Positions 1 through 64,000 of a stretch of 64,000 nucleotides of DNA are shown piece by piece (the first letter of the stretch is position 1; each line of letters starts with the position of its first letter). The notes under the pieces are model-generated. The model saw only the letters and a list, made by a program, of their open reading frames with translations, had not been told where the DNA came from and ran no database searches. Source of the DNA: Sumerlaeia bacterium (lineage in GTDB: Bacteria; Sumerlaeota; Sumerlaeia; SLMS01; JAHLLQ01); NCBI GenBank assembly GCA_040219255.1, contig JAVJSW010000042.1, forward strand, positions 1 through 64,000, written 5' to 3'. Both the position numbers and the translations under genes were made by a program.

Positions 1-56
1 GCCTGCCAGTGCGTTCGCTTCGCGCCGGTTGTGAAGCCGGGGGTCTTGTGTTCCAT
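1..56 (-). CDS. 5' end of a gene running off the window (MEHKTPGFTTGAKRTHWQ...); product uncertain, KRTH recalls AspRS N-termini
   Basis: ATG at 56 preceded on the minus strand by a GGAGAG RBS and a TTGACC...GATTCT promoter-like element (about 117-88); only 18 codons visible. Confidence 0.4.
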   Translation of the reverse strand, partial: MEHKTPGFTTGAKRTHWQ

Positions 57-132
57 GACCTGCTCTCCGTGTATAAAATGAGGAGGCAGAATCGCACAGG
101 GCCCCGGCGATGGTCAAGATGGGGCTCGTAGG

Positions 133-756
133 ACGTTTACGTGCCTCGCCCTGCTTCCCGACTTGGAGTTTGCGTCGCCTGAGCCCCAGCACGAGCGCAT
201 TATCCTGGTCCTGTTCGGCGGGCTCCTGGCGGGGGCGTCGAAGGCGCTGGCTTTTCGCTATCGCGGTTCGACGGGCGACGAGGATATTTTGGGAGCGTAC
301 TTCGCGATGAAGTACCTCAAGCCAGTGGGCTCTATCGCTATTCTTGCGGCTGTAGTATCCACCACTTTTGGCCTGGCGCTTAGTTACATCAAGACAAACG
401 ATTTTGAGGCGGTCGTCAATACTTTGATGTACACATGCATATATATTTTCGCATCGGCGGAGACACTAAACAATCTCTATAGAAAATTTCAAATTACGAT
501 GGTTTCTGTGATTTCAAAGGATTACAAAGTCATTGGTCAGGCGATCGTGGGGGCGCTGAGCCATCGGACCTACACTGTTCAGGAAGGACTGGGCGGGCGC
601 AGCGGCGATTCGTTCTGGCTGGTGCGAACGATTATCACCCACGAAGAACTGCCGCAACTGCTGGACGCCCTGGAGGACGCGGACCCCCACTGTTTCTTCT
701 ACCATCACGATGTCGAGGGCGTTTCGAGCCGGTATTACATCAAGCCAATCGGTTAG
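133..756 (+). pseudogene. 5'-truncated YitT family (DUF2179-type) membrane protein
   Basis: LFGGLLAG...GSTGDEDILG and C-terminal G.G..SG....LVRTIIT..ELPQL...EDADP.CF motifs; in-frame stop at 79-81 and no ATG start, so the N-terminal TM helices are missing. Confidence 0.6.
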
Positions 757-900
757 GGCTTTCCGAGCCAACGCGGCCCCAATTCGAGAGGCCGCCGCTC
801 CGGCAATCGCCTTGACCACCGCAGGCAACCACCAGACCATTGTTTCAGGTCAAGTTGTCTCCGCAATTTACCCTTACCCAACGATACCCGCCCTCGCCCT

Positions 901-2574
901 ATGCGCTGTCCAAACTGCCAAACCGAAAATCGCGACGATCAGGCGCTTTGTTATCACTGCGGTCAGGACTTGGCCCTGCAGCGCGTGATCGTGAATCAGG
1001 CTAAGGCGCATTACAACAAGGCGCTGGAGCTGGCTGAGCGCGGCCGTTCGGAGGACGCGGCGGCGGAGCTGTACCGGGCGCTGGAGCTGCAATCGGCTTT
1101 TCCCGAGGTTTACCTGCTCCTGGGCACGCTGGCGGCGCGCGATGGGCAGACGGAGGAGGCTCGGCGAGCCTGGCGCAAGGCGATGGAGTACGATTCGACG
1201 TCGAAACGGGCACACGCTTACCTGGAGGATCTGGGGCCGAAGACGCCGTTCGAAGCGGATCGCGCGCGGTTGCACCTGATTGTGACTGGCGGGGTGGTAC
1301 TGGCGCTGATTTTCCTGGTGCTGGCCATCGTTTTTGGCGGCCCCACGCGCCAGGACGTCATGTTGCGCGACGCGTATCGCGAGTACGCGCGGGGCAATCT
1401 GGCCGAGAGCCTATCGGTCTTGGATGAGCTGCCGCGGCGCGAGGCGCCGGAGGCGGAATCGCTGGCGGTGACGGTGCGGGCGACGTTGCGCGGTCGCCTG
1501 ACCGCGATCCGCGAGGCCCTGGCCGCCGGCGAGACGGCCCGTGCGGTGGAGCTGGGGCGCAGCCTGGCCGCGATGAATCCGCCAGAGGACGCGGCGCTTG
1601 AGCTGGCGGCGATGCTGGCTCTGGCCCGCGACCGGGAATTGCGCGAGCTGAGAAGCATCGTCGGCGGCCCGCTGGACGCCGGGACGGCGGGGCGCTTCGC
1701 TGTTCAGAAGGACGTCGTTCTCGATCATTTTCCCGGCGAACTGGCGGCGGTACGGGTCGCGGAAGAAGAACTCGCCGCCCGCGCCGCCGAGGCTCAGCAG
1801 GCGGCCCTTGCGGAGGCTCGCGTTGCCCTCGATTCCGCCCGTCCTGCCTTTGAAGTTCGGGACGCGCTGGATCGCGCAGGCGCTTTGGTGGAGGTTTCGG
1901 GCGTCACCCCTTCGGGCCTGGGGGCGCTGCAGCGTCTTTTGGCGGCCCGCGAAGCACGCAGCCAATTGGATCAAGCTCGAGAGGCCCGCGCCCGGGGCGA
2001 TTCGCTCCGCGCCGCCCGGCTTCTTTCGGCTGTGGAAACCCGACTTCTCGAACCGGAAACCGCTGCGGAAGTCCGCGCCCTCTCCGCCGAGTTGAAGAAC
2101 GAACAACTCGCCGCCACCCTCGACGCCGCCGAGGCCGCCATGGCCGAGGAGCGCTTCGAGGAGGCTGCCGCCGCGTTGGAGGAAGCCGCCGCGCTGGACT
2201 TCGCCGAGGAAGACGGCCGCCGGATCGAGGCCTTGCGCGCCGACGTCTCGCGCCGCCTTGGGCTCGCCGCGCTCTATCGCCTCCTGCGCCAGGGCGAGGC
2301 CTTCGACACCGCCACCCTGACCCGCGAGGAAGCTCGCGCCGCTCTGGCCGATGTGGAGCGCGCCCGCGGCGAACTGCCGGAAAGTCAGCTCGCTTCTTAT
2401 CGCGACGATTTGGCGTTCTTCGATGCCGTCGCCCGGTGGGTCCTCGGCGACGAGCGTGCCGCCTGGGCCCAAATCGAAGACCTGCGCGCCCAGCAGCCCA
2501 AGAGTCCGTATCTTGCAACATGGCGCATCATCACCACCCCGCGCGCCGAGACGCCGAAAGCCCCGACTCCTTGA
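901..2574 (+). CDS. zinc-ribbon + TPR-repeat membrane-anchored protein
   Basis: N-terminal CPNC...CYHC, TPR-like helices, one TM segment (LIVTGGVVLALIFLVLAIVF), long Ala-rich helical C-terminus. Confidence 0.8.
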   Translation: MRCPNCQTENRDDQALCYHCGQDLALQRVIVNQAKAHYNKALELAERGRSEDAAAELYRALELQSAFPEVYLLLGTLAARDGQTEEARRAWRKAMEYDSTSKRAHAYLEDLGPKTPFEADRARLHLIVTGGVVLALIFLVLAIVFGGPTRQDVMLRDAYREYARGNLAESLSVLDELPRREAPEAESLAVTVRATLRGRLTAIREALAAGETARAVELGRSLAAMNPPEDAALELAAMLALARDRELRELRSIVGGPLDAGTAGRFAVQKDVVLDHFPGELAAVRVAEEELAARAAEAQQAALAEARVALDSARPAFEVRDALDRAGALVEVSGVTPSGLGALQRLLAAREARSQLDQAREARARGDSLRAARLLSAVETRLLEPETAAEVRALSAELKNEQLAATLDAAEAAMAEERFEEAAAALEEAAALDFAEEDGRRIEALRADVSRRLGLAALYRLLRQGEAFDTATLTREEARAALADVERARGELPESQLASYRDDLAFFDAVARWVLGDERAAWAQIEDLRAQQPKSPYLATWRIITTPRAETPKAPTP

Positions 2575-3659
2575 CCGATCCCGCCGCCGTTCCCTCCCCC
2601 ACTCTCGATCTGGCCACGTTGCCGCATGACACAGCCCGCCGATTTGGGGCCATCGTCGCCATCGCGCGCCGTTTGCTCCTGCCCGAGGGCGCTGCCGTGC
2701 TCGATGTGGGCGGCTATCCGGGGATGCTGGGGCGGGTGCTGCGGGGGTACTTTCCCGATTGGCGCGTCGCCACCGTCGACACGCATCAAGCCGAATTGCC
2801 CGACTATCACATCGGCGATGGATCGGCGTTGCCGTTCGACAATGCCTCCTTCGATTTCGTCGTCACCAGCGATACGCTCGAACACATTCCTCCGGGCAAA
2901 CGTCCCGCCTTTATCAATGAACTGTGCCGCGTCGCGCGGGGGCCGGTGATGATTGGCGCTCCTTTCCACCATCCGGTTATCGAGCGCATCGAGGAAACGC
3001 TGGATGAAACGCACCGGCGCCTCACCGGCAAACCCCACCCGTGGCTGTGGGAGCACCGCGAGAACGGTCTACCAAAGCTTGAAACCGTGGTCGGGCTGTT
3101 CCCCACCGATCGGTCCCAGGCCGTCTTCCGCAACGCGCCGATTTTCGATTGGACCGCCTGGCAGTGGGCCCAACTGGCCCGCGAAACCACCGATCTGTTG
3201 GAGGACGGCTGGCTCGCCTTCGATCGTGCTCTGGCGGAAATGGACGCCCGCATGTGCGCCGCCGACAAAGGCGTCGCCACCTCGGCCGATCTCGAACGCG
3301 TCGGCGGCCACGGGGACGCCCAGGGCGAACGCGGCTTTTTCCCCTATCGCCACATCATCGTCAGCCAGCCCGAATCCAGCAACGCCCCCCTGGCACCCCA
3401 ACCCGGCGGCGATTTCTGGCACCCACGGGGGCTCGACGAAGGTTATCAGTGCCTCGCCTACAGCGAATTCATGGCCGAGTTGGTGGGCAATCTGGGCCGC
3501 GGCGGGGAAGACAGCCCGCTGACCGCCGCCCTGGACATGCAAGCCCGCCGCGCTCTCTCTGGCGCGGAAGGGGAAATCCGCCGCCTGAAGGGCGAACGCG
3601 CCGCTGCCCGCAGCCTCATCGGCCGCCTCTGGGACAAGATCGGAGACCGGCTGCCATGA
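2571..3659 (+). CDS. class I SAM-dependent methyltransferase-domain protein (glycan-locus type)
   Basis: VLDVGG, GDGSALPFDNASFDFV, DTLEHIP motifs; C-terminal coiled coil; TTG start overlaps the upstream stop. Confidence 0.75.
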   Translation: MTDPAAVPSPTLDLATLPHDTARRFGAIVAIARRLLLPEGAAVLDVGGYPGMLGRVLRGYFPDWRVATVDTHQAELPDYHIGDGSALPFDNASFDFVVTSDTLEHIPPGKRPAFINELCRVARGPVMIGAPFHHPVIERIEETLDETHRRLTGKPHPWLWEHRENGLPKLETVVGLFPTDRSQAVFRNAPIFDWTAWQWAQLARETTDLLEDGWLAFDRALAEMDARMCAADKGVATSADLERVGGHGDAQGERGFFPYRHIIVSQPESSNAPLAPQPGGDFWHPRGLDEGYQCLAYSEFMAELVGNLGRGGEDSPLTAALDMQARRALSGAEGEIRRLKGERAAARSLIGRLWDKIGDRLP

Positions 3660-4120
3660 GCGGCGCCCACTCCTCCCCCGCCGCCGGGCTCGGCCGCTTC
3701 GACTGCGCCGTCGTATGCGGCCGCAACGACCACCCCCACTTCGTTGAGGGCTGGCACGACCGCGAGCGCGACGGCCGCTGTGGAGTCAGCTATCGCGCCG
3801 CCAACGGCTCGGGCCTGCTGCGCCTGCGCCGCCAACCGGGCGCGCGCAGGCTCCACCTCCTCCTCAGCGGCCCCGCCGGCCTTACCCCGAGTCCCCTCGC
3901 CGGCCTGCTCGCCTTCCCCACCAGCCAAAGCCCCCCGCACCCTCTCAGCCTCCACCACGACCAATGGGCCCTGCGGGAAATCGCTCTGCCCGGCGATCTC
4001 GCGGGCGACACGATCGACCTGCGGCTGACGCTGGAGTCGCCCCCCTGTCCCGATGAAGTCTTGCGCAACGGCGACGGGCGGCGGCTGGGGTGGTACGTGG
4101 CGGGAGTTTGGCAGGGGTAA
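3656..4120 (+). CDS. hypothetical protein (GWH.RE beta-sandwich-like domain)
   Basis: ATGA coupling to the previous gene; C-terminal part of ORF 3149..4120. Confidence 0.6.
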   Translation: MSGAHSSPAAGLGRFDCAVVCGRNDHPHFVEGWHDRERDGRCGVSYRAANGSGLLRLRRQPGARRLHLLLSGPAGLTPSPLAGLLAFPTSQSPPHPLSLHHDQWALREIALPGDLAGDTIDLRLTLESPPCPDEVLRNGDGRRLGWYVAGVWQG

Positions 4121-4186
4121 GGGCCGGAGGAGGACGATCCGGAGACATCGGTAACACTCTCTCCGAATTTGGCGGGCCCTGACACA

Positions 4187-5443
4187 CTACTCTGTCATTC
4201 CAGCGAATTCCTCCCACATCGCGGCTTCGAGGCGTCCCAATCCGATTCGCAGTTCGTCTTCCGACACGACGAGCGGCGGGGCCACAAGCAACACCCGGCC
4301 CAGGCCCCCGAGAAGTAAACCATGGCGGCGCAGGATTTCCTGCATGCGGTGCGCGAAGGGATGGAGACCGGAGTCGGGGATGGCATTGGCCGCGATTTCC
4401 AGCCCGTAGAAGAGACCCCATCCGCGCACTTCGGCCACACGCCGGGGTCCAAGGCGCCGTGCCATTCCCTCAAGGCCTTGACGGAGGAATACGCTGCGTT
4501 CACGGGTGCGTTCCAGAAGGTCTTCGTCTTCGAGAATCCCGATAATCGCTGCCCCCACGCGGCAGCCGAGGTCGTATCCATCGAACGTCTGGCCGTGCAG
4601 GAGCGTGCGCCCGCGAAGAGCCGCCGACGTGCGGTGTCCGTGGAGGAGTGCGGCCAGGGGGACGAGCCCGGCGCTGAGTCCTTTGCCGAGCGCGATCAGA
4701 TCCGGCTCCATGCCCCACAGTGCAGCTCCGCTCCAATGCCCGCAGCGGCCGATGCCGCTGACGACTTCGTCGGCGACCAGAAGAATGCCCTCCTGTCGAC
4801 AGCGCCCGGACACCCAGGGCCAGAAACCGTCGGGAGGCACAAGGCACTGATTGCTGATGACAGGTTCGGCGATGAGGGCGGCGATCCGTGCTCCATGCTG
4901 GCGGAGCACCCGTTCGAGTTCTTCCTCATCGAAGGCTTCGATCCACAGATGGCGGTCGTCATGCCGGCCAAATGGCTCCGCCAGTTCCCGGTACCCTGTC
5001 GCCGCCAGGGCCCCCAGAGCCATGCCATGGTAGGAGCGGCGGAAACTGACGATCAGTGGCCGCGCGGTGACGAGACGGGCGATCTTAATGGCCGCCTCGA
5101 TGGCCATGGTGCCGCTGGTCATGAGTTGGACGGTCTCGACATCACAATCGGAGAAGCGCTCTCGCAGCATCTCGCAAAAGGGTTCGACCGAGGCGCTCTG
5201 GCCGAAGCGGAGGTTGAGGAAGAGGCTTTCGGCGGCAGCCTCCTGGACAGCGCGGATGGCGCGAGGATGGCGATGACCGAGGTTGGTGTTCCAGTACTGC
5301 GAACTGAAGTCGAGGTAGCGGTGGCCCTGGTTGTCGGTAAGCCAGCAGCCCTCGCCGTGGGTGAAGATGGCTGACTGATCGGCGAGTTCCCGAAAACCGG
5401 CGAGAAAAACGGGCGCGCCGGGCGCATCAGGCGATGGAAACAT
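4187..5443 (-). CDS. class III PLP-dependent aminotransferase
   Basis: G..YLDF, LGHRHP, SGTMAIEAAIK, SYHG, ADEVVSGIGRCG, PDLIALGKGL (catalytic Lys), VRGWGL. Confidence 0.92.
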   Translation of the reverse strand: MFPSPDAPGAPVFLAGFRELADQSAIFTHGEGCWLTDNQGHRYLDFSSQYWNTNLGHRHPRAIRAVQEAAAESLFLNLRFGQSASVEPFCEMLRERFSDCDVETVQLMTSGTMAIEAAIKIARLVTARPLIVSFRRSYHGMALGALAATGYRELAEPFGRHDDRHLWIEAFDEEELERVLRQHGARIAALIAEPVISNQCLVPPDGFWPWVSGRCRQEGILLVADEVVSGIGRCGHWSGAALWGMEPDLIALGKGLSAGLVPLAALLHGHRTSAALRGRTLLHGQTFDGYDLGCRVGAAIIGILEDEDLLERTRERSVFLRQGLEGMARRLGPRRVAEVRGWGLFYGLEIAANAIPDSGLHPFAHRMQEILRRHGLLLGGLGRVLLVAPPLVVSEDELRIGLGRLEAAMWEEFAGMTE

Positions 5444-6437
5444 GGGCGGCTTCCCGGGTTGGGGGGATAGGCATCGCGCTGGCGGGCAGAGCGAGGCGCC
5501 GGGAAGGCCGGGCCCCAACCCGCAACGGCCAGGTCAAAAGGTGGTAGAACGGCCAGAAGACGCGGGCCAGGGCGTGGCGGCGCCACCCGAGAGGCCGCCC
5601 ATAGGCCGCGTTGAATTCACCGCGGCCGGCGACGGCCCACCGAGCGGCCTCGCGAGCCGTCCACCGCCACCCCCGCGTTCGCAGCGCCAGGTAAGGCCGC
5701 GTCCATTCGAGATAGCGAAACACGCGATCGAAGTCATCGAAAGGCCGATGGCGGCCATGAGGGGCCATCGTGTGGATGGCATGCGTCTCCGGCAGAATCT
5801 CGCCTCGCCACCCTTCCCGGAATAGCCTCAGGCACAGGTCCACGTCCTCGATGCCGTGGCCGTAGAAGGGATCGAACCCTCCGCCGCGGAGCAGAGGCTC
5901 GCGACGCCAAAGGCTGCAGCACGACGTGACGAACTCCGGCGCTTCCCAATCGCTGCGCCAGCGCGGCAGATCGGCATGCAGCGCGCGCGTCACATAGCCT
6001 CCGAAGATGAACGGGTCGTCATGCTCACGGGTCCGCCAGATGAGCGGCCCCACGGCGAGCAACTCGCTGTTCTCTTCCAGCCGCTTGGCGAAGCTCGCCA
6101 CGGCGCCAGGCGTTTCGATCCAGGCATCGGAATCGATCAGAAGAACGTAATCGGACTGGCTCATGGACAACGCCAGATTGCGCGCCAAGCCGGGACCCGC
6201 GTTGCCGCGCAGACGCCATGCGCTCAGCGGATAGCCCTGGCCGGTTGCGCACTGGCGCACGGTCCGCTCCGCCAGCCACGACGCGGTTCCGTCCCGCGAG
6301 CCATCGTCGATCACGATCACGCGAAACGAGAACTCGGGAGGGATCACCTGGCGGTCCAGGGAATCGAGGCATCGCCCCAGTTCCTCGCGCCGGTTCCAGG
6401 TGACCACGATGGCGGTGATGCTGGCGTTTGAAATCAT
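5427..6437 (-). CDS. glycosyltransferase family 2
   Basis: IVVTWN, VIDDGSRDGT, ARNLAL, DSD (DxD), GGFDP...EDVDLCLR. Confidence 0.9.
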   Translation of the reverse strand: MISNASITAIVVTWNRREELGRCLDSLDRQVIPPEFSFRVIVIDDGSRDGTASWLAERTVRQCATGQGYPLSAWRLRGNAGPGLARNLALSMSQSDYVLLIDSDAWIETPGAVASFAKRLEENSELLAVGPLIWRTREHDDPFIFGGYVTRALHADLPRWRSDWEAPEFVTSCCSLWRREPLLRGGGFDPFYGHGIEDVDLCLRLFREGWRGEILPETHAIHTMAPHGRHRPFDDFDRVFRYLEWTRPYLALRTRGWRWTAREAARWAVAGRGEFNAAYGRPLGWRRHALARVFWPFYHLLTWPLRVGARPSRRLALPASAMPIPPTREAAHVSIA

Positions 6438-7231
6438 GAGCGTTTGCGAAGCACAAGGGCCGAAGCGATCTGGCCGGAGGGCGGTGTTCGCAGCAGTGCT
6501 GTCGCGGCGTCGAAGAGAGGAAGCCATCCGAGGATTTCCAGTTCCGGGGCTGCATCCAGAGCCCTCTCGACCCAACGGCGGGAGAGCATGCGCAGCAGGC
6601 CCCCATCCCGCAAGAGCACCGAAGCGCGCGAGGTGCTGGCGACGATCTTGTAATCGAAGCGGAGCAGGTCCCGCTCCCCCGGCCCGCACTCTGGCAGCAG
6701 CGTGAACCAGGATCGTGTCTGGATGGCGCCGCGGCGCGCGTCCCATACCGCCGCGTGAGGCACGACAGAGGCTGGGTCTTCGGCGGAAACGGCCACCAAT
6801 AGGGCGATGCCTCCCACGCGGAGTACCCGGCCCAGTCCACCGAAGAAACGCTGGGCCGCCTCCATCCGCCAGAGCAGCCCCACGGCACCCAGGGAACCGA
6901 GACAGGCCGCGAAGCGCGCATCCCCTGCCATCCTCAGATCGCCCATATCGGCCTGGAAAGCCGCGATCGCATGGGCCCGGCAGGCGCGCAGCATGGCCGG
7001 GGCGCGATCGAGAACGACCGGGCTCCAGCCGCGCTCTCGCAGCGGCCGAGCCACGCGCCCGCTGCCACCGGCCAGATCCAGCAGAAGTCCTCCCGCAACA
7101 CCGAAACGCCGCAGCAGCCCATCGTAAAAGTCGATCTCGCCCGGATAGACATCGTGGTAGGAGGCCTCGTAGAGTTCTGGCCAATCATAGGTCCGCTGAG
7201 CGACCAGACTGCCCGGAGGACGGTCCGGCAT
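6434..7231 (-). CDS. class I SAM-dependent methyltransferase
   Basis: LLDLAGGSGRVA, D..PAML, QADMGD, LRVGG; ATGA-coupled to the GT2. Confidence 0.85.
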   Translation of the reverse strand: MPDRPPGSLVAQRTYDWPELYEASYHDVYPGEIDFYDGLLRRFGVAGGLLLDLAGGSGRVARPLRERGWSPVVLDRAPAMLRACRAHAIAAFQADMGDLRMAGDARFAACLGSLGAVGLLWRMEAAQRFFGGLGRVLRVGGIALLVAVSAEDPASVVPHAAVWDARRGAIQTRSWFTLLPECGPGERDLLRFDYKIVASTSRASVLLRDGGLLRMLSRRWVERALDAAPELEILGWLPLFDAATALLRTPPSGQIASALVLRKRS

Positions 7232-7267
7232 GGGAGACGGCAGGACTTCGAAAGGGGCAATCTCTTC

Positions 7268-8125
7268 ATGGCGGCAGGCAGCGGCATCGAATTCGGAGGC
7301 GAGGACGAGACGCTGCTGCGTCATCCGCGCTATTGCGACCTGTCCTACCGCGGCATTTTGCCCGGGGAACCGGCCTTTCTGGCGGCTCTCCTGCGGGGTT
7401 ACTCGATCCGGTCCGCGCCTTGTCGCCTGCTCGAGCTGGGCGCAGGCTGGGGCCGCATCGCTGTGCCGCTGGCGGCGGAATTCGGCTTCTCCGTGACGGC
7501 CCTCGACCGCGAACCGGCCATGCTGACTTACTTGAGCGAGCGCGCCGGAAACCTGCCCCTGCGCTGCGTCCAGGCGGACATGACCCGCTTTCGTGGCGAA
7601 GACTGCGGAGGACCCTTCGATGCGGTGCTCTGCCCCCTGGGAATCGCGAACCTGATCTGGGTCGAGGACGATTTCGCCAGCATGCTCACTTCCATCCAGG
7701 CGGCACTGCGGCCCGGCGGCGTCTTTATCGCCAGCCTCAACGCGGCCCCTAGCCCCGACAGCCTCGGGCAGGCCGGAGCCACTTGGGAAACGAAGGCGGA
7801 AGGCGTCCGCACGCGAACCGAGTTCACCCTTCTCGGCAGAGGCGAATTGCGCGTCGCCTCGCACCGCGTCCTGGTCAACGACTCCTCGCCGGCGGGCGGT
7901 TCCGCCGGAATCCGGCGCGACCTGCTTTGGCGGGCGCGGGTGCGCATCGTCGGCGAGGCCTTTCTCCGCCGTATGGCCCTCCGCGTGGCGGGAATGCGGC
8001 TCATCGCCTGGCACCGTCCCTTCGATCACGAGCACGCCCTCTCCGAACCCAACGCCACAGCCGGGTTCAACTTCGCTGTCTGGAGGCACGAGCCCGCCCA
8101 GAGAGGCTCTTTGCCCGGCGCGTGA
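7268..8125 (+). CDS. class I SAM-dependent methyltransferase, paralog-like of 6434..7231
   Basis: LLELGAGWGRIA, DREPAML, QADMTRF, FDAVLC, LRPGGVF. Confidence 0.85.
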   Translation: MAAGSGIEFGGEDETLLRHPRYCDLSYRGILPGEPAFLAALLRGYSIRSAPCRLLELGAGWGRIAVPLAAEFGFSVTALDREPAMLTYLSERAGNLPLRCVQADMTRFRGEDCGGPFDAVLCPLGIANLIWVEDDFASMLTSIQAALRPGGVFIASLNAAPSPDSLGQAGATWETKAEGVRTRTEFTLLGRGELRVASHRVLVNDSSPAGGSAGIRRDLLWRARVRIVGEAFLRRMALRVAGMRLIAWHRPFDHEHALSEPNATAGFNFAVWRHEPAQRGSLPGA

Positions 8126-9138
8126 AGCGACACGAGCCGGCAAGCCGCACACGGCGAGGAGGGCGGATCGGCGGCGATTCTCCGCTCCAGTTCCCCGTCC
8201 AGTTCCGACAACTCTTCCAAAGCCGCCAGGGGCCCTCGCCACCGGAGAGTCTCCAGGATCGGCGAGTTGTAGCGGCGGCGGAAAATCGTGTTCAGGCCCT
8301 CGACGCGCGCGTTGCCAAGACGGTGACGCGAGCGCCCCTCCGCTGGAATCGTCCAGCCCGGGCCGCAGGCGTAGACTTCCCCGTCGCACCCGATCAGGGG
8401 CACATCGATCTTTCCGCAGGGCACCGCCGGGTCGACGCGGGGCAGGAGTTCCGGGTGGCGGCTCGCCCGGCCGCCATCGGTCATGGGCGTCACGACACAT
8501 CCCACGTCCAGACTCCCGCAGGCCGCCATCAACTCGGCGGGCACGGGCTGTGCCATCCCGAATTCATCGCGCTCGGCGGTGTAGCAAAGCGAAACATGTA
8601 AACCCTGGGCCCGCACCGCTGCCATGCCGCGAATCAAGGTTTCCAAATCGACAAATCGCGTGTGGGCCCGATCAGTCGAAAACATCACCGTGCCACTGCC
8701 TTCCAGAGTTTCCGCGCCTCGCGCCGCCTCCGATTCGCTGCCGGCCCAGGCCCCCGACGTCACGACCGTCGGGATCATGCCGAGGCGCCGTGTCTCGCGG
8801 ATTCCGAGCGTGAGCAGTCGCGGCTCCAGCAGAGGTTCGCCACCGAACAGACAAACCCATCGCGTCCGCCCCAATTCCGCCAGCTCCGCCAGAACTGTCT
8901 TCAGCAGTTCTTCCTCCATCTGTTCTCCCCGAGCCGGGTGGGAATTCGTGATACAATGAAAGCACGCCAGGGGGCATCGAAGTGTCAGGAAAATCTCCAC
9001 TGCCTGCCAGGGTGTCCGTTCCTCGCGGAAGTAGTTGATGCGCTGTGCCTGGCCCGGCTCGTACTGGCCGAGTAGGGCCGGATGGCTGGGGTCGTCGGCG
9101 ATGGGGCGCTCTGGCGGCTGTGGGTTCTCCGCACTCAT
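8026..9138 (-). CDS. radical SAM protein, EpeE/YydG-like with twitch-type C-terminus
   Basis: CPLACFHC, GGEP, STDRAH, C...DGEVYACG, C-terminal CAAC. Confidence 0.88.
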   Translation of the reverse strand: MSAENPQPPERPIADDPSHPALLGQYEPGQAQRINYFREERTPWQAVEIFLTLRCPLACFHCITNSHPARGEQMEEELLKTVLAELAELGRTRWVCLFGGEPLLEPRLLTLGIRETRRLGMIPTVVTSGAWAGSESEAARGAETLEGSGTVMFSTDRAHTRFVDLETLIRGMAAVRAQGLHVSLCYTAERDEFGMAQPVPAELMAACGSLDVGCVVTPMTDGGRASRHPELLPRVDPAVPCGKIDVPLIGCDGEVYACGPGWTIPAEGRSRHRLGNARVEGLNTIFRRRYNSPILETLRWRGPLAALEELSELDGELERRIAADPPSSPCAACRLVSLHAPGKEPLWAGSCLQTAKLNPAVALGSERACS

Positions 9139-10004
9139 CGGAAGGCCTCGAGATGGTCACGGAGAAACGTTTCCAGTCCCCTGGGCGGACGGCCCATCAG
9201 GCGCTGAAAATCGGGCGTGGACTCGGGCCGATTGCCTTCGCGATAGAAGGTGTAAATCTCCTCCATCGGCGCGGCGATGGAATCGGGCACACCCCATGCC
9301 AACAGCGACGCCCGCATCGCCGCGGGTGAGCGATCTTCGAGGCGCACCTCTCTCCCCAGCAGGTTTTCCAGAAGCCGGGCGACGTCGGCCATCGTCACGC
9401 AATCGTTGCTCGTGATGGCCGGACAATCGGGCAACGGAACGTCCTCGCAAAGCAGATGCGCCGCCGCCGCGGCCACGTCGCGGGCGTCGATCCAGGGCAC
9501 TCGTCCCCTGCCGAAGGGGTTCGGCAGGACGGACCGCTCGCGAACGGAGCCCGCGTCCTCCAACAAGTTCTGCATGAATGTGCCCGGCCGAAGGTGAACC
9601 ACCGGCAATCGCACCGCGTCCAGCGCCTGGTCGGCGCGGGCGTGCCAGCGCAGAACTTCCACTGGCGCCTCGGCGGCGGCCCCTTTGCCAGAGATGTTGA
9701 CAATGCGCAGAAGGCCCAAGCGGCGAGCCTCCTCTGCGAAGAGCGGCGCGTGCGCCAGCTTCGGAGGGTCGAGGGCCGACAACAGCATCGCCCGCCGCAC
9801 GCCGGCCAAGGCCCGCACCACACTCGCTCGGTCGCCCAGATCCCCGATGCAAACCTCCGCTCCGGCGCTTACGAGGGCGTGCACCTTCGACGCATCCCGA
9901 GTGAAAGCGCGCACCGATTCCCCCCGCGCCAGGAGCAGGCGGGCCACTTCGCCGCCGACGCGGCCGCTGGCCCCGATTACCAGAACGGGCTCTCGATCCA
10001 CCAT
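9135..10004 (-). CDS. NmrA-like / atypical SDR NAD(P)H-binding protein
   Basis: VLVIGASGRVG, LRPGTFMQN, IDARDVA. Confidence 0.9.
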   Translation of the reverse strand: MVDREPVLVIGASGRVGGEVARLLLARGESVRAFTRDASKVHALVSAGAEVCIGDLGDRASVVRALAGVRRAMLLSALDPPKLAHAPLFAEEARRLGLLRIVNISGKGAAAEAPVEVLRWHARADQALDAVRLPVVHLRPGTFMQNLLEDAGSVRERSVLPNPFGRGRVPWIDARDVAAAAAHLLCEDVPLPDCPAITSNDCVTMADVARLLENLLGREVRLEDRSPAAMRASLLAWGVPDSIAAPMEEIYTFYREGNRPESTPDFQRLMGRPPRGLETFLRDHLEAFR

Positions 10005-10007
10005 ACC

Positions 10008-11768
10008 CTAAGCCTCCGATCTCGCCAACGGGGAAAGCCAGCCGGGCGAAGTCTCCGCAGCAGCCGGAGGCGCTCTGTCCGCCAACGGCTCGAGCCGGCC
10101 TCTCTCCATCGTATAGCGGCGAGCCGCCAACGCCAGAGCCCGGGGACTGTGGGTAATGAGCAGTACGGCGCGGTTGCCGGCGTGCAGGCGCAGCGACTCC
10201 AGCGCCAGTGCTTCCGTATAGGAATCGAGGGCCGCGGTCGGTTCGTCCAGAACCCAGAGCCGCGCGTCCCCCAGGAGCAGGCGGGCGAGCGCCAGGCGCT
10301 GGAGTTGACCACCCGACAAGGCACGCTCCGCCCCCAGCGTTTCGTCGAGTCCCAAGCTATCGAGTCCGAGCGCGTCGAGAGCCCGGCGCATGGCGGCGCC
10401 AGTGGCGCCCGGTTCCGCTGCCAGCAAGTTCTCGCGGACCGTCAGCGAGAAAACCGACGGCGTTTGAAGAGCCACCGCTACCCGGCCGGGCCAGCCGCAG
10501 GCGGCCTGCGGGTCGGGGCCTTGCCCTTCAAATCGCACTGCGCCGCGATTTGGCAGCACAAGCCCCGCCGCCAGTTTACCGAGCGTGCTCTTGCCACAGC
10601 CGCTGGGACCTGTCACCGCCACCCATTCGCCCGGTGCGATGCGCAAATCCAGATCCCGCGCCACGTCCGGGCCGTCAGGGGAATAGCGAAACCAGACGCC
10701 GTCCAACTCAAGGCTCCGGCGGTTCGCTCCTGGCTGGGGCGGCGGCGCCTCGTTAGGCTCCTCCGTGCCAGCCGGTTCGAGAAACGCCATCAACCGCGAC
10801 CAGGCCGCCACGCCGTAGCTCCAGCCCTGAACGTGGCTGTAGAGCGCCATCGAGAGCACTGTCACGCCCCCGAGAAAAAACTCCAGAATGCCGAGCGCCG
10901 TCCCCAACGTGATCCGCCCCGTCACGAGTCTGGAAAACGTGTGCAGCATGAGGCCCACAACCAGCGCCGCGAACAGCAGCTTGCAGAACAGCCGCACCGC
11001 TTCGGCCTGGCGCCGGTGGGTGCGCTCGCATTCATAGCGGCCCCGATAGGCGGCGCGCATCGCCAATAGGAGCGCTCCGTTAATCCCGCCGAAGCAGGCC
11101 AGACTCTCGCGCGCGGCGCACAATTCGCCCCCCAGCGCCAGGACCCGGGCTTCGGCGCTCTGCACATCTTGCGCGCGCCGCGTCAGCCGCCGATTGGCCC
11201 AGGCGATTCCCGCCGCCACCGGCAATCCAGCCCCGACCACGATCAGCGCTGCCGAAGGCGAGAGCATGGCCAACAGACACAAGAGGACGATAAGAGCCAG
11301 CCCATCCGCCACCAGTCCGGGCGCGGTGGTGGAAGCGAGCTTTTCGGCAAGCCTCAATTCCGCCGTCAGAGCGCTCGCCATTTCGGCGCCGCGCTTCGGC
11401 GTCAGTCGAAGGGTGAGGCGCTCCATAAGGCGCTCGCGCAGACGTTCGCCCGCCCGTTCCTGCGTCGCCAAAACCCGCAGCGACCACACTCGCGTCAGCC
11501 CGGCCGTCAATAAAAACAGCAGCCCCCAAAGACCCGCCACGGCCCAGACCTGGGAAGCCCAACCGGGTGCGGCGGAGCCCGCCCCCGTAGCGCCACGGCT
11601 CATCCCATCGACCACCCATTTCCAAAAGAAGGGGTAGAACAGCAGCGGCGCCCGCAGCGCCATCTCCATGGCCACGCAAACCGCCATCGCGGGCGCCAAC
11701 TCGCGGCCAAAGGCCACCAGGGGAAACGCTCCCTGCTCCGGGAGCAAGCGCCGCAGGAGATTTGTCAC
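10008..11768 (-). CDS. ABC exporter, fused permease/ATPase (no C39 peptidase domain)
   Basis: N-terminal TM helices; GPSGCGKST, LSGGQ, VLDEPT, ITH; GTG start overlaps the upstream stop. Confidence 0.9.
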   Translation of the reverse strand: MTNLLRRLLPEQGAFPLVAFGRELAPAMAVCVAMEMALRAPLLFYPFFWKWVVDGMSRGATGAGSAAPGWASQVWAVAGLWGLLFLLTAGLTRVWSLRVLATQERAGERLRERLMERLTLRLTPKRGAEMASALTAELRLAEKLASTTAPGLVADGLALIVLLCLLAMLSPSAALIVVGAGLPVAAGIAWANRRLTRRAQDVQSAEARVLALGGELCAARESLACFGGINGALLLAMRAAYRGRYECERTHRRQAEAVRLFCKLLFAALVVGLMLHTFSRLVTGRITLGTALGILEFFLGGVTVLSMALYSHVQGWSYGVAAWSRLMAFLEPAGTEEPNEAPPPQPGANRRSLELDGVWFRYSPDGPDVARDLDLRIAPGEWVAVTGPSGCGKSTLGKLAAGLVLPNRGAVRFEGQGPDPQAACGWPGRVAVALQTPSVFSLTVRENLLAAEPGATGAAMRRALDALGLDSLGLDETLGAERALSGGQLQRLALARLLLGDARLWVLDEPTAALDSYTEALALESLRLHAGNRAVLLITHSPRALALAARRYTMERGRLEPLADRAPPAAAETSPGWLSPLARSEA

Positions 11769-13438
11769 GTCCGCGCCGCCTCCCGCTCCCCGGCAAGAGA
11801 CTGGCCCTCTCGCAGCGCGTTGTAGAGCCTCATCATCTCCCATTCGTACTCGTACATCTGGCGGCGTGAAAAGCGGTACATTTCCTGCAGAATTCGCATC
11901 TCCACCTCCACCGGATCGGCAAGCACCGCGTCGTCCGCAGCCAAGCCAGCAACCAATTCGCGCGGAATCCAGCCATAGGTCGCGGCTAACACCAACATCT
12001 GGAGCGAGCGCCGCACGGGGTCCGAGCGCGGGACAACGGGTTGCGTCGTGACGTCCTCCGGGCCAGGATGGTCCCCCTCGCCCAGGACATCGTCCGAGCC
12101 GATCCAGCCATCGCGAAGGGCCCATTGCGTGATCTCGCACTCCTTCTGGTACATCAGCGTATTCGCATCCATGCCGAAAGGTTGGGGCAAACTCAGGAAG
12201 AAGGCGACAGCTTCGCGGAGATCGTCCACCGTCTCGTAGGGGTTATCGGTGATAATCTCGTAGGTCACAAACATCCGATGGTGCCATTTAGCCGCCAGAG
12301 CTTGCAATTCCGCGTTTGTCTCCGGGCGGTGGTAAACCTCGCGGCGGGCGCGCTCGCAGCCTGTCTGAATGCCCAGGATAACGCTGTCGAGCCCGGCGGC
12401 GATCAGGGCCTCCATGTTCTCATCGGTCATCAACCGCCCATGGGTGATAACGGTCAGCGGCAATCCCACCCGCTCCTTGTAGAGGGCGGCGAATTCCGCC
12501 ACCCAGTCCCGGTCCACGGGAAAGATCTCGTCCCAGAACCCGACTCGCTTTTTGCCCGTGCTCAGGGCCAACCGGGCGTGCTCCACCGCGCGCCCGGGCG
12601 ACATCATACGGTAGGACAGCCCTCGGCCGCTGAGCGAACGGACCTCGCGGTTTCGCCAGCAAAACGTGCAGGCGAACCAGCACCCGCGCGCCGCCATCAC
12701 ATCGTGCTGATAAGCCGCACTATTGATCTTTCCGCCATCGCATTTCGCCAGTTTGTTTTCAAAGTAATCGCGCAAATCGGTGGGAATCAGGATTTCATCC
12801 CCGGTGCGTTCGTAGGTCGTCGCCGGAAGGGCATCCAACTGCGCCGGGGTAAGGAATGGGCGGAGCGGATTGCGGTGAATTTCGCCGGCATCGCTCCTGT
12901 ACCAAAGGCCCTTGATGGCGGAAAAGTCGCGTCGGCCGCTCTTGAACTCCTCCGTCAGCGCCACGGCCACTTCTTCGCCCTCACCGGTGCAGACCGCATC
13001 GGCGTGCCGCAGGCAAAATTCGGGCTGACTGATGGCATAGTAGCCGCCCCACACCACCGGAGCGTCGCAAACCTCGCGCACGGCGGAGGTCAATCGCCCG
13101 GCCACATGATTGATCGGCGCCAGGACGCTGAACCCAATCCAGCATGGATCGAGACCCGCCACCGTATCTTGCAGAGCCCGCACCTCCCCCGGGTCCAGTG
13201 GCGGACGCACCAGCGGCGGCTTGACCCAAAAGGGCTGGAACAGGCTGTAGTCGGTGTCTTTCTCGAAAGGCAGAAGCTTGCCGAAACGGATGACCTTGCA
13301 GTCGTGCCCCGCTTGCTTCAGAACCCCGTGAATCCAGCGTAAGTTGAGATTCGTGAAACCATCGTAAAGCGTGATCAGGACGACCGGGCCGGAGCGCGGC
13401 GGCGCCATCGGTACGGGAGCAAGGCCTTGCGCGGTCAT
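11765..13438 (-). CDS. cobalamin-dependent radical SAM protein (copy 3)
   Basis: B12-binding N-domain (VVWGG, GEGEE), RGCWFACTFC, FWDEIF, GIQTG. Confidence 0.92.
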   Translation of the reverse strand: MTAQGLAPVPMAPPRSGPVVLITLYDGFTNLNLRWIHGVLKQAGHDCKVIRFGKLLPFEKDTDYSLFQPFWVKPPLVRPPLDPGEVRALQDTVAGLDPCWIGFSVLAPINHVAGRLTSAVREVCDAPVVWGGYYAISQPEFCLRHADAVCTGEGEEVAVALTEEFKSGRRDFSAIKGLWYRSDAGEIHRNPLRPFLTPAQLDALPATTYERTGDEILIPTDLRDYFENKLAKCDGGKINSAAYQHDVMAARGCWFACTFCWRNREVRSLSGRGLSYRMMSPGRAVEHARLALSTGKKRVGFWDEIFPVDRDWVAEFAALYKERVGLPLTVITHGRLMTDENMEALIAAGLDSVILGIQTGCERARREVYHRPETNAELQALAAKWHHRMFVTYEIITDNPYETVDDLREAVAFFLSLPQPFGMDANTLMYQKECEITQWALRDGWIGSDDVLGEGDHPGPEDVTTQPVVPRSDPVRRSLQMLVLAATYGWIPRELVAGLAADDAVLADPVEVEMRILQEMYRFSRRQMYEYEWEMMRLYNALREGQSLAGEREAART

Positions 13439-15219
13439 TGGGCCGGGCTCTTTCCCGCCATGGGGGCGCTGCCCAATTGGCTGGCGAAGGTGTGCATGTT
13501 GGCCTCGTACTCGTGCATCGTGTGGCGCGTGTGGCGATACAACTCCGTCAGCAGCAACACCGCGAGGCGGCGGTCGTTGGAAAGGAGCGCGTCGTCTTCG
13601 AACCATCGGCGCAACTTCTCGCGAGGGATGAAGTCGTATTGGGTGGCGACGATCAGCATCGTGAGCGCCCGCTTGCGAGCGTCCCTGCGTGGCAGAAACC
13701 CGGTGCAGGTGACATCCTGGTAGCCCAGTTCGGCCCGCGAACCGAGCACCTGGTCCTCGCCGATAAGCCCCGCTGCCAAGGCTTTCTTCGTGATGTCCTG
13801 ATTCCGAAAGTAAAGCAGCGTGTTCGTGTCGACGACGAAGTGATGAGGAAAGGCGATGAACAGTTCGAAGGAAGCGCGCAGGTCCTCTTCCGTCTCAAAG
13901 GGATTGTCGATGATCGTGTCGTAACAGCACCAGGCGTGTTTGTTCAAAATCCGCGCGCCTTCGAGGATTTCCTCGTTCGTTTCGTTTCGGCCGTAGACCT
14001 CGCGGCGCACGCGTTCGCTGCCGCTCTGAAAGCCCATGTTGCACGAATCCATTCCCGCATCGGCCAGAAGCCGCACGTTTTCCTCGCGAACCATCTTCGG
14101 GTGGAAGTTCACGGAAAAAGGCAGGCCGATCTCGGCCTTGTAGAGTGCGCAGAACTCGCGCAACCAATCGGTGTCGTAAGGGAAAATGTCCTCCCAAAAG
14201 ACGAAGCGCTCCTTGCCCAGGCGATCCTTCGCGTCCTTCAGGTACTCGACAATCCAGCGCGGGTCGGCGGGGCGGTAGTAAAGGCCCTGGCCTCGTTCGC
14301 GCCCGATCTGCACGTTGTGAAAACAGAACGTGCAGGTGAAAAAGCAGCCCCGGGTGAAGAGCACATCGTGCACCACGGTGGCGCTGTTGCTCTTGCCGCC
14401 GTCCGCTTTTGCCTGATTCACGTACCATGTCAGGGCGTTCTCCGGCACGAACAGTTCGTCCTCGGTACGCTCGAAAAACAGCAGGGGAAGGGCTTCGAGT
14501 CGCTCCGCCGGAAGAAGCGGGCGCCTGGGCTCGCGCTCGATTTCGCCGTCCCGCCCCCTACGCCACAAACCCGCGATTCCCGCCAAACCCCGTTGATCGC
14601 GCGCTTTTAGCCGGCCGCTGATCTCGACGGCCACTTCCTCGCCCTCTCCCACACAGACCGCGTCGGCGTGCTGGAGGCACCATTCCGGTTCGTTGATCGC
14701 CATGTATCCGCCCCAAACGAGCGCCACCCCGCCGCCCAGCCGCTCGCGCAGGCGCCGCGTCAGATCCGCCGCCACGTGGTTGTGCGGCGCGATAACGTTC
14801 AGCCCGACCCACAGAGGCTCCAGCGCCGCGACTCGCTCCACCAGCGCCTCGGCGTCGGCTTCCCGATACGCGGGCCGCGCCAGGGGAAACTTCACCTTCA
14901 ATGTCTGGAACAGCGAGTAATCCAGATTATGCTCGTAAGGCACCGTGTGGCCAAAGCGGATGATCTTGGCGCTGTGACCACCCCCAACCAGCGCCGCGTA
15001 AAGGTAGCGCATGCTGATGTTCATTTGCCCGTCGTAGAGCGTGATCAGCACCACCGGCGGCCCGGAGACAGGGGTCGAGGCATCGCGCACGCGCTGGCAG
15101 GCCTCTTCGGCAGTGGCGGGAGGACAGGTAGAGCGCGCCGCATCCGCGGACGCGCCGCCAAATCGGGCGAATGGGCCGCCGGCTTTGACTTTGCGGGTTT
15201 CGGAGCGAGCGGCGCTCAT
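13435..15219 (-). CDS. cobalamin-dependent radical SAM protein (copy 2)
   Basis: LVWGG, GEGEE, RGCFFTCTFC, FWEDIF, GFQSGS. Confidence 0.92.
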   Translation of the reverse strand: MSAARSETRKVKAGGPFARFGGASADAARSTCPPATAEEACQRVRDASTPVSGPPVVLITLYDGQMNISMRYLYAALVGGGHSAKIIRFGHTVPYEHNLDYSLFQTLKVKFPLARPAYREADAEALVERVAALEPLWVGLNVIAPHNHVAADLTRRLRERLGGGVALVWGGYMAINEPEWCLQHADAVCVGEGEEVAVEISGRLKARDQRGLAGIAGLWRRGRDGEIEREPRRPLLPAERLEALPLLFFERTEDELFVPENALTWYVNQAKADGGKSNSATVVHDVLFTRGCFFTCTFCFHNVQIGRERGQGLYYRPADPRWIVEYLKDAKDRLGKERFVFWEDIFPYDTDWLREFCALYKAEIGLPFSVNFHPKMVREENVRLLADAGMDSCNMGFQSGSERVRREVYGRNETNEEILEGARILNKHAWCCYDTIIDNPFETEEDLRASFELFIAFPHHFVVDTNTLLYFRNQDITKKALAAGLIGEDQVLGSRAELGYQDVTCTGFLPRRDARKRALTMLIVATQYDFIPREKLRRWFEDDALLSNDRRLAVLLLTELYRHTRHTMHEYEANMHTFASQLGSAPMAGKSPAQ

Positions 15220-16949
15220 GAGGCGGCCTCCCGGCAACCGGCGGCAGCCGCGGGTGACGTGCCTTTGGGGGCGGCGCTCGCGCGGCCAGCCGCCGGCTGG
15301 GACGTTTGGGCAAGCGCAATGCGCGCAAGTTGGCGCTCGAGGCGGAACCGTGCGTCACGCTCCTGGAAGTAAAGCCGCCTCGCTTTGCCATAGAGCCGGA
15401 AGGAGATCGTCTGCTTCAGCCGGAGAGGATCGTCGAGAAGCACATCATCGTCCATCCAGGCGGCGATTTCATCACGGGCAATAGCGTCTCCGTGCTGGGT
15501 TGCGACCATCAGCAGATAGAGATTCGCCTGACGCGTCGTCCGCCGCGCCTGGAGATAGTTGCACGGATCGAAACCGTCGGCCAGCTTCCACGTCAGCTCG
15601 GGCTGGGCGATCAGACCGTCGCGCAAGGCTCGCTCCGTAATCGAGCACCCAGGCAGATAGGTAAAGCTATTCGTCGCGATCTTGAACGGCGTGGGGAAAC
15701 GCAGGAACAGTTCGATGTTGGCGCGCCAATGCTCCTCCATCTCGTAAGGCGGATCCACGATCATGTCATAGGTCATGTCGATGCGGCTGTTCAGTTTGCG
15801 GGCCGAATCGAGGATTTCTTCGTCGGTCTCGAAGCGGTGGTAGTATTCCGCGCGAAAGTGCTGACTGCCGCTCTGAATGCCGCACACGGCGGAGACGCAG
15901 CCGCTGCCGACGATGAGGTCGATAAAGCTCTCGTCGGTGTGCTTGGGGTGGAAATAGCAGAAATACGGAACGCCGACGCGCCTTGGATACTCGGCGGCGA
16001 ACTCCTCGAGCCACTCGCGGTCGAGGCTGAAGATGTCGTCCCAGAAGGCGACGAAGCGCTTACCGAGAACATCCCGGGCGTGGACGCACTCCTCGATCAC
16101 GCGGCCCACCGATTTGCGCCGGATGTAGCGTCCGTTTCCCCTGTACATTTGGGCCAGCGGCTCGTTGAAACAGAACGTGCAGCGATAGGGACAGCCCAGC
16201 CCGGTCATGATCGTGCGGGGCGTGAAGTTGTCCAGGTCCTCGCTGACACAGCGGGCGGCGGCGCGCTCGCGGGCATCCCGGGGAACCATCAAGGTGTCTT
16301 CGGAGCGGAAAGGAAAAAATCCGATCGAGTCAAGGTCGCGGATCAGGGGCCGAAGGGCGTTGCGCCGCGTCGTGCCATCGGGCCGCAAAGTGGCCACGTT
16401 GGGGACGGCGGAGAAATCCCGCTCGCCCGCCGCCGCCAGCCTCGCCAGATCGACCATCGCCTCTTCGCCCTCGCCCACCACCACGGCGTCCGGGCCGCCG
16501 GGGTCTTGCAGGGATTCCTCCGGCGCGAAGGTCGGATGGACTCCGCCCCAGATCACCGGAGCCCGCGTAACGCGCCGCGCCACCTCAGTGATCCGCACGC
16601 ACGTTTGATAGGACGGCGAAAGAACGCTGATCCCGACCAGAGTCGGATCGAGACGCCGCAGATGCTCCGCCAACTCGTCCAGGTCCTCCGGCGAAGGCAC
16701 ATTGAACCAAGTCGGCGCGTCGAAATCCATGCACTGAAACAGCAGCACCTCCTCCGTATTCGGAGTTGGCGCGGAAATGCCGAACTGGATGACCATCGCG
16801 GGCTGACCATCCTGGCGCAGCGCGGCGTAGAGTCGCCGCACGCCGACCGCCGAGTCCCAATCGTAAACGGTTATCAAGACCACCGGGCGCGGCGACGGGT
16901 CCGCTTCGCACGGTGCGTTTCGCGCGGCCTCGTGTCCAATATCCTGCAA
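15216..16949 (-). CDS. cobalamin-dependent radical SAM protein (copy 1); alternative start at 17072
   Basis: VIWGGVHPT, GEGEE, GCPYRCTFC, FWDDIF, GIQSGS; TTG at 16949 has an AGGAAAGGG RBS. Confidence 0.92.
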   Translation of the reverse strand: MQDIGHEAARNAPCEADPSPRPVVLITVYDWDSAVGVRRLYAALRQDGQPAMVIQFGISAPTPNTEEVLLFQCMDFDAPTWFNVPSPEDLDELAEHLRRLDPTLVGISVLSPSYQTCVRITEVARRVTRAPVIWGGVHPTFAPEESLQDPGGPDAVVVGEGEEAMVDLARLAAAGERDFSAVPNVATLRPDGTTRRNALRPLIRDLDSIGFFPFRSEDTLMVPRDARERAAARCVSEDLDNFTPRTIMTGLGCPYRCTFCFNEPLAQMYRGNGRYIRRKSVGRVIEECVHARDVLGKRFVAFWDDIFSLDREWLEEFAAEYPRRVGVPYFCYFHPKHTDESFIDLIVGSGCVSAVCGIQSGSQHFRAEYYHRFETDEEILDSARKLNSRIDMTYDMIVDPPYEMEEHWRANIELFLRFPTPFKIATNSFTYLPGCSITERALRDGLIAQPELTWKLADGFDPCNYLQARRTTRQANLYLLMVATQHGDAIARDEIAAWMDDDVLLDDPLRLKQTISFRLYGKARRLYFQERDARFRLERQLARIALAQTSQPAAGRASAAPKGTSPAAAAGCREAAS

Positions 16950-17105
16950 CGCGGTTCCCTTTCCTGGACAACGGCTCTGGCCGCTCCCCGGCGCGAGCGC
17001 GCCAGGACGAAAAGCGTTGGCACTTCCTGCCCGCCAAAGCGGCGAACGGAATGAACCAAATGCCTGAGCCATCTGTCCGAGGACGAATCAACTACATGGA
17101 TATAA

Positions 17106-18089
17106 TTAGGGCGGAGCGGAAAACGCGTCAACGTCATTCAACTCAGACGCGCTGCAAAGCTGCAATTTCGCGCAGGCCCCGCACTGGCTCGTGAAGGTCT
17201 CGGCTTCCGCCACTATGCCGCGTTCCCTCAGCATTGCCAAAGGGCCCCGCTCCCTCAGTCCCTCGATCAGCGGACTGGATAAAAAACGCGCGCGCCACCG
17301 CTCCTCTCCCTCCGGTTCATCGGCCCGGCCAACGGACAGCGCCTCCATCGCCGCGCCCCCGGAAAAGTAGCTCCCCGCCACGCAGCAGGCGAACACCCGG
17401 CCATCCGGCCGCACCATCATGTTGCCCAGAACGTGACAGGGGCCGTCCGCCTGGCTGGCCGGGACCTCTTCCACGCAGTCCCTGCGCGCGCGGCCCACGT
17501 CCACGGCGGGACAAAAATGCCAGCCCAGCAGCGGGCCGCTCTCCAGCGCCGCCCGCACTTCCGGGTCCAGCAAAGCCAGCCCCGGTTCTTCATCGCGCGC
17601 GTAACTGTAGGAAAGAAATCCCTCGATCCCCGAACTGGCACAGCCCCTCAGCAGCGCCACCACCCGAGACTCCGGCACATAGGAACGGTGCCAACGGTCG
17701 GTCGACACAACAAATCGCTGCAAACCCGGCAGTTCCCCCGCCCAGCGTGCGACTTCCTTGTCATCCCGGGCCCAAAATCCATTGGTGACGATCGTATAGG
17801 GCAACCCCACACCGTGCAGCAACCGGCCCGCGGCGCGCAGCAAGTCCGGCACGACAAACGGTTCTCCCCCAGTCAATTCCACGTGTTTCAGGCGCGGACG
17901 GGCCCCCGCCAAGCTTTCCACCAGCCGCTCCAGCACCGCCAGATCCATCGTGGCTCGATTGGCGGGGCCGCTCCAGGTCCCACAGAACGCGCACTCAGCG
18001 TTGCATCGCCAGGTCAACTGGACACCGATGCTCTCGTGCAGCGGCTTGGGACGATTGGTCGGGTGGGTGGCGGGTTGGGCTGGGGACAA
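17106..18089 (-). CDS. radical SAM protein, EpeE/YydG-like (candidate epimerase)
   Basis: RCNAECAFC, TGGEPF, TNGFW, STDRWH, VGRA, C...DGRVFACC, FTSQCGAC; GGAGA RBS before TTG. Confidence 0.9.
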   Translation of the reverse strand: MSPAQPATHPTNRPKPLHESIGVQLTWRCNAECAFCGTWSGPANRATMDLAVLERLVESLAGARPRLKHVELTGGEPFVVPDLLRAAGRLLHGVGLPYTIVTNGFWARDDKEVARWAGELPGLQRFVVSTDRWHRSYVPESRVVALLRGCASSGIEGFLSYSYARDEEPGLALLDPEVRAALESGPLLGWHFCPAVDVGRARRDCVEEVPASQADGPCHVLGNMMVRPDGRVFACCVAGSYFSGGAAMEALSVGRADEPEGEERWRARFLSSPLIEGLRERGPLAMLRERGIVAEAETFTSQCGACAKLQLCSASELNDVDAFSAPP

Positions 18090-18193
18090 GGAACGTTTTT
18101 CTCCAAAGTGATGGCGTGGTATCGCCCCTGTCCTTCAGCTTGCCTCGCACCTTGAAGGTGGGCGTTGACCCCGCCGGCAGAACTCCTTCGCCA

Positions 18194-19261
18194 TCAGCAC
18201 CCGACGACTCGTCCGCCAGTGCCCAGGCGCCGGTCGCGGTGGTCGACGAGTCGTTCGCGCATGCCACCGTAAACCGTGTCCTTCGAGGTATGGTTCAGGA
18301 AGTCATGGGGAAAGCCCAACTCGATCCTGCTGACGTCGTCGAGGCGCTGGAGCTGCTCGCAACTCAGCTTGAAGTCCAGGCATGTCAGGTTGTCCTTCAA
18401 CTGATCCACGCGCCGCGCGCCCACGATGGGGATGATCTGGTTGTTCTGGGCCCGCAGCCACGCCAGCGCTACGGCTGCCGGGGACTTGCCGACCTCCTCC
18501 GCTACGGCGACCACTTCACGGGCGATGGCCATGTTGCGCTCGCTCAGTTTACCGCTGTCGGCACCCATACGGCGCGCCTCGTCCTCCGCCTTTTTCAGAT
18601 ACTTGCCTGTCAGCACGCCGCCGCCCAGCGGCGACCACGGCGTCACCGCCAGATCGAACGCCCGCGCCATCGGCAGCAGATCGCGCTCGGGCGTGCGCTC
18701 GACCAGACTGTACTCGATCTGGAGCGCGCAGAACGGCGTCCAGCGGCACAGTTCCGCCATGGTGTTGCACTGCGCCACGACCCAGGCCGGGGCGTCACTG
18801 ATGCCGACGTAGAGGATCTTGCCCGCCCGCACCAGATCGTCCAGCGCGCGCATCACCTCGTCCACCGGCGTCAGGAAATCCCATGCGTGAATCCACAGCA
18901 GGTCGATGTAATCGGTCTTCAGCCGCTTGAGGCAGCCCTCCACCGTTTGCACCAGGTTCTTGCGATGGTTGCCGCCCGCGTTCGGATCGGTGCCGCGGGT
19001 CATAGTCATCGTGTATTTCGTGGCCAGAACCAGGTAATCGCGGTGCGCGGGAATCATCTCACCCAGAAACTTCTCGCTCGTGCCGTTGGTGTAGATGTTG
19101 GCCGTATCGACGAAGTTTCCGCCGGCTTCGAGGTACGCATCGAAGACCGCGCGGCTGCCCTCCAGATCCGCACCCGAATTCCATTCCGTCCCGAACGTCA
19201 TCGCGCCCAGGCAAAGTTCGCTGACGCGCAGGCCGCTGCGTCCCAACAGGTAGTAATCCAT
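18194..19261 (-). CDS. aldo/keto reductase
   Basis: LGRSGLRVSELCLGAMTFG, DTANIY, YIDLLWIH, WSPLGGGVLTGKY. Confidence 0.95.
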   Translation of the reverse strand: MDYYLLGRSGLRVSELCLGAMTFGTEWNSGADLEGSRAVFDAYLEAGGNFVDTANIYTNGTSEKFLGEMIPAHRDYLVLATKYTMTMTRGTDPNAGGNHRKNLVQTVEGCLKRLKTDYIDLLWIHAWDFLTPVDEVMRALDDLVRAGKILYVGISDAPAWVVAQCNTMAELCRWTPFCALQIEYSLVERTPERDLLPMARAFDLAVTPWSPLGGGVLTGKYLKKAEDEARRMGADSGKLSERNMAIAREVVAVAEEVGKSPAAVALAWLRAQNNQIIPIVGARRVDQLKDNLTCLDFKLSCEQLQRLDDVSRIELGFPHDFLNHTSKDTVYGGMRERLVDHRDRRLGTGGRVVGC

Positions 19262-19438
19262 AACGATCGGTTCTCCCAAACAAAAGGTTCAGCCCCGACT
19301 GTCGCCCGGCCGCCGCTGCGGATCAAGCTGACAAACGACGGTCACCGAAGGGCGTATGAGGCGATTTCGCTGGCCCGGCGAAACCGGCCCGGAGAATGCT
19401 TCTCTCGCCGTGACCTTGACCGCCCGGAGGACTCCCCC

Positions 19439-19621
19439 GTGGAATCGATTCCCACAGCCGAATATCAAGCCATCGTGAACGCCATCGCCAGTGACGCCAG
19501 CCCCGTGGGCATCGATGCAAAACACACTCACGTGCTGATTCTGCACAAGTTACAGAAGATCGAGGAACGCCTCGCCCGCATCGAAGCGCGGATGGACGCG
19601 GCGCCCGAACCGCAAGAATAG
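19439..19621 (+). CDS. small hypothetical protein (60 aa) with C-terminal coiled coil
   Basis: GGAGGA RBS before GTG; SPVGIDAKHTHVLILHKL...IEERLARIE; typical codon usage. Confidence 0.7.
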   Translation: MESIPTAEYQAIVNAIASDASPVGIDAKHTHVLILHKLQKIEERLARIEARMDAAPEPQE

Positions 19622-19653
19622 ACTCGCTTACTTTTTGAAGGAACATTCCCATC

Positions 19654-20112
19654 GTGGCTGAAATCCCTGCCGAACCGAAACCCTACATCCCCGCCGAGAA
19701 GAAAGGCTTCTCGGGCAAAGCGGTCGCGCTCACCTTCGTCATCGCCAGCGCCGCTCTCGTGCTCTATCTTGGTATCGCCTATGTGATGGCGCTGAGGAAC
19801 GCAGAAGCTCGCCGCTCACCCCAGTTCCAACGCGAAGCGGTCGCCGTGGCGGCCCAGACCGCCGCCGACAATCCCGAACTTCTCCACGCCGTCCTGCCCG
19901 GCGCGGAAGCCAATGCCGCCAAGCTTCAACTCCCTAACGTCGAAGGCGAAATCCTGATCGTCAAGGGACCGGAAGGAGCCTGGGCGGCCGCTGTCTGGCC
20001 CCCGGAAACGCCCGAAAGTCAGGGCGCTCTGGCCCGATTGAAGACGGAGGCGGGACCGGATTGGGCGGCTTACGAGGATACTCTGGTTCTGTTCCAAGTC
20101 CAGCTTCCATAG
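19654..20112 (+). CDS. hypothetical single-pass membrane protein
   Basis: GAAGGA RBS, N-terminal TM helix. Confidence 0.7.
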   Translation: MAEIPAEPKPYIPAEKKGFSGKAVALTFVIASAALVLYLGIAYVMALRNAEARRSPQFQREAVAVAAQTAADNPELLHAVLPGAEANAAKLQLPNVEGEILIVKGPEGAWAAAVWPPETPESQGALARLKTEAGPDWAAYEDTLVLFQVQLP

Positions 20113-20274
20113 CTTTCCGCCTCCGGTAAACCGCTTTGGCGAATGCATCGGCCTTTCCCGCCTCCCCGCCCCATGGCGGCTTGACCACGCTTTCCTGCTC
20201 GTTCGAAATCCCCTCCACCGTCGCGCATCCCTGAACGCCGCCGGCCAGTCCCCCTCCGGAGCCGACCGATCCCG

Positions 20275-21279
20275 ATGAAGTTTCACGCCCTTCTCCCTGT
20301 CGCCAACGAAGCCGACATCCTGCCCGAATGCCTCGACGCGATGCTGACCTGGGCCGATGGCATCTGGGTTTTCGACACCGGCAGCGTCGACGACTCCTGG
20401 GAAATCGTGCTCGACTACGCCGACAAGAACAAAGCCGTCCGCCCCATCAAAAAGGACCCGGTCTATTACAGCGAACCCCTGCTGCGCGGCTACATCTTCG
20501 AAACCGCCCGCAAGGAAATGAAGGATGGCGACTGGTTCTTGCGCGTTGACGCGGACGAGTTCCATCACCTGACGCCACAGCAAATGCTCAAGGAACGGCT
20601 CCGACCCCACGAAACGATCGTTTATCATCAGTACTACGACTTCCAGCTTCTCGAGTCCGAAGCCGCCGCGCTCGATTCTCCCGAAGCCATCGAGGCCGAG
20701 CGCCAGAAGCCCATCGCCGAACGCCGCCGCCATTATATCCCCAGCGTCTACAGCGAACCGCGCATGTGCAAGTACCGCTCGACCATGAAATGGCCGCGGA
20801 CTGCGGGCTTTCCCGTAAATGCCGGATTTGTCGCTGTTGAGCGCTACCCGATCCGCCACTATCCCCACCGCGACCCGGCTCAACTCGACCGCCGGTGCCG
20901 CCTGCGCTCGATCATGCTGGCGGACAAGAACAACCAGCGCCACTGGCGCCAAGCCGCCGAGCACCACTGGGCCATTGAGGACTGGCGCAAGTTCATCGTG
21001 AAGGATGACGACGATCGTCCTCAGCACTGGGCCCCCGGCACGGACTTGCCACATCTGAAGCAAACCAATCACATCGCCAAGCCCCACAAGCGCCTCGCCC
21101 AACGCCTCGTCCACGCGTTCATGCTGCCCACGCTTGACAAGAAGCGCGAAGGCTTCCCCGCCGACGCCTATCCCGATCCCATCGGCGAGGACCTTCGTCA
21201 AGCTATCCGCGACTCGCTCCTGAGCGACGAGGCTCTCAAAGCCGGCCCCGAGGGCCACACCGCTCAGGCTAAATCCTAA
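20275..21279 (+). CDS. glycosyltransferase family 2-like protein
   Basis: NEADIL, FDTGSVDDS, W.LRVDADEF, IRHYP.R. Confidence 0.85.
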   Translation: MKFHALLPVANEADILPECLDAMLTWADGIWVFDTGSVDDSWEIVLDYADKNKAVRPIKKDPVYYSEPLLRGYIFETARKEMKDGDWFLRVDADEFHHLTPQQMLKERLRPHETIVYHQYYDFQLLESEAAALDSPEAIEAERQKPIAERRRHYIPSVYSEPRMCKYRSTMKWPRTAGFPVNAGFVAVERYPIRHYPHRDPAQLDRRCRLRSIMLADKNNQRHWRQAAEHHWAIEDWRKFIVKDDDDRPQHWAPGTDLPHLKQTNHIAKPHKRLAQRLVHAFMLPTLDKKREGFPADAYPDPIGEDLRQAIRDSLLSDEALKAGPEGHTAQAKS

Positions 21280-22412
21280 GCCAAGCGCTCGATCGTCTCG
21301 ACCACCATTTCCATCTGCTCTGGCGAATTGTAGAAATGCGGCGCCAGGCGCAGGAATCCGCGGCGCGATGACAGGCTGATGCCCCCGGCCATCAGCTTCT
21401 TCGCTAATTCCACCGGATCGTGCTCCGCGTGCGCCATGGCGAGGATGCCTGTGGCGTGCGCCGGGTCTGTGGAGCTGATGGCGCGCCAGCCCTGGGTTTC
21501 CAGGCCCTCGCGCAGGACTCGCGTGTTGGCCTGAATCCGCCGCCAGACTTCCTCCATCCCTACCGTATTGAAAATCGCCAGCGCCGCCCCGAGACCGTGC
21601 ATGCCCATGTGGTTCGGGGCGCCTTCCTCGAAGCGGCGCGCCTCCGGGTGAGGGGCGAGGTTCCGGGCTTCGTAGTCGTCGATTTTCTCGCGCCCGAGCC
21701 ACCCGCACATCGAATCGTTCAGTTCCCCGAGCACCGCCCGCCGCACATAGAAAACACCGCAGCCCTCGGGCCCCAGGAGCCACTTGTGCCCATCGGCCGA
21801 GACGAAGTCCGCCCTGCAATCCCGCACGTCCACCGGCACCGCGCCGAGGACCTGGATCGCGTCGAGGCAATAGAGCGCCCCGGCGGCTTTAACCTTCTCG
21901 CCCACCGCCGCCAGATCGTGGCGGAAACCGGTGGCGTAATGCCCTGCCGTCAGCGCCACCATCCGCACCGGGTGGTCGGCCAGGATCGGCTCCAGTTCCT
22001 CGATGGCGAACGTGTAATCCGGGCGCTCGGGCCATTGCACGACGCGCACGCCAAAACGCTCCTCGAGCGATTTCCACACGTACCAGTTGGCGGGAAAGGC
22101 GTGCTCCTCGACCACGATCACATCGCCCGCGCGCCAGTTCACGCTGTTCGCCACGATCTGGAGACCGTGCGTCGTGCTCTTGACGAAGGCGATTTCGCCC
22201 GCGTCGGCGCCGAGAAGCGTGGCGGCCTCGCGCCGGGCGGCATCGTTGCGGGCGATCCAGCGCGGGAAGGCCTTCAGGCCCTCCTCGCAGCACTCGCGGG
22301 CGTAGGTAGCGATGGCTTCCTGACCCGGGCGCGGCAGCGGCGAAACGGCGGCGTGGTTCAGGTAGATCTGCGATTCGGAAATGGGAAAGCGAGGGTCGGG
22401 ATTTGGAGACAC
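21276..22412 (-). CDS. class V PLP-dependent aminotransferase
   Basis: YLNHAAVSP, DAIQ.LG, DGHKWLLGPEG, RLAPHFYN. Confidence 0.9.
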   Translation of the reverse strand: MSPNPDPRFPISESQIYLNHAAVSPLPRPGQEAIATYARECCEEGLKAFPRWIARNDAARREAATLLGADAGEIAFVKSTTHGLQIVANSVNWRAGDVIVVEEHAFPANWYVWKSLEERFGVRVVQWPERPDYTFAIEELEPILADHPVRMVALTAGHYATGFRHDLAAVGEKVKAAGALYCLDAIQVLGAVPVDVRDCRADFVSADGHKWLLGPEGCGVFYVRRAVLGELNDSMCGWLGREKIDDYEARNLAPHPEARRFEEGAPNHMGMHGLGAALAIFNTVGMEEVWRRIQANTRVLREGLETQGWRAISSTDPAHATGILAMAHAEHDPVELAKKLMAGGISLSSRRGFLRLAPHFYNSPEQMEMVVETIERLA

Positions 22413-22627
22413 GGAGACCTCGGAGGGAGAAGTTTCACGGAGAGGGTGAAATAACTTCGACGGGCGGGCGAGGCCAAAAGGGCTGCGGCGCGCGCGGGCG
22501 AGACTTTTCGCTCGCCTTGAGGGGGCCCGGCGGGCGAGAAAACCGGCCCCGCGCGCCGCCTTCTTCCCGCGCGCGGCGGAGCCTCCGACGCCGGGGCATT
22601 CTCATTCCGCAAAGGATTTCGCTCGCC

Positions 22628-24820
22628 ATGAGCCAGCAAACCGTAGCCCAGCAAGTCACCATCACGTTGCCCGACGGCTCGACGAAGACGTACGACGCGC
22701 CTGTGACGCCGCTGGAGATCGCCCGTTCTATCAGCGAGGGCCTCGCCCGCGCCATCGTCGCCGCCCAGGTCAATGGCCGGACGGCGGATCTGGCGGAGCC
22801 GATCACGGAGGACGCCACCGTCCGCTTGCTCAAACCCTCCGATCCCGAGGGCCTCGAAGTCCTGCGCCACAGCGCCACCCACTTGATGGCCCAAGCCATC
22901 AAGCGGCTGTACCCGAACGCCTGCCTGGAAGACGGCCCGCCGACCGAGGAAGGGTTCTGGTACGACATCAAGACCGACCCGCCGATCACCCCAGAGGATT
23001 TCCCGAAAATCGAAGCGGAGATGAAGAAGGCCGCGAAGGAAAAGCTCGAAATCAAGCGCAGCGTCCTCAACCGCGAGGAAGCCAAGGCGCTCTTCGAAAA
23101 GCGCGGGGAGCCCTATAAGCTCCAGCTCCTCGACCGCATTCCCGACGGCGATGTGATTTCCTGCTACGAGCAGGGCGAGTTCATCGACCTCTGCCGCGGC
23201 CCCCACATCCCCCACACGGGCCACCTGAAGGCGTTCAAGCTGCTGAGCGTGGCGGGTGCCTACGTGGGCGGCGACGCCCGCAACGACCAATTGACCCGCA
23301 TCCGCGGCACCGCCTTTGGCAGCAAGGACGACCTGGCCGCCCATCTGCAGATGCTGGAGGAAGCCAAGAAACGCGACCACCGCAAGGTCGGCCGCGAACT
23401 CGGCCTCTTCATGAGCCACGAATGGGCCCCCGGCGAGACCTTCTGGCTGCCCCGCGGCAAAATCGTTTACGATATCCTGCGCAACATGAGCACGGACCTG
23501 CACCGGGCCGAAGGCTACAAGGAAGTCTTCACCCCGATGCTGTTCAAGAAGGACCTCTTCGAGACCAGCGGCCACTGGAAACACTACCGCGACGACATGT
23601 TCATCGTCCCGGGACAGGAGGCCTCCACTCTTACTAGTGACCAAGTAAGCTACTGGGAAGACAAGCTCTATGCTGAGTTCTATGAGGGGATGGCGAACGA
23701 TGACGATGACGCCTCGAGCCTCATGGCCGATTCGGCGGAGCCAAGCAACCACAACAAATTCAAGACTCGGTCACCAAAGTCTCTCAGCCAGCTTCTTGCG
23801 GAGCCTCAAATAGCTGCCAAATACTGGTTCTTGTTCGAGAAGAAACCGGGTGAATTCATTCGGTTGAGCAGTATTAACAGGGAAGTTTACGCCGTGAAGC
23901 CCATGAACTGCCCCTGCCACATGTTGATCTTCCGCGACCGCCGCCGCAGCTATCGCGAACTGCCCCTGCGCATTTTCGATCAGGGCGTGCTGCACCGCAA
24001 CGAAGCCAGCGGCACGCTGTCCGGCCTGACGCGCGTGCGCCAGTTCTGCCAGGACGACGCCCACATCTTCCTCGCTCCCAATCAGATCGAGGAAGAAATC
24101 GGCCGCGTCATCGCCATCGGCCAACGTATCTATGGCGCCTTCGGCATGACCTTCAGCCAGGTCTTCCTTTCGACCCGGCCGGAGAAGGCCATGGGTACAA
24201 AGGAGCAATGGGATCAGGCGGAAGCCGCCCTGGAAAGCGCCATCAAAGCCAACAAGCTCGAATACACGGTCAACGAAGGCGACGGCGCCTTCTACGGCCC
24301 GAAGATCGACTTCCAGGTCAAGGACGCCCTTGGCCGCGAGTGGCAGACGATGACCATCCAACTCGATTACCAACTGCCCGAGCGCTTCAACCTGAAGTAC
24401 GCCGCCCCCGACGGCACGGAGCAGCAGCCGATCGTGGTGCACCGCGCCATCTTCGGCAGTTTCGAGCGGTTCCTCGGCATCATCATCGAGCACTTCGCCG
24501 GTGACTTCCCGGTCTGGCTCGCCCCCGAGCAAGTCCGCATCATGACCGTCAGCGAGAAGAGCGTGGACTATGCCGAGAAGGTCCTGACGCAACTGCGAGC
24601 CGCGGGCATCCGGGCCGAACTGGACGACCGCGACGACAAGATCGGCGCCAAGAAGCGCGAAGGCCGCCTCGACCGCATCCCTTTCCTCCTGACCATCGGC
24701 CAGGACGAGGCGGACAACGGCACGATCGCCGTCTGGAGCCGCACCGGCGGCGACGAAGGCACGTTCGCCGTGGCGGACTGGGCCGCGAAAGTAGCGCCGG
24801 AAATGTCGATGACGTTCTAA
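22628..24820 (+). CDS. thrS: threonine--tRNA ligase carrying an 87-aa insertion
   Basis: TGS domain, RHSATH, DLCRGPH, RDHRK, KPMNCP, GLTRVRQFCQDDAH, GAFYGPKID, HRAIFGSFERF. Confidence 0.98.
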   Translation: MSQQTVAQQVTITLPDGSTKTYDAPVTPLEIARSISEGLARAIVAAQVNGRTADLAEPITEDATVRLLKPSDPEGLEVLRHSATHLMAQAIKRLYPNACLEDGPPTEEGFWYDIKTDPPITPEDFPKIEAEMKKAAKEKLEIKRSVLNREEAKALFEKRGEPYKLQLLDRIPDGDVISCYEQGEFIDLCRGPHIPHTGHLKAFKLLSVAGAYVGGDARNDQLTRIRGTAFGSKDDLAAHLQMLEEAKKRDHRKVGRELGLFMSHEWAPGETFWLPRGKIVYDILRNMSTDLHRAEGYKEVFTPMLFKKDLFETSGHWKHYRDDMFIVPGQEASTLTSDQVSYWEDKLYAEFYEGMANDDDDASSLMADSAEPSNHNKFKTRSPKSLSQLLAEPQIAAKYWFLFEKKPGEFIRLSSINREVYAVKPMNCPCHMLIFRDRRRSYRELPLRIFDQGVLHRNEASGTLSGLTRVRQFCQDDAHIFLAPNQIEEEIGRVIAIGQRIYGAFGMTFSQVFLSTRPEKAMGTKEQWDQAEAALESAIKANKLEYTVNEGDGAFYGPKIDFQVKDALGREWQTMTIQLDYQLPERFNLKYAAPDGTEQQPIVVHRAIFGSFERFLGIIIEHFAGDFPVWLAPEQVRIMTVSEKSVDYAEKVLTQLRAAGIRAELDDRDDKIGAKKREGRLDRIPFLLTIGQDEADNGTIAVWSRTGGDEGTFAVADWAAKVAPEMSMTF

Positions 24821-24824
24821 GAAG

Positions 24825-24973
24825 GGAGCGCGGGCTTCCAGCCCGTGACCAGCCAGCCTCCAGCCCACGCCCACACTCCCCCTTCGACAACAGCCAGCTC
24901 CCGGCAAAGCAACGCCGAGAGCTGGCTGTTAGCTTTAAGGCGCCACCGGACATGGGCGGGACGCCCATGCTAC
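24825..24973. repeat. REP doublet (REPIN-like): two inverted GGAG/GTAG-footed hairpins around a central hairpin
   Basis: GGAG-CGCGGGCT-TCC-AGCCCGTG (24825-24847); CATGGGCG-GGA-CGCCCATG-CTAC (24951-24973); AACAGCCAGCTC/GAGCTGGCTGTT stem (24889-24930). Confidence 0.7.
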
Positions 24974-25074
24974 CCAGAATTCCTCTCCCCCAACCCATTT
25001 TTTTCTTGATGTCGTAGAGCCCTCCCGGTGGGCTGAAGGCCGATGCGCTTTGTCCTGGGAGGTGACCTCGCCGT

Positions 25075-26244
25075 ATGTTGACGCTGCTCAAATCCTCATC
25101 CCGCCGCCACCCGGCCGCCGGAGACGAATCCTCGCAAGCCGCATTGCGCCATCATCGCCAGGGCGCCGAGGCCCTGGAGGCCGGCGATCTGGAGGGTGCG
25201 TTGTTCCATTTCCGGATGGGACTCGGCCTCTCGCCCCTGAACCGCGCGCTTCGCGAAGCCCTCGCCGAGGCGCTCAGCCAAGCCGCCGACAGCGAGGACG
25301 AGGAACCTTTACGCGGCCATCGCTTCGCCGCCGCCCCGACCGCCGCGCCCCGCATGGGATGGGAGGAATCGGACGACGACTGGGAGGCCGACGTCCTGCC
25401 CCCCGCGCCACCAAAGCGCCCCAGCCTGACCAAAGTGACCAAAGCCGTCGCCGACAAGACCGCTCAGGTCGCCAAGGCCGCTGCGCCGAAAGCTAAGCCC
25501 AGGACGAAATCCAGCCCCCAAGCGGCCCCCGCGGCGGCCCGCCGAGCGGCCGCGCCCCTCGCGCCGCGACGCCGCTTTCCCAAACCCACGTTCATGCTTG
25601 GCGGTTTGGCCTTCACCCTCGTCATCGGGGCCGGAGTGACCGGCGCCCACGCCCTCCTGGGCCAATTGATGCCCGGAGCCGACCTGCCAGTGGCGCAAGC
25701 GAGCGCCCATAACCCGGCGATTTCCGCCGCGCTCCGCGAAGCCAACGCCGCACTGCTTTCCGGCGAAGCCGAACTGGCGGCCGAGAGACTCCGTGCGTTG
25801 CTGACCGATCATCCTCAGGAAACGGAGGTCGTGACGCCGTCGCTGGTGATGGCGCTGCGCGCCGCCGGGGGCCAGGCCATGGCCCGCGCCGAATACGCCC
25901 AGGCCGCCGCGTGGTACACGAACGCCTCGGTTCTGGCACCCGAGGAGTCGGACAACTGGCTCGACCTCGGCCACGCCCACCGTCAGGCGGCCCAGTCGGC
26001 CAAGAGCCCGGCCGAACGCTTGTCGTCCCTCAAACGCGCGGAAACAGCCTACCGCAAGGCCCTCGACGTCGCCCGCGAACCCTTCTTCCAGGCCTCCGCC
26101 CACGCCAGCCTCGCTCAAGTGCAGATGCTGCGCGGCGACACGGCGGCGGCCCGCGCGAGCTATCAGCAGGCCAAAACTCTCGACGATGGCGCCCCGCAAG
26201 TCCGCGCGGCGGAAATCATGATGCGGGCGATGAACTCTGCCTAA
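25075..26244 (+). CDS. TPR-repeat membrane protein
   Basis: N-terminal TPR, low-complexity linker, TM helix, C-terminal TPRs (NWLDLGHAH, AYRKAL). Confidence 0.8.
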   Translation: MLTLLKSSSRRHPAAGDESSQAALRHHRQGAEALEAGDLEGALFHFRMGLGLSPLNRALREALAEALSQAADSEDEEPLRGHRFAAAPTAAPRMGWEESDDDWEADVLPPAPPKRPSLTKVTKAVADKTAQVAKAAAPKAKPRTKSSPQAAPAAARRAAAPLAPRRRFPKPTFMLGGLAFTLVIGAGVTGAHALLGQLMPGADLPVAQASAHNPAISAALREANAALLSGEAELAAERLRALLTDHPQETEVVTPSLVMALRAAGGQAMARAEYAQAAAWYTNASVLAPEESDNWLDLGHAHRQAAQSAKSPAERLSSLKRAETAYRKALDVAREPFFQASAHASLAQVQMLRGDTAAARASYQQAKTLDDGAPQVRAAEIMMRAMNSA

Positions 26245-26307
26245 GAGGCACAGAGAAGACCCTTCGCCAAGTTGTGCCGATGAAAGAATTGAACTGTGCC
26301 GAGCGGC

Positions 26308-27522
26308 CTACTGGCCCACTTGGGGCGCCACGTAAGTCCAGTACACATCGCCCGTGCCACCATCGATTTGATCACTGACAAACACGAGATGCAGCCCACC
26401 GGCCGGGTCGGCGGCCAGGCGGGGCTGAGCCACGTAGGGCACTCCGGAGACCTGCACACGGCGCGGACCGGTCTGAAGCAGGATATCCGAACGGCCGCCG
26501 TTTTCTTCGCGCCACGCCCAGGCTGGAACCAGGGTTCCGCTGGCGGCGTCGGGATCGGTCTGGCGCGCCTCGGCCGGACCCGGCAGCGCCAACGTCAGGT
26601 TGCCCCCACCGTTCTCCGCCGTCCGCGGATCGAAAGCCATCACCGACTCCATCCCCCCGTCATCCATCGAAACCCAGATGGCCCCGGTGGACCACAGGCC
26701 GCTGGTGGATGCCGAGGCTTCGCCGGTGCCGTACAATATCGGAAGGCGGTTGGTCGGCAGGCCTTGCAAATCGTCGAAATACAGCGGGAGCCAATCGCCA
26801 TTAGGGTCGAGCGTCGCGGACTGGATGCGGAATTCTTCGCCCGACAGGCTGTACCAATGGATCAAAGGCACTTCCCCACCGATCAGGGTTGGAAGAATGT
26901 CATAGGGAGCGTTGCCCTGAGTCAGGCACATCGTGTACCACTCGGCGTTTTCGTAGGACGTGCCATCATAGGGCATACCCACGATCACACGATAGGTGGC
27001 GCCATTGCCCTCGGCCCAGGCGAGAACCGGTTGGCCGCTGGGAAAGAACGCCAGCGCCGGACTCTCGATCGCATTCGCGGAAGCAGCCACCTCCACTGGT
27101 TCGGCGGCGCCGAGGCTCCCGCGCGACAGCAGCAGGCGCACTCCCCCGCCGGGCTGGGTCTCGACCCAGGCCACGGCGGGCGTTCCATCGGGGGCGAAGG
27201 CCACCGCTGCCTGCGATCCTGTGCCATCGGGCGTCGGATCGGCGGGCAAGGGCGCGGACCAGGCGGAACCCTCGGCCCAGAGGGCGAAATACACGGTTTG
27301 ACGCGATTCGCCAAGACCGCTCCAGGCCGCCAAAGCCCGCCCTTCCGCCGCCGCGATGGCGGGGTCGTGACTCAAGTCCAAACCGGGACTCAGGCTGACG
27401 AGGGCGTCGGGGCCAAGCTCTTCAGCGGCCGGCGCTTGGCCAAAAGCACTCGCGCCACCGATCAGGACGGAGGCTGAGAGGCTCAGAACAAAGGACTTCG
27501 GGTTTCGCGTGGGCGGTCTCAT
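26308..27522 (-). CDS. hypothetical secreted protein (beta-propeller-like)
   Basis: Signal peptide ending ASAFGQ; repeated P.(I/L)A....G.P..AW units. Confidence 0.7.
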   Translation of the reverse strand: MRPPTRNPKSFVLSLSASVLIGGASAFGQAPAAEELGPDALVSLSPGLDLSHDPAIAAAEGRALAAWSGLGESRQTVYFALWAEGSAWSAPLPADPTPDGTGSQAAVAFAPDGTPAVAWVETQPGGGVRLLLSRGSLGAAEPVEVAASANAIESPALAFFPSGQPVLAWAEGNGATYRVIVGMPYDGTSYENAEWYTMCLTQGNAPYDILPTLIGGEVPLIHWYSLSGEEFRIQSATLDPNGDWLPLYFDDLQGLPTNRLPILYGTGEASASTSGLWSTGAIWVSMDDGGMESVMAFDPRTAENGGGNLTLALPGPAEARQTDPDAASGTLVPAWAWREENGGRSDILLQTGPRRVQVSGVPYVAQPRLAADPAGGLHLVFVSDQIDGGTGDVYWTYVAPQVGQ

Positions 27523-27726
27523 CCCGGGAAGTGTGCGCCATCGCGGTGGTCTCGGCAACAGGAGAGTTGTGGACATTCAATCCGCCCCCGCCCTGTCCCG
27601 ATTCCACACTTCGCTTGCCCCTCGAGCGCCTTGAATTTCATGAAAGAATCCCCATGGGCGAAGGCCAAGAGCCCGGAATGCCGCATGGGAAATTTTCACT
27701 CTTTTCCATTTGGAAGGATCTTTCCA

Positions 27727-28665
27727 ATGATCGTCTCGGCCGAAACGCGCCTCTTGAAGCTCGGGTTGCCAAAGGGCTCGCTGCAGGATGCCACCCTGGA
27801 GCTGTTCCGCAAGGCGGGCTACACCTTCTCCATCGGCGACCGGCAGTACCATGCGCGCTGCGACGATCCAGAGATCCGCGGCACCCTGGTTCGCAGCCAG
27901 GAAATGGCCCGCTATGTGGAGGACGGCCACTTCGATTGCGGCCTCTGTGGCCTCGATTGGGTACGCGAAAACCAATCCGACGTCCACATCATCACGGACC
28001 TGATTTACTCGAAGGTCTCGCGCCGAAAGGTCCGCTGGGTCCTCGCCGCGCACAAGGACTCGCCGATTTTCAAAGCCGAGGACCTCAGGGGCAAGACCGT
28101 CGCCACCGAAGCCGTCGGCCTGACAGCTCAATACTTCCGCGGAAAAGGCATGACCCCCATCACCCCCGCCGACCGCCGCCGCCCCGACGCCACCAAGGGC
28201 GAGGTGCTGGTGGAGTTTTCCTGGGGCGCCACGGAAGTGAAGGTTCCCGACCTGGTCGATGCCATCGTGGAAGTGACCGAAACCGGGTCGTCCCTGCGCG
28301 CGAACAACCTGGAAATCATCGACACGGTAATGGAATCCAACACCGTGTTTATCGCGAACAAGGACGCCTGGGCCGACGAATTCAAGCAGCGCAAGATGGA
28401 AGCGATCGCCATGATGCTCAAAGCTTCGATCGACGCGGAAGGCCGTGTGGGCCTGAAGATGAACGTGCGCAAGGCCGACCTGGAAAACATCAAGGACTCG
28501 CTGCCTTCGATCACCAGCCCGACCGTCAGTCAGCTCAGCAATCCCGATTGGGTCGCCGTGGAGATCGTCCTCCACGAGAAGGACGTCCGCGATTTGATCC
28601 CGCAACTCAAAGTGATCGGCGCCGAAGGCATCATTGAATACCCGCTGAACAAAATCGTGGATTGA
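27727..28665 (+). CDS. hisG: ATP phosphoribosyltransferase (long form)
   Basis: KLGLPKGSLQ, FSWGATEVK, ETGSSLRANNL, GAEGIIEYPLNKI. Confidence 0.97.
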   Translation: MIVSAETRLLKLGLPKGSLQDATLELFRKAGYTFSIGDRQYHARCDDPEIRGTLVRSQEMARYVEDGHFDCGLCGLDWVRENQSDVHIITDLIYSKVSRRKVRWVLAAHKDSPIFKAEDLRGKTVATEAVGLTAQYFRGKGMTPITPADRRRPDATKGEVLVEFSWGATEVKVPDLVDAIVEVTETGSSLRANNLEIIDTVMESNTVFIANKDAWADEFKQRKMEAIAMMLKASIDAEGRVGLKMNVRKADLENIKDSLPSITSPTVSQLSNPDWVAVEIVLHEKDVRDLIPQLKVIGAEGIIEYPLNKIVD

Positions 28666-28677
28666 GGCTGCGGGGGG

Positions 28678-30834
28678 CTAGCCGTGCAGAGCTTGCGGAC
28701 CTGATTCATCGGGCATGCGCAGCCCCAGCAGTTCGACCACTTTGTCGGTTGGAATGGGCCAGCAATAGCGCCCTTCCTGCCCATTCATGCCGGCGCTGTA
28801 GAGCATGGCATTAAGCACCGCCTCCTCCGTCGCTTCGATCGTGGCTTCGTAGAGGCCATTCAAGTATTCGTCCGCCACGAATGTCATCGAGACATATCGG
28901 CTTTCGCACATCCGGTTGCGGGGCGTGCGGTTGCCGGTGCTGAAGGCGAAGACAATTTCGCCACTCGTGGTGCGGGCGCTCGACCCGGCGCGGCCCAGCC
29001 CCAAGGCGGCCCGTTTCGAAAGGCGCTGCAACTGCTGGCTGTGCATCGGCGCGTCGGTGGCCACGATCACGATGACCGAGCCATAGCTCCGGCCCCGCCT
29101 TGGCTCTGTCGGATAAAGGGGATCGAGGTCTTTGCCGATAACCCGGCCCTCGACGGTCAGGTTTTTCATGTGGCCGAAGTTCGACTGCACCAGCACCCCG
29201 ACGGTGTGGCCGCCAAGTTCCTCCGGCAGGACCCGCGAGGCACTGCCGATGCCGCCGGCGAAATCGAAGGTGGTCATCCCCGTGCCGCCGCCGACGCTCC
29301 CCTGCCTCACCGGCCCGGTGCGGGCGTCCCGGATGGCTTCGACCGCGTCCTCCGGCTTGACCGAGGGAACCATGGTGTCGTTCAGGAAACTGTCGTTCGT
29401 CTCCGCCACGATGGGAATCATCACGCCGACTTTGCGGGCCAACTCCGGATGGGTCGCAACCATGTGCTCGATCACGCCGGCATGGACGTGGCCAATGGAC
29501 ATGGTGTTCGTCAGCAGGACCGGCGTCTCCATCCAGCCCCACTCCATAGCCTGAATCAGGCCGCTCATCTCGCCGATGCCATTGAGAACGAACCCGCCAC
29601 AGGGCAGGTGATTGGTAAAGAGGTCATCCTTGTTCGGCACGATGGCCGTGACGCCCGACCGGATGCTGGTGGTTTTCTTGCCATTGCCTGGCGAATCCAC
29701 ACCGTCCGCGATATGCGTCACATGCCCAACGGCGATCCCGTCCACATCGGTGATGGAGTTCCACTGGCCGCGATCGAACCGGCCGATTCGCAGCCCCAGT
29801 TCCCGCGCCCCTTTGCGCTCGTCTGGCGGCACGTCGACCGATAAAAAGGGCTCCGTGGCCAGCGACAAACGGTACCGCCGCGCCGCCGAACGAACGATCA
29901 GATCCAAGACCTCCTCGTAAGCCAACTCCCGCGCCCGGCCCGCCTTCATCAGCGATCCTTGCGGGTGCAGACTCGGCAGCGGATTGCGCTCGATCAGATA
30001 AACGCGCCCGTCCTCGCGCATGCGAAAATCGGCACGCCCCACATCGTGACACGGCAGCGAGCTGAAAATCCGGTCCGCCATTGCCATCACGTCCTGGCGC
30101 TGGCGAGCTGTCAGCTTCGCCGGACAGTCCGTTTCCACATGACCGCCCCCTTCGCCCTGCTTCAGTTCATAATCGTAAATGTTGTATTCTCCGGTTCCGA
30201 TGAAACGGTTCTCCACGACCTCGAGCATGTGGCCGGGAAAGGCCTCGAGCATTGGCACGGTCAACTCGCGACCCGGAATGAATTCCTCGACGCAAACGCC
30301 TTCCGGGTACTCTTTGAGTAGCTTCTCGATCAGCGCCAGCGCTTCCTTCGGGGTTTCGGCCACGCTCTTGGCGCTGATGCCTTTGCTCGAACCCTCGTAG
30401 TTCGGCTTGATGAAGAGTGGATAGTCCAGGTCCTCGCTCAGCTCCTCCGCTTTCTCGCGGATCAGGGCTCCGCGCGGCACGCGCACACCGGCCGCGTGCA
30501 GCACTTCCTCTGACAACCGCTTGTCGAGATCGACCAGCAGAACCGACGGACCGGAGCCGGTGTGAGGCAGGTGAAGCTGGCGGTAAATGGCCGGGTAATA
30601 GGCCTCCCGGGCCGTACCGCCCTGGCCCTCCGCGGCGTTGAAAATCAAGTCCGGACGGCTCTCCTGCAGGGCTTGCACCAGCTCCCGTGGCGGGAGCGTC
30701 ACCTCCAGAGGCGTCACCTTATGGCCGAGGGATTCGAGCCCCCCGCCAATCCGGTCGACATCTTCCTGCAGCAGATTCTCGGCACTTCCTTCATCCTTCT
30801 CTTTTCTCAGGTTATAGGCGAATGTGATACGCAT
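28678..30834 (-). CDS. fusion: D-Ala-D-Ala ligase-like ATP-grasp + DmpA (S58/P1) aminopeptidase
   Basis: N-half FNAAEG, HTGSG, KPNYEGSSKGI, EEFIPGRE, RADFR, ERNPLP; C-half NSITDVDG..VGH, LTNT, GSVGGGTGM, GGIGSASR, GSVIVIVATDAP. Confidence 0.88.
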   Translation of the reverse strand: MRITFAYNLRKEKDEGSAENLLQEDVDRIGGGLESLGHKVTPLEVTLPPRELVQALQESRPDLIFNAAEGQGGTAREAYYPAIYRQLHLPHTGSGPSVLLVDLDKRLSEEVLHAAGVRVPRGALIREKAEELSEDLDYPLFIKPNYEGSSKGISAKSVAETPKEALALIEKLLKEYPEGVCVEEFIPGRELTVPMLEAFPGHMLEVVENRFIGTGEYNIYDYELKQGEGGGHVETDCPAKLTARQRQDVMAMADRIFSSLPCHDVGRADFRMREDGRVYLIERNPLPSLHPQGSLMKAGRARELAYEEVLDLIVRSAARRYRLSLATEPFLSVDVPPDERKGARELGLRIGRFDRGQWNSITDVDGIAVGHVTHIADGVDSPGNGKKTTSIRSGVTAIVPNKDDLFTNHLPCGGFVLNGIGEMSGLIQAMEWGWMETPVLLTNTMSIGHVHAGVIEHMVATHPELARKVGVMIPIVAETNDSFLNDTMVPSVKPEDAVEAIRDARTGPVRQGSVGGGTGMTTFDFAGGIGSASRVLPEELGGHTVGVLVQSNFGHMKNLTVEGRVIGKDLDPLYPTEPRRGRSYGSVIVIVATDAPMHSQQLQRLSKRAALGLGRAGSSARTTSGEIVFAFSTGNRTPRNRMCESRYVSMTFVADEYLNGLYEATIEATEEAVLNAMLYSAGMNGQEGRYCWPIPTDKVVELLGLRMPDESGPQALHG

Positions 30835-31012
30835 GGGCGGTCGACTCGTTTCTTCCAAATCATCTTTGATGCGTAAGGAAGCAAGCGCGGCACCATACCC
30901 GGACGCCGAATTCTCGGCCCCTTCGCGCTCCGGCCCCGCTCCTCCTTGCGCCCCGATCGCGCCTTCCGTTAACGCTCGTCCAACTCCTGGAAAGCGCCCG
31001 GCTCCACCGCCC

Positions 31013-31777
31013 ATGATTTTTTTCGCTTTGCCTCTCGGTTTGATGGACGTGCCTCTGCGCCGGCGAGGCATACTGGCCTACGTCATTGCCGCTCTGATCG
31101 CCTGGCGACTTTTTCTAGCGATGATCTGGAGCCCTTTGCAGGTCAACATGGCGGCTTGGTTGCCGGTGCGCGATTGGGACGCGCGGTTTCTTTCGGCTTT
31201 CGTGCAAAGCCTCTTCACGCCGGGATTCCTGCCCGGGATGATGCCAGCCGACCACATGACCGTGATTCTGTTGGCGGTGGCCTCGCTGGTCCTGTTCTGG
31301 TTGTTGTTCGGCCCCGCGCTCGAAGACCGGCTGGGCCGCGTGGGGCTCAGCCTGCTCTACTTAGGCGGCGCGGGAGTTGGAGTGCTGCTGGGCTCCTTTC
31401 CCGCTGTCTTCGCCGTTTCCCACGCCTTCTGGCTCGGTCTCGCCAGCGGCCTCGTCTGCCTCGGCGCCTGTTACGTGCTCTTCGCCCTCGAAGACGTCCG
31501 CTTCGCTTACGCGCTGTGGATTTTTCCCTTCGTGGCCCGCACCGGTGAATTCACTCTGCCCGGCCTCGTCATCCTGATTCCTCTGCACTTGCTCCTGATG
31601 GCCACGCAGGCGCTGGCATTCTACAAGGGCGACACGCCCATCCCCGACGGCGCGATCCCGGCCATCGCCTGGACGGGTCTGCTGCCGCTGATGGCGGCGG
31701 CGGTGATCTGGTGTTATGGTGAGGTCTTGCGGTGGCTTGGGGGAAAGGTCGCCACGGAGAAGCTCGCCCGGCCTTAG
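31013..31777 (+). CDS. rhomboid-like membrane protein, probably catalytically inactive
   Basis: FGPALEDRLGR..LYL.G motif and multiple TM helices; GASG and catalytic His not intact. Confidence 0.6.
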   Translation: MIFFALPLGLMDVPLRRRGILAYVIAALIAWRLFLAMIWSPLQVNMAAWLPVRDWDARFLSAFVQSLFTPGFLPGMMPADHMTVILLAVASLVLFWLLFGPALEDRLGRVGLSLLYLGGAGVGVLLGSFPAVFAVSHAFWLGLASGLVCLGACYVLFALEDVRFAYALWIFPFVARTGEFTLPGLVILIPLHLLLMATQALAFYKGDTPIPDGAIPAIAWTGLLPLMAAAVIWCYGEVLRWLGGKVATEKLARP

Positions 31778-33216
31778 TTTTTCCCCGCCGAGGCCCGAAT
31801 CGTTTCCGCCTTCGCCAACGCCGACTCGAGCGCTTCCTCCGCCGTCTTGCGCTGGTTCAGCATGGCGCTGACTTCCCGTTGGAAGATGGTCCGCACGTTG
31901 TCCCACCAGATCGGCGCTGGTTCGAACTCCGCCCGCTCCAGACTCGAAAAGGCGTTCGCGAAGTTCGGATTTTCTTCCATGTAGGCCCGCATCTCGGGCA
32001 GTTCCGCCGCCGATTTGCGCACCGGCATGTAACCCGTCTCGCGTGCCCACTGGGCGGTTTTTTCCTTGCTGGCCAGGAACTTCATGAACTCCCAGGCGCC
32101 GAGTTGCACTTCGTCCGGCAGACGGCTCTGCTCCGTATAGCCCTGGCGGAAAATGCCCACGTTGGTCCCCTGCGCCAGCACCCGCCCATCGGTGTCGGCG
32201 TCGCGGCTCGGCATCGGGTAGGCCCGCCAGATGAACTTGTTTCCCACCGCCATGTCGTTGAAGGGAAAGGACGCCGTCGAGCTGATGTACATGCCGATGA
32301 TGCCGGCGCCGAAGGGGCTGTTGAGATAGTTGGACTCGACATAGCCGATACGTCCGTCGTCCTCGCCGAGAGCCAATTGGCGCAGGAATTCGAGCGCCGC
32401 CTGCCCCTCCTCATTGGCAAAGGTGAATTCGTTCATGTCGTGGTCCATATAGTTCCCGCCCGCCGACATCAGCAGCGGCGTGAACGCCTCGATGAACGGC
32501 CGCACGGCGAACCCATAGCGCTCGATGTTGCCGTCCTCGTCACGCTTCGTCATCCGACGCGCCACCTCCAGCATCTCGTCCCACGTCTCCGGCGGACCTT
32601 CGTAACCCAGTTCCTTCAGCAGCGTGTCGTTCACAAAAAGCACGTAGACCGACTTGTTGAAGGGCAGGGTCACCAGCGTGGTCTCGCCGTTCTGGTAATC
32701 GAGCCGGTAGCCATCCTCGGTCTTCGTCAGCGGATAGGACGAGTCCACGCGGAAAGAATCGATGAGGTCATCGACGTCCTCTCGCGTGAACTCCGGGTCG
32801 ACTTCGATGAAAGCCTCGACCGGCTGAAGGCACTGGAACTTGAGGAAACGCGTGACCCAGGACTCGTACATTTGCGAGCAGGCCGGTTGCTGGCCCGCGT
32901 AAAGGGACGCGATGAGTTTTTGCTGCAACTCGTTGTACCGGCCCTGATAGGTTGAAACGACGTAGTACGGATTGTCCGGCAGAGCATTGAATTCATCGAT
33001 GATAGCGTTCAGGCTACGGGCTTGGCCACCGCCCATGGCGTGCCAGAAGGTGACCTCGATGCGGCCCTCACTGGGCGCTTCGGTGCGCCGGAAATCCTCG
33101 GCGGTGCGGGCTTCCGCGGAGCAACCCAGCAGCCCCGCCACCAAAACCAAGCAGGCCATCGCGCCCAATGCGCGCGCCAGAAGCTTCACTCTTTTCGCAA
33201 TCACGAGCCCAACCAT
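31774..33216 (-). CDS. ABC transporter substrate-binding lipoprotein (UgpB/sugar family 1)
   Basis: Lipobox LLGC, VTFWHAM, LPFNKS, PETWDE, AWEFMKFL, TGYMPVRKSA. Confidence 0.9.
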   Translation of the reverse strand: MVGLVIAKRVKLLARALGAMACLVLVAGLLGCSAEARTAEDFRRTEAPSEGRIEVTFWHAMGGGQARSLNAIIDEFNALPDNPYYVVSTYQGRYNELQQKLIASLYAGQQPACSQMYESWVTRFLKFQCLQPVEAFIEVDPEFTREDVDDLIDSFRVDSSYPLTKTEDGYRLDYQNGETTLVTLPFNKSVYVLFVNDTLLKELGYEGPPETWDEMLEVARRMTKRDEDGNIERYGFAVRPFIEAFTPLLMSAGGNYMDHDMNEFTFANEEGQAALEFLRQLALGEDDGRIGYVESNYLNSPFGAGIIGMYISSTASFPFNDMAVGNKFIWRAYPMPSRDADTDGRVLAQGTNVGIFRQGYTEQSRLPDEVQLGAWEFMKFLASKEKTAQWARETGYMPVRKSAAELPEMRAYMEENPNFANAFSSLERAEFEPAPIWWDNVRTIFQREVSAMLNQRKTAEEALESALAKAETIRASAGKN

Positions 33217-33342
33217 CCTCGTTCGTAGAGTTCAAAACGACCCATCGGCCGGGCAGAGCGTGAAAGAACCCCCACGCTCCACGCAAGGAGAAGGCGCCAT
33301 GAACCTCTGTTAGGGAATCGTGGGCAGCGCCGGGGGGCGTGC

Positions 33343-34956
33343 CTAATCCAAGCTGTAGCCTTCGAGCGATGGCGCGAGGAAAGGGGTGAGAATGGCGAAG
33401 CCGCGGCTATTTCGCCGAATGAAAATCAGGCTGGCGCCCTCATCCGGCTCAACAGCCCCCGGGTCGCCCATGGAGGTGGTCAGAATCCGGAGCGACAAAT
33501 CCCGGCCGTCGAAAAGCACGATCTCCCAGGTGGACGGTTCTCCGGTCGATCGCTGGGCGCTCCAGATAACCTGGTCCGGAGGCACAAGGAAGTCGCGGTC
33601 GGGAGAGAAAGCGATCAGATCGATGGTCGCAGCTTCCTCCAGCTTCTCCGCCGGCCCTTCGGGAAAGAGGGGAATGCGCCACAGTTCCTGAAAGCCGCCA
33701 ACCCGGATCAGCGTCACAAAAAGCTGCGTCTTGGCCGGGTTGAACTGCATTTCATGGACTTGAACGACACCCGTCCCGAAGGCCTGCTCCAAGTCGAATT
33801 GCCCCCGCAGTCCGCTCGGGGGGCGAGCCATGACAAACAGCGTGTCGCTGGTGGCGCCGGATAGGAAATTGCCGTCTTTGGCAACACCAACGCTCACGAG
33901 TTGCGCATTGGCGCGGGCCTCGGAAGGGCCATCGATTTCCCTGGCTTGGCCGTAAAGAAGAGAAATGAGCCGCCCATCGGACGCCAGAATCGCGTCGAAT
34001 TCCGCACTTTCTCCCGTGCGGAAGACTTGAGGATTTGTGTCGCGCAGGAGGAGTGTGGGCGTCGTCTCGGCGAGCAATTCCAAATAGTAAACGGCGATCG
34101 GTGAAGTGACTTCATCGTCAGCAACAGTGCGAATGTAAAGATCCGTGGGAACAAGGATTGGCGCTTTGACCAGGAATTCGACGACTTGTTCACCGGCAGG
34201 CAGGCCGAGCGACTGCTGGAAGACGACATCGGCGCGGGTTGGACTGATGGCGAGCAGAACCCGGTCGTCTCCCCCGCTCTTCAGGGCCGCCTCCACGATC
34301 AGGGTCTTGGTGAAGGTGCCAAGCACCGACAAGAGCCGCACTGGCTCCCAGTCTGACGGTCCGAAATCGAACAGCGTCGTCTGGTCCAAGGCTCCACCGC
34401 TGAAATCCAGCAAATCCACCTTCAGCTCGCCCGGATCATCAGTCGAGTTCTCCGAATAGAGCACATAAACGTGATCGTCCGCCTCCAGCGCCTGCCAGAT
34501 GCGGCCATCGGGCAAGTCCAGCACCGCCAGCGATTGAGACGTCTCGGTCGCATCCTGTGCCAGAATCAAGCTATTGAACCGCCTCGCCTGGCCATTGCCA
34601 ACGTTCGAAAACGCCGGGATGAGGACGTGTGCGTTGTCATTCGGAAACAGAATGGAGGAGCCGAGGTAGGGCTCGATACCGTCCGGGAAGGGCGCGTTTT
34701 CCTGCAGCAGCCGCCCATAATAGTTGAAGTGAGTACTGCGGCCATCAGCTCCGGTGAACAGCAGCGCCGTCGGCACGCTGAAGCCTTCAACCAGAAACTC
34801 GTTCGAAAACCCATCCCCCGCGAACGGATCGCCCTGGCCGCCGAGGCCGCCGGGCAGTGGAACAATGGACTGCGCCGGCAAGGTGCCACCTAGAGCTAAG
34901 AGAAGACCAACAAGGCCAAAGAAAAGGGAGGGCGAACTCCCCGAGCAGGATTTCAT
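33343..34956 (-). CDS. hypothetical secreted protein
   Basis: Signal peptide (..LPA|Q), beta-rich acidic body; ATGA-coupled to the upstream ATPase. Confidence 0.7.
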   Translation of the reverse strand: MKSCSGSSPSLFFGLVGLLLALGGTLPAQSIVPLPGGLGGQGDPFAGDGFSNEFLVEGFSVPTALLFTGADGRSTHFNYYGRLLQENAPFPDGIEPYLGSSILFPNDNAHVLIPAFSNVGNGQARRFNSLILAQDATETSQSLAVLDLPDGRIWQALEADDHVYVLYSENSTDDPGELKVDLLDFSGGALDQTTLFDFGPSDWEPVRLLSVLGTFTKTLIVEAALKSGGDDRVLLAISPTRADVVFQQSLGLPAGEQVVEFLVKAPILVPTDLYIRTVADDEVTSPIAVYYLELLAETTPTLLLRDTNPQVFRTGESAEFDAILASDGRLISLLYGQAREIDGPSEARANAQLVSVGVAKDGNFLSGATSDTLFVMARPPSGLRGQFDLEQAFGTGVVQVHEMQFNPAKTQLFVTLIRVGGFQELWRIPLFPEGPAEKLEEAATIDLIAFSPDRDFLVPPDQVIWSAQRSTGEPSTWEIVLFDGRDLSLRILTTSMGDPGAVEPDEGASLIFIRRNSRGFAILTPFLAPSLEGYSLD

Positions 34957-36767
34957 TCCAGCAGTCCTCGTTTTGCCTGCTTTTCCCGGATTTCCTCCGG
35001 CGTGATGCGCGGGATCGATTCGATCAGCCGCTCGGTGTAGGGGTCTTTCGGGTGATGGTACACTTCCTCCGCCGGGCCCGCTTCCACGATTTTGCCCGCG
35101 TACATCACTGCGATGTCATCACTCATGTATTTGATGACCGAAAGGTCGTGGCTGATGAAGATGTAGGACAGCCCGAGATCGTCCTGCAGATCCTTGAGAA
35201 GATTCAGGATCTGGGCCTGCACTGACACGTCGAGGGCGGACACCGATTCGTCGCAGATGATCATTTCCGGTTCCACCGCCAGCGAGCGGGCGATGGCGAT
35301 GCGCTGACGCTGACCGCCGGAGAACTCGTGCGGGAATCGCTTCATGGCGTCCGCCGGCATGCCGCATTTTTCCAGCAGCTCCGCCACCTTGTCCACGCGT
35401 TCTCGTGGGTTGGGATAGAGGTTGTGGATCACCATGCCCTCCATCACCGCCTGCTTGATGGTCATGCGGGGATTGAGCGAGCTGTAAGGGTCCTGGAAAA
35501 TCATCTGGATGCGCTTGCGGGCCGAGCGCAGCGCCCCGCCCTTGAGATGGGAGAAGTCCTGGCCTTCGAACTCCACCTTGCCGCCGGTCGGTTCCACCAG
35601 CCGCAGAATCGCCCGGCCGGTCGTCGTCTTGCCGCAACCCGACTCGCCCACCAGGCCCAGCGTATGGCCTTTGTGGACCTGGAAGGAAATACCGTCGACG
35701 GCCTTCACCATGCCGACGGTCTTGCTGAAAAAGCCCTTCTTGATCGGGAAGTGAACCTGCAAGTCTTGTACTTCCAGGATCACGGGGCGCGCATGGACGT
35801 CCTTGTGGCGCGCTTTGATTTCTTCGTCGCTGTAAACGTGGCAGCTCTTCGCCAGACCCCGCGCGTCGAGTTCCTCGCCCCCCTCGAGGAAATCCGCCAC
35901 CGTGCGCAAGCGATCGACCTTGACGTCGAGTGGCGGCCGGCACGCCAGCAGGCCCTGGGTGTAGGGGTGCTGGGGCCGGGTGAGGATTTCATGCACCGGG
36001 CCGAATTCCACCAGTTCGCCGCGGAACATGACCGCTACGTAGTCGCTGATTTCCGCGATCACACCCAGGTCATGGCTGATAAACATGATGGCCATGCCGC
36101 GGTCGTCGCGCAATTTCAGCATCAGTTCCAGAATCTGCTTCTGAATCGTCACGTCCAACGCCGTCGTCGGCTCGTCCGCGATCAGCAGCTTGGGGTCGCA
36201 AGCCAACGCCATCGCGATCATCACGCGCTGCTTCTGACCACCCGACATCTGGTGCGGATAGGAGCCGAAGCGGCGCTCGGGGTCGGGAATGCCGACCTCG
36301 TCGAAGAGGGTGATGACGCGTTTCTTGGCCTCCTGCTTCGAAACGTTCTGATGGATGATGATGGCCTCGGCGACTTGATCCCCGACGGTGAAGACGGGGT
36401 TGAGCGACGTCATCGGTTCCTGGAAAATCATGGAAACGTCACGGCCGCGAATGCCGCGCAGTTTCCTCTCGGAAACCTCCAGCAGATTGTCGCCATTGAA
36501 GTAGATGGCTCCGCCCTTGAAAACTCCCGGCGGCGTCGGGATCAGCCGCAGGATGCTCATCGCCGTCACCGACTTGCCCGAGCCCGACTCGCCCACCACG
36601 CCAAGGGTCTGACCGGCGGCCAGGCGGATCGAGATCTCCTTGACCGCCTCCACCTCGTCGCGGTCCGGCGTCTTGAAGGAAACCTGAAGGTTTTCGATGC
36701 TCAGAAGGGGACGGCCGCTCGCATTGGCCGGTGTCTCCGTCTGGGTCGGGGTCGAAGTTTCCGTCAT
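34953..36767 (-). CDS. peptide/nickel-type ABC transporter ATP-binding protein with two ATPase domains
   Basis: GESGSGKS and [16 protein letters not shown] and [14 protein letters not shown] and CDESVS. Confidence 0.95.
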
Positions 36768-36849
36768 GGGCGCGTATCCTGTGCGTCGAAAATGTGTGGC
36801 ATAGTGGTGTGCCGGAGCCAGCGGCGGGCCGTCAAGCCATCGCTGAACC

Positions 36850-37749
36850 TCAGCGGTTCAAGAACTTGCGGGCGATCATCGTTTCCGTCGCCACCTCGGC
36901 GAAAGGCACAAACCGTTTTCGCGCCAATTGCAGCATGGGCTGGTTGTTCGCCATCACGCGAAAGATCGTCTTCTTCAAATGCGCCGGTTCGCCTCCGGCC
37001 TGCTTTTTCAGCGCCACGCACACCAACTGCAGGCCAAGACCGGTGCCTTGATAGCGCTTATCCACATGCAGGCAGCAGTGCTCGACGGTGTCTTCCGCCG
37101 TCTGGAACGCGATCGTCCAGCCGACCACATCCCCGCCCTTGCGCAGGCCGAAGCTAAGTTCAGGCACAAAACGGTCGTCGAAAGCGAAGGGATCGAGCGC
37201 GGCCGGATGGCCGTCCTCCGCGCCGCGGCCGGCCTGGATCCGCCGCCGTTCCTCCAGCGTCAGACGCCCCCACGGAAAGGCCTCGAAACCCTCCGGCAGG
37301 GAAACCTCCTCCAGCCACGGCAGGTTCGCCGGTTCGCCCCGCGCCTGAATATGAAGCGTCTCCGGCTGCGCAAACCCTGTCTTCGAAAGGATGCGTTCGA
37401 TGGCCTCGCGATTGGGCCAATCGGTCCGGTATTGCAGCGTTACGCCCCGCAGGCCTTTCTCCTTCAGCTTCATCAGCAGACCGCTCATTAACTGAAAGCC
37501 AATGCCTTGCTTGCGGTGGGCGGGTAGTACGCGCCACGTGATAACCTGCGCCACTGGTTGCTCGGGGTGGAGTTCCGCCACGATCGCCCCGACGGGGGCT
37601 TGACCGTCCCCCGCCGCCACGCCAAACAGCGGCCCCTTGGGCTTGTCGGCGTACCACAGCTTGGACACCGGCGGAAAAGTCAGGTCCTCGCGCTTGAGCA
37701 GCACCTGCGGGTCGAGATTCTCCAAGAGTCTAAGGGCAACGGCGGTCAT
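36850..37749 (-). CDS. tandem-domain GNAT N-acetyltransferase
   Basis: Two motif-A copies (HRKQGIG, YQGTGLG), N..M. Confidence 0.85.
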   Translation of the reverse strand: MTAVALRLLENLDPQVLLKREDLTFPPVSKLWYADKPKGPLFGVAAGDGQAPVGAIVAELHPEQPVAQVITWRVLPAHRKQGIGFQLMSGLLMKLKEKGLRGVTLQYRTDWPNREAIERILSKTGFAQPETLHIQARGEPANLPWLEEVSLPEGFEAFPWGRLTLEERRRIQAGRGAEDGHPAALDPFAFDDRFVPELSFGLRKGGDVVGWTIAFQTAEDTVEHCCLHVDKRYQGTGLGLQLVCVALKKQAGGEPAHLKKTIFRVMANNQPMLQLARKRFVPFAEVATETMIARKFLNR

Positions 37750-37752
37750 CGA

Positions 37753-38844
37753 TCATCCTCGGCCATAAAGTTCCACGGTCTTGCGCACACTCTCTTCCAC
37801 GGAGAAGAGCCGGGCGCGAGCGAAAGCGGCGCGGCCGGCTTCGGCGATTTTCTCCGGCGCCGCCTGCAAGCCCCGCAGCACCGGAACCCACGCCTCCACG
37901 TCATCCGGCAGGACATAGCCCCCGTTGCCCTCGCCGCCAAAGACCTCGCGGTTCGGCGGGATGTCGCACACCAAAGAGCCGCGCCCTTGGGCGCACACTT
38001 CCAGCAGCGTGTTCGGGAACCCCTCGCGCTCGCTGCTCGACAGATAGAAATCCGCCGCTCGGATCAGGGGACGGATGTCCGTCTGCCAGCCGTGGAACGT
38101 GACCGCGTCCTCGATGGCGAGTTCCGCCACGAGGCGCTGCATCTTGCCCATTTTCGGGCCGTCGCCCGCCAGATCCAGCCGTACCGGTACCCCGGCCCTC
38201 TGAGCCGCCGACACGATCCGCAGGGCCAAATCGGCCCGCTTGGCCGTCACAAAACGTCCCGCCCACAGCAATCGCAGCGGTTCCGCCTCGCCCCCTGGCC
38301 GGTCTCGCGGAGGGGCGGCCTCGGAGGGGACTTCCACCCCGTTGTGGATCAGGGCGATCTTGCCCGCCGGCAGTCCGGCGGCGAGCAGCGGTTCGCGGAC
38401 CGACTCGCTGACCGCCACCAGCGCGTCGGCGGCGCGGCTCAGCAGCCGGGCGCTTCGCTCCTGGCCCGGGCCGCTGAAGGGAGTCTGGCTGTGATAACCG
38501 TTCACGATCCGCAGCCCGCCTTTGCACGCCACGAATGCCCCGTTCACCGCGCAGTTGGCCGCGTGCATGTGCGAATGAACGATGTCGAACCGTCCCGCCT
38601 GGACCAGTTTCCGCAGCCGCCACAGCCCCACCGGATCGAGCCGCGAGCGGAACGGCACCATATGCACCGTCGCACCGGCGTCGCGAAAGGCAGAGGCCAT
38701 ATCTCCCTCTTCCTTCAGACACGCGACCTCGACCGCGACGCCCGCGTCCCTCAACAGCGGAACCATCCGCAGCATCATGCGTTGCACGCCACCCGTTTGC
38801 AGATCGTAAATCACGCGCAGGACACGCAGGGGCGGTGGATTCAT
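37753..38844 (-). CDS. glycosyltransferase family 4
   Basis: GGVQR, IVHSH, AVSESV, IHNGV, SEREGFPNTLLE. Confidence 0.92.
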   Translation of the reverse strand: MNPPPLRVLRVIYDLQTGGVQRMMLRMVPLLRDAGVAVEVACLKEEGDMASAFRDAGATVHMVPFRSRLDPVGLWRLRKLVQAGRFDIVHSHMHAANCAVNGAFVACKGGLRIVNGYHSQTPFSGPGQERSARLLSRAADALVAVSESVREPLLAAGLPAGKIALIHNGVEVPSEAAPPRDRPGGEAEPLRLLWAGRFVTAKRADLALRIVSAAQRAGVPVRLDLAGDGPKMGKMQRLVAELAIEDAVTFHGWQTDIRPLIRAADFYLSSSEREGFPNTLLEVCAQGRGSLVCDIPPNREVFGGEGNGGYVLPDDVEAWVPVLRGLQAAPEKIAEAGRAAFARARLFSVEESVRKTVELYGRG

Positions 38845-39108
38845 ACCTTCCGCAGCCCGCAGGCGTTCTTGCCGACTGACTCGGTCCCGGCGAACGGGGC
38901 AATGCAAACAACCGCCGACAGCGGACAAACGGCGAAGAACCGGAGGAAGCAAACGCGTCGAATCATCATGCCCGACATTGCTGGGCCCTCCGCTTTGTCG
39001 TCAAGTCGCGGATGAACCGGCACTTCCCTTGCGCCGCAGAGCGTGGATGGGCTCACTGCCGCCAGAAACGATTTCCCTTTGACACAGTAAGGACCAGAGC
39101 GAGTCATT

Positions 39109-39591
39109 ATGCTCTCACGAATCCTCTCCATTCTCCAGGAAAACGCCCGCCTCACCAGCGGCCAGATCGCCGAGCGCCTCGGCGAAGACGCCGCCGAAGT
39201 GGACCGCGTCCTCGCGGAAGCCGAAACCGCCGGCAAAATCCGCGGCTACCGCATCATCACCAGCGACGATGTCCATCCCGACGACCACGTCGTCAGTGTC
39301 GTCGAGGTGGGTCTCGTGCCCGAGCGCGACCGAGGCTTCGACCGCATCGCCGAGCGCATCGCCCGATTCCCGGAGGTCCTGTCCTGCGCCCTCATGAGCG
39401 GCTCCTACGATTTGTTGGTGACGGTCAAGGGCCGCTCGCTCCAAACCGTGGCATCGTTCGTCAGCGAACGACTCGCCACCATCGAAGGCGTCCGCTCCAC
39501 CCGGACACACTTCGTCCTTAAGCGATACAAGGAGGACGGCGTCATCCTCTTTGGCGAAGAAGAGCCAACCCGCCTTCCCGTCTCGCCCTAA
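39109..39591 (+). CDS. Lrp/AsnC family transcriptional regulator
   Basis: N-terminal HTH (LQENARLT..IAE.LG), MSGSYDL, THFVLKRYK. Confidence 0.93.
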   Translation: MLSRILSILQENARLTSGQIAERLGEDAAEVDRVLAEAETAGKIRGYRIITSDDVHPDDHVVSVVEVGLVPERDRGFDRIAERIARFPEVLSCALMSGSYDLLVTVKGRSLQTVASFVSERLATIEGVRSTRTHFVLKRYKEDGVILFGEEEPTRLPVSP

Positions 39592-39718
39592 GATAAAAAG
39601 CCGCCTTGCGCTGCGGCGTCCTCTCGACTCTTCTTTTTCCTTAGAGGCTGGAAAAAGGCGTTCCCTTCACACCGAACCGCCGCCCCTTCCACCCACCCCC
39701 GCGACAGGATCGACTTCT

Positions 39719-40852
39719 ATGCCGCCGGCTGAAAATCCTTCACCTTCCGATCTCGACGTTCTCCAAGCCCTCCTCGAGAGCGGCGTCCTGACGGAAGATC
39801 AAGCACGCCGTGTCCGCGTCGCCGTCGAAGGCGGAATGGACCTGATGGACTCCGTTCGCGCCACGCCGCTGGTCGAGCCCCTGCAACTCCTACGCGCCCG
39901 CCAGAACGCCGTCATCCAGTCCAAAATCCGCGCCCAGTCTTCCGCCCAGGACAATTCCCCCGTCGTCGTTCCCATGTCTTCCCCCGACGATGACAAACCC
40001 ATCACCCATTTCGACGACGCGGACGTCATGGAAATCGAGTTCGAGACCGACTTGGACGACGAAGGCAGCAAGCCGACCATGAAGTTGAAGGCTCCCAACC
40101 TCTCACGAGAGCCCGCCATTCCCCGGCCCACCACCGAGGAAGAAGAGCTGATGAATCGGCCCGCCACCCCGAAGGAAGACAAAATCGCCCCCGGCATCAC
40201 CGACACCATGATGGACGAGATGGACTTCGACTCCGACACCCCCCAAGCCATGGTGCGCGCCGACATCCTCGGCAGCGACGATGAACTGATGCTCGACGAT
40301 GAACCGCCCAGCGGCGGCCTCGACAACGAACTGATCCTTCCCAGCGACCCCACCGCCGAGGAATATCGCGAGGAATACGCCAGCCGCGAAGCAGTCAAGA
40401 AACAGGCGGCCGAAGGCGTCAAAGCCCCCGAATCCCTCGCTCTGCCCGCCGACAGCACCGGCTATCGCAAACCGAATCAAGCGCCCCCGACCTACAACCT
40501 GGCGGATGACGAGGGCATCAACCTCATCAAGAATGTGAACGACAAACTCGCCCAAGCCATCGCCCAAAAACGCGCCGCCCTGTGGCTCGGCGTCGAAGGC
40601 GACGAAGCCCTCATCGGCGAATACGGACCCGGCGGCAAACGCCAGAACGTCGTGATCGAGGACGCCGAACTCATCCGCAAAATGATCAACCGGCTGAAAA
40701 TCATGGCGCGCATTCAACCCTGGCGCACGGAAGGCGGCCAGGGCGCTTTCCATGCGCTCAATCAAGGCCTCGACTACACCGGTCTGGTCGAAGCCTCGTC
40801 CACCGGCGGCCTCGAAAGCGTCCTCGTTACTTTGCGCCCCGGCAAAGTCTAG
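39719..40852 (+). CDS. hypothetical protein with GspE/PilB N-terminal-like segments and an acidic linker
   Basis: LLESGVLTEDQ; INRLKIMA; no Walker motifs. Confidence 0.6.
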   Translation: MPPAENPSPSDLDVLQALLESGVLTEDQARRVRVAVEGGMDLMDSVRATPLVEPLQLLRARQNAVIQSKIRAQSSAQDNSPVVVPMSSPDDDKPITHFDDADVMEIEFETDLDDEGSKPTMKLKAPNLSREPAIPRPTTEEEELMNRPATPKEDKIAPGITDTMMDEMDFDSDTPQAMVRADILGSDDELMLDDEPPSGGLDNELILPSDPTAEEYREEYASREAVKKQAAEGVKAPESLALPADSTGYRKPNQAPPTYNLADDEGINLIKNVNDKLAQAIAQKRAALWLGVEGDEALIGEYGPGGKRQNVVIEDAELIRKMINRLKIMARIQPWRTEGGQGAFHALNQGLDYTGLVEASSTGGLESVLVTLRPGKV

Positions 40853-40911
40853 CGGGTTTTCGGTTCTCTAGGCGGCTCCGCTCGGGTTGGAGCCCTTCGC
40901 CTCTCGATTCC

Positions 40912-41619
40912 TCAGTAGCTCGCCGCGTCCCGCAAAAACCGCGGATACCCGCCGCCCGCGATGTCCAGGACGTAGTTCGGGTTCATCGGGTCGCCCACAA
41001 TGTCCGGATTGGCTTTGACCCATTCGCCGATGCTTTGCTCCGGACCGGACAGCCGCACAGCGTTGGCCGAGTTCGACTTCACCACCCGGTTCACCGTCGT
41101 GCTGCGCCGCACCGCGCCGTTCATGATCTGCACCTTGGCGGAAACGTCCCCCAATTCAGCGGTTTTCTCGTCGAACGCTTCCATGTCGGTCCAGTACAGG
41201 CCAGACAAGGCATAAAGCTTGGCGACGGGATTTTCTTCCTGGTAGAGCCGCTGAAACACCTGCGCCTTCGCGTCCGCGTCGCGCAGCAGCGTTTGAAAGG
41301 CGATGATTTCTTGCGGGGTCTGCTGGCCGATGCCAAAGGAAACCGTGGTCGCGAAAACCTCAGCTTTGGCAAGAGTCTCGTAGGCCTGCTGGCTTTCCGG
41401 GCTCAGTTCCGATTTGGATGCTTCCACGGGCGCGCTGCTTTCGTCGGGAGCGGGTTGAGTGGCGGGGGTTTGCGGCGCGGTTTCCACGGGCGTCGGTTCC
41501 GCCGGTGTGGCCGCTTCGTCCGCCGACTTGCCCTTGCCGTTCTTGCAGGCCGCGCCTCCCATCAGGAGTGCCGCCATCAGCGCGGCGAACGAAAGGCTTT
41601 TCAAAGTTTCAGTCATCAT
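40912..41619 (-). CDS. hypothetical lipoprotein
   Basis: Signal peptide ending GAAC, Pro/Thr linker. Confidence 0.75.
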   Translation of the reverse strand: MMTETLKSLSFAALMAALLMGGAACKNGKGKSADEAATPAEPTPVETAPQTPATQPAPDESSAPVEASKSELSPESQQAYETLAKAEVFATTVSFGIGQQTPQEIIAFQTLLRDADAKAQVFQRLYQEENPVAKLYALSGLYWTDMEAFDEKTAELGDVSAKVQIMNGAVRRSTTVNRVVKSNSANAVRLSGPEQSIGEWVKANPDIVGDPMNPNYVLDIAGGGYPRFLRDAASY

Positions 41620-41723
41620 TGGTTTTTTCCTGCGTAGCATGGGGGGATTGCGTCTTCTAGGGGACAACCAGGGAGGCGCCGGGGTTCACACTAAGCGGCC
41701 CCTTCGGTGCCCGGCGAAAGCCC

Positions 41724-44708
41724 TTATTGCATCCGCAGGACTTCGATCACGTCGCCGCTGTCCTCGACCGAGTCCGAATTGACGTCCATGATGCCGGTGG
41801 CGGGCGAACCGTTCAGGTAATTCACCACGCCCTCGAGCTGCGGAATGACCCGGCCGAAAGTCCACCACAGGCCGTATTCGAAATCCGGAATGACGAGGAA
41901 AATCCGGTCGGACCCGGCTGGCGTCAGCCGGTCGTTCATATCCATCCAATACACCGAGGTCCCGGAATTCGACTGGGAATCGGGTCCGCTGAAAAGAATC
42001 ACCGAGTCGTCGCTCGAGTAGTCGGGCTTGCTGAGAATTCCCGCCAAACCCGTCAGCAAACCCACAACTCGGCCGCTGCTGAAGTCGATGCCAAAGATGC
42101 CACTGTCCTGAATCGGCGTGTTCAGCACATCAAAGATCATAATCCGATTGTCACGTGTTGACAAAGTAGGATTGCCAATCAAGATCCCCTGCTCTTGCGG
42201 CGGCAGGAGCGGGAAGAATCGGCCTGTTTCCACATCCAGGATGGTGATGTCCCAGAAATTCTGGTTGGTTCCGTTCGGCCCGGGAAGTACTTTGAAGGCA
42301 TCGAAGGCCACGAACTGATCGTCGAGCCACGCCATCGTGTCCGCCTGCTGCACGATGTCGAGCAGTTGGCCGTCCTGCGACGTCGTGGGGTGCAACAGAG
42401 GGATGACAGAGGTCTGTTGGTCCACCAAGTCCAGCACCACCATCTCGTTGCTGCCTCCGGAGCGAGTCAGCGAGACGCGCCGGCCCGTCGGCGAGATGGA
42501 AACCGAATTCCACCCGGAGGGACTGATCTGAACGGCGTCGAGAACTCGGGGAGACGCATCGATGACATAACCGTAGAGCGAGCCATCGGCGCCGACGATG
42601 AACATCTCGTCGCCAAAGGGACTGACCGCGATAGGCCTGCCGCTCTCAAAATTGACCGGTCGTTCCCCGAAGCCGAAGATCGAGCCTTCCGCGTCATCGA
42701 GCCGGCCGATGAAAGGGAACCCATCGCTGATTTGCGTGAACATCCACAATTGGTCCCCCGCCGGAACCGGAGCCGGTTCGGGCGTCGGCGTGGGGGTGGG
42801 TGTGGGATTGCCGCCGCCGCCGGTGCCGCCGCCGATGCCGACGTCTCCAAAGGCCTTGGAGACCGCCTGCACTTCCGGCGAACCATCGCCGAAGAGGTCG
42901 CGGGCGGCGCGCTCGCAGGCCGCGCGGCATTCCACGAAATTCGAGTTCTTGCCCAAATAGGTGGCCAACGCCCGGTACCAGATCGCACCGGTCTTCTGCC
43001 GGCCGAGAGCCACCATGACCTTGTAAGCCACATGGTTGGGAATACCGGAGTTGATGTGCACGCCGCCGTTGTCCTGATCGATGGTCAGGTCCAGGAACTG
43101 GCTCATGTCCTTGGGCTGCCAGCCGGGCGAATTGAGGCCGGTGCCGCCCTGATTCGGGTTTTCGATGTCGCGCAGGGCGCCGCTCGGGAAAGCCGACAAC
43201 TTGACTACATCCTCGCCCAGGCGGAAATCGTCCTCGTCCACGATGACACCGAAGACATCGGCGAAGGACTCGTTCAGCGCGCCGGACTGGAACCGGTATT
43301 CGAGATTCGCCGTGAACTGGATCACGCCGTGGGACATTTCATGCACCGCCACGTCGAGCGAACGCGCCAGCGGCTCGAAGGCGCGGTTTCCATCCCCGTA
43401 GAACATCGCCGCGCCGTTCCAGAACGCATTGTCCATCGGCTGGCCGTTTTGCGTGACATGGATGATCGAGAAGACCGCCCCGCCAGTGCCATTGAGGGAG
43501 TTGCGGTTGTGCGTCTGGCGGAAGTACTCGAAAGCCCGCGCCCCGTAATCGTGCGCGGAGATCCCCGTGCGGTCGAAGTTACCGTTCTGAGCCGTGACGT
43601 GGAAAATCTGCGCGTCCTGCGTCAGGTCCTTCCCGCGCAGGTCCAGCGTCGTGATCGTGCCGGTGCCTTCGTTCAAGATCTGCTGCGGCGTCAGGTTTCC
43701 AGGGAACATCGGCCGGGATGTATCGACCAAGAATTGCGTCCCGTTGTCCTCGAAGATCTGCAGGGTCACGGTCTCGCCGAGGAGGTTTTGCCCTTGCACC
43801 GTTCCGGCGCCGCCACTGGCCGTGGCGTTGTAGTACTCGAGCACCTTGCCGTCGCTGGCGCGAATGAATCCCCGATACCAATCGATCATGTTGGGCCGGG
43901 TTTCCACCACATAGACCAATTCCACCGGGGCTCCGGCGCTGTGCTGCCAATACTGGAGCCGCGCCACGGGACCCGTGTATCCGAGCAGATCCGCCGCGTG
44001 ATCGGTCAGGAAGAAGTCCGCACCGTCGCGCTCGAGCCGCGCTTCCAGCGCCTCGATCGCCTCCGCTTCGCTCAAGACCGGCGTTTCCGGCCCTTCTTTC
44101 TCCGAGGGCGAAGGCACCACAAAGCCGTTCACGCTTTGCAACTGGCCGGACTTGTCGAAATGCGCCCGCAGTTCACGGCCCCAGAAGGGCAGGCCGTGGC
44201 GGGTCTGCTGGAAAACGATATGCGTCATGCCCAGATCGTCGAACTGTTCGCGTACCTCGACCAGTTCTTTCGCGGGGGCGGCGAGTCGGAAGAGAGCGGG
44301 ATTGTCTTCCAGGAATCGGACGGCGGCGCTGGACAGCTTCTCGCCCGACTTGGCCGCCGCCAGAGACCTGTTCGAGCCACCAGCCTCGACAAAGACCACG
44401 CCGCGCTTCGGATCGGAAACCGTCCGTCGTCCGCCCAGGTCCGTGGTGATGGGCAAGGAGGCGAAATTCTGACCGTTGGGCCGGGCGGCGAAGACCGAGG
44501 GAGCCTTCGCCGGGGAGGATTGCGCCCGCTGCGCCAGGCGGGTCTTCGCAAAGTCCCTCGCCAAGCCGTCCAACTGGGATTTCGACAGCGGTGCCGCCTT
44601 CGTGGCGGGCGGGCTGTAACCGCCTCCATCGGGCATCGCCATCAGAACGCCCTGAGAGAAGGTGAGAGAAAGAAGCGCTCCCCATAGAGCCGCGGACCAA
44701 CGAGTCAT
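41724..44708 (-). CDS. secreted M4 (thermolysin/bacillolysin-like) metallopeptidase with C-terminal propeller and dockerin-like tail
   Basis: Signal peptide, propeptide, NAFWNG, HEMSH, GALNESFAD, DNGGVHINSG, PT linker, terminal DVNSDSVEDSGD. Confidence 0.93.
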   Translation of the reverse strand: MTRWSAALWGALLSLTFSQGVLMAMPDGGGYSPPATKAAPLSKSQLDGLARDFAKTRLAQRAQSSPAKAPSVFAARPNGQNFASLPITTDLGGRRTVSDPKRGVVFVEAGGSNRSLAAAKSGEKLSSAAVRFLEDNPALFRLAAPAKELVEVREQFDDLGMTHIVFQQTRHGLPFWGRELRAHFDKSGQLQSVNGFVVPSPSEKEGPETPVLSEAEAIEALEARLERDGADFFLTDHAADLLGYTGPVARLQYWQHSAGAPVELVYVVETRPNMIDWYRGFIRASDGKVLEYYNATASGGAGTVQGQNLLGETVTLQIFEDNGTQFLVDTSRPMFPGNLTPQQILNEGTGTITTLDLRGKDLTQDAQIFHVTAQNGNFDRTGISAHDYGARAFEYFRQTHNRNSLNGTGGAVFSIIHVTQNGQPMDNAFWNGAAMFYGDGNRAFEPLARSLDVAVHEMSHGVIQFTANLEYRFQSGALNESFADVFGVIVDEDDFRLGEDVVKLSAFPSGALRDIENPNQGGTGLNSPGWQPKDMSQFLDLTIDQDNGGVHINSGIPNHVAYKVMVALGRQKTGAIWYRALATYLGKNSNFVECRAACERAARDLFGDGSPEVQAVSKAFGDVGIGGGTGGGGNPTPTPTPTPEPAPVPAGDQLWMFTQISDGFPFIGRLDDAEGSIFGFGERPVNFESGRPIAVSPFGDEMFIVGADGSLYGYVIDASPRVLDAVQISPSGWNSVSISPTGRRVSLTRSGGSNEMVVLDLVDQQTSVIPLLHPTTSQDGQLLDIVQQADTMAWLDDQFVAFDAFKVLPGPNGTNQNFWDITILDVETGRFFPLLPPQEQGILIGNPTLSTRDNRIMIFDVLNTPIQDSGIFGIDFSSGRVVGLLTGLAGILSKPDYSSDDSVILFSGPDSQSNSGTSVYWMDMNDRLTPAGSDRIFLVIPDFEYGLWWTFGRVIPQLEGVVNYLNGSPATGIMDVNSDSVEDSGDVIEVLRMQ

Positions 44709-44839
44709 CTGAGCCTTAGTTCCAGTCTCTGAGTTAGTACGAAAGCAAGAGCCGGTTTCGTAGATGATAGGAAACCATTTCCCGTCCACTGTGGACAATC
44801 GGATTCGCGAAAGGTTTCAAAAAAAATCCGCAAGCTCCC

Positions 44840-44868
44840 TTGATTGCCTGTCCGCCGTTTGCTATAGA
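44840..44868 (+). promoter_or_regulatory. putative sigma70 promoter of the alpha/beta hydrolase gene
   Basis: TTGATT-N17-TATAGA with TGn extension in an AT-rich divergent intergenic region. Confidence 0.4.
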
Positions 44869-44947
44869 CCTGTGGGTTGGATTACGCGAAGCGTTTTCAC
44901 GCCTCGCGCCCGCTCCTCATCGAATCCGCATGGGACATTGAAAAGTC

Positions 44948-45907
44948 ATGGGTTACGCAGCGACACAAGTCATCCCGGACGAGACCCGCGGCCGGTCTCC
45001 CCGGGCGCGTTTCCCCCAATACGCGGACTCCTTCGGCTGGCTCGCCTTTCCACCGTCCCGCACCCTGCCCTTCAAGAAAACACGCGGCCGGACTCTGCTG
45101 ATTCATGTGTTCCTGCCTCCCCGCTGGAAAGCCTCCGACCGCCGGCCAGCCATCGTTTACCTCCATGGCGGCTCCTGGGTCGTCGGCACACCTTCCCAGT
45201 TCTTCCCTCAGGCCTTCCACTTCGCCCAGCTTGGAATGGTCACCGCCTGCCCCGAATACCGCCTGTGGGGACGAGACCGTGCCACGCCCTTCGCTGGGGT
45301 GCGAGACAGCCGGTCGGCGATCCGGTGGCTGCGCGAGAACGCCGCGAACCTCGGCGTCGATCCCACACGCGTCATCGTGGCGGGAGGCTCGGCCGGCGGA
45401 CACCTGGCCGCCTGCGCCAGCGTCATTCCCGAAGAACAAGCCCCCAACGAAGCCGAAGCGCGGGACTGCGCGCCACCGGCCGCCATGATCCTGTACAATC
45501 CGGTGCTGGATTTGCGCAGCCAGGCCTGGAAAGCCACCTTCACCCGCGAACTCTTCGGCCCCGTTTCCCGCGTCATCTGGAGCGCCTACGACCCTGTCGC
45601 GCGCCAGCTTTCTCCCCACTCCTATCTACGGCCCGGCCTGCCGCCCGCCCTGATCATTCATGGCGAAGACGATCGCGTCGTGCCCCATATCCAGTCCCGG
45701 CGCTTCACCGAAGACTCCAGCGCCGCGGGCAACGACTGCCAGCTCATCAGCTATCCCCATTCCGGCCACGCCTTCCACAACTACGGCTTCCACCCAACCA
45801 ACCGGCCCTTCCACGAATGCCTGCGCCACGTCGAAGATTTCCTGGGCGAGCGCGGCCTGCTGGCAGAGGAACCTTGTCCCATGCTTTCCGTTGACGAGTC
45901 CGCTTAA
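44948..45907 (+). CDS. alpha/beta hydrolase (esterase/lipase)
   Basis: HGGSW, GGSAGG nucleophile elbow, HGEDD, GHAF. Confidence 0.92.
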   Translation: MGYAATQVIPDETRGRSPRARFPQYADSFGWLAFPPSRTLPFKKTRGRTLLIHVFLPPRWKASDRRPAIVYLHGGSWVVGTPSQFFPQAFHFAQLGMVTACPEYRLWGRDRATPFAGVRDSRSAIRWLRENAANLGVDPTRVIVAGGSAGGHLAACASVIPEEQAPNEAEARDCAPPAAMILYNPVLDLRSQAWKATFTRELFGPVSRVIWSAYDPVARQLSPHSYLRPGLPPALIIHGEDDRVVPHIQSRRFTEDSSAAGNDCQLISYPHSGHAFHNYGFHPTNRPFHECLRHVEDFLGERGLLAEEPCPMLSVDESA

Positions 45908-45972
45908 TCTCTTCAGTGTCAAATTTCAAACCGGTGGCCTACACTGGACCGACCAAGTGAGGATCAGACTCG

Positions 45973-47160
45973 ATGGGCTCGCAAACCCGCTTTCCGACAC
46001 AAGACGGCACCTCGACCGCTTACCAGACCCAGCGGGAGCAGACCTGGACGAAACTCCCCCGGTCCCCCGTCTGGGTGCTCGCCGGGCCCGCCGCCATCAA
46101 GCAGGTGGAAGAACGCTACTCACCCGGTGACAATCCGCCCCACTATATTCCCTGCGGCGAAGAAGAGCGGATGCTGGTCGATCTGATCGGCGAAGGCATT
46201 CCGGTCGTGCTGACAGGGCCTCCCGGTATCGGCAAGACCACCCTGATCCGCTCGGTCTTCTGGCGCCTCGGTTTCCCGCTCCAGACCTTCCTGGCCACCG
46301 CCGCCACCCAGAACCACGAACTGATGGGCCGTATGGGCGAAGCGGGCGAAGGCGGAGAACTGGCCACCTGGCGCGATGGCCGTCTGTCCCTCGCCGTCCG
46401 CGCCGCCTACGCCGGGTTGAAGAACGGATTCTACCTCGACGAAGTCATCAAACTGCCGCCGGAACTCGCTTCCACGCTCTACTCGCTGCTCGACTCGCGC
46501 GGGACGCTTTCACTGCCCACCGGCGAGGAAATGGAAACGAGAGGCAATCTGCGCCTCGTCTTCTCCTACAACCCCTCGCGAACCTTGCGGCTCGACGAGG
46601 CCCTTCGCAGCCGTCTCACCGCCATCCGTATGAATTATCCCCCGCCCAAAATCGAGGAAGACGTGCTTTGCTCACCCGACCTGGGCGGCCTCGAAAGCAT
46701 CAAGAGCGGCCGGGAGATCGCCCGTGGCCTCGTCAAATTCGCCAACGTCATTCGCAAAGCCCAGGGTTACGAAATCCACGACGACCTGCCCCGGCTCCAC
46801 GACCGCGCCATCGAACTGCTGCGCCTGCTCGGCGGCCCGCCCAGCGCCCGCACCCTTCTCGTCGTCGCCAAGATGGTACGCCGCGGCAGCTATAGCGTCC
46901 GCGAAGCCACAGAATTCTTCCTGATTCCTTCCCTGACCCAGGACATCCACGACTTCGAGATGATGGATTTGGTGAAGCTGCTGCGCCGCATGGCCGACGA
47001 ACTCCTGCCCCGCCAACCCGCGACGCTCGACCTCGACAAACTCGCCGCGATGGGCGAGGAGGAGCCGGAGCATGCTCCGGAACACGACCGTGGCACGGAT
47101 TATTCTCAGATCGCCAGTCAGGTGATGCGCCAGTTGGAAATGCAGCGGAAGCGGATCTGA
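45973..47160 (+). CDS. AAA+ ATPase, CbbQ/NirQ/MoxR-like
   Basis: GPPGIGKTT, YLDEV, SYNP, LDEALRSR. Confidence 0.85.
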   Translation: MGSQTRFPTQDGTSTAYQTQREQTWTKLPRSPVWVLAGPAAIKQVEERYSPGDNPPHYIPCGEEERMLVDLIGEGIPVVLTGPPGIGKTTLIRSVFWRLGFPLQTFLATAATQNHELMGRMGEAGEGGELATWRDGRLSLAVRAAYAGLKNGFYLDEVIKLPPELASTLYSLLDSRGTLSLPTGEEMETRGNLRLVFSYNPSRTLRLDEALRSRLTAIRMNYPPPKIEEDVLCSPDLGGLESIKSGREIARGLVKFANVIRKAQGYEIHDDLPRLHDRAIELLRLLGGPPSARTLLVVAKMVRRGSYSVREATEFFLIPSLTQDIHDFEMMDLVKLLRRMADELLPRQPATLDLDKLAAMGEEEPEHAPEHDRGTDYSQIASQVMRQLEMQRKRI

Positions 47161-47187
47161 CGCCGTGCCCTCCCGCTGGGTTCGCGT

Positions 47188-48567
47188 TCAAACATCCCCG
47201 TCTCGCCGACCGGCGATGAAATAGGCGATGGCGCAAACGACGAACAGATAGAGAATCTGAAACAGGTCCATCGAATAGCGCAGCGCCGTGAAGGGCGAAA
47301 TGAAAGGCCACGACTTCGTGTTCGCGATCATCTTGTCGATGTCCTCAAAGCTCATTTGCTGAACACGAATTAGGACAAAAAGCGGGTGATAGTCCTCGCG
47401 GAATTCAAGGATTTCCTCCTCGGACACGTACTCCCAACTCGGAGCGTCCGTGAAATCCCACTGCACCATGAAGATGGCCGTGTCCCTGGGCCCCGCGATA
47501 CCGAAGTAATCCACGGCGAACCGCGTCGGTTGCCACTTACCGGCCTCCGAGCACTCGGCGATTTTCTCCCACTGGGCCGCCGAGTCGGGCTTGTTCAACA
47601 CAGGACCCAGCATCACGATACCAAGCATCGCGTTCAGTGTCAGCATCGCAACGACGACCGTTCCGATACAGAAAAGTCCATTCAGCCGCCCACGGCCGCC
47701 CAAATAGGACGACGTCCATCCGATAAACCAGCCGTGCAGGATCATCCCGAAAGGAATGCCCATCCCCATGACCATCGCGAAAGCTACCTGGAGCACGAGA
47801 CCGCCGATGGTGGCGGCGATCGTCCCGATAATCGACAACGGCGTGATCGTGTTCTGTACCTTGACATTCTCCAGCGCCGCGTTGATCGCGTCATCCATAT
47901 TGGCGGGCCTCTGCGCAGCACCGCCAGGCGGGTTGTAATCGGGCCGGGCCGGTTGCGCCCCAAAGCTGGCCACGCCACCCGAAGCGGAAGACCCCCGGCC
48001 ATGAGGATGCTCCCCATCGACATGGGGGGCGCCGTGACCCTGGAGGCTCTTGCCACCCACGATGTACTGGGTCTGCCATGCCGGAACGGGTTCCTCGACC
48101 GGAGCCCCCATGGCCTGCGGCGTGCCCGCATCGACAGCCGCGGGCTGCCCCGCCGGTGACACGCCGGGAACGGGGGGCGGCATCCCCGGAGCCATCGCCG
48201 GAGGAGGCGGTGATCCGGAGGACGCGGAGACATGCGCCGGCCGAGGCGGCGGCGGTGAAGGAGGCGCCGAAGAGGCTTGACCCACCGGAGCGGGAGGAAT
48301 TGGCACCGGCTTGGGCGACAGCCCGCTCGACACCGGGGGCGGCGTGAAGCTCGGCTTGGGAATCGCGGGCCGTGAAATCGGCGGCGGCGGCAAAGGCGTA
48401 TGGCGCTTGAAGTGGGACGTGGAATCCAGCGGCGGAGAATCCGGCGGCGGCGGTGGAAGATCCTCATCCACCTCGCTCGACTCCTCCACCTCCGGATCGG
48501 CAAAGCGATAGGGTCCGTCCGCCGGTGTCGGCTTGAACGGAAATGACGATTCTGGATTGGGAGCCAT
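47188..48567 (-). CDS. Pro-rich membrane protein, hypothetical
   Basis: Long Pro/Ser-rich N-terminus then several TM helices; GAGGAG RBS. Confidence 0.7.
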   Translation of the reverse strand: MAPNPESSFPFKPTPADGPYRFADPEVEESSEVDEDLPPPPPDSPPLDSTSHFKRHTPLPPPPISRPAIPKPSFTPPPVSSGLSPKPVPIPPAPVGQASSAPPSPPPPRPAHVSASSGSPPPPAMAPGMPPPVPGVSPAGQPAAVDAGTPQAMGAPVEEPVPAWQTQYIVGGKSLQGHGAPHVDGEHPHGRGSSASGGVASFGAQPARPDYNPPGGAAQRPANMDDAINAALENVKVQNTITPLSIIGTIAATIGGLVLQVAFAMVMGMGIPFGMILHGWFIGWTSSYLGGRGRLNGLFCIGTVVVAMLTLNAMLGIVMLGPVLNKPDSAAQWEKIAECSEAGKWQPTRFAVDYFGIAGPRDTAIFMVQWDFTDAPSWEYVSEEEILEFREDYHPLFVLIRVQQMSFEDIDKMIANTKSWPFISPFTALRYSMDLFQILYLFVVCAIAYFIAGRRDGDV

Positions 48568-48914
48568 AGTTTGAACTCCTCGCTTGGTGTACGAAGGACA
48601 ATACGAAGCCGCGTTCCCGCTTATTCACGCAATGGACAAAAAAAATCCCGGTCTCTCTACCCGATCAAGGGGAAGCTGCGATGGTCAACCCCTTCCTCAC
48701 CGGGAATTCGCGAAGGCCGGCCCGGACGGAAATCGTCCCGCATCGTGACCCGGTGGCCGTTCGCGTCCGGCGGCCAAGAATGATAAAGCGCTCTCCCACA
48801 TGGCGCGCCCCCGCGACATAGCGGCCTTTGACGAGCGGACTGAAGTCGAGGACCCTGCCATCCCTCCGCGTCCGCGATGCGGAGTCCATTGCCATTCCTC
48901 GAGGGCCGCTTTTC

Positions 48915-50801
48915 ATGACCCTGTTTACCCCGGACAAAATCCGCAACCTCGCCATCATCGCTCACATCGATCACGGCAAAACCACACTGATCGATTCGAT
49001 TTTCCGCTCGGCCCACCTCTGGCGCGACAACCAGCAGGTTGCCGAACGCGTGATGGACAGCAACGATCTCGAGCGCGAGCGTGGCATCACCATCCGCTCC
49101 AAGAACTGCGCCATCGAATGGAAGGACTACCGCATCAATATCGTCGATACGCCGGGCCACGCCGACTTCAGCGGCGAAGTCGAGCGCGTCCTCTCCGTCG
49201 TCGATAGCGTTCTGCTTCTTGTCGACGCCAACGAAGGCCCCATGCCCCAGACCCGCTATGTGCTGATGCGGGCATTGCGGCGCGGGCTGCACCCGATCGT
49301 CGTCGTCAACAAGGTCGACCGTCCGCAGGCCAACCCCCCGGGCGCCCTCAACAAGACCTTCGATCTCTTCATCGAACTCGGCGCCAACGACGAGCAGTGC
49401 GATTTCCCCGTGCTCTACGGTTCGGGTCTGAACGGCTGGCTCGTGCGCGACCTCGAGAAGGACAAGCACGAGGGCATGGAAGCGCTCTTCGAAACCATCG
49501 TCGAGAAGGTCCCGCCCCCGGCCGTCGAGGACGACGCCCCCTTCCGCATGCAGGTCACAACCCTGGACTGGAGCGACTACGTCGGCCGCATCGGCGCCGG
49601 GCGGATCCTGTCGGGCCGGTTGAAGATCGGCGATCCGATCGTGCAGACCTCGGCGAAATGGGACAATTACGATAAGACTTCCTGGTCCGTGACGGGCCGC
49701 TCCACCTCGCGCATCACCAAGCTTTGGGTCACCCAGGGCCTTGAGCGCGAGGAAGTCGAGGTGGCCAACGCGGGCGACATCGTCTCCTTCGCCGGCCCCG
49801 ACGAAATCAGCCTTGGCGACACCATTTCCGCCCCCTCCTACGAGGACCCGGAAATGCAGCCCCTGGAAATCGAAGAACCCACCGTCAGCATGTTCTTCCT
49901 CGTCAACAGCGGCCCTTTCTCGGGCGAGGAAGGCAATGCGGTCACGCTGCGCCAAGTCAAGCAGCGCCTCGACCGTGAACTGCGCACCAACGTGGGTCTG
50001 CGCGTCGAAGACATCGGCCGCGCCGACGGCGTCAAGGTCAGCGGCCGTGGCGAACTGCACCTCGGCATTCTGATCGAGGAAATGCGCCGCGAAGGCATGG
50101 AACTTTGCGTGTCCCGCCCCGAAGTTATCACCCGCGAAGAAAACGGCACCCTGATGGAGCCGATGGAAAAAGCCATCGTCGAAGTCCCGGAAGATTACCA
50201 GGGCGCCGTCATCAGCAAGCTGTCGCTGCGCAAGGGCGAGCTGATCCACATGGAGCCCACCGGCACCGGCGTGGTGCGCCTGGAATTCGACATTCCGACC
50301 CGTGGCCTGATTGGATATCGCACGGAATTCCTGACCGATACGCGCGGCCTGGGCATCCTGACGAGCCGCTTTGTGGGCTACGGCCCCTGGCGCGGCGAGG
50401 TCATTTCGCGCTCGCGCGGCAGCATGATCTCCATGGAAACCGGCGCGGCCACCTCTTACAGCCTCGAAAACCTGCAAACCCGCGGTTCGCTCTTCGTCAA
50501 GCCGATGGACAAGGTGTACCTCGGCCAGGTCATCGGCGAGCACAGCCGCCCCGACGACTTGACTTGTAACCCCTGCAAACGGAAGCAGTTGACCAACCAT
50601 CGCTCGGCCAACAAGGAACTCGACACGGGACTCGACGTGCCGCGCACGCTCAGCCTGGACGGCGCTCTGGAGTGGATCGCCGACGACGAGTTGGTGGAAA
50701 TCACCCCCGACTCCATCCGCGTCCGCAAAGCCATCCTGAACGCGGAAGAGCGCAAGAAGGCGGAGAAGAAAGTGCAGCAGTTGGCGGCGGCGGCGCGGTA
50801 A
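48915..50801 (+). CDS. typA: translational GTPase TypA/BipA
   Basis: [47 protein letters not shown]. Confidence 0.97.
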
Positions 50802-50821
50802 CATGGCCATCCTTGGCCATG
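50798..50821 (+). repeat. single REP-like palindrome overlapping the typA stop
   Basis: GTAA-CATGGCCA-TCCT-TGGCCATG, same architecture as the element at 24951-24973. Confidence 0.55.
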
Positions 50822-50924
50822 ACCTGCCACGCTTTCACTCGGAATTGTCCTGACGGACTTCGAAGGATCAGTGAAGGGTTGAGCGGCTAAGGGAATCAAA
50901 GTGATCCAAGGTCACTCTTACTCC

Positions 50925-52193
50925 CTACGCCGGCTGCTTCTTCTCGCGCCGCACGTACACCGGGTCGTCGTTCCCCAGGACGGTCGCCGCGGTGATCCGC
51001 ACTTCCGAAAAGTCGTCGGAGCGCGTCGGCAGATCGAACATGATTTCCAGCATCATGCTCTCCATGATCGCGCGCAGGCTGCGCGCGCCGGTCTTCATGT
51101 CGATGGCTTGGCGGGCGATTTCGCGGATGGCTTCGTCCTCGAACGACAAATCCACGCCGTCCATCTCGAAGAGTTTTTGATACTGGCGGATCAACGCATT
51201 CTTCGGCTCCGTCAGGATTCGCACCAGCTCTTCCTCGCCCAGTTCGGTCAGCGTCGCCGCCACCGGGAAGCGTCCGACGAATTCGGGAATGAGTCCGAAC
51301 TGAATCAAATCGTGGTACGTCACCTGGGCCAGCGTCTGGCCCAGATCGACGTCCTTAGCCGACCGGATGTCGGCGCCAAAGCCCATGGTGCGCTGCTCGG
51401 TGCGGCGGCGAATGATGTCGGTCAAGCCGTTGAACGCCCCGCCCGCGATGAACAGGATGTTCGTCGTGTCCAGGCGGATGTATTCCTGGTGCGGGTGTTT
51501 GCGCCCGCCGGTGGGCGGGATGTTCGCCACGGTGCCTTCCAGGATTTTCAGCAGCGCCTGCTGCACGCCCTCGCCGGAAACGTCTCGCGTGATCGAGACG
51601 TTTTGCGTGGTGCGATGGACTTTGTCGATTTCGTCGATGTAGATGATGCCCTTCTGGGCGCGCTCGACATCGCCGTCGGCATTCTGGAGCAGCCGCAGCA
51701 GAATGTTCTCCACGTCCTCGCCCACATAGCCCGCCTGGGTCAGCGTCGTCGCGTCGGCGATGGCGAAGGGCACATCGAGCGTCCGCGCCAACGTCTGGGC
51801 CAGCAGCGTCTTGCCGCAACCGGTGGGGCCGATCAGCAGGATGTTGGACTTCTGCAACTCGACGTCATCGTCGGGGTCGCGCTCGGCGTGCGACAGTAGA
51901 CGCTTATAATGGTTGTAGACCGCGACCGAGAGCACGCGCTTGCAGCGTTCCTGGCTGATGACGTAGGAATCGAGGTTGCCGTAGATTTCCTGGGGTGAAG
52001 GCAGATTCTTGAGGGACTGCGGTTCGTTGGGTTCCGTGCGGTTGGACTCGTCGCGGCTGAGTCGCTCGTTGCAGGTCGTCACGCATTCGTCGCAAATGTA
52101 CACGCTGCCCATGCCCTCTTTGGTCGTCAGACCTTTGAAGAGGGTGCGGACCTGATGTTGATCGCGGCCGCAAAAGGAACAGCGCAAACGCAT
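50925..52193 (-). CDS. clpX: ATP-dependent Clp protease ATP-binding subunit ClpX
   Basis: CSFCG..ICDEC zinc domain, [35 protein letters not shown]. Confidence 0.97.
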
Positions 52194-52373
52194 GGTGGTC
52201 TCCCACGAAAAAGTTCACCGTCATCTAACGGGGGTGAGGACACCCGGGCAACGACAAATGGCTCTGCCGCCCCCAGAACCCACCAATAGAGCATTCTTCG
52301 TGCCCGGGGCCGATGCTGTCAATTCGCTTTACCACTGAACAATAGACCCGTTGTGACTTACGCCGTGGGCGCT

Positions 52374-53012
52374 CTACGGGGCGGGCTCTTCCACGGAAGC
52401 GGCTGCCTTCTTCTTGCCGCCGATTTTATTCTCCTCGCCCGACACAAGCCGGGCTATATTCCCGCGATGCTTCACGATCACCGCCCCGCCGATCACCACG
52501 GCCACCCAAAAAGTAGCCGTAAACCCAAGGGTTAGAGCGATCGACGCTGGGAGCGCGATGGCCGCGCAGATCGATCCGAGCGACACATAGCGCGATACCG
52601 CGAGAACGATCAGGAAAGCCGCCAGCGCAATCCCCAGCGCCACCGGCGACAATGCCAGGAACACCCCCGCCGCCGTGGCTACGCCCTTGCCACCCTTGAA
52701 TTTGAGAAAGACATTCGCCAGATTTCCAAAGATCACACAGGCCCCCACCAGCGCCGGGAAAGCCGGGTGGAGGTCCGCCGGGCAAAACGCCGGAATCGCC
52801 AGCGTCGCCCCCAGCGCCTTGCCCAGGTCGATGATCAGGACCGGGATTCCAAACTTCGGACCCATCACGCGAAGGGCATTGGTGAAGCCGATGTTCTTCG
52901 ACCCGTGATCGCGCAAGTCGATACCCCTGAACCACTTGCCGATCAGCAGACCCGTCGGGATGGCGCCGATGAAGTAGGCTAGCAGCAGCCCCAAAATGGG
53001 ATGAAACAACAT
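52374..53012 (-). CDS. plsY: glycerol-3-phosphate acyltransferase PlsY
   Basis: GSKNIGFTN..R, FKGGKGVAT, KHRGNI.RL..GEE. Confidence 0.95.
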   Translation of the reverse strand: MLFHPILGLLLAYFIGAIPTGLLIGKWFRGIDLRDHGSKNIGFTNALRVMGPKFGIPVLIIDLGKALGATLAIPAFCPADLHPAFPALVGACVIFGNLANVFLKFKGGKGVATAAGVFLALSPVALGIALAAFLIVLAVSRYVSLGSICAAIALPASIALTLGFTATFWVAVVIGGAVIVKHRGNIARLVSGEENKIGGKKKAAASVEEPAP

Positions 53013-53025
53013 CGTTCGCAGGCCC

Positions 53026-53856
53026 CTAATCGGTCCGGGATAGGGGGCGCATCAGCTCAGCCGCGGCCGCGCCCGGGTCGGGCTGACGCATCAGGCTCTC
53101 GCCCACCAGGACGGCGCTCGCCCCGGCGCCCGCCACCCGCGCCACATCGTCGGGGGTAAAGATGCCGGACTCGCTGATAAAAACAACACTGTCAGGGATC
53201 CGTGCGGCCAGACGCTCCGTCACCGCAAGGTCGACCTCGAACGTCCGCAAATCCCGGTTGTTCACGCCCAGAAGCTTCAAATTCGCGCCGCAGCCCAGCA
53301 CCTTGTCGAGATCCGCGTCGTCGTGGACCTCGACCAGGACGTCCAACCCGCAGGATTCAGCCTCGCGATGAAGCGCGGCGAGCCGGTCGCCATCGAGCGC
53401 GGCGGCGATCAGGAGGATCGCGCTGGCGCCAAAGGCTTTCGCTTCCAGGATTTGTAACTCATGGATAATGAAGTCTTTCCGCAGGAGGGGCTTGGGCGTA
53501 CCATCGGCGGAAAGTTGTTCGCGGATGGCCTTGAGATAAGCCAGGTCGCCTTGAAAAAAGTCCCGATCCGTCAGCACGGAAAGGCAGGCCGCGCCGCCTC
53601 GGGCATAGGCGCGGGCGATGGCCACGGGATCGAAGTCTGGCCGAATGAGGCCTTTGCTGGGCGAGGCCTTCTTGACTTCGGCGATCAGATGGGGGGCGCC
53701 GGGGGCGCGCAAGGCCTCGGTGAAGCTCGGCACCGGCGCCGCGTCGGCCGCCTGCTCGCGCAGACGCCCCTCGGCATGGCGCTCGTCGCTGCTGTCGCCA
53801 AACAGCGCCCGGATTTCTTCGCGTTTGCGGTTGAGAATGCGGTCCAGAATCGTCAT
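53026..53856 (-). CDS. trpC: indole-3-glycerol phosphate synthase
   Basis: IAEVKKASPSKG, SVLTD, LRKDFI, GVNNRDL, SESGI. Confidence 0.97.
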   Translation of the reverse strand: MTILDRILNRKREEIRALFGDSSDERHAEGRLREQAADAAPVPSFTEALRAPGAPHLIAEVKKASPSKGLIRPDFDPVAIARAYARGGAACLSVLTDRDFFQGDLAYLKAIREQLSADGTPKPLLRKDFIIHELQILEAKAFGASAILLIAAALDGDRLAALHREAESCGLDVLVEVHDDADLDKVLGCGANLKLLGVNNRDLRTFEVDLAVTERLAARIPDSVVFISESGIFTPDDVARVAGAGASAVLVGESLMRQPDPGAAAAELMRPLSRTD

Positions 53857-53922
53857 GGGCGGATTTTTCACCTCGCGGCGCGCGGTCCCGCAACGGGTAA
53901 ATGAGCGCGAGGTCCCCCCCGA

Positions 53923-54780
53923 ATGCAGAAAACCGCCGCGTTCGCCCGCGCTTTCCCGACACTGCTTCAACTCCCGTTAGCTCTCGCACAGACCGTGCGC
54001 ACGAATCCACTTATCGAGCGCCTTGCTCCCTGGCGCCGTCGGAGCATTTTCCTGCGAGCACTCTTCGTCACCCAAGTATGCCTCGCCGGATTCCTGATCG
54101 TCGTCATCCCGCTCCGCGCCGCTGCGCTGCTCGTCGATTTCAACGATTCCGAAGACGGATTTGTCAGAACAGCGTTGATGCTGACCTACCTGGGGAACTT
54201 CCTATGGGGATCGATTGCTCTGCCTTTGAACTTTTGCTTTTTCCGTTTTCCTTATGAGTCTCCGGAACAACTGCGAGAACTGAGGCTGACCGCCGTCACT
54301 GAGAGGGAATTACGCCAGGCATTGACATTCTGGGGCAGGGCGATGGGGAGTCTGATCCCCGCCATTTCACTCATTCTTCATCTGCCTTTGGTTTTTTTCT
54401 ACTTTATCGGATTGTTTTTCTCTTCATCAGGTGATGTGGAGGACCTGTTTAGTCTTCTTGGGCTAGTCGCTTTAAACCTAACCATTCTGCTTTCTTCGAA
54501 TTGGACCATGAATTTTCTGTGGTTCCGCAGCAGTGAAATCGGCCGGGTGGCCTGGATCGTATTCTTCCTCCCTTTCCTGATTCTTATCCTGATCGCGGCG
54601 GGGGTACTCTCTGGCCTATTGCTTACATTTATTGGCTTGGTGAACCCACCGTTTTTTGTCATGCAGACTTCGGGAATCGTTGTTGCTTGTTTAATCATGT
54701 TTTTTATCTGCAAAGTTTGGTTTCACCACAGCCAGAATGCGAGCACGACCTACTTGAGAAAACGCGCCTGGGAGGAATAG
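53923..54780 (+). CDS. hypothetical multi-pass membrane protein (ABC-2 permease-like?), paralog A
   Basis: About 6 TM helices; shares motifs with the next gene; low GC. Confidence 0.7.
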   Translation: MQKTAAFARAFPTLLQLPLALAQTVRTNPLIERLAPWRRRSIFLRALFVTQVCLAGFLIVVIPLRAAALLVDFNDSEDGFVRTALMLTYLGNFLWGSIALPLNFCFFRFPYESPEQLRELRLTAVTERELRQALTFWGRAMGSLIPAISLILHLPLVFFYFIGLFFSSSGDVEDLFSLLGLVALNLTILLSSNWTMNFLWFRSSEIGRVAWIVFFLPFLILILIAAGVLSGLLLTFIGLVNPPFFVMQTSGIVVACLIMFFICKVWFHHSQNASTTYLRKRAWEE

Positions 54781-54782
54781 CC

Positions 54783-55616
54783 ATGTTTGAACGACTCGAC
54801 GACTGGCTTCTCGCCCGCACTGGAAATCCCCTCCTGGTCTGGACGGCTCCGTGGCATCGGCGGGGAATTTTTCCAAAGCTCTTCTTGGTGTGCCAGGCGA
54901 TCATCTATCCGCTGTTTGCCTCTGTCGCATTCATCGCGTTTCTGATCGTCGAAATCGCCGATGGCCACCACATGGGTGCCAACATGTTCGTCGAGCCGAT
55001 GATGATCCTGACCTTTTTCGCAGTCTTTCTTGCTGGCTCTTTTCTGATGCCCTGGAATATGATCGTCTTTCGATTTCCCTTCGAAACCCCGGCGGTCATT
55101 CAGGAACTCATTCTGACCTCGATAACCAGGAAACACCTCGAACAGGCCAGCACCTTCTGGGGCGTTGTCTGTGGATCGATTGTACCTCTGTGGAGCATTG
55201 CTGGGCAAATGGTGATGACCGCCCTGGCCATGATATTCGAGACGACTCGTTCCTACAGAGATTACGAAATCTTCTGGGCGTTTCTTCTGATGATTTCGTT
55301 GTCCGGCGGGTTTTATCTTTGCATGTGGAAGTTTCTGAATTTTCTATGGCTTCGAACATCCGCTGGGCTTAGGCCGATGTGGGGTGTGTTGTTTTGTCCG
55401 CTCTGTATCGCCCACGGTTTAGCGAACCTTTTTGTCATCGCCTATCCCGTCGGGGCGCTCGATCGCTTTTCCCGCAACGAAGTGTTCGTTATCTCGGGCT
55501 TCATTGTCATATACGTTTCGCTGACCGCCGCCACATTCCTGCTCTGGCGGTTCCTCGCGAAGCGCGCTCGCCGGCGCGCCATCACCCGGCTGCTCAACGA
55601 AACCGGCGAGTTCTGA
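54783..55616 (+). CDS. hypothetical multi-pass membrane protein, paralog B
   Basis: GGAGG RBS; NPL...APW.RR.IF, FRFP.E.P, EL.LT, QA.TFWG, NFLW.R shared with paralog A. Confidence 0.75.
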   Translation: MFERLDDWLLARTGNPLLVWTAPWHRRGIFPKLFLVCQAIIYPLFASVAFIAFLIVEIADGHHMGANMFVEPMMILTFFAVFLAGSFLMPWNMIVFRFPFETPAVIQELILTSITRKHLEQASTFWGVVCGSIVPLWSIAGQMVMTALAMIFETTRSYRDYEIFWAFLLMISLSGGFYLCMWKFLNFLWLRTSAGLRPMWGVLFCPLCIAHGLANLFVIAYPVGALDRFSRNEVFVISGFIVIYVSLTAATFLLWRFLAKRARRRAITRLLNETGEF

Positions 55617-55628
55617 CCCGCCGCCCGG

Positions 55629-56639
55629 TCACGCCAGGGATTTCAGCAGTTCCAGCGCTTTCCCGCTCTCCTGCACTCGCCGCGCCAGCACCAAACCCTC
55701 TCGGATGTCCCGAGCCTTTCCAGCGATCCAGAGCGCCGCAGCGGCGTTCACGCAGGCCGCGTCGGCGTAGGCTCCCCCTCCCCCGCCGAGCACGTCGCGC
55801 ATGATGCCCGCGTTTTGCGCTTTGTCGCCGCCCACAAGTGCCGCCATCTCAACCGCTTGCAGACCGAGGTCGTGGGGGCTCGTGTGCCAGCGGTGGAGCT
55901 CGCCGCTCTCGTCCAGGTGCAGACCCTGCGTCACCTGCGTCATGGAAATCTCGTCCATCCCATCGGCCCCGCAAACCACCAGGGCGCCCCGCCGGCCAAG
56001 CTTTTGCAGCGCCTGAGCCACGGGCTCGATCAGTTCGGGCCGGGGCACGCCGACGATCTGGTGCGTGGGCCGCACAGGGTTCGCCAACGGGCCGCACAAA
56101 TTGAACATCGTCCGGATTTTGATGGCTGCCCGCGGAGGCCCCGCATGCCGCATCGCCGGGTGGTAGGCCCGCGCGAAGAGGAAGCAGAAGTTCTTTTCCA
56201 TCAGGTCTCTGGCCGCGTCCGCAGGGGCCTTTTCCAGGTTCACGCCGCACTCTTCCAACACGTCCGCGCTGCCGCATTTGGACGACGCGGAGCGATTGCC
56301 GTGCTTGGCCACGCGCACGCCCGCGGCCGCCACGATCAGCGCCGCCGCCGTCGAGACATTGAACGTGTGCAACCCATCGCCGCCGGTGCCGCAGGTGTCC
56401 ACGATGGGCTCGGAGCGATCGATGTCCGGAAAGGCCGTCGCGTGCTCCAGCATGACCTCGACAAACAGGCCCACTTCGCGGCCGCCTTCGCCGGCCATCC
56501 GCATCGCCGTCAGGAACGCCGCCACCTGCTCGCTCATGGCCTCGCCATCCATAATCTGGGCGGCTACGGAACGAATCAATTCGTCGGACAGCGGCTCGCC
56601 GTCGGTCAGGATTTTCAGGGCATTTTCAATCGGGGTCAT
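55629..56639 (-). CDS. trpD: anthranilate phosphoribosyltransferase
   Basis: [37 protein letters not shown]. Confidence 0.97.
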
Positions 56640-56711
56640 GGCGCCGGAGCCTCGTTTCGCATGGGTCTAGGTTTTCCACTCCTGACCGACCGACGGGCGA
56701 GGCGCAAGGCT

Positions 56712-58475
56712 TCACTTCGCCGCTTTCGCGCGCCGTTTCCCCGCGAATTCCAGGAACGTCTCCACATCCCAGCAATTCACCACCTTGTCCTTGACGGCCC
56801 AGCCCTTGCGCGCCATCCGGACGCCGTAGGCGGTGTGCGCGAGGCCGGAAATCTTGTGGGCGTCGGGACCGATCGAGAGCATGGCGCCTTTCTCCAGCGC
56901 GTACTTGACCAGCCGCCAATCCATATCCAGCCGCATCGGGTTGGCGTTGATTTCGATGGCCACGCCTTCCTCCGCGCAGGCCGCGATGACCGCCTTCTGA
57001 TCCAAGTCGTAGCCATCGCGCCGCAGCAGCAGCCGCCCTGTCATGTGGCCCAGCACCGTTGTGAACGGGCTCCGGACCGCGCGGATGATGCGGTCGGTCT
57101 GCTCGGCCTCGGGCAGGTTGAAAACCGAATGGACCGACGCCACAACAAAGTCGAAACCCGCCAGCAAGTCGTCGTCGTAATCCAGCGAGCCATCCTTGCG
57201 GATGTCGCTTTCGATGCCCTTCAGGAGCCGGATGCCCTGCTTGGTGAACTCGGCGTTCACGGCGTCGATTTCCGCCCATTGCTCGCGGACACGGTCCGGC
57301 GAGAGCCCCCCCGCGTAGCCCGCCGACTGGCTGTGATCCGCCAGACCCATCCAGGCGATGCCGTTTTTCGCCGCCCATTCGGCGTAATCGCGCACCCGGG
57401 GCTGGCCGTCGCTGTAGTGGGTGTGCATGTGCAGCAGGCCTCGGATATCGCCCTCCTCGATCAGTTCCGGCAACTCTCCCGCCTCCGCCGCATCGCACTC
57501 GCCCATGTCCTCGCGCAGCTCCGGCGCGACCCATTGCTTCAGGCCGAGGAGCTTGTGCAGGTCGGCTTCGGACCCTGCGGGCTTGCTCTCGCCGGTTTTC
57601 TCCTCGCCTTCGGGGAAGAGGCCGTACTCGTTCAGCACCAGCCCCCGGGCGTTGGCGCGTTGGCGCATGCGGATGTTGTGCTCTTTCGATCCGGTAAAGT
57701 GCGCCAGCGCGAAGGGGTACTGCACCTCCGTGACACAGCGCAAATCCGCCTGAATGCCATCGGAGAGCACGACGCTCGACTTCGTTTTGCCCTTCGCCAG
57801 GACCCGCTCCACGGTCATGAAACCGGTGAAGGCTTTCATCACTTCCTCGGGTTTGCCGGTAGCGCAGACGAAATCGATGTCGTGCACCGTTTCTTTCCAG
57901 CGCCGCAGGCTACCCGCCGCCTCGGCGCGGATCACGGCGGGGTGGCCCTTCAACATGTCCAGCAGCGGCTCGGCGGCTTCGCGGGCTTTGTCCAGACGGA
58001 ACCGCCCGGAACCGGCCTTCACCGTCTCGATTCCCTTCAGGATGTTCTCGACGGTCTTCTTACCAAAGCCCTTCAGCCCATCCAGCTCGCCCGCTTTGGC
58101 CGCCGCCTCCAGCCCATCGAGGGTGGCGATGCCCAGCTCCTCGAAAACCGCCTTGGCCTTTTTCGCCCCAAATCCCGGAACGGTCGTCATCGTCACCAAG
58201 GATGGCGGGTATTTTTCGCGAAGCTCCTCCAGCTCGGCGAAGGTCCCTTCCTTGGCGAATTCTTTGATTTTGTCTGCGATGCCCTTGCCGATGCTGGGCA
58301 ACTCGGTCAGGGCGTTGTCTTCCAGCGCCGCCTGCACATCGTGGTTCTCGTCCAGGATTGTCTGGGCCGCCTTCTCGAAAGCCGCGGTCTTGAAGGAATT
58401 GGCTCCGGCGATCTGGAGCAAAACGGCCATTTCGTTGAACGACTCGGCGAGTCTGCGGCGATTGAGCGGTGGCAT
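56712..58475 (-). CDS. polX: DNA polymerase X / PHP-domain protein
   Basis: [13 protein letters not shown] (intact DxD), [34 protein letters not shown]. Confidence 0.95.
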
Positions 58476-58643
58476 AAAAGGAAACTCCGGCGAAAGCTTG
58501 GCTCCCCAGCAGACGCAGGGAACGGGCCCAAGGGCGAGGCGAAATTGCGCCCCGCCACACCCCTCAGACCACCGTTGACGCAACCCCCGCCGATGCGGAC
58601 GCTTCCAAGTCTTGATTTTCCGCCCCGGGAGCCGCCGCCTGCC

Positions 58644-59450
58644 ATGTCCTCCGATCAGCCCTCCGAAGCCCTTGTGCAACAGATCGCCGACCTTGTCGTG
58701 CAGACCCTCGGCAGCCGGGCCGTGGCGCCCGAGGAGGCCGCCGCGCCCAAAGCCGCTCACAAGCCTCTGCGCCCCAACCTGGAGAAGAACGGCATCGCGG
58801 CCTTTATCGACCACACGATCCTGAAGGCCGACAGCACCGAAGCCGCCGTGCGCCGCATCTGCGCCGAAGCCATCGAGCACGATTTCGCCTCGGTTTGCGT
58901 GAACACCTGCTGGGTGCCGCTCTGCGCAGAGCTTCTCGCCGACAGCGCCGTCAAGGTCTGCTGCGTCGTCGGTTTTCCGCTGGGCGCCATGTCCACGGAA
59001 GGCAAGGCCTACGAAACCGCCGACGCCATCGCCAAGGGCGCTGAGGAAATCGACATGGTGGTGCCCGTCGGCCACTTGAAGTCCGGCGACTACGCCTACG
59101 TCCAGCGTGATATCGCCTCCGTCGTGAAAGCCGCGCAAGGCCGGCCGGTGAAGGTGATTCTGGAAACGTCGATGCTGACCGATGACGAGAAGGTCGCCGC
59201 CTGCATCCTCTCCAAAGCCGCCGGTGCCGCCTTCGTCAAAACCAGCACGGGCTTCGGAGGCGGCGGCGCCACCGTCGAGGACGTGGCCCTGATGCGCAAG
59301 TCGGTTGGGGACGCGCTGGGTGTGAAAGCCAGCGGCGGCATCCGCGACGCCAAAACCGCCCACGCCATGATCGCCGCCGGAGCCGACCGCCTCGGATGCA
59401 GCGCCGGGGTGCAGATCGTGGAAGGGAAATCGGGTGGCGCTGGATATTGA
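58644..59450 (+). CDS. deoC: deoxyribose-phosphate aldolase
   Basis: [40 protein letters not shown]. Confidence 0.97.
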
Positions 59451-59456
59451 GAAAGA

Positions 59457-59631
59457 TTTACCACGGAGACACGGAGGCACGAAGGACTAATGGGACAAAC
59501 AACCAGAAGGTATTTCCCTGTGTCCTTGCCGCCTCTGTTTTCTCCTAAGATCTTATCTGAAGTTTACGCCTTACTTTCCGCGTTCGATCTCAAACCCAAC
59601 CTTCTCCGTGTCTCTGTGCCTCCGTGGTGAA
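59457..59631. mobile_element. MITE-like element with CACGGAG-repeat terminal inverted repeats
   Basis: Left TTTACCACGGAGACACGGAGGCACGAAG; right CTTCTCCGTGTCTCTGTGCCTCCGTGGTGAA; AT-rich non-coding interior. Confidence 0.6.
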
Positions 59632-61120
59632 TTTCTCCTCCGTGAATAATCCTTCCCTCGCCTCCACCCTCGATCTCTTCCCCGCCCGCCGCGTGCTTGT
59701 GGTGGGGGATGCGATTCTGGATCATTACCTGGCCGGCAGCGTCTCGCGAACGTCGCCTGAGGCGCCCGTCCCGGTGCTGAACGTCGAACGCGAAACGTGG
59801 TTGCCCGGCGGCGCGGCGAATGTGGCGCGCAATCTCGCGGCCCAGGAAGCGCAGGCCGTGCTGGTCGGCGTCTGCGGGCGGGACGACGCGGCTCGCGAAC
59901 TGATCCGCGGTCTGGAGGCGGACCCACTCATCACGCCCCGCCTGGTCCAGGACCCGAGCCGCCCCACGACCCTGAAGACCCGCGCCATGGCCCAAGGCCA
60001 GCAGATGCTGCGGCTCGATCGCGAAGACGCAACGTCCATCTCGGAAGCGGTCGAGCAGCAGGTCCGCGCCATTGTGGCGGAAGAAATGCCACGCTGCGAC
60101 GGTGTCATTCTGAGCGATTACGCCAAGGGCCTGCTGACGCCCGCGCTGATCCGGGCCATCGTGGCCGACGCCCAGGCCGCCGGGCGCGAGGTGATCGTGG
60201 ACCCGAAAGGCCGGGACTACGCGCGCTATCGCGGCGCCGCGCTCCTGACGCCGAATAAGAAGGAAGCCCAGGACGCCACCGGACGGGTCATCAAGGGCGA
60301 ACCGAGTGCCATCGAAGCGGCTCGCGACCTGCAGGAAATCGTCGCCGGAGAAGCCATTTGCATCACCCTCGGCGGCGGCGGCGTCGGGATTTTCCCTCGC
60401 GATGGCGAACCGTCCTTTATCCCCGCGCAGGCCCGCGAGGTCTTCGATGTAACCGGAGCGGGCGATACCTTCATATCGCTGCTGGCGCTGGCACGATTCA
60501 GCGGCCTCAGCTTTGAGCAGGCGGCCCGCATCGGCAACGCCGCCGCCGGGATCGTGGTGGGACGCGCCGGCGTGGCGACGGTTCGCCGAAACGAACTGCG
60601 CGCCGACCTGCTTGGCGAAACGGGCCGCCGCAAGCGCATCGGCCGGGGCGAGCTGAAGGAAGCCTGCCGCAGCCTGGCCCTCGCGGGTAAACGCATCGTG
60701 TTCACCAATGGCTGCTTCGATTTGCTCAACGTCTGCCACATTCGCCTGCTCGAGCAGGCGCGGTCGCTGGGGGATGTGCTCGTGGTAGCGATCAACAGCG
60801 ACGCCGGCGTCCGAGCTTTGAAGGGGCCCCCGCGCCCCCTCCTGAACGCTCGCGAGCGTGCGGAACTCCTCGCCGCGCTGCCCTATGTGGACTTTGTGGT
60901 GGAATTCGAGGACGAAACGCCGGAAGCCCTCCTGCGCGACATCCAGCCCGCCATCCTGGTCAAGGGCAGCACCACCGGCGAAGTCGTCGGACGAGACATT
61001 GTCGAAAGTTACGGAGGCGAAGTGCGTTCCCTGGATCTGGGCTTTGGCCCCAAAGTGGAAGATATTCTGGCCCGCGCGGCGGTATCCCCCGCAGCGGCTA
61101 ACAAGGGAGGCCTCCAATGA
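59624..61120 (+). CDS. hldE: bifunctional heptose kinase / adenylyltransferase (start may be 59642)
   Basis: SPEAPVPV, GGAANVA, SDYAKG, DVTGAGDT; C-terminal FTNGCFDLL, INSD. Confidence 0.93.
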   Translation: MVNFSSVNNPSLASTLDLFPARRVLVVGDAILDHYLAGSVSRTSPEAPVPVLNVERETWLPGGAANVARNLAAQEAQAVLVGVCGRDDAARELIRGLEADPLITPRLVQDPSRPTTLKTRAMAQGQQMLRLDREDATSISEAVEQQVRAIVAEEMPRCDGVILSDYAKGLLTPALIRAIVADAQAAGREVIVDPKGRDYARYRGAALLTPNKKEAQDATGRVIKGEPSAIEAARDLQEIVAGEAICITLGGGGVGIFPRDGEPSFIPAQAREVFDVTGAGDTFISLLALARFSGLSFEQAARIGNAAAGIVVGRAGVATVRRNELRADLLGETGRRKRIGRGELKEACRSLALAGKRIVFTNGCFDLLNVCHIRLLEQARSLGDVLVVAINSDAGVRALKGPPRPLLNARERAELLAALPYVDFVVEFEDETPEALLRDIQPAILVKGSTTGEVVGRDIVESYGGEVRSLDLGFGPKVEDILARAAVSPAAANKGGLQ

Positions 61121-62250
61121 GCGGCCGCAGTCAATTCGTCGATAGTATCCGGCTCCACGTGAAAGCCGGCGACGGCGGTCACGGCTGCATCGCCTTTCTG
61201 CGCCAGAAGGGCCAGCCCCACGGCGGTCCGGCGGGCGGCGACGGAGGCAAGGGGGGCGACATCATTTTCGAGGCGGACCCGGAATTGGGGACGCTGATCG
61301 ATCTCCGTTACCGCCACAGCATCCGCGCCCAGCGCGGCGCCCACGGCGGCGGCAAGAACATGACCGGCCGCGGCGGTAAGGACGAACTGGTCAAGGTTCC
61401 CCTCGGCACCGTCGTCATCGACGACGCCACCGGCGAGGAACTGGCCGATTTCACCAAACCGGGCCAGCGCGCCGTGATCGCCCGCGGCGGCGACGGCGGC
61501 CTGGGCAACGCCCACTTCGTCACCGCCAGCAACCAGGCGCCCCGCAAAGCCACAGACGGCCGCGAAGGCGATGAGTTCAACCTGATCCTCGAACTGAAGA
61601 TCATCGCCGATTGCGGCTTTGTGGGTCTGCCCAACGCGGGCAAGTCCACGCTCCTGGGCGCCCTCACCGACGCCAACCCCCGCATCGCACCCTATCCGTT
61701 CACCACGCTGTCGCCCAATCTGGGCGTGTTCATCGGCGCGAACTATTCCCGGCGGGTCACGCTGGCCGATATTCCCGGTCTGATCGAAGGCGCCCACACG
61801 GGCCAAGGACTGGGCCACCGATTCCTGCGCCACATCGAGCGAACCCGCGTCCTGGTACACATCGTCGCCCCCGAATCGGGAGCCGACGACGCTGGCGAAC
61901 TGACCCTCGCCGACCCGGACCCGGAGGCCTTGATCTACGCCTTCGATCTCGTCCGCGACGAACTCGAAGCCTATAGCGACCAGCTCCTTCGCAAGCCGGT
62001 CTTGACCTGCCTCAACAAGATCGACCTGCTCTCCGAAGACGAAACGGCCGCCATCTTGCGGGCGTTTCAAAAGGAGCGGGGCATCGACCTGATTCCGATT
62101 TGCGCCAAGGACCCCAACCACCTGGAGCACCTGCGCACACGGCTCGAAGCCGCCGTCGAGGAAGCGACCGCCCCTGGCGAACTCGACCGCGACGACGACG
62201 AAGACTCCCCCGCCACCGGCCACTTTGACTATCGCGAGGAACCGCAATGA
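61117..62250 (+). CDS. obgE: GTPase Obg/CgtA
   Basis: Gly-rich N-terminus, GLPNAGKST, YPFTT, DIPGLIEGAH, NKID. Confidence 0.97.
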   Translation: MSGRSQFVDSIRLHVKAGDGGHGCIAFLRQKGQPHGGPAGGDGGKGGDIIFEADPELGTLIDLRYRHSIRAQRGAHGGGKNMTGRGGKDELVKVPLGTVVIDDATGEELADFTKPGQRAVIARGGDGGLGNAHFVTASNQAPRKATDGREGDEFNLILELKIIADCGFVGLPNAGKSTLLGALTDANPRIAPYPFTTLSPNLGVFIGANYSRRVTLADIPGLIEGAHTGQGLGHRFLRHIERTRVLVHIVAPESGADDAGELTLADPDPEALIYAFDLVRDELEAYSDQLLRKPVLTCLNKIDLLSEDETAAILRAFQKERGIDLIPICAKDPNHLEHLRTRLEAAVEEATAPGELDRDDDEDSPATGHFDYREEPQ

Positions 62251-62849
62251 TCCGCGTCTTGATTCTGATCGTCCTGATGCTGCCCTTGGCTGGCTGCTTT
62301 TCGCTGTTTCCGGGTTTGCCGAGCGGCACCAACCAGGACCTCGGCCGCCTGGAGCGCGCCGTGGACATCAATCCGAAGAATGAGCATGCTTGGTTCCTGA
62401 TGGGCAAGGCGATGCTGGAGCAGGATAAACCCGGCGACGCGGCCGACGCTTTTGAAGAAGCCATCGCCATCACCCCGCAATTCAAGGAAGCGCGCCTTGG
62501 CCTGGGCGTGGCGTTCCTGCAACAGGACAAGTGGAGCAAAGCGGCCCAGACCTACGAGGCCCTGACCCGCGACGACCCCCGATCGGTCTCCGCCTGGGTC
62601 GGTTTGGGAGCCGCCCGGCTGGGTCAAAACGACCTGACCGGCACGGAAGCCGCCGCCCGCCAGGCTCTCGCCATCAACCCCGATTCCTACCGCGCTCATC
62701 GGCTGCTCGGCGAAGTCGCCTACATCCGCGGAGACTACGGCACGGCCGTTGCACAATGGCGTCTCGCCTCCGACGCCGGAGGCGCCCAAAGCGAACTGAT
62801 GCCCATCATCGAAGACCTGGAAGGCTACCTGCGCGAGTACGGCGATTGA
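62247..62849 (+). CDS. TPR-repeat lipoprotein
   Basis: Lipobox LAGC, four TPR-like repeats; ATGA-coupled to obgE. Confidence 0.85.
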   Translation: MIRVLILIVLMLPLAGCFSLFPGLPSGTNQDLGRLERAVDINPKNEHAWFLMGKAMLEQDKPGDAADAFEEAIAITPQFKEARLGLGVAFLQQDKWSKAAQTYEALTRDDPRSVSAWVGLGAARLGQNDLTGTEAAARQALAINPDSYRAHRLLGEVAYIRGDYGTAVAQWRLASDAGGAQSELMPIIEDLEGYLREYGD

Positions 62850-62892
62850 GCCGCCGCCCCTCCGCATCCCCCTAAGAAACACCCCCACCCCC

Positions 62893-63651
62893 ATGGCGAA
62901 AAAATCCGCATCCTCCACCGCCCTCCGGCCCAAGTTCGCGGCCTATCACAGGGACAGTCCTGTTTGGGATAAGGTGGACGACGACCTGAAAGTCCGCATC
63001 GGCAAGCTTTCCGCCGATAAGAAGCTGCACGAACGCGCCGTCGCCATCCACGACGTCCTGCTGGAAGAATTCCCGGAGGCCCACTGCGAGTTGAATTACA
63101 CCGGGCCGCTGCAATTGCTGATCGCGACAATCCTGTCCGCCCAGTGCACCGACGCCCGGGTGAACATGGTGACGCCCGCGCTGTTCGAGCGCTTCCCCAC
63201 GGCCGTGGCCCTGGCCGAGGCGGACGTCGAAGAAATCGAAGAGTACGTCAAGACAACCGGGTTCTATCGCAACAAGGCCAAAGCCATCAAGAGCGCCTGC
63301 GCCGACATCGTCGCGAACTTTGGCGGCGAAGTGCCCGAAGACATCGAGAAGCTGCTGACCCTGCGAGGCGTCGCCCGCAAGACCGCCAACGTGGTCCGAA
63401 CGAACTGCTTCGGCTATCCAGGGCTGACGGTGGATACGCACTTCCAGCGCCTGACCAAGCGCATGGGCCTGACCACGAATGACGACCCGCAGAAAATCGA
63501 AGCGGATTTGGCGAACCTGCTGCCGCCCGAGCGCTGGTGCCATTTCACCCACGCCATCATCCTGCACGGTCGCCGAACCTGCAAAGCCCGCAAACCCAAC
63601 TGTCCGGAATGCCGCGTGGCGCCTCTCTGCCCCAGCGCCTTCCAGGTTTAG
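62893..63651 (+). CDS. nth: endonuclease III
   Basis: LLIATILSAQCTD, GVARKTANV, VDTH, C-X6-C-X2-C-X5-C. Confidence 0.96.
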   Translation: MAKKSASSTALRPKFAAYHRDSPVWDKVDDDLKVRIGKLSADKKLHERAVAIHDVLLEEFPEAHCELNYTGPLQLLIATILSAQCTDARVNMVTPALFERFPTAVALAEADVEEIEEYVKTTGFYRNKAKAIKSACADIVANFGGEVPEDIEKLLTLRGVARKTANVVRTNCFGYPGLTVDTHFQRLTKRMGLTTNDDPQKIEADLANLLPPERWCHFTHAIILHGRRTCKARKPNCPECRVAPLCPSAFQV

Positions 63652-63661
63652 GACCCTCCTC

Positions 63662-64000
63662 ATGTTTGATTGGATCTTTTTCGATCTCGACGGCACCCTC
63701 TGGGATCATGGAAGCGCTTCCGCCCACGCCCTCAAGCAACTCTGCGCCGAGGAAGGCCTCGACTTCAACGCCCTCGCGCCCCTCTTCAAGGAAGCGAACG
63801 AGCGGCTTTGGGGCGAGCTTTCCGCCGGGGCCATCACGGTCCAGGAACTCCGCACACGCCGTTTCCGCATGATCCTCGACAAAGTCTTTCACGGCGCCCG
63901 CGGTGGCCAGGTGACGGACGAGGAAGCGGACCGTCTGAGCGATCGCTACCTGCACCACTACCTGCCTTTTCCCGGTGAACTCGAGGGCGCGTCGGATGCC
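63662..64000 (+). CDS. HAD family hydrolase (YjjG-like), 3' end outside the window
   Basis: MFDWIFFDLDGTLWD; frame open to the window end. Confidence 0.85.
   Translation, partial: MFDWIFFDLDGTLWDHGSASAHALKQLCAEEGLDFNALAPLFKEANERLWGELSAGAITVQELRTRRFRMILDKVFHGARGGQVTDEEADRLSDRYLHHYLPFPGELEGASDA

Follow-up and report, generated by a model that had tools for sequence, protein, structure and literature searches.

What do the genes at positions 4187-18089 of this DNA make, and on what kind of molecule do their products act? The whole stretch analyzed, of 64,000 nucleotides, is referred to here as the window. The region contained eleven genes, of which ten were on the minus strand and the remaining one on the plus strand. 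At 64% G+C the DNA has many open antisense frames, among which the genes were chosen by GC3 and domain matches. All eleven exceeded the Pfam gathering scores and followed the order given in an earlier note on this DNA, whose description of a radical SAM-rich cluster with an exporter and with tailoring enzymes for amine, methyl and glycosyl groups was borne out; the set is compact and operon-like. The 4-base start/stop overlaps that the note had called predominant were present at five of the nine same-strand junctions. The others measured -17, +3 and +33 bases, and a 794-base stretch between minus-strand genes was the site of the plus-strand gene MTb. The 5.35 Mb genome had 32 Radical_SAM matches, five of them inside the 13.9 kb cluster, where 0.08 were expected (Poisson P about 3e-8), and this clustering is not due to chance. 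The contig ended ∼4 kb to the left of the cluster. Upstream of rSAM1, and likewise on the minus strand, an aldo/keto reductase gene (18194..19261; Pfam Aldo_ket_red, 248 bits) was present at a distance of 104 bases; 6 of 24 relatives carried homologues of it at 42-54%, and it is a possible member of the cluster.

The two small radical SAM enzymes, rSAM1 (17106..18089, minus strand, 327 aa) and rSAM2 (8026..9138, minus strand, 370 aa), both with Pfam Radical_SAM, are homologous to the peptide epimerase EpeE/YydG. The label "EpeE-like" that both had been given held by sequence and, for rSAM1, by modeled fold. EpeE is reported to use Cys223 as hydrogen donor and to carry a single auxiliary cluster (PMC13012085, PMC8326336, PMC5682303). 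rSAM1 contained the CxxxCxxC motif (C29/33/36), the auxiliary cluster cysteines C218, C235, C303 and C306, and C236 as the equivalent of EpeE Cys223. Its best NCBIfam match was TIGR04078 YydG, at 63.1 bits against a cut-off of 300, and its sequence aligned to EpeE of the PDB across residues 19-315 (E 1.4e-12). The YydG model was matched at E<=1e-8 by 112 of 112 aligned family members, no other model being matched by all, and the Cys223-equivalent position was a cysteine in 103 of the 112, including rSAM1. In a Foldseek search with the AF2 model of rSAM1 (pLDDT 90.3), ranks 1-9 were all EpeE (E about 3e-19, TM 0.75-0.79), and rSAM1 is predicted to be an epimerase. rSAM2 shared 32% identity with rSAM1 and retained all seven cluster cysteines; it had a glycine at the donor position and a subfamily-specific cysteine seven residues upstream of it (CDGxVYAC). 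Its nearest relative, P0065 (45% identity), showed the same glycine and upstream cysteine. rSAM2 belongs to a rare subfamily without the donor cysteine.

Sugars, too, are substrates of cysteine-dependent radical SAM epimerases (NeoN and HygY), and mutation of one cysteine reportedly turned the twitch enzyme HygY from a sugar epimerase into a dehydrogenase, going by the title of that study. The main rival to a peptide substrate is the sugar or aminocyclitol tailoring of a small molecule, which would need no precursor gene and which we consider rather unlikely. There, rSAM1 would epimerize a sugar carbon like NeoN/HygY, rSAM2 would act as a radical dehydrogenase at a carbinol carbon, and the NmrA-like enzyme would reduce an intermediate; the aminotransferase would make an amine, to be N-methylated by MTa and MTb. 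The cobalamin-binding enzymes would C-methylate or contract a ring, as proposed for GenK/GenD1, PtmH, HpnJ and PtmC, GT2 would put a hexose from primary metabolism on an acceptor and the ABC protein would export the product. The rSAM1/rSAM2 pair, with donor cysteine kept and lost, fits the conversion described for HygY. However, rSAM1 was, in sequence and fold, far closer to EpeE than to the sugar-acting radical SAM enzymes of solved structure (BlsE, SpeY, BtrN and DesII): the best non-EpeE structure was BlsE (E 1.9e-9, TM 0.56), SpeY and BtrN ranked 29 and 35, and SpeY, BtrN and DesII had E values of about 1e-7.

The three cobalamin-binding radical SAM enzymes, each with Pfam B12-binding and Radical_SAM domains, were B12a (15216..17072, minus strand, 618 aa from the ATG at 17072; B12-binding 57.8 bits), B12b (13435..15219, minus strand, 594 aa) and B12c (11765..13438, minus strand, 557 aa). 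The orthologues of B12a lacked its first ∼55 residues as called from this ATG; the orthologue P0007/P0029 had 61% identity. B12b had orthologues at 65% (P0005/P0026) and 57% (P0006), and B12c was a paralogue of B12b (45-46% identity) for which no orthologue separate from those of B12b was seen. The best NCBIfam matches were all far below cut-off: for B12a TIGR04072, a ladderane-type lipid B12-radical SAM family (72.2 bits), ApyD (64.4) and HpnJ (54.5), and for B12b TIGR04072, "lipid biosynthesis B12-binding/radical SAM protein" (52.4). The RiPP enzymes ApyD and rSAM_ocin_1 were among the matches of these proteins, in keeping with a peptide substrate. The HpnJ match of B12a and the sole PDB sequence match of B12b, AprD4, agree with a sugar or aminocyclitol substrate, but both were weak (E 1.2e-3) and far below cut-off. 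Foldseek with the AF2 model of B12b (pLDDT 74.8) returned TsrM, MgmA, OxsB, AprD4, CysS and TokK, every one at TM 0.44-0.55; the modeled fold thus points clearly to the B12-radical SAM class and does not place the subclass. Reactions of B12-radical SAM enzymes are not confined to methylation. Because of this, and because the fold search gave no subclass, the "heavily methylated" product of the earlier note is one that we infer.

The TIGR04072 matches, together with weak matches to HpnJ, HpnR, HpnA and HpnB and those of the ABC protein to MsbA models, would suit the modification of a lipid head group or chain (hopanoid-like HpnI/J/O/P, ladderane-type or other B12-radical SAM lipid chemistry) with an MsbA-like flippase. 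This we regard as very improbable, since all Hpn and TIGR04072 scores were far below cut-offs, no hopene cyclase match was found in the 92% complete genome and no lipid-synthesis genes were found in 1-24000. A hydropathy scan detected no hydrophobic segment in any biosynthetic enzyme, GT2 included, and all look soluble; these results do not support the hopanoid reading offered in the earlier note.

None of the eleven genes reached a curated NCBIfam cut-off, and because the scores were far below, the functional labels of all of them rest on analogy. MTb (7268..8125, plus strand, 285 aa; Pfam Methyltransf_25) best matched the daptide N-methyltransferase family (67.8 bits, cut-off 175; next family 34.8), and its PDB matches included CcbJ, PCZA361.24 and CalS10, which we take to be N-methyltransferases. 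By these matches MTb is likely an amine N-methyltransferase; sugar and amino-acid enzymes (CalS10, CcbJ) among them also suit a sugar substrate. Its paralogue MTa (6434..7231, minus strand, 265 aa; Methyltransf_25), 32% identical over 170 aa, also had a daptide methyltransferase as best match, below cut-off (39.3 bits). The GT2 family glycosyltransferase (5427..6437, minus strand, 336 aa; Pfam Glycos_transf_2, 72 bits) matched EpsD (93.4 bits) and MftF (66 bits) below cut-off. The class III (omega-type) PLP aminotransferase (4187..5443, minus strand, 418 aa; Pfam Aminotran_3, 252.7 bits) scored 235.8 bits with PRK06062, 208.5 with acetylornithine aminotransferase and 207.3 with the daptide aminotransferase (cut-off 450). 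The NmrA-like NAD(P)-binding oxidoreductase (9135..10004, minus strand, 289 aa; Pfam NmrA, 76.7 bits) matched EasG-type proteins (59.9 bits) and, with its N-terminus only, HpnA (53.5 bits), both below cut-off. The ABC half-transporter (10008..11768, minus strand, 586 aa; Pfam ABC_tran and ABC_membrane) had about five hydrophobic segments and an ATPase domain, and no peptidase C39 domain; its matches, all below cut-off, were CydD (181 bits), CydC (174 bits), LssB and NHLM exporters and MsbA models.

Does this set form one system? For rSAM1, 1.84 billion representatives yielded only two close relatives at E<=1e-30 apart from the protein itself, and 185,579 species genomes yielded none. In the 74 other genomes of its phylum no counterpart of rSAM1 was found, nor any match to MTb at E<=1e-15. 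The earlier note had named a lack of co-occurrence of these genes elsewhere as one result that would refute it, and the records go the other way. Orthologues of rSAM1 (46-48%), B12a (61%), B12b (65%) and the aminotransferase (50%) had a foreign contig size of 295,541 bp in common, and those of rSAM1, B12a and B12b one of 37,873 bp, equal size being a fingerprint and not proof of adjacency. Because of the shared 295,541-bp size, the gene set seems co-inherited. The alternative is two adjacent but unrelated modules, the radical SAM operon at 8026-18089 and a glycan or envelope module of MTb, MTa, GT2 and aminotransferase; the latter would belong with the flanking methyltransferase MT0 (2520-3659, weak MftM match), the ORF at 3656-4120 and the second GT2 on the right flank (GT2b, 20275-21279). 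The plus-strand MTb, which converges on rSAM2 with a 100-base overlap at the 3' end of the latter, interrupts the run and implies at least three transcription units, glycan-type genes occur on both flanks, and GT2 homologues are ordinary (31-38% identity, in 17 of the 74 genomes). Against this, the aminotransferase resembles the radical SAM enzymes in its rarity (its three orthologues have 51, 50 and 48% identity, the next match being at 36%, and one of the three is on a contig of the shared size), MTb is absent from the 74 genomes, MTa, GT2 and aminotransferase genes overlap (-4 and -17), and the divergent starts of MTa and MTb are 36 bases apart. We consider two modules improbable. No such cluster came up in literature searches for this enzyme set and its known relatives, in agreement with the earlier statement that no described cluster was recognized. 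The cluster represents a very rare pathway, whose product would be exported and heavily modified.

Among ORFs of 20-130 aa that fall mostly outside called genes in 1-24000, none lay within the cluster, the gap between rSAM1 and B12a included, and no candidate precursor was found. No Nif11 leader turned up in the genome; an NHLP search was blank too, as was its control, and says nothing either way. Pfam and NCBIfam revealed no protease, C39 or RRE/PqqD domain, and no daptide dehydrogenase was found in the window. Apart from the NHLP search, these results count against a peptide, and the absence of precursor, protease and RRE is what a sugar or aminocyclitol substrate predicts. Equally, however, 1-24000 held no sugar-nucleotide activation, 4,6-dehydratase, cyclitol synthase, deacetylase or DegT-type aminotransferase gene, and no scaffold or acceptor-building genes were found, although the usual amino-sugar toolkit of GT2, aminotransferase, N-methyltransferases and NAD(P) oxidoreductase is present. 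According to PMC9092360, the pactamycin and BHT-cyclitol pathways have a comparable combination of glycosyltransferase, oxidoreductase, aminotransferase, ring-forming radical SAM enzyme (PtmC, HpnJ) and radical SAM C-methyltransferase (PtmH). The missing RRE weighs less against a peptide, because EpeE itself has no RRE and is reported to be leader-independent (PMC8326336).

Our leading explanation, held with somewhat less than even confidence, is that the genes form a single system for tailoring and export, inherited together, with two EpeE/YydG-type enzymes at its center, and that it most likely acts on a peptide. The junction overlaps, the common contig sizes and the lack of rSAM1 and MTb counterparts elsewhere in the phylum speak for a single system; the full-length EpeE match of rSAM1 in sequence and fold speaks for a peptide, and the daptide-type matches of MTb, MTa and the aminotransferase would agree by analogy, although the aminotransferase scores equally well with generic families. 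The proposed course, equally tentative, is epimerization, C-methylation, amination with N-methylation, glycosylation and export. rSAM1 would abstract a C-alpha hydrogen and Cys236 would return one on the opposite face, giving D-residues as with EpeE, and the three B12-radical SAM enzymes would methylate unactivated carbons. Because rSAM2 has lost the usual quenching cysteine, its reaction would end differently, the most useful result being a carbonyl formed by two-electron oxidation; this group could otherwise come from, or be adjusted by, the NmrA-like reductase or the neighboring aldo/keto reductase. The aminotransferase would convert the carbonyl to an amine and MTa and MTb would methylate it, in the order ketone, amine, dimethylamine. 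GT2 would attach a sugar and the ABC half-transporter export the product. The substrate gene may be elsewhere in the genome, past the left contig end, or too small or unusual for the ORF scan. Of the readings in the earlier note, the peptide one gains from the EpeE match and the daptide-type methyltransferase matches and is weakened by the missing precursor, protease and RRE; the amino-sugar one needs no precursor gene and is weakened by the EpeE likeness of rSAM1.

Among known systems, the aminoglycoside and aminocyclitol pathways to neomycin, hygromycin B and pactamycin and the one to the BHT-cyclitol ether (HpnI/J/K) likewise unite within a single cluster, according to PMC9092360, a radical SAM epimerase or dehydrogenase, a B12-radical SAM enzyme, an aminotransferase, an N-methyltransferase, a glycosyltransferase and an oxidoreductase. 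The present cluster differs in that scaffold, sugar-activation and deacetylase genes are missing and its radical SAM enzymes are EpeE-like rather than BtrN-like; no family cut-off was reached, and the genome gave no hopene cyclase match. The gentamicin and butirosin clusters also show this enzyme combination. The daptide pathway (mpaA-D, M, P), in which a ketone is reported to be transaminated and then dimethylated (PMC10036551), has in common a PLP aminotransferase and a SAM methyltransferase, the best curated match of MTa and MTb. It differs in that our scores were below cut-off (67.8 vs 175; 207 vs 450), that no daptide dehydrogenase was present in the window, and that neither precursors nor an intramembrane peptidase or DUF-RRE accessory protein turned up. 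Proteusin pathways such as polytheonamide (poy) are described in PMC8326336 as combining radical epimerization, B12-radical SAM C-methylation and a SAM N-methyltransferase on an exported peptide. This is the logic proposed here, with no Nif11 leader found in the genome. To judge from its title, Popp et al. (2021) report the epipeptide system to be widespread in Firmicutes. Its Bacillus subtilis form, epeXEPAB (yydFGHIJ), shares with the cluster an EpeE-type enzyme matched by rSAM1 in sequence and fold, an extended twitch domain with one auxiliary cluster, a cysteine donor, ABC export and the lack of an RRE. Compared with it, the cluster has no EpeX-like precursor or EpeP-type protease that could be found; it has two diverged EpeE-like genes (YydG score 63 vs 300), one minus the donor cysteine, and adds three B12-radical SAM enzymes, an aminotransferase, methyltransferases, GT2 and an NmrA-like gene.

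The cluster at 4187-18089 is an orphan biosynthetic cluster, a category common in metagenomes, and is rich in radical SAM enzymes. Genes were chosen by GC3, a codon model and domain matches, in DNA of 64% G+C in which open antisense frames are abundant. Eleven genes, ten of them on the minus strand, were recovered as the earlier note had described them, and each encodes the claimed Pfam domain above its gathering score. The minus-strand genes encode two small EpeE/YydG-type radical SAM enzymes, rSAM1 (17106-18089) and rSAM2 (8026-9138), the cobalamin-binding radical SAM enzymes B12a (15216-17072), B12b (13435-15219) and B12c (11765-13438), an ABC half-transporter (10008-11768), an NmrA-like oxidoreductase (9135-10004), the class I methyltransferase MTa (6434-7231), a GT2 (5427-6437) and a class III aminotransferase (4187-5443). 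The methyltransferase MTb (7268-8125), which is 32% identical to MTa, lies on the plus strand; its start is 36 bases from the divergent start of MTa and its 3' end overlaps that of rSAM2 convergently by 100 bases. Overlaps of 4 bases, said previously to join most of the genes, are present at five of the nine same-strand junctions and absent from the other four. A possible further member is an aldo/keto reductase gene, which shares the strand of rSAM1 and lies 104 bases upstream of it. Five of the 32 Radical_SAM matches in the genome fall within the cluster, where simple arithmetic gives an expectation of 0.08 in 13.9 kb.

Two long open frames, one antisense to MTb (6434-8500, minus strand) and one antisense to the aldo/keto reductase (18116-19621, plus strand), rival the real genes in a simple codon model. 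Both were rejected as genes by their antisense signature, a G+C peak at codon position 1; in this genome such frames can easily mislead gene callers.

The genome measures 5.35 Mb and is 92% complete; the window covers the first 64 kb of one of its contigs, which is 243,528 bp long. Window and contig share base 1, and the YitT-like ORF at 163-756 (within 1-756) matches its Pfam model in the C-terminal half only, so the left edge is truncated; with just 4 kb of contig remaining on the left side of the cluster, genes there may be lost. The flanks hold further glycan-type or family-less genes, all on the plus strand: a zinc-ribbon/TPR membrane protein, a class I methyltransferase with a weak MftM match and a 154-aa ORF without a family on the left (901-4120), and a 60-aa ORF, a 152-aa single-pass membrane ORF and a second GT2 on the right (19439-21279). 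A synteny search for the island boundaries found only ThrRS in common between the surroundings of the cluster and four family relatives. The composition is ordinary for the genome and gives no hint of recent transfer: 13% of equally long random segments have a larger tetranucleotide distance than the cluster, whose G+C content is 0.655 compared with 0.636 genome-wide. Rfam returned no match, riboswitches included, in 1-24000 at E<=1e-1, and a promoter and terminator scan found fewer terminator-like sites than the shuffle mean. Among sequencing runs, none of RNA was listed as containing this DNA, and the one DNA run that contains it is probably its source.

Judged by sequence, rSAM1 and rSAM2 are homologues of EpeE and not equivalogs, with TIGR04078 (YydG/EpeE) scores of 63.1 and 39.3 bits against an equivalog cut-off of 300. 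Residues 19-315 of rSAM1 align with crystallised EpeE (YydG; E 1.4e-12). An AlphaFold model of rSAM1, built with 112 family sequences as input (pLDDT 90.3), was compared with known structures by Foldseek; ranks 1-9 were all EpeE (E about 3e-19, TM 0.75-0.79) and the next structure was BlsE (E 1.9e-9). rSAM2 is 32% identical to rSAM1 across 302 residues, and the YydG model was matched by all 112 aligned family members, rSAM2 included, at E<=1e-8. The label "EpeE-like" given previously to both enzymes was therefore borne out by sequence match and YydG model, and for rSAM1 by the fold as well. We tentatively favour a peptide as the substrate of the cluster, because the signature enzymes resemble one characterised protein far more than any other, in sequence as in fold, and that protein epimerises peptides at C-alpha. 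The main rival, tailoring of a sugar or aminocyclitol, appears somewhat less probable. It draws on HygY, which reportedly provides a precedent for a cysteine-dependent switch between epimerase and dehydrogenase. Of the sugar-acting twitch enzymes NeoN, HygY, SpeY and BtrN, the two that were compared, SpeY (rank 29) and BtrN (rank 35), lie far behind EpeE in fold.

In the rSAM1 model a full-length EpeE fold is predicted, with the radical SAM cluster and one auxiliary [4Fe-4S] cluster in an extended twitch domain. Cysteines 29, 33 and 36 (radical SAM cluster) and 218, 235, 303 and 306 are each present in 110-112 of the 112 family members, which fits the single auxiliary cluster described for EpeE in the available part of PMC13012085. 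All seven equivalents are retained in rSAM2. In the alignment with chain 8ai6_A the radical SAM cysteines fall at chain positions 39, 43 and 46, which we take to be C14, C18 and C21 of native EpeE, offset by a 25-residue tag. Mapped with this offset, Cys223 is the second cysteine of "PCC" in EpeE, and its counterpart is C236 of rSAM1, the second cysteine of "ACC". In EpeE, Cys223 gives the hydrogen back to the C-alpha radical, according to the parts of PMC13012085, PMC8326336 and PMC5682303 that were available. This donor position is occupied by cysteine in 103 of the 112 family members, rSAM1 among them; the nine others include rSAM2, with glycine, and its nearest relative P0065 (45% identity), with alanine. 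These two proteins alone among the 112 carry a cysteine seven residues upstream, in the motif "CDGxVYAC". On sequence and model, rSAM1 thus appears to have every feature required of an EpeE-type epimerase. rSAM2 represents a distinct subfamily whose radical must be resolved in another way; its relocated cysteine might still act as the hydrogen donor. The nearest EpeE-like gene of the phylum outside this genome (L112, 8270-9974 on contig G010:C208; 344 aa) retains the "CC" motif. Its surroundings are low in G+C; the ORF before it (218 aa) has a hydrophobic tail rich in Ala and Val, and no gene for a small peptide was seen nearby.

None of the cluster genes reached a curated NCBIfam cut-off. For MTb the best family was the daptide N,N-dimethyltransferase (67.8 bits, cut-off 175; runner-up family 34.8), which was also the best for MTa (39.3 bits). 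PDB matches of MTb included CcbJ, PCZA361.24 and CalS10, which are N-methyltransferases. The aminotransferase is of the omega type of class III, and scored 207.3 bits with the daptide aminotransferase model (cut-off 450), no better than with generic models. The peptide reading also gains from this amine-forming pair, whose closest counterparts are the daptide enzymes; these turn a ketone on a peptide into a dimethylamine, according to the accessible text of PMC10036551. An attractive step, inferred for the peptide and sugar readings alike, is that rSAM2, without the donor cysteine, would hand a carbonyl to the aminotransferase, and MTa and MTb would methylate the resulting amine. Precedents for every enzyme class found here are offered by sugar and aminocyclitol pathways, as far as the available portion of PMC9092360 covers them.

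All three B12 proteins carry PF02310 (N-terminal B12-binding) and PF04055 above gathering scores, and their sequences and the B12b model clearly indicate class B (cobalamin-dependent) membership without narrowing the subfamily. Their NCBIfam matches, at 30-72 bits, include a ladderane-type lipid model, ApyD, HpnJ, BchE and others, the best scoring 72.2 against a cut-off of 360. In Foldseek the B12b model (pLDDT 74.8) matched TsrM, MgmA, OxsB, AprD4, CysS and TokK about equally (TM 0.44-0.55). Elsewhere in this genome, on contig C68, three additional B12-binding-domain matches (7250, 22406 and 35093) fall inside 28 kb, possibly a second locus rich in B12 radical SAM enzymes.

A hydropathy scan placed hydrophobic segments in the exporter only and in none of the biosynthetic enzymes. 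Lipid modification, raised previously as a hopanoid-like alternative, is therefore very unlikely: no lipid genes were found by domain and family searches of 1-24000, the genome, at 92% completeness, has no match to the squalene-hopene cyclase model TIGR01507, and the Hpn scores are far under their cut-offs.

No C39 peptidase domain was detected in the exporter by Pfam. A radical SAM/SPASM gene directly adjoins a GT2 gene in three other genomes of the phylum (L124, 5949-8071; L125, 6369-8559; L126, 6178-8300), so that the pair is recurrent in the phylum. These GT2s are among the nearest phylum homologues of the cluster GT2 (33-38%), and the radical SAM/SPASM proteins (374-399 aa) match TIGR04133, AhbC and NirJ-like models best, far under cut-off. 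The pairs were rejected as a clue to the role of the cluster GT2, given housekeeping surroundings (PheT and GlyRS in L124) and no precursor.

We read the cluster as a unit for tailoring and export, with a scaffold supplied from elsewhere. No precursor ORF of 20-130 aa was found between its genes, the gap between rSAM1 and B12a included. Nif11 leaders were not found in the genome (the control gave a signal in 5 of 14 genomes), and an NHLP precursor search of the genome was blank, its control giving a signal nowhere either. Pfam and NCBIfam detected no protease and no RRE in the cluster; EpeE itself needs neither leader nor RRE, in the available text of PMC8326336. The sugar reading explains the missing precursor at once, but no sugar-nucleotide or cyclitol genes were found by domain and family searches of 1-24000. 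The cluster could also consist of two juxtaposed modules, which we consider improbable. The locus at 28678-38844, at a distance of 10 kb, encodes a 718-aa protein in which a D-Ala-D-Ala-ligase C-terminal domain is fused to a peptidase S58 domain, together with a solute-binding protein, a double oligopeptide-type ABC ATPase, a tandem GNAT and a GT4; it may handle D-amino acids or unusual peptides.

Within its own phylum (75 species representatives, this genome included) the cluster has no counterpart. rSAM1 gave only generic N-terminal matches, in 40 relatives, and MTb had no match in the 74 other genomes. B12b was matched at E<=1e-40 in 28 of the 75 genomes, its own included, with a best foreign identity of 37-38%, and none of eight phylum neighbourhoods of B12b matches showed synteny with the cluster. 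The phylum homologues of the GT2 reached only 31-38% identity. In 185,579 species genomes, scanned twice, no orthologue of either B12b or rSAM1 came up: the scan with P0005, a B12b orthologue, gave six pattern matches and no relatives, and that based on the rSAM1-group alignment yielded 45 pattern matches along with four generic N-terminal matches at 32-33%. A metagenome scan with the alignment A1 returned at least 80 generic B12 radical SAM loci, at no more than 33% identity among the matches listed. Among the matches listed for these loci, none was to rSAM1, rSAM2, the aminotransferase or the methyltransferases; at least three loci had weak GT2 matches and at least two had ABC matches.

An exhaustive phmmer search of 1.84 billion representatives with rSAM1 recovered 2654 hits at E<=1e-3, 569 of them at E<=1e-10, so the wider EpeE-like family is large. 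Only three reached E<=1e-30: rSAM1 itself, P0034 (48%) and P0035 (41%). These orthologues were missed by a word-indexed search, which gave two weak matches. The proteins in the 90% cluster of P0034 include some from a JGI contig of 37,873 bp and an NCBI contig of 295,541 bp, and contigs of the same two sizes carry the orthologues of B12b (P0005/P0026, 65%) and B12a (P0007/P0029, 61%). For the aminotransferase, identity is 51, 50 and 48% in three orthologues and falls to 36% thereafter; the one at 50% is on a 295,541-bp contig. That four very rare families occur on equal-sized contigs speaks for the presence of a related cluster in one or more other lineages, as a fingerprint and not as proof. 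The conserved co-occurrence called for by the earlier note is thus indicated for rSAM1, B12a, B12b and the aminotransferase by contigs of 295,541 bp, whose equal size is no proof of adjacency. An orthologue of B12c distinct from those of B12b was not seen. The fragments P0006, P0008, P0035, P0065, P0188 and P0190 hint at a few further related clusters.

The surprises are the enzymes that accompany the EpeE-like pair and the existence of a natural subfamily without the donor cysteine. To our knowledge, EpeE-type epimerases have so far been characterised only for epipeptides; here the fold occurs in quite different company, in a phylum of only 75 species representatives. A more speculative proposal, which we regard as doubtful, is a split EpeE pair in which rSAM1, with the donor cysteine, would epimerise, and rSAM2, with its cysteine moved, would oxidise the radical to a carbonyl, followed by transamination and N-methylation. 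Combined with the three B12 enzymes, these steps would amount to an undescribed class of metabolite, peptidic or otherwise, that is exported, D-configured, C-methylated and glycosylated and bears a dimethylamino group; a little-known phylum would make it with no leader/RRE system that can be recognised. A peptide product would represent a new RiPP class combining epimerisation, B12-dependent methylation and daptide-like amine formation, and a sugar product would extend EpeE-like enzymes beyond peptides. The choice between epimerisation and oxidation in radical SAM enzymes has so far been studied with engineered mutants; a natural pair with and without the donor cysteine is a ready-made test of it, and at 14 kb the cluster is small enough for synthesis and expression.

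The cluster belongs to none of the epipeptide, daptide and hopanoid systems, because their defining features were looked for and not found, and probably to neither the proteusin nor the aminoglycoside systems. The epipeptide system, reportedly widely distributed in Firmicutes, combines an EpeX/YydF precursor, a membrane protease and an ABC transporter, whereas the cluster has only the ABC exporter, with no small ORF or protease in or beside it. The daptide system (NF041820/21/22) has precursors ending in Thr; in the cluster no precursor was found, no match to the daptide dehydrogenase occurs within the window, and the methyltransferase and aminotransferase scores stay well below the daptide cut-offs. 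Compared with the hopanoid enzymes (HpnI/J/K/O/P/R), the cluster scored 54.5 for HpnJ (cut-off 577.6), 53.5 for HpnA (367.65) and 27.3 for HpnB (379). From the epipeptide, proteusin, daptide and aminoglycoside systems the cluster borrows parts of their logic.
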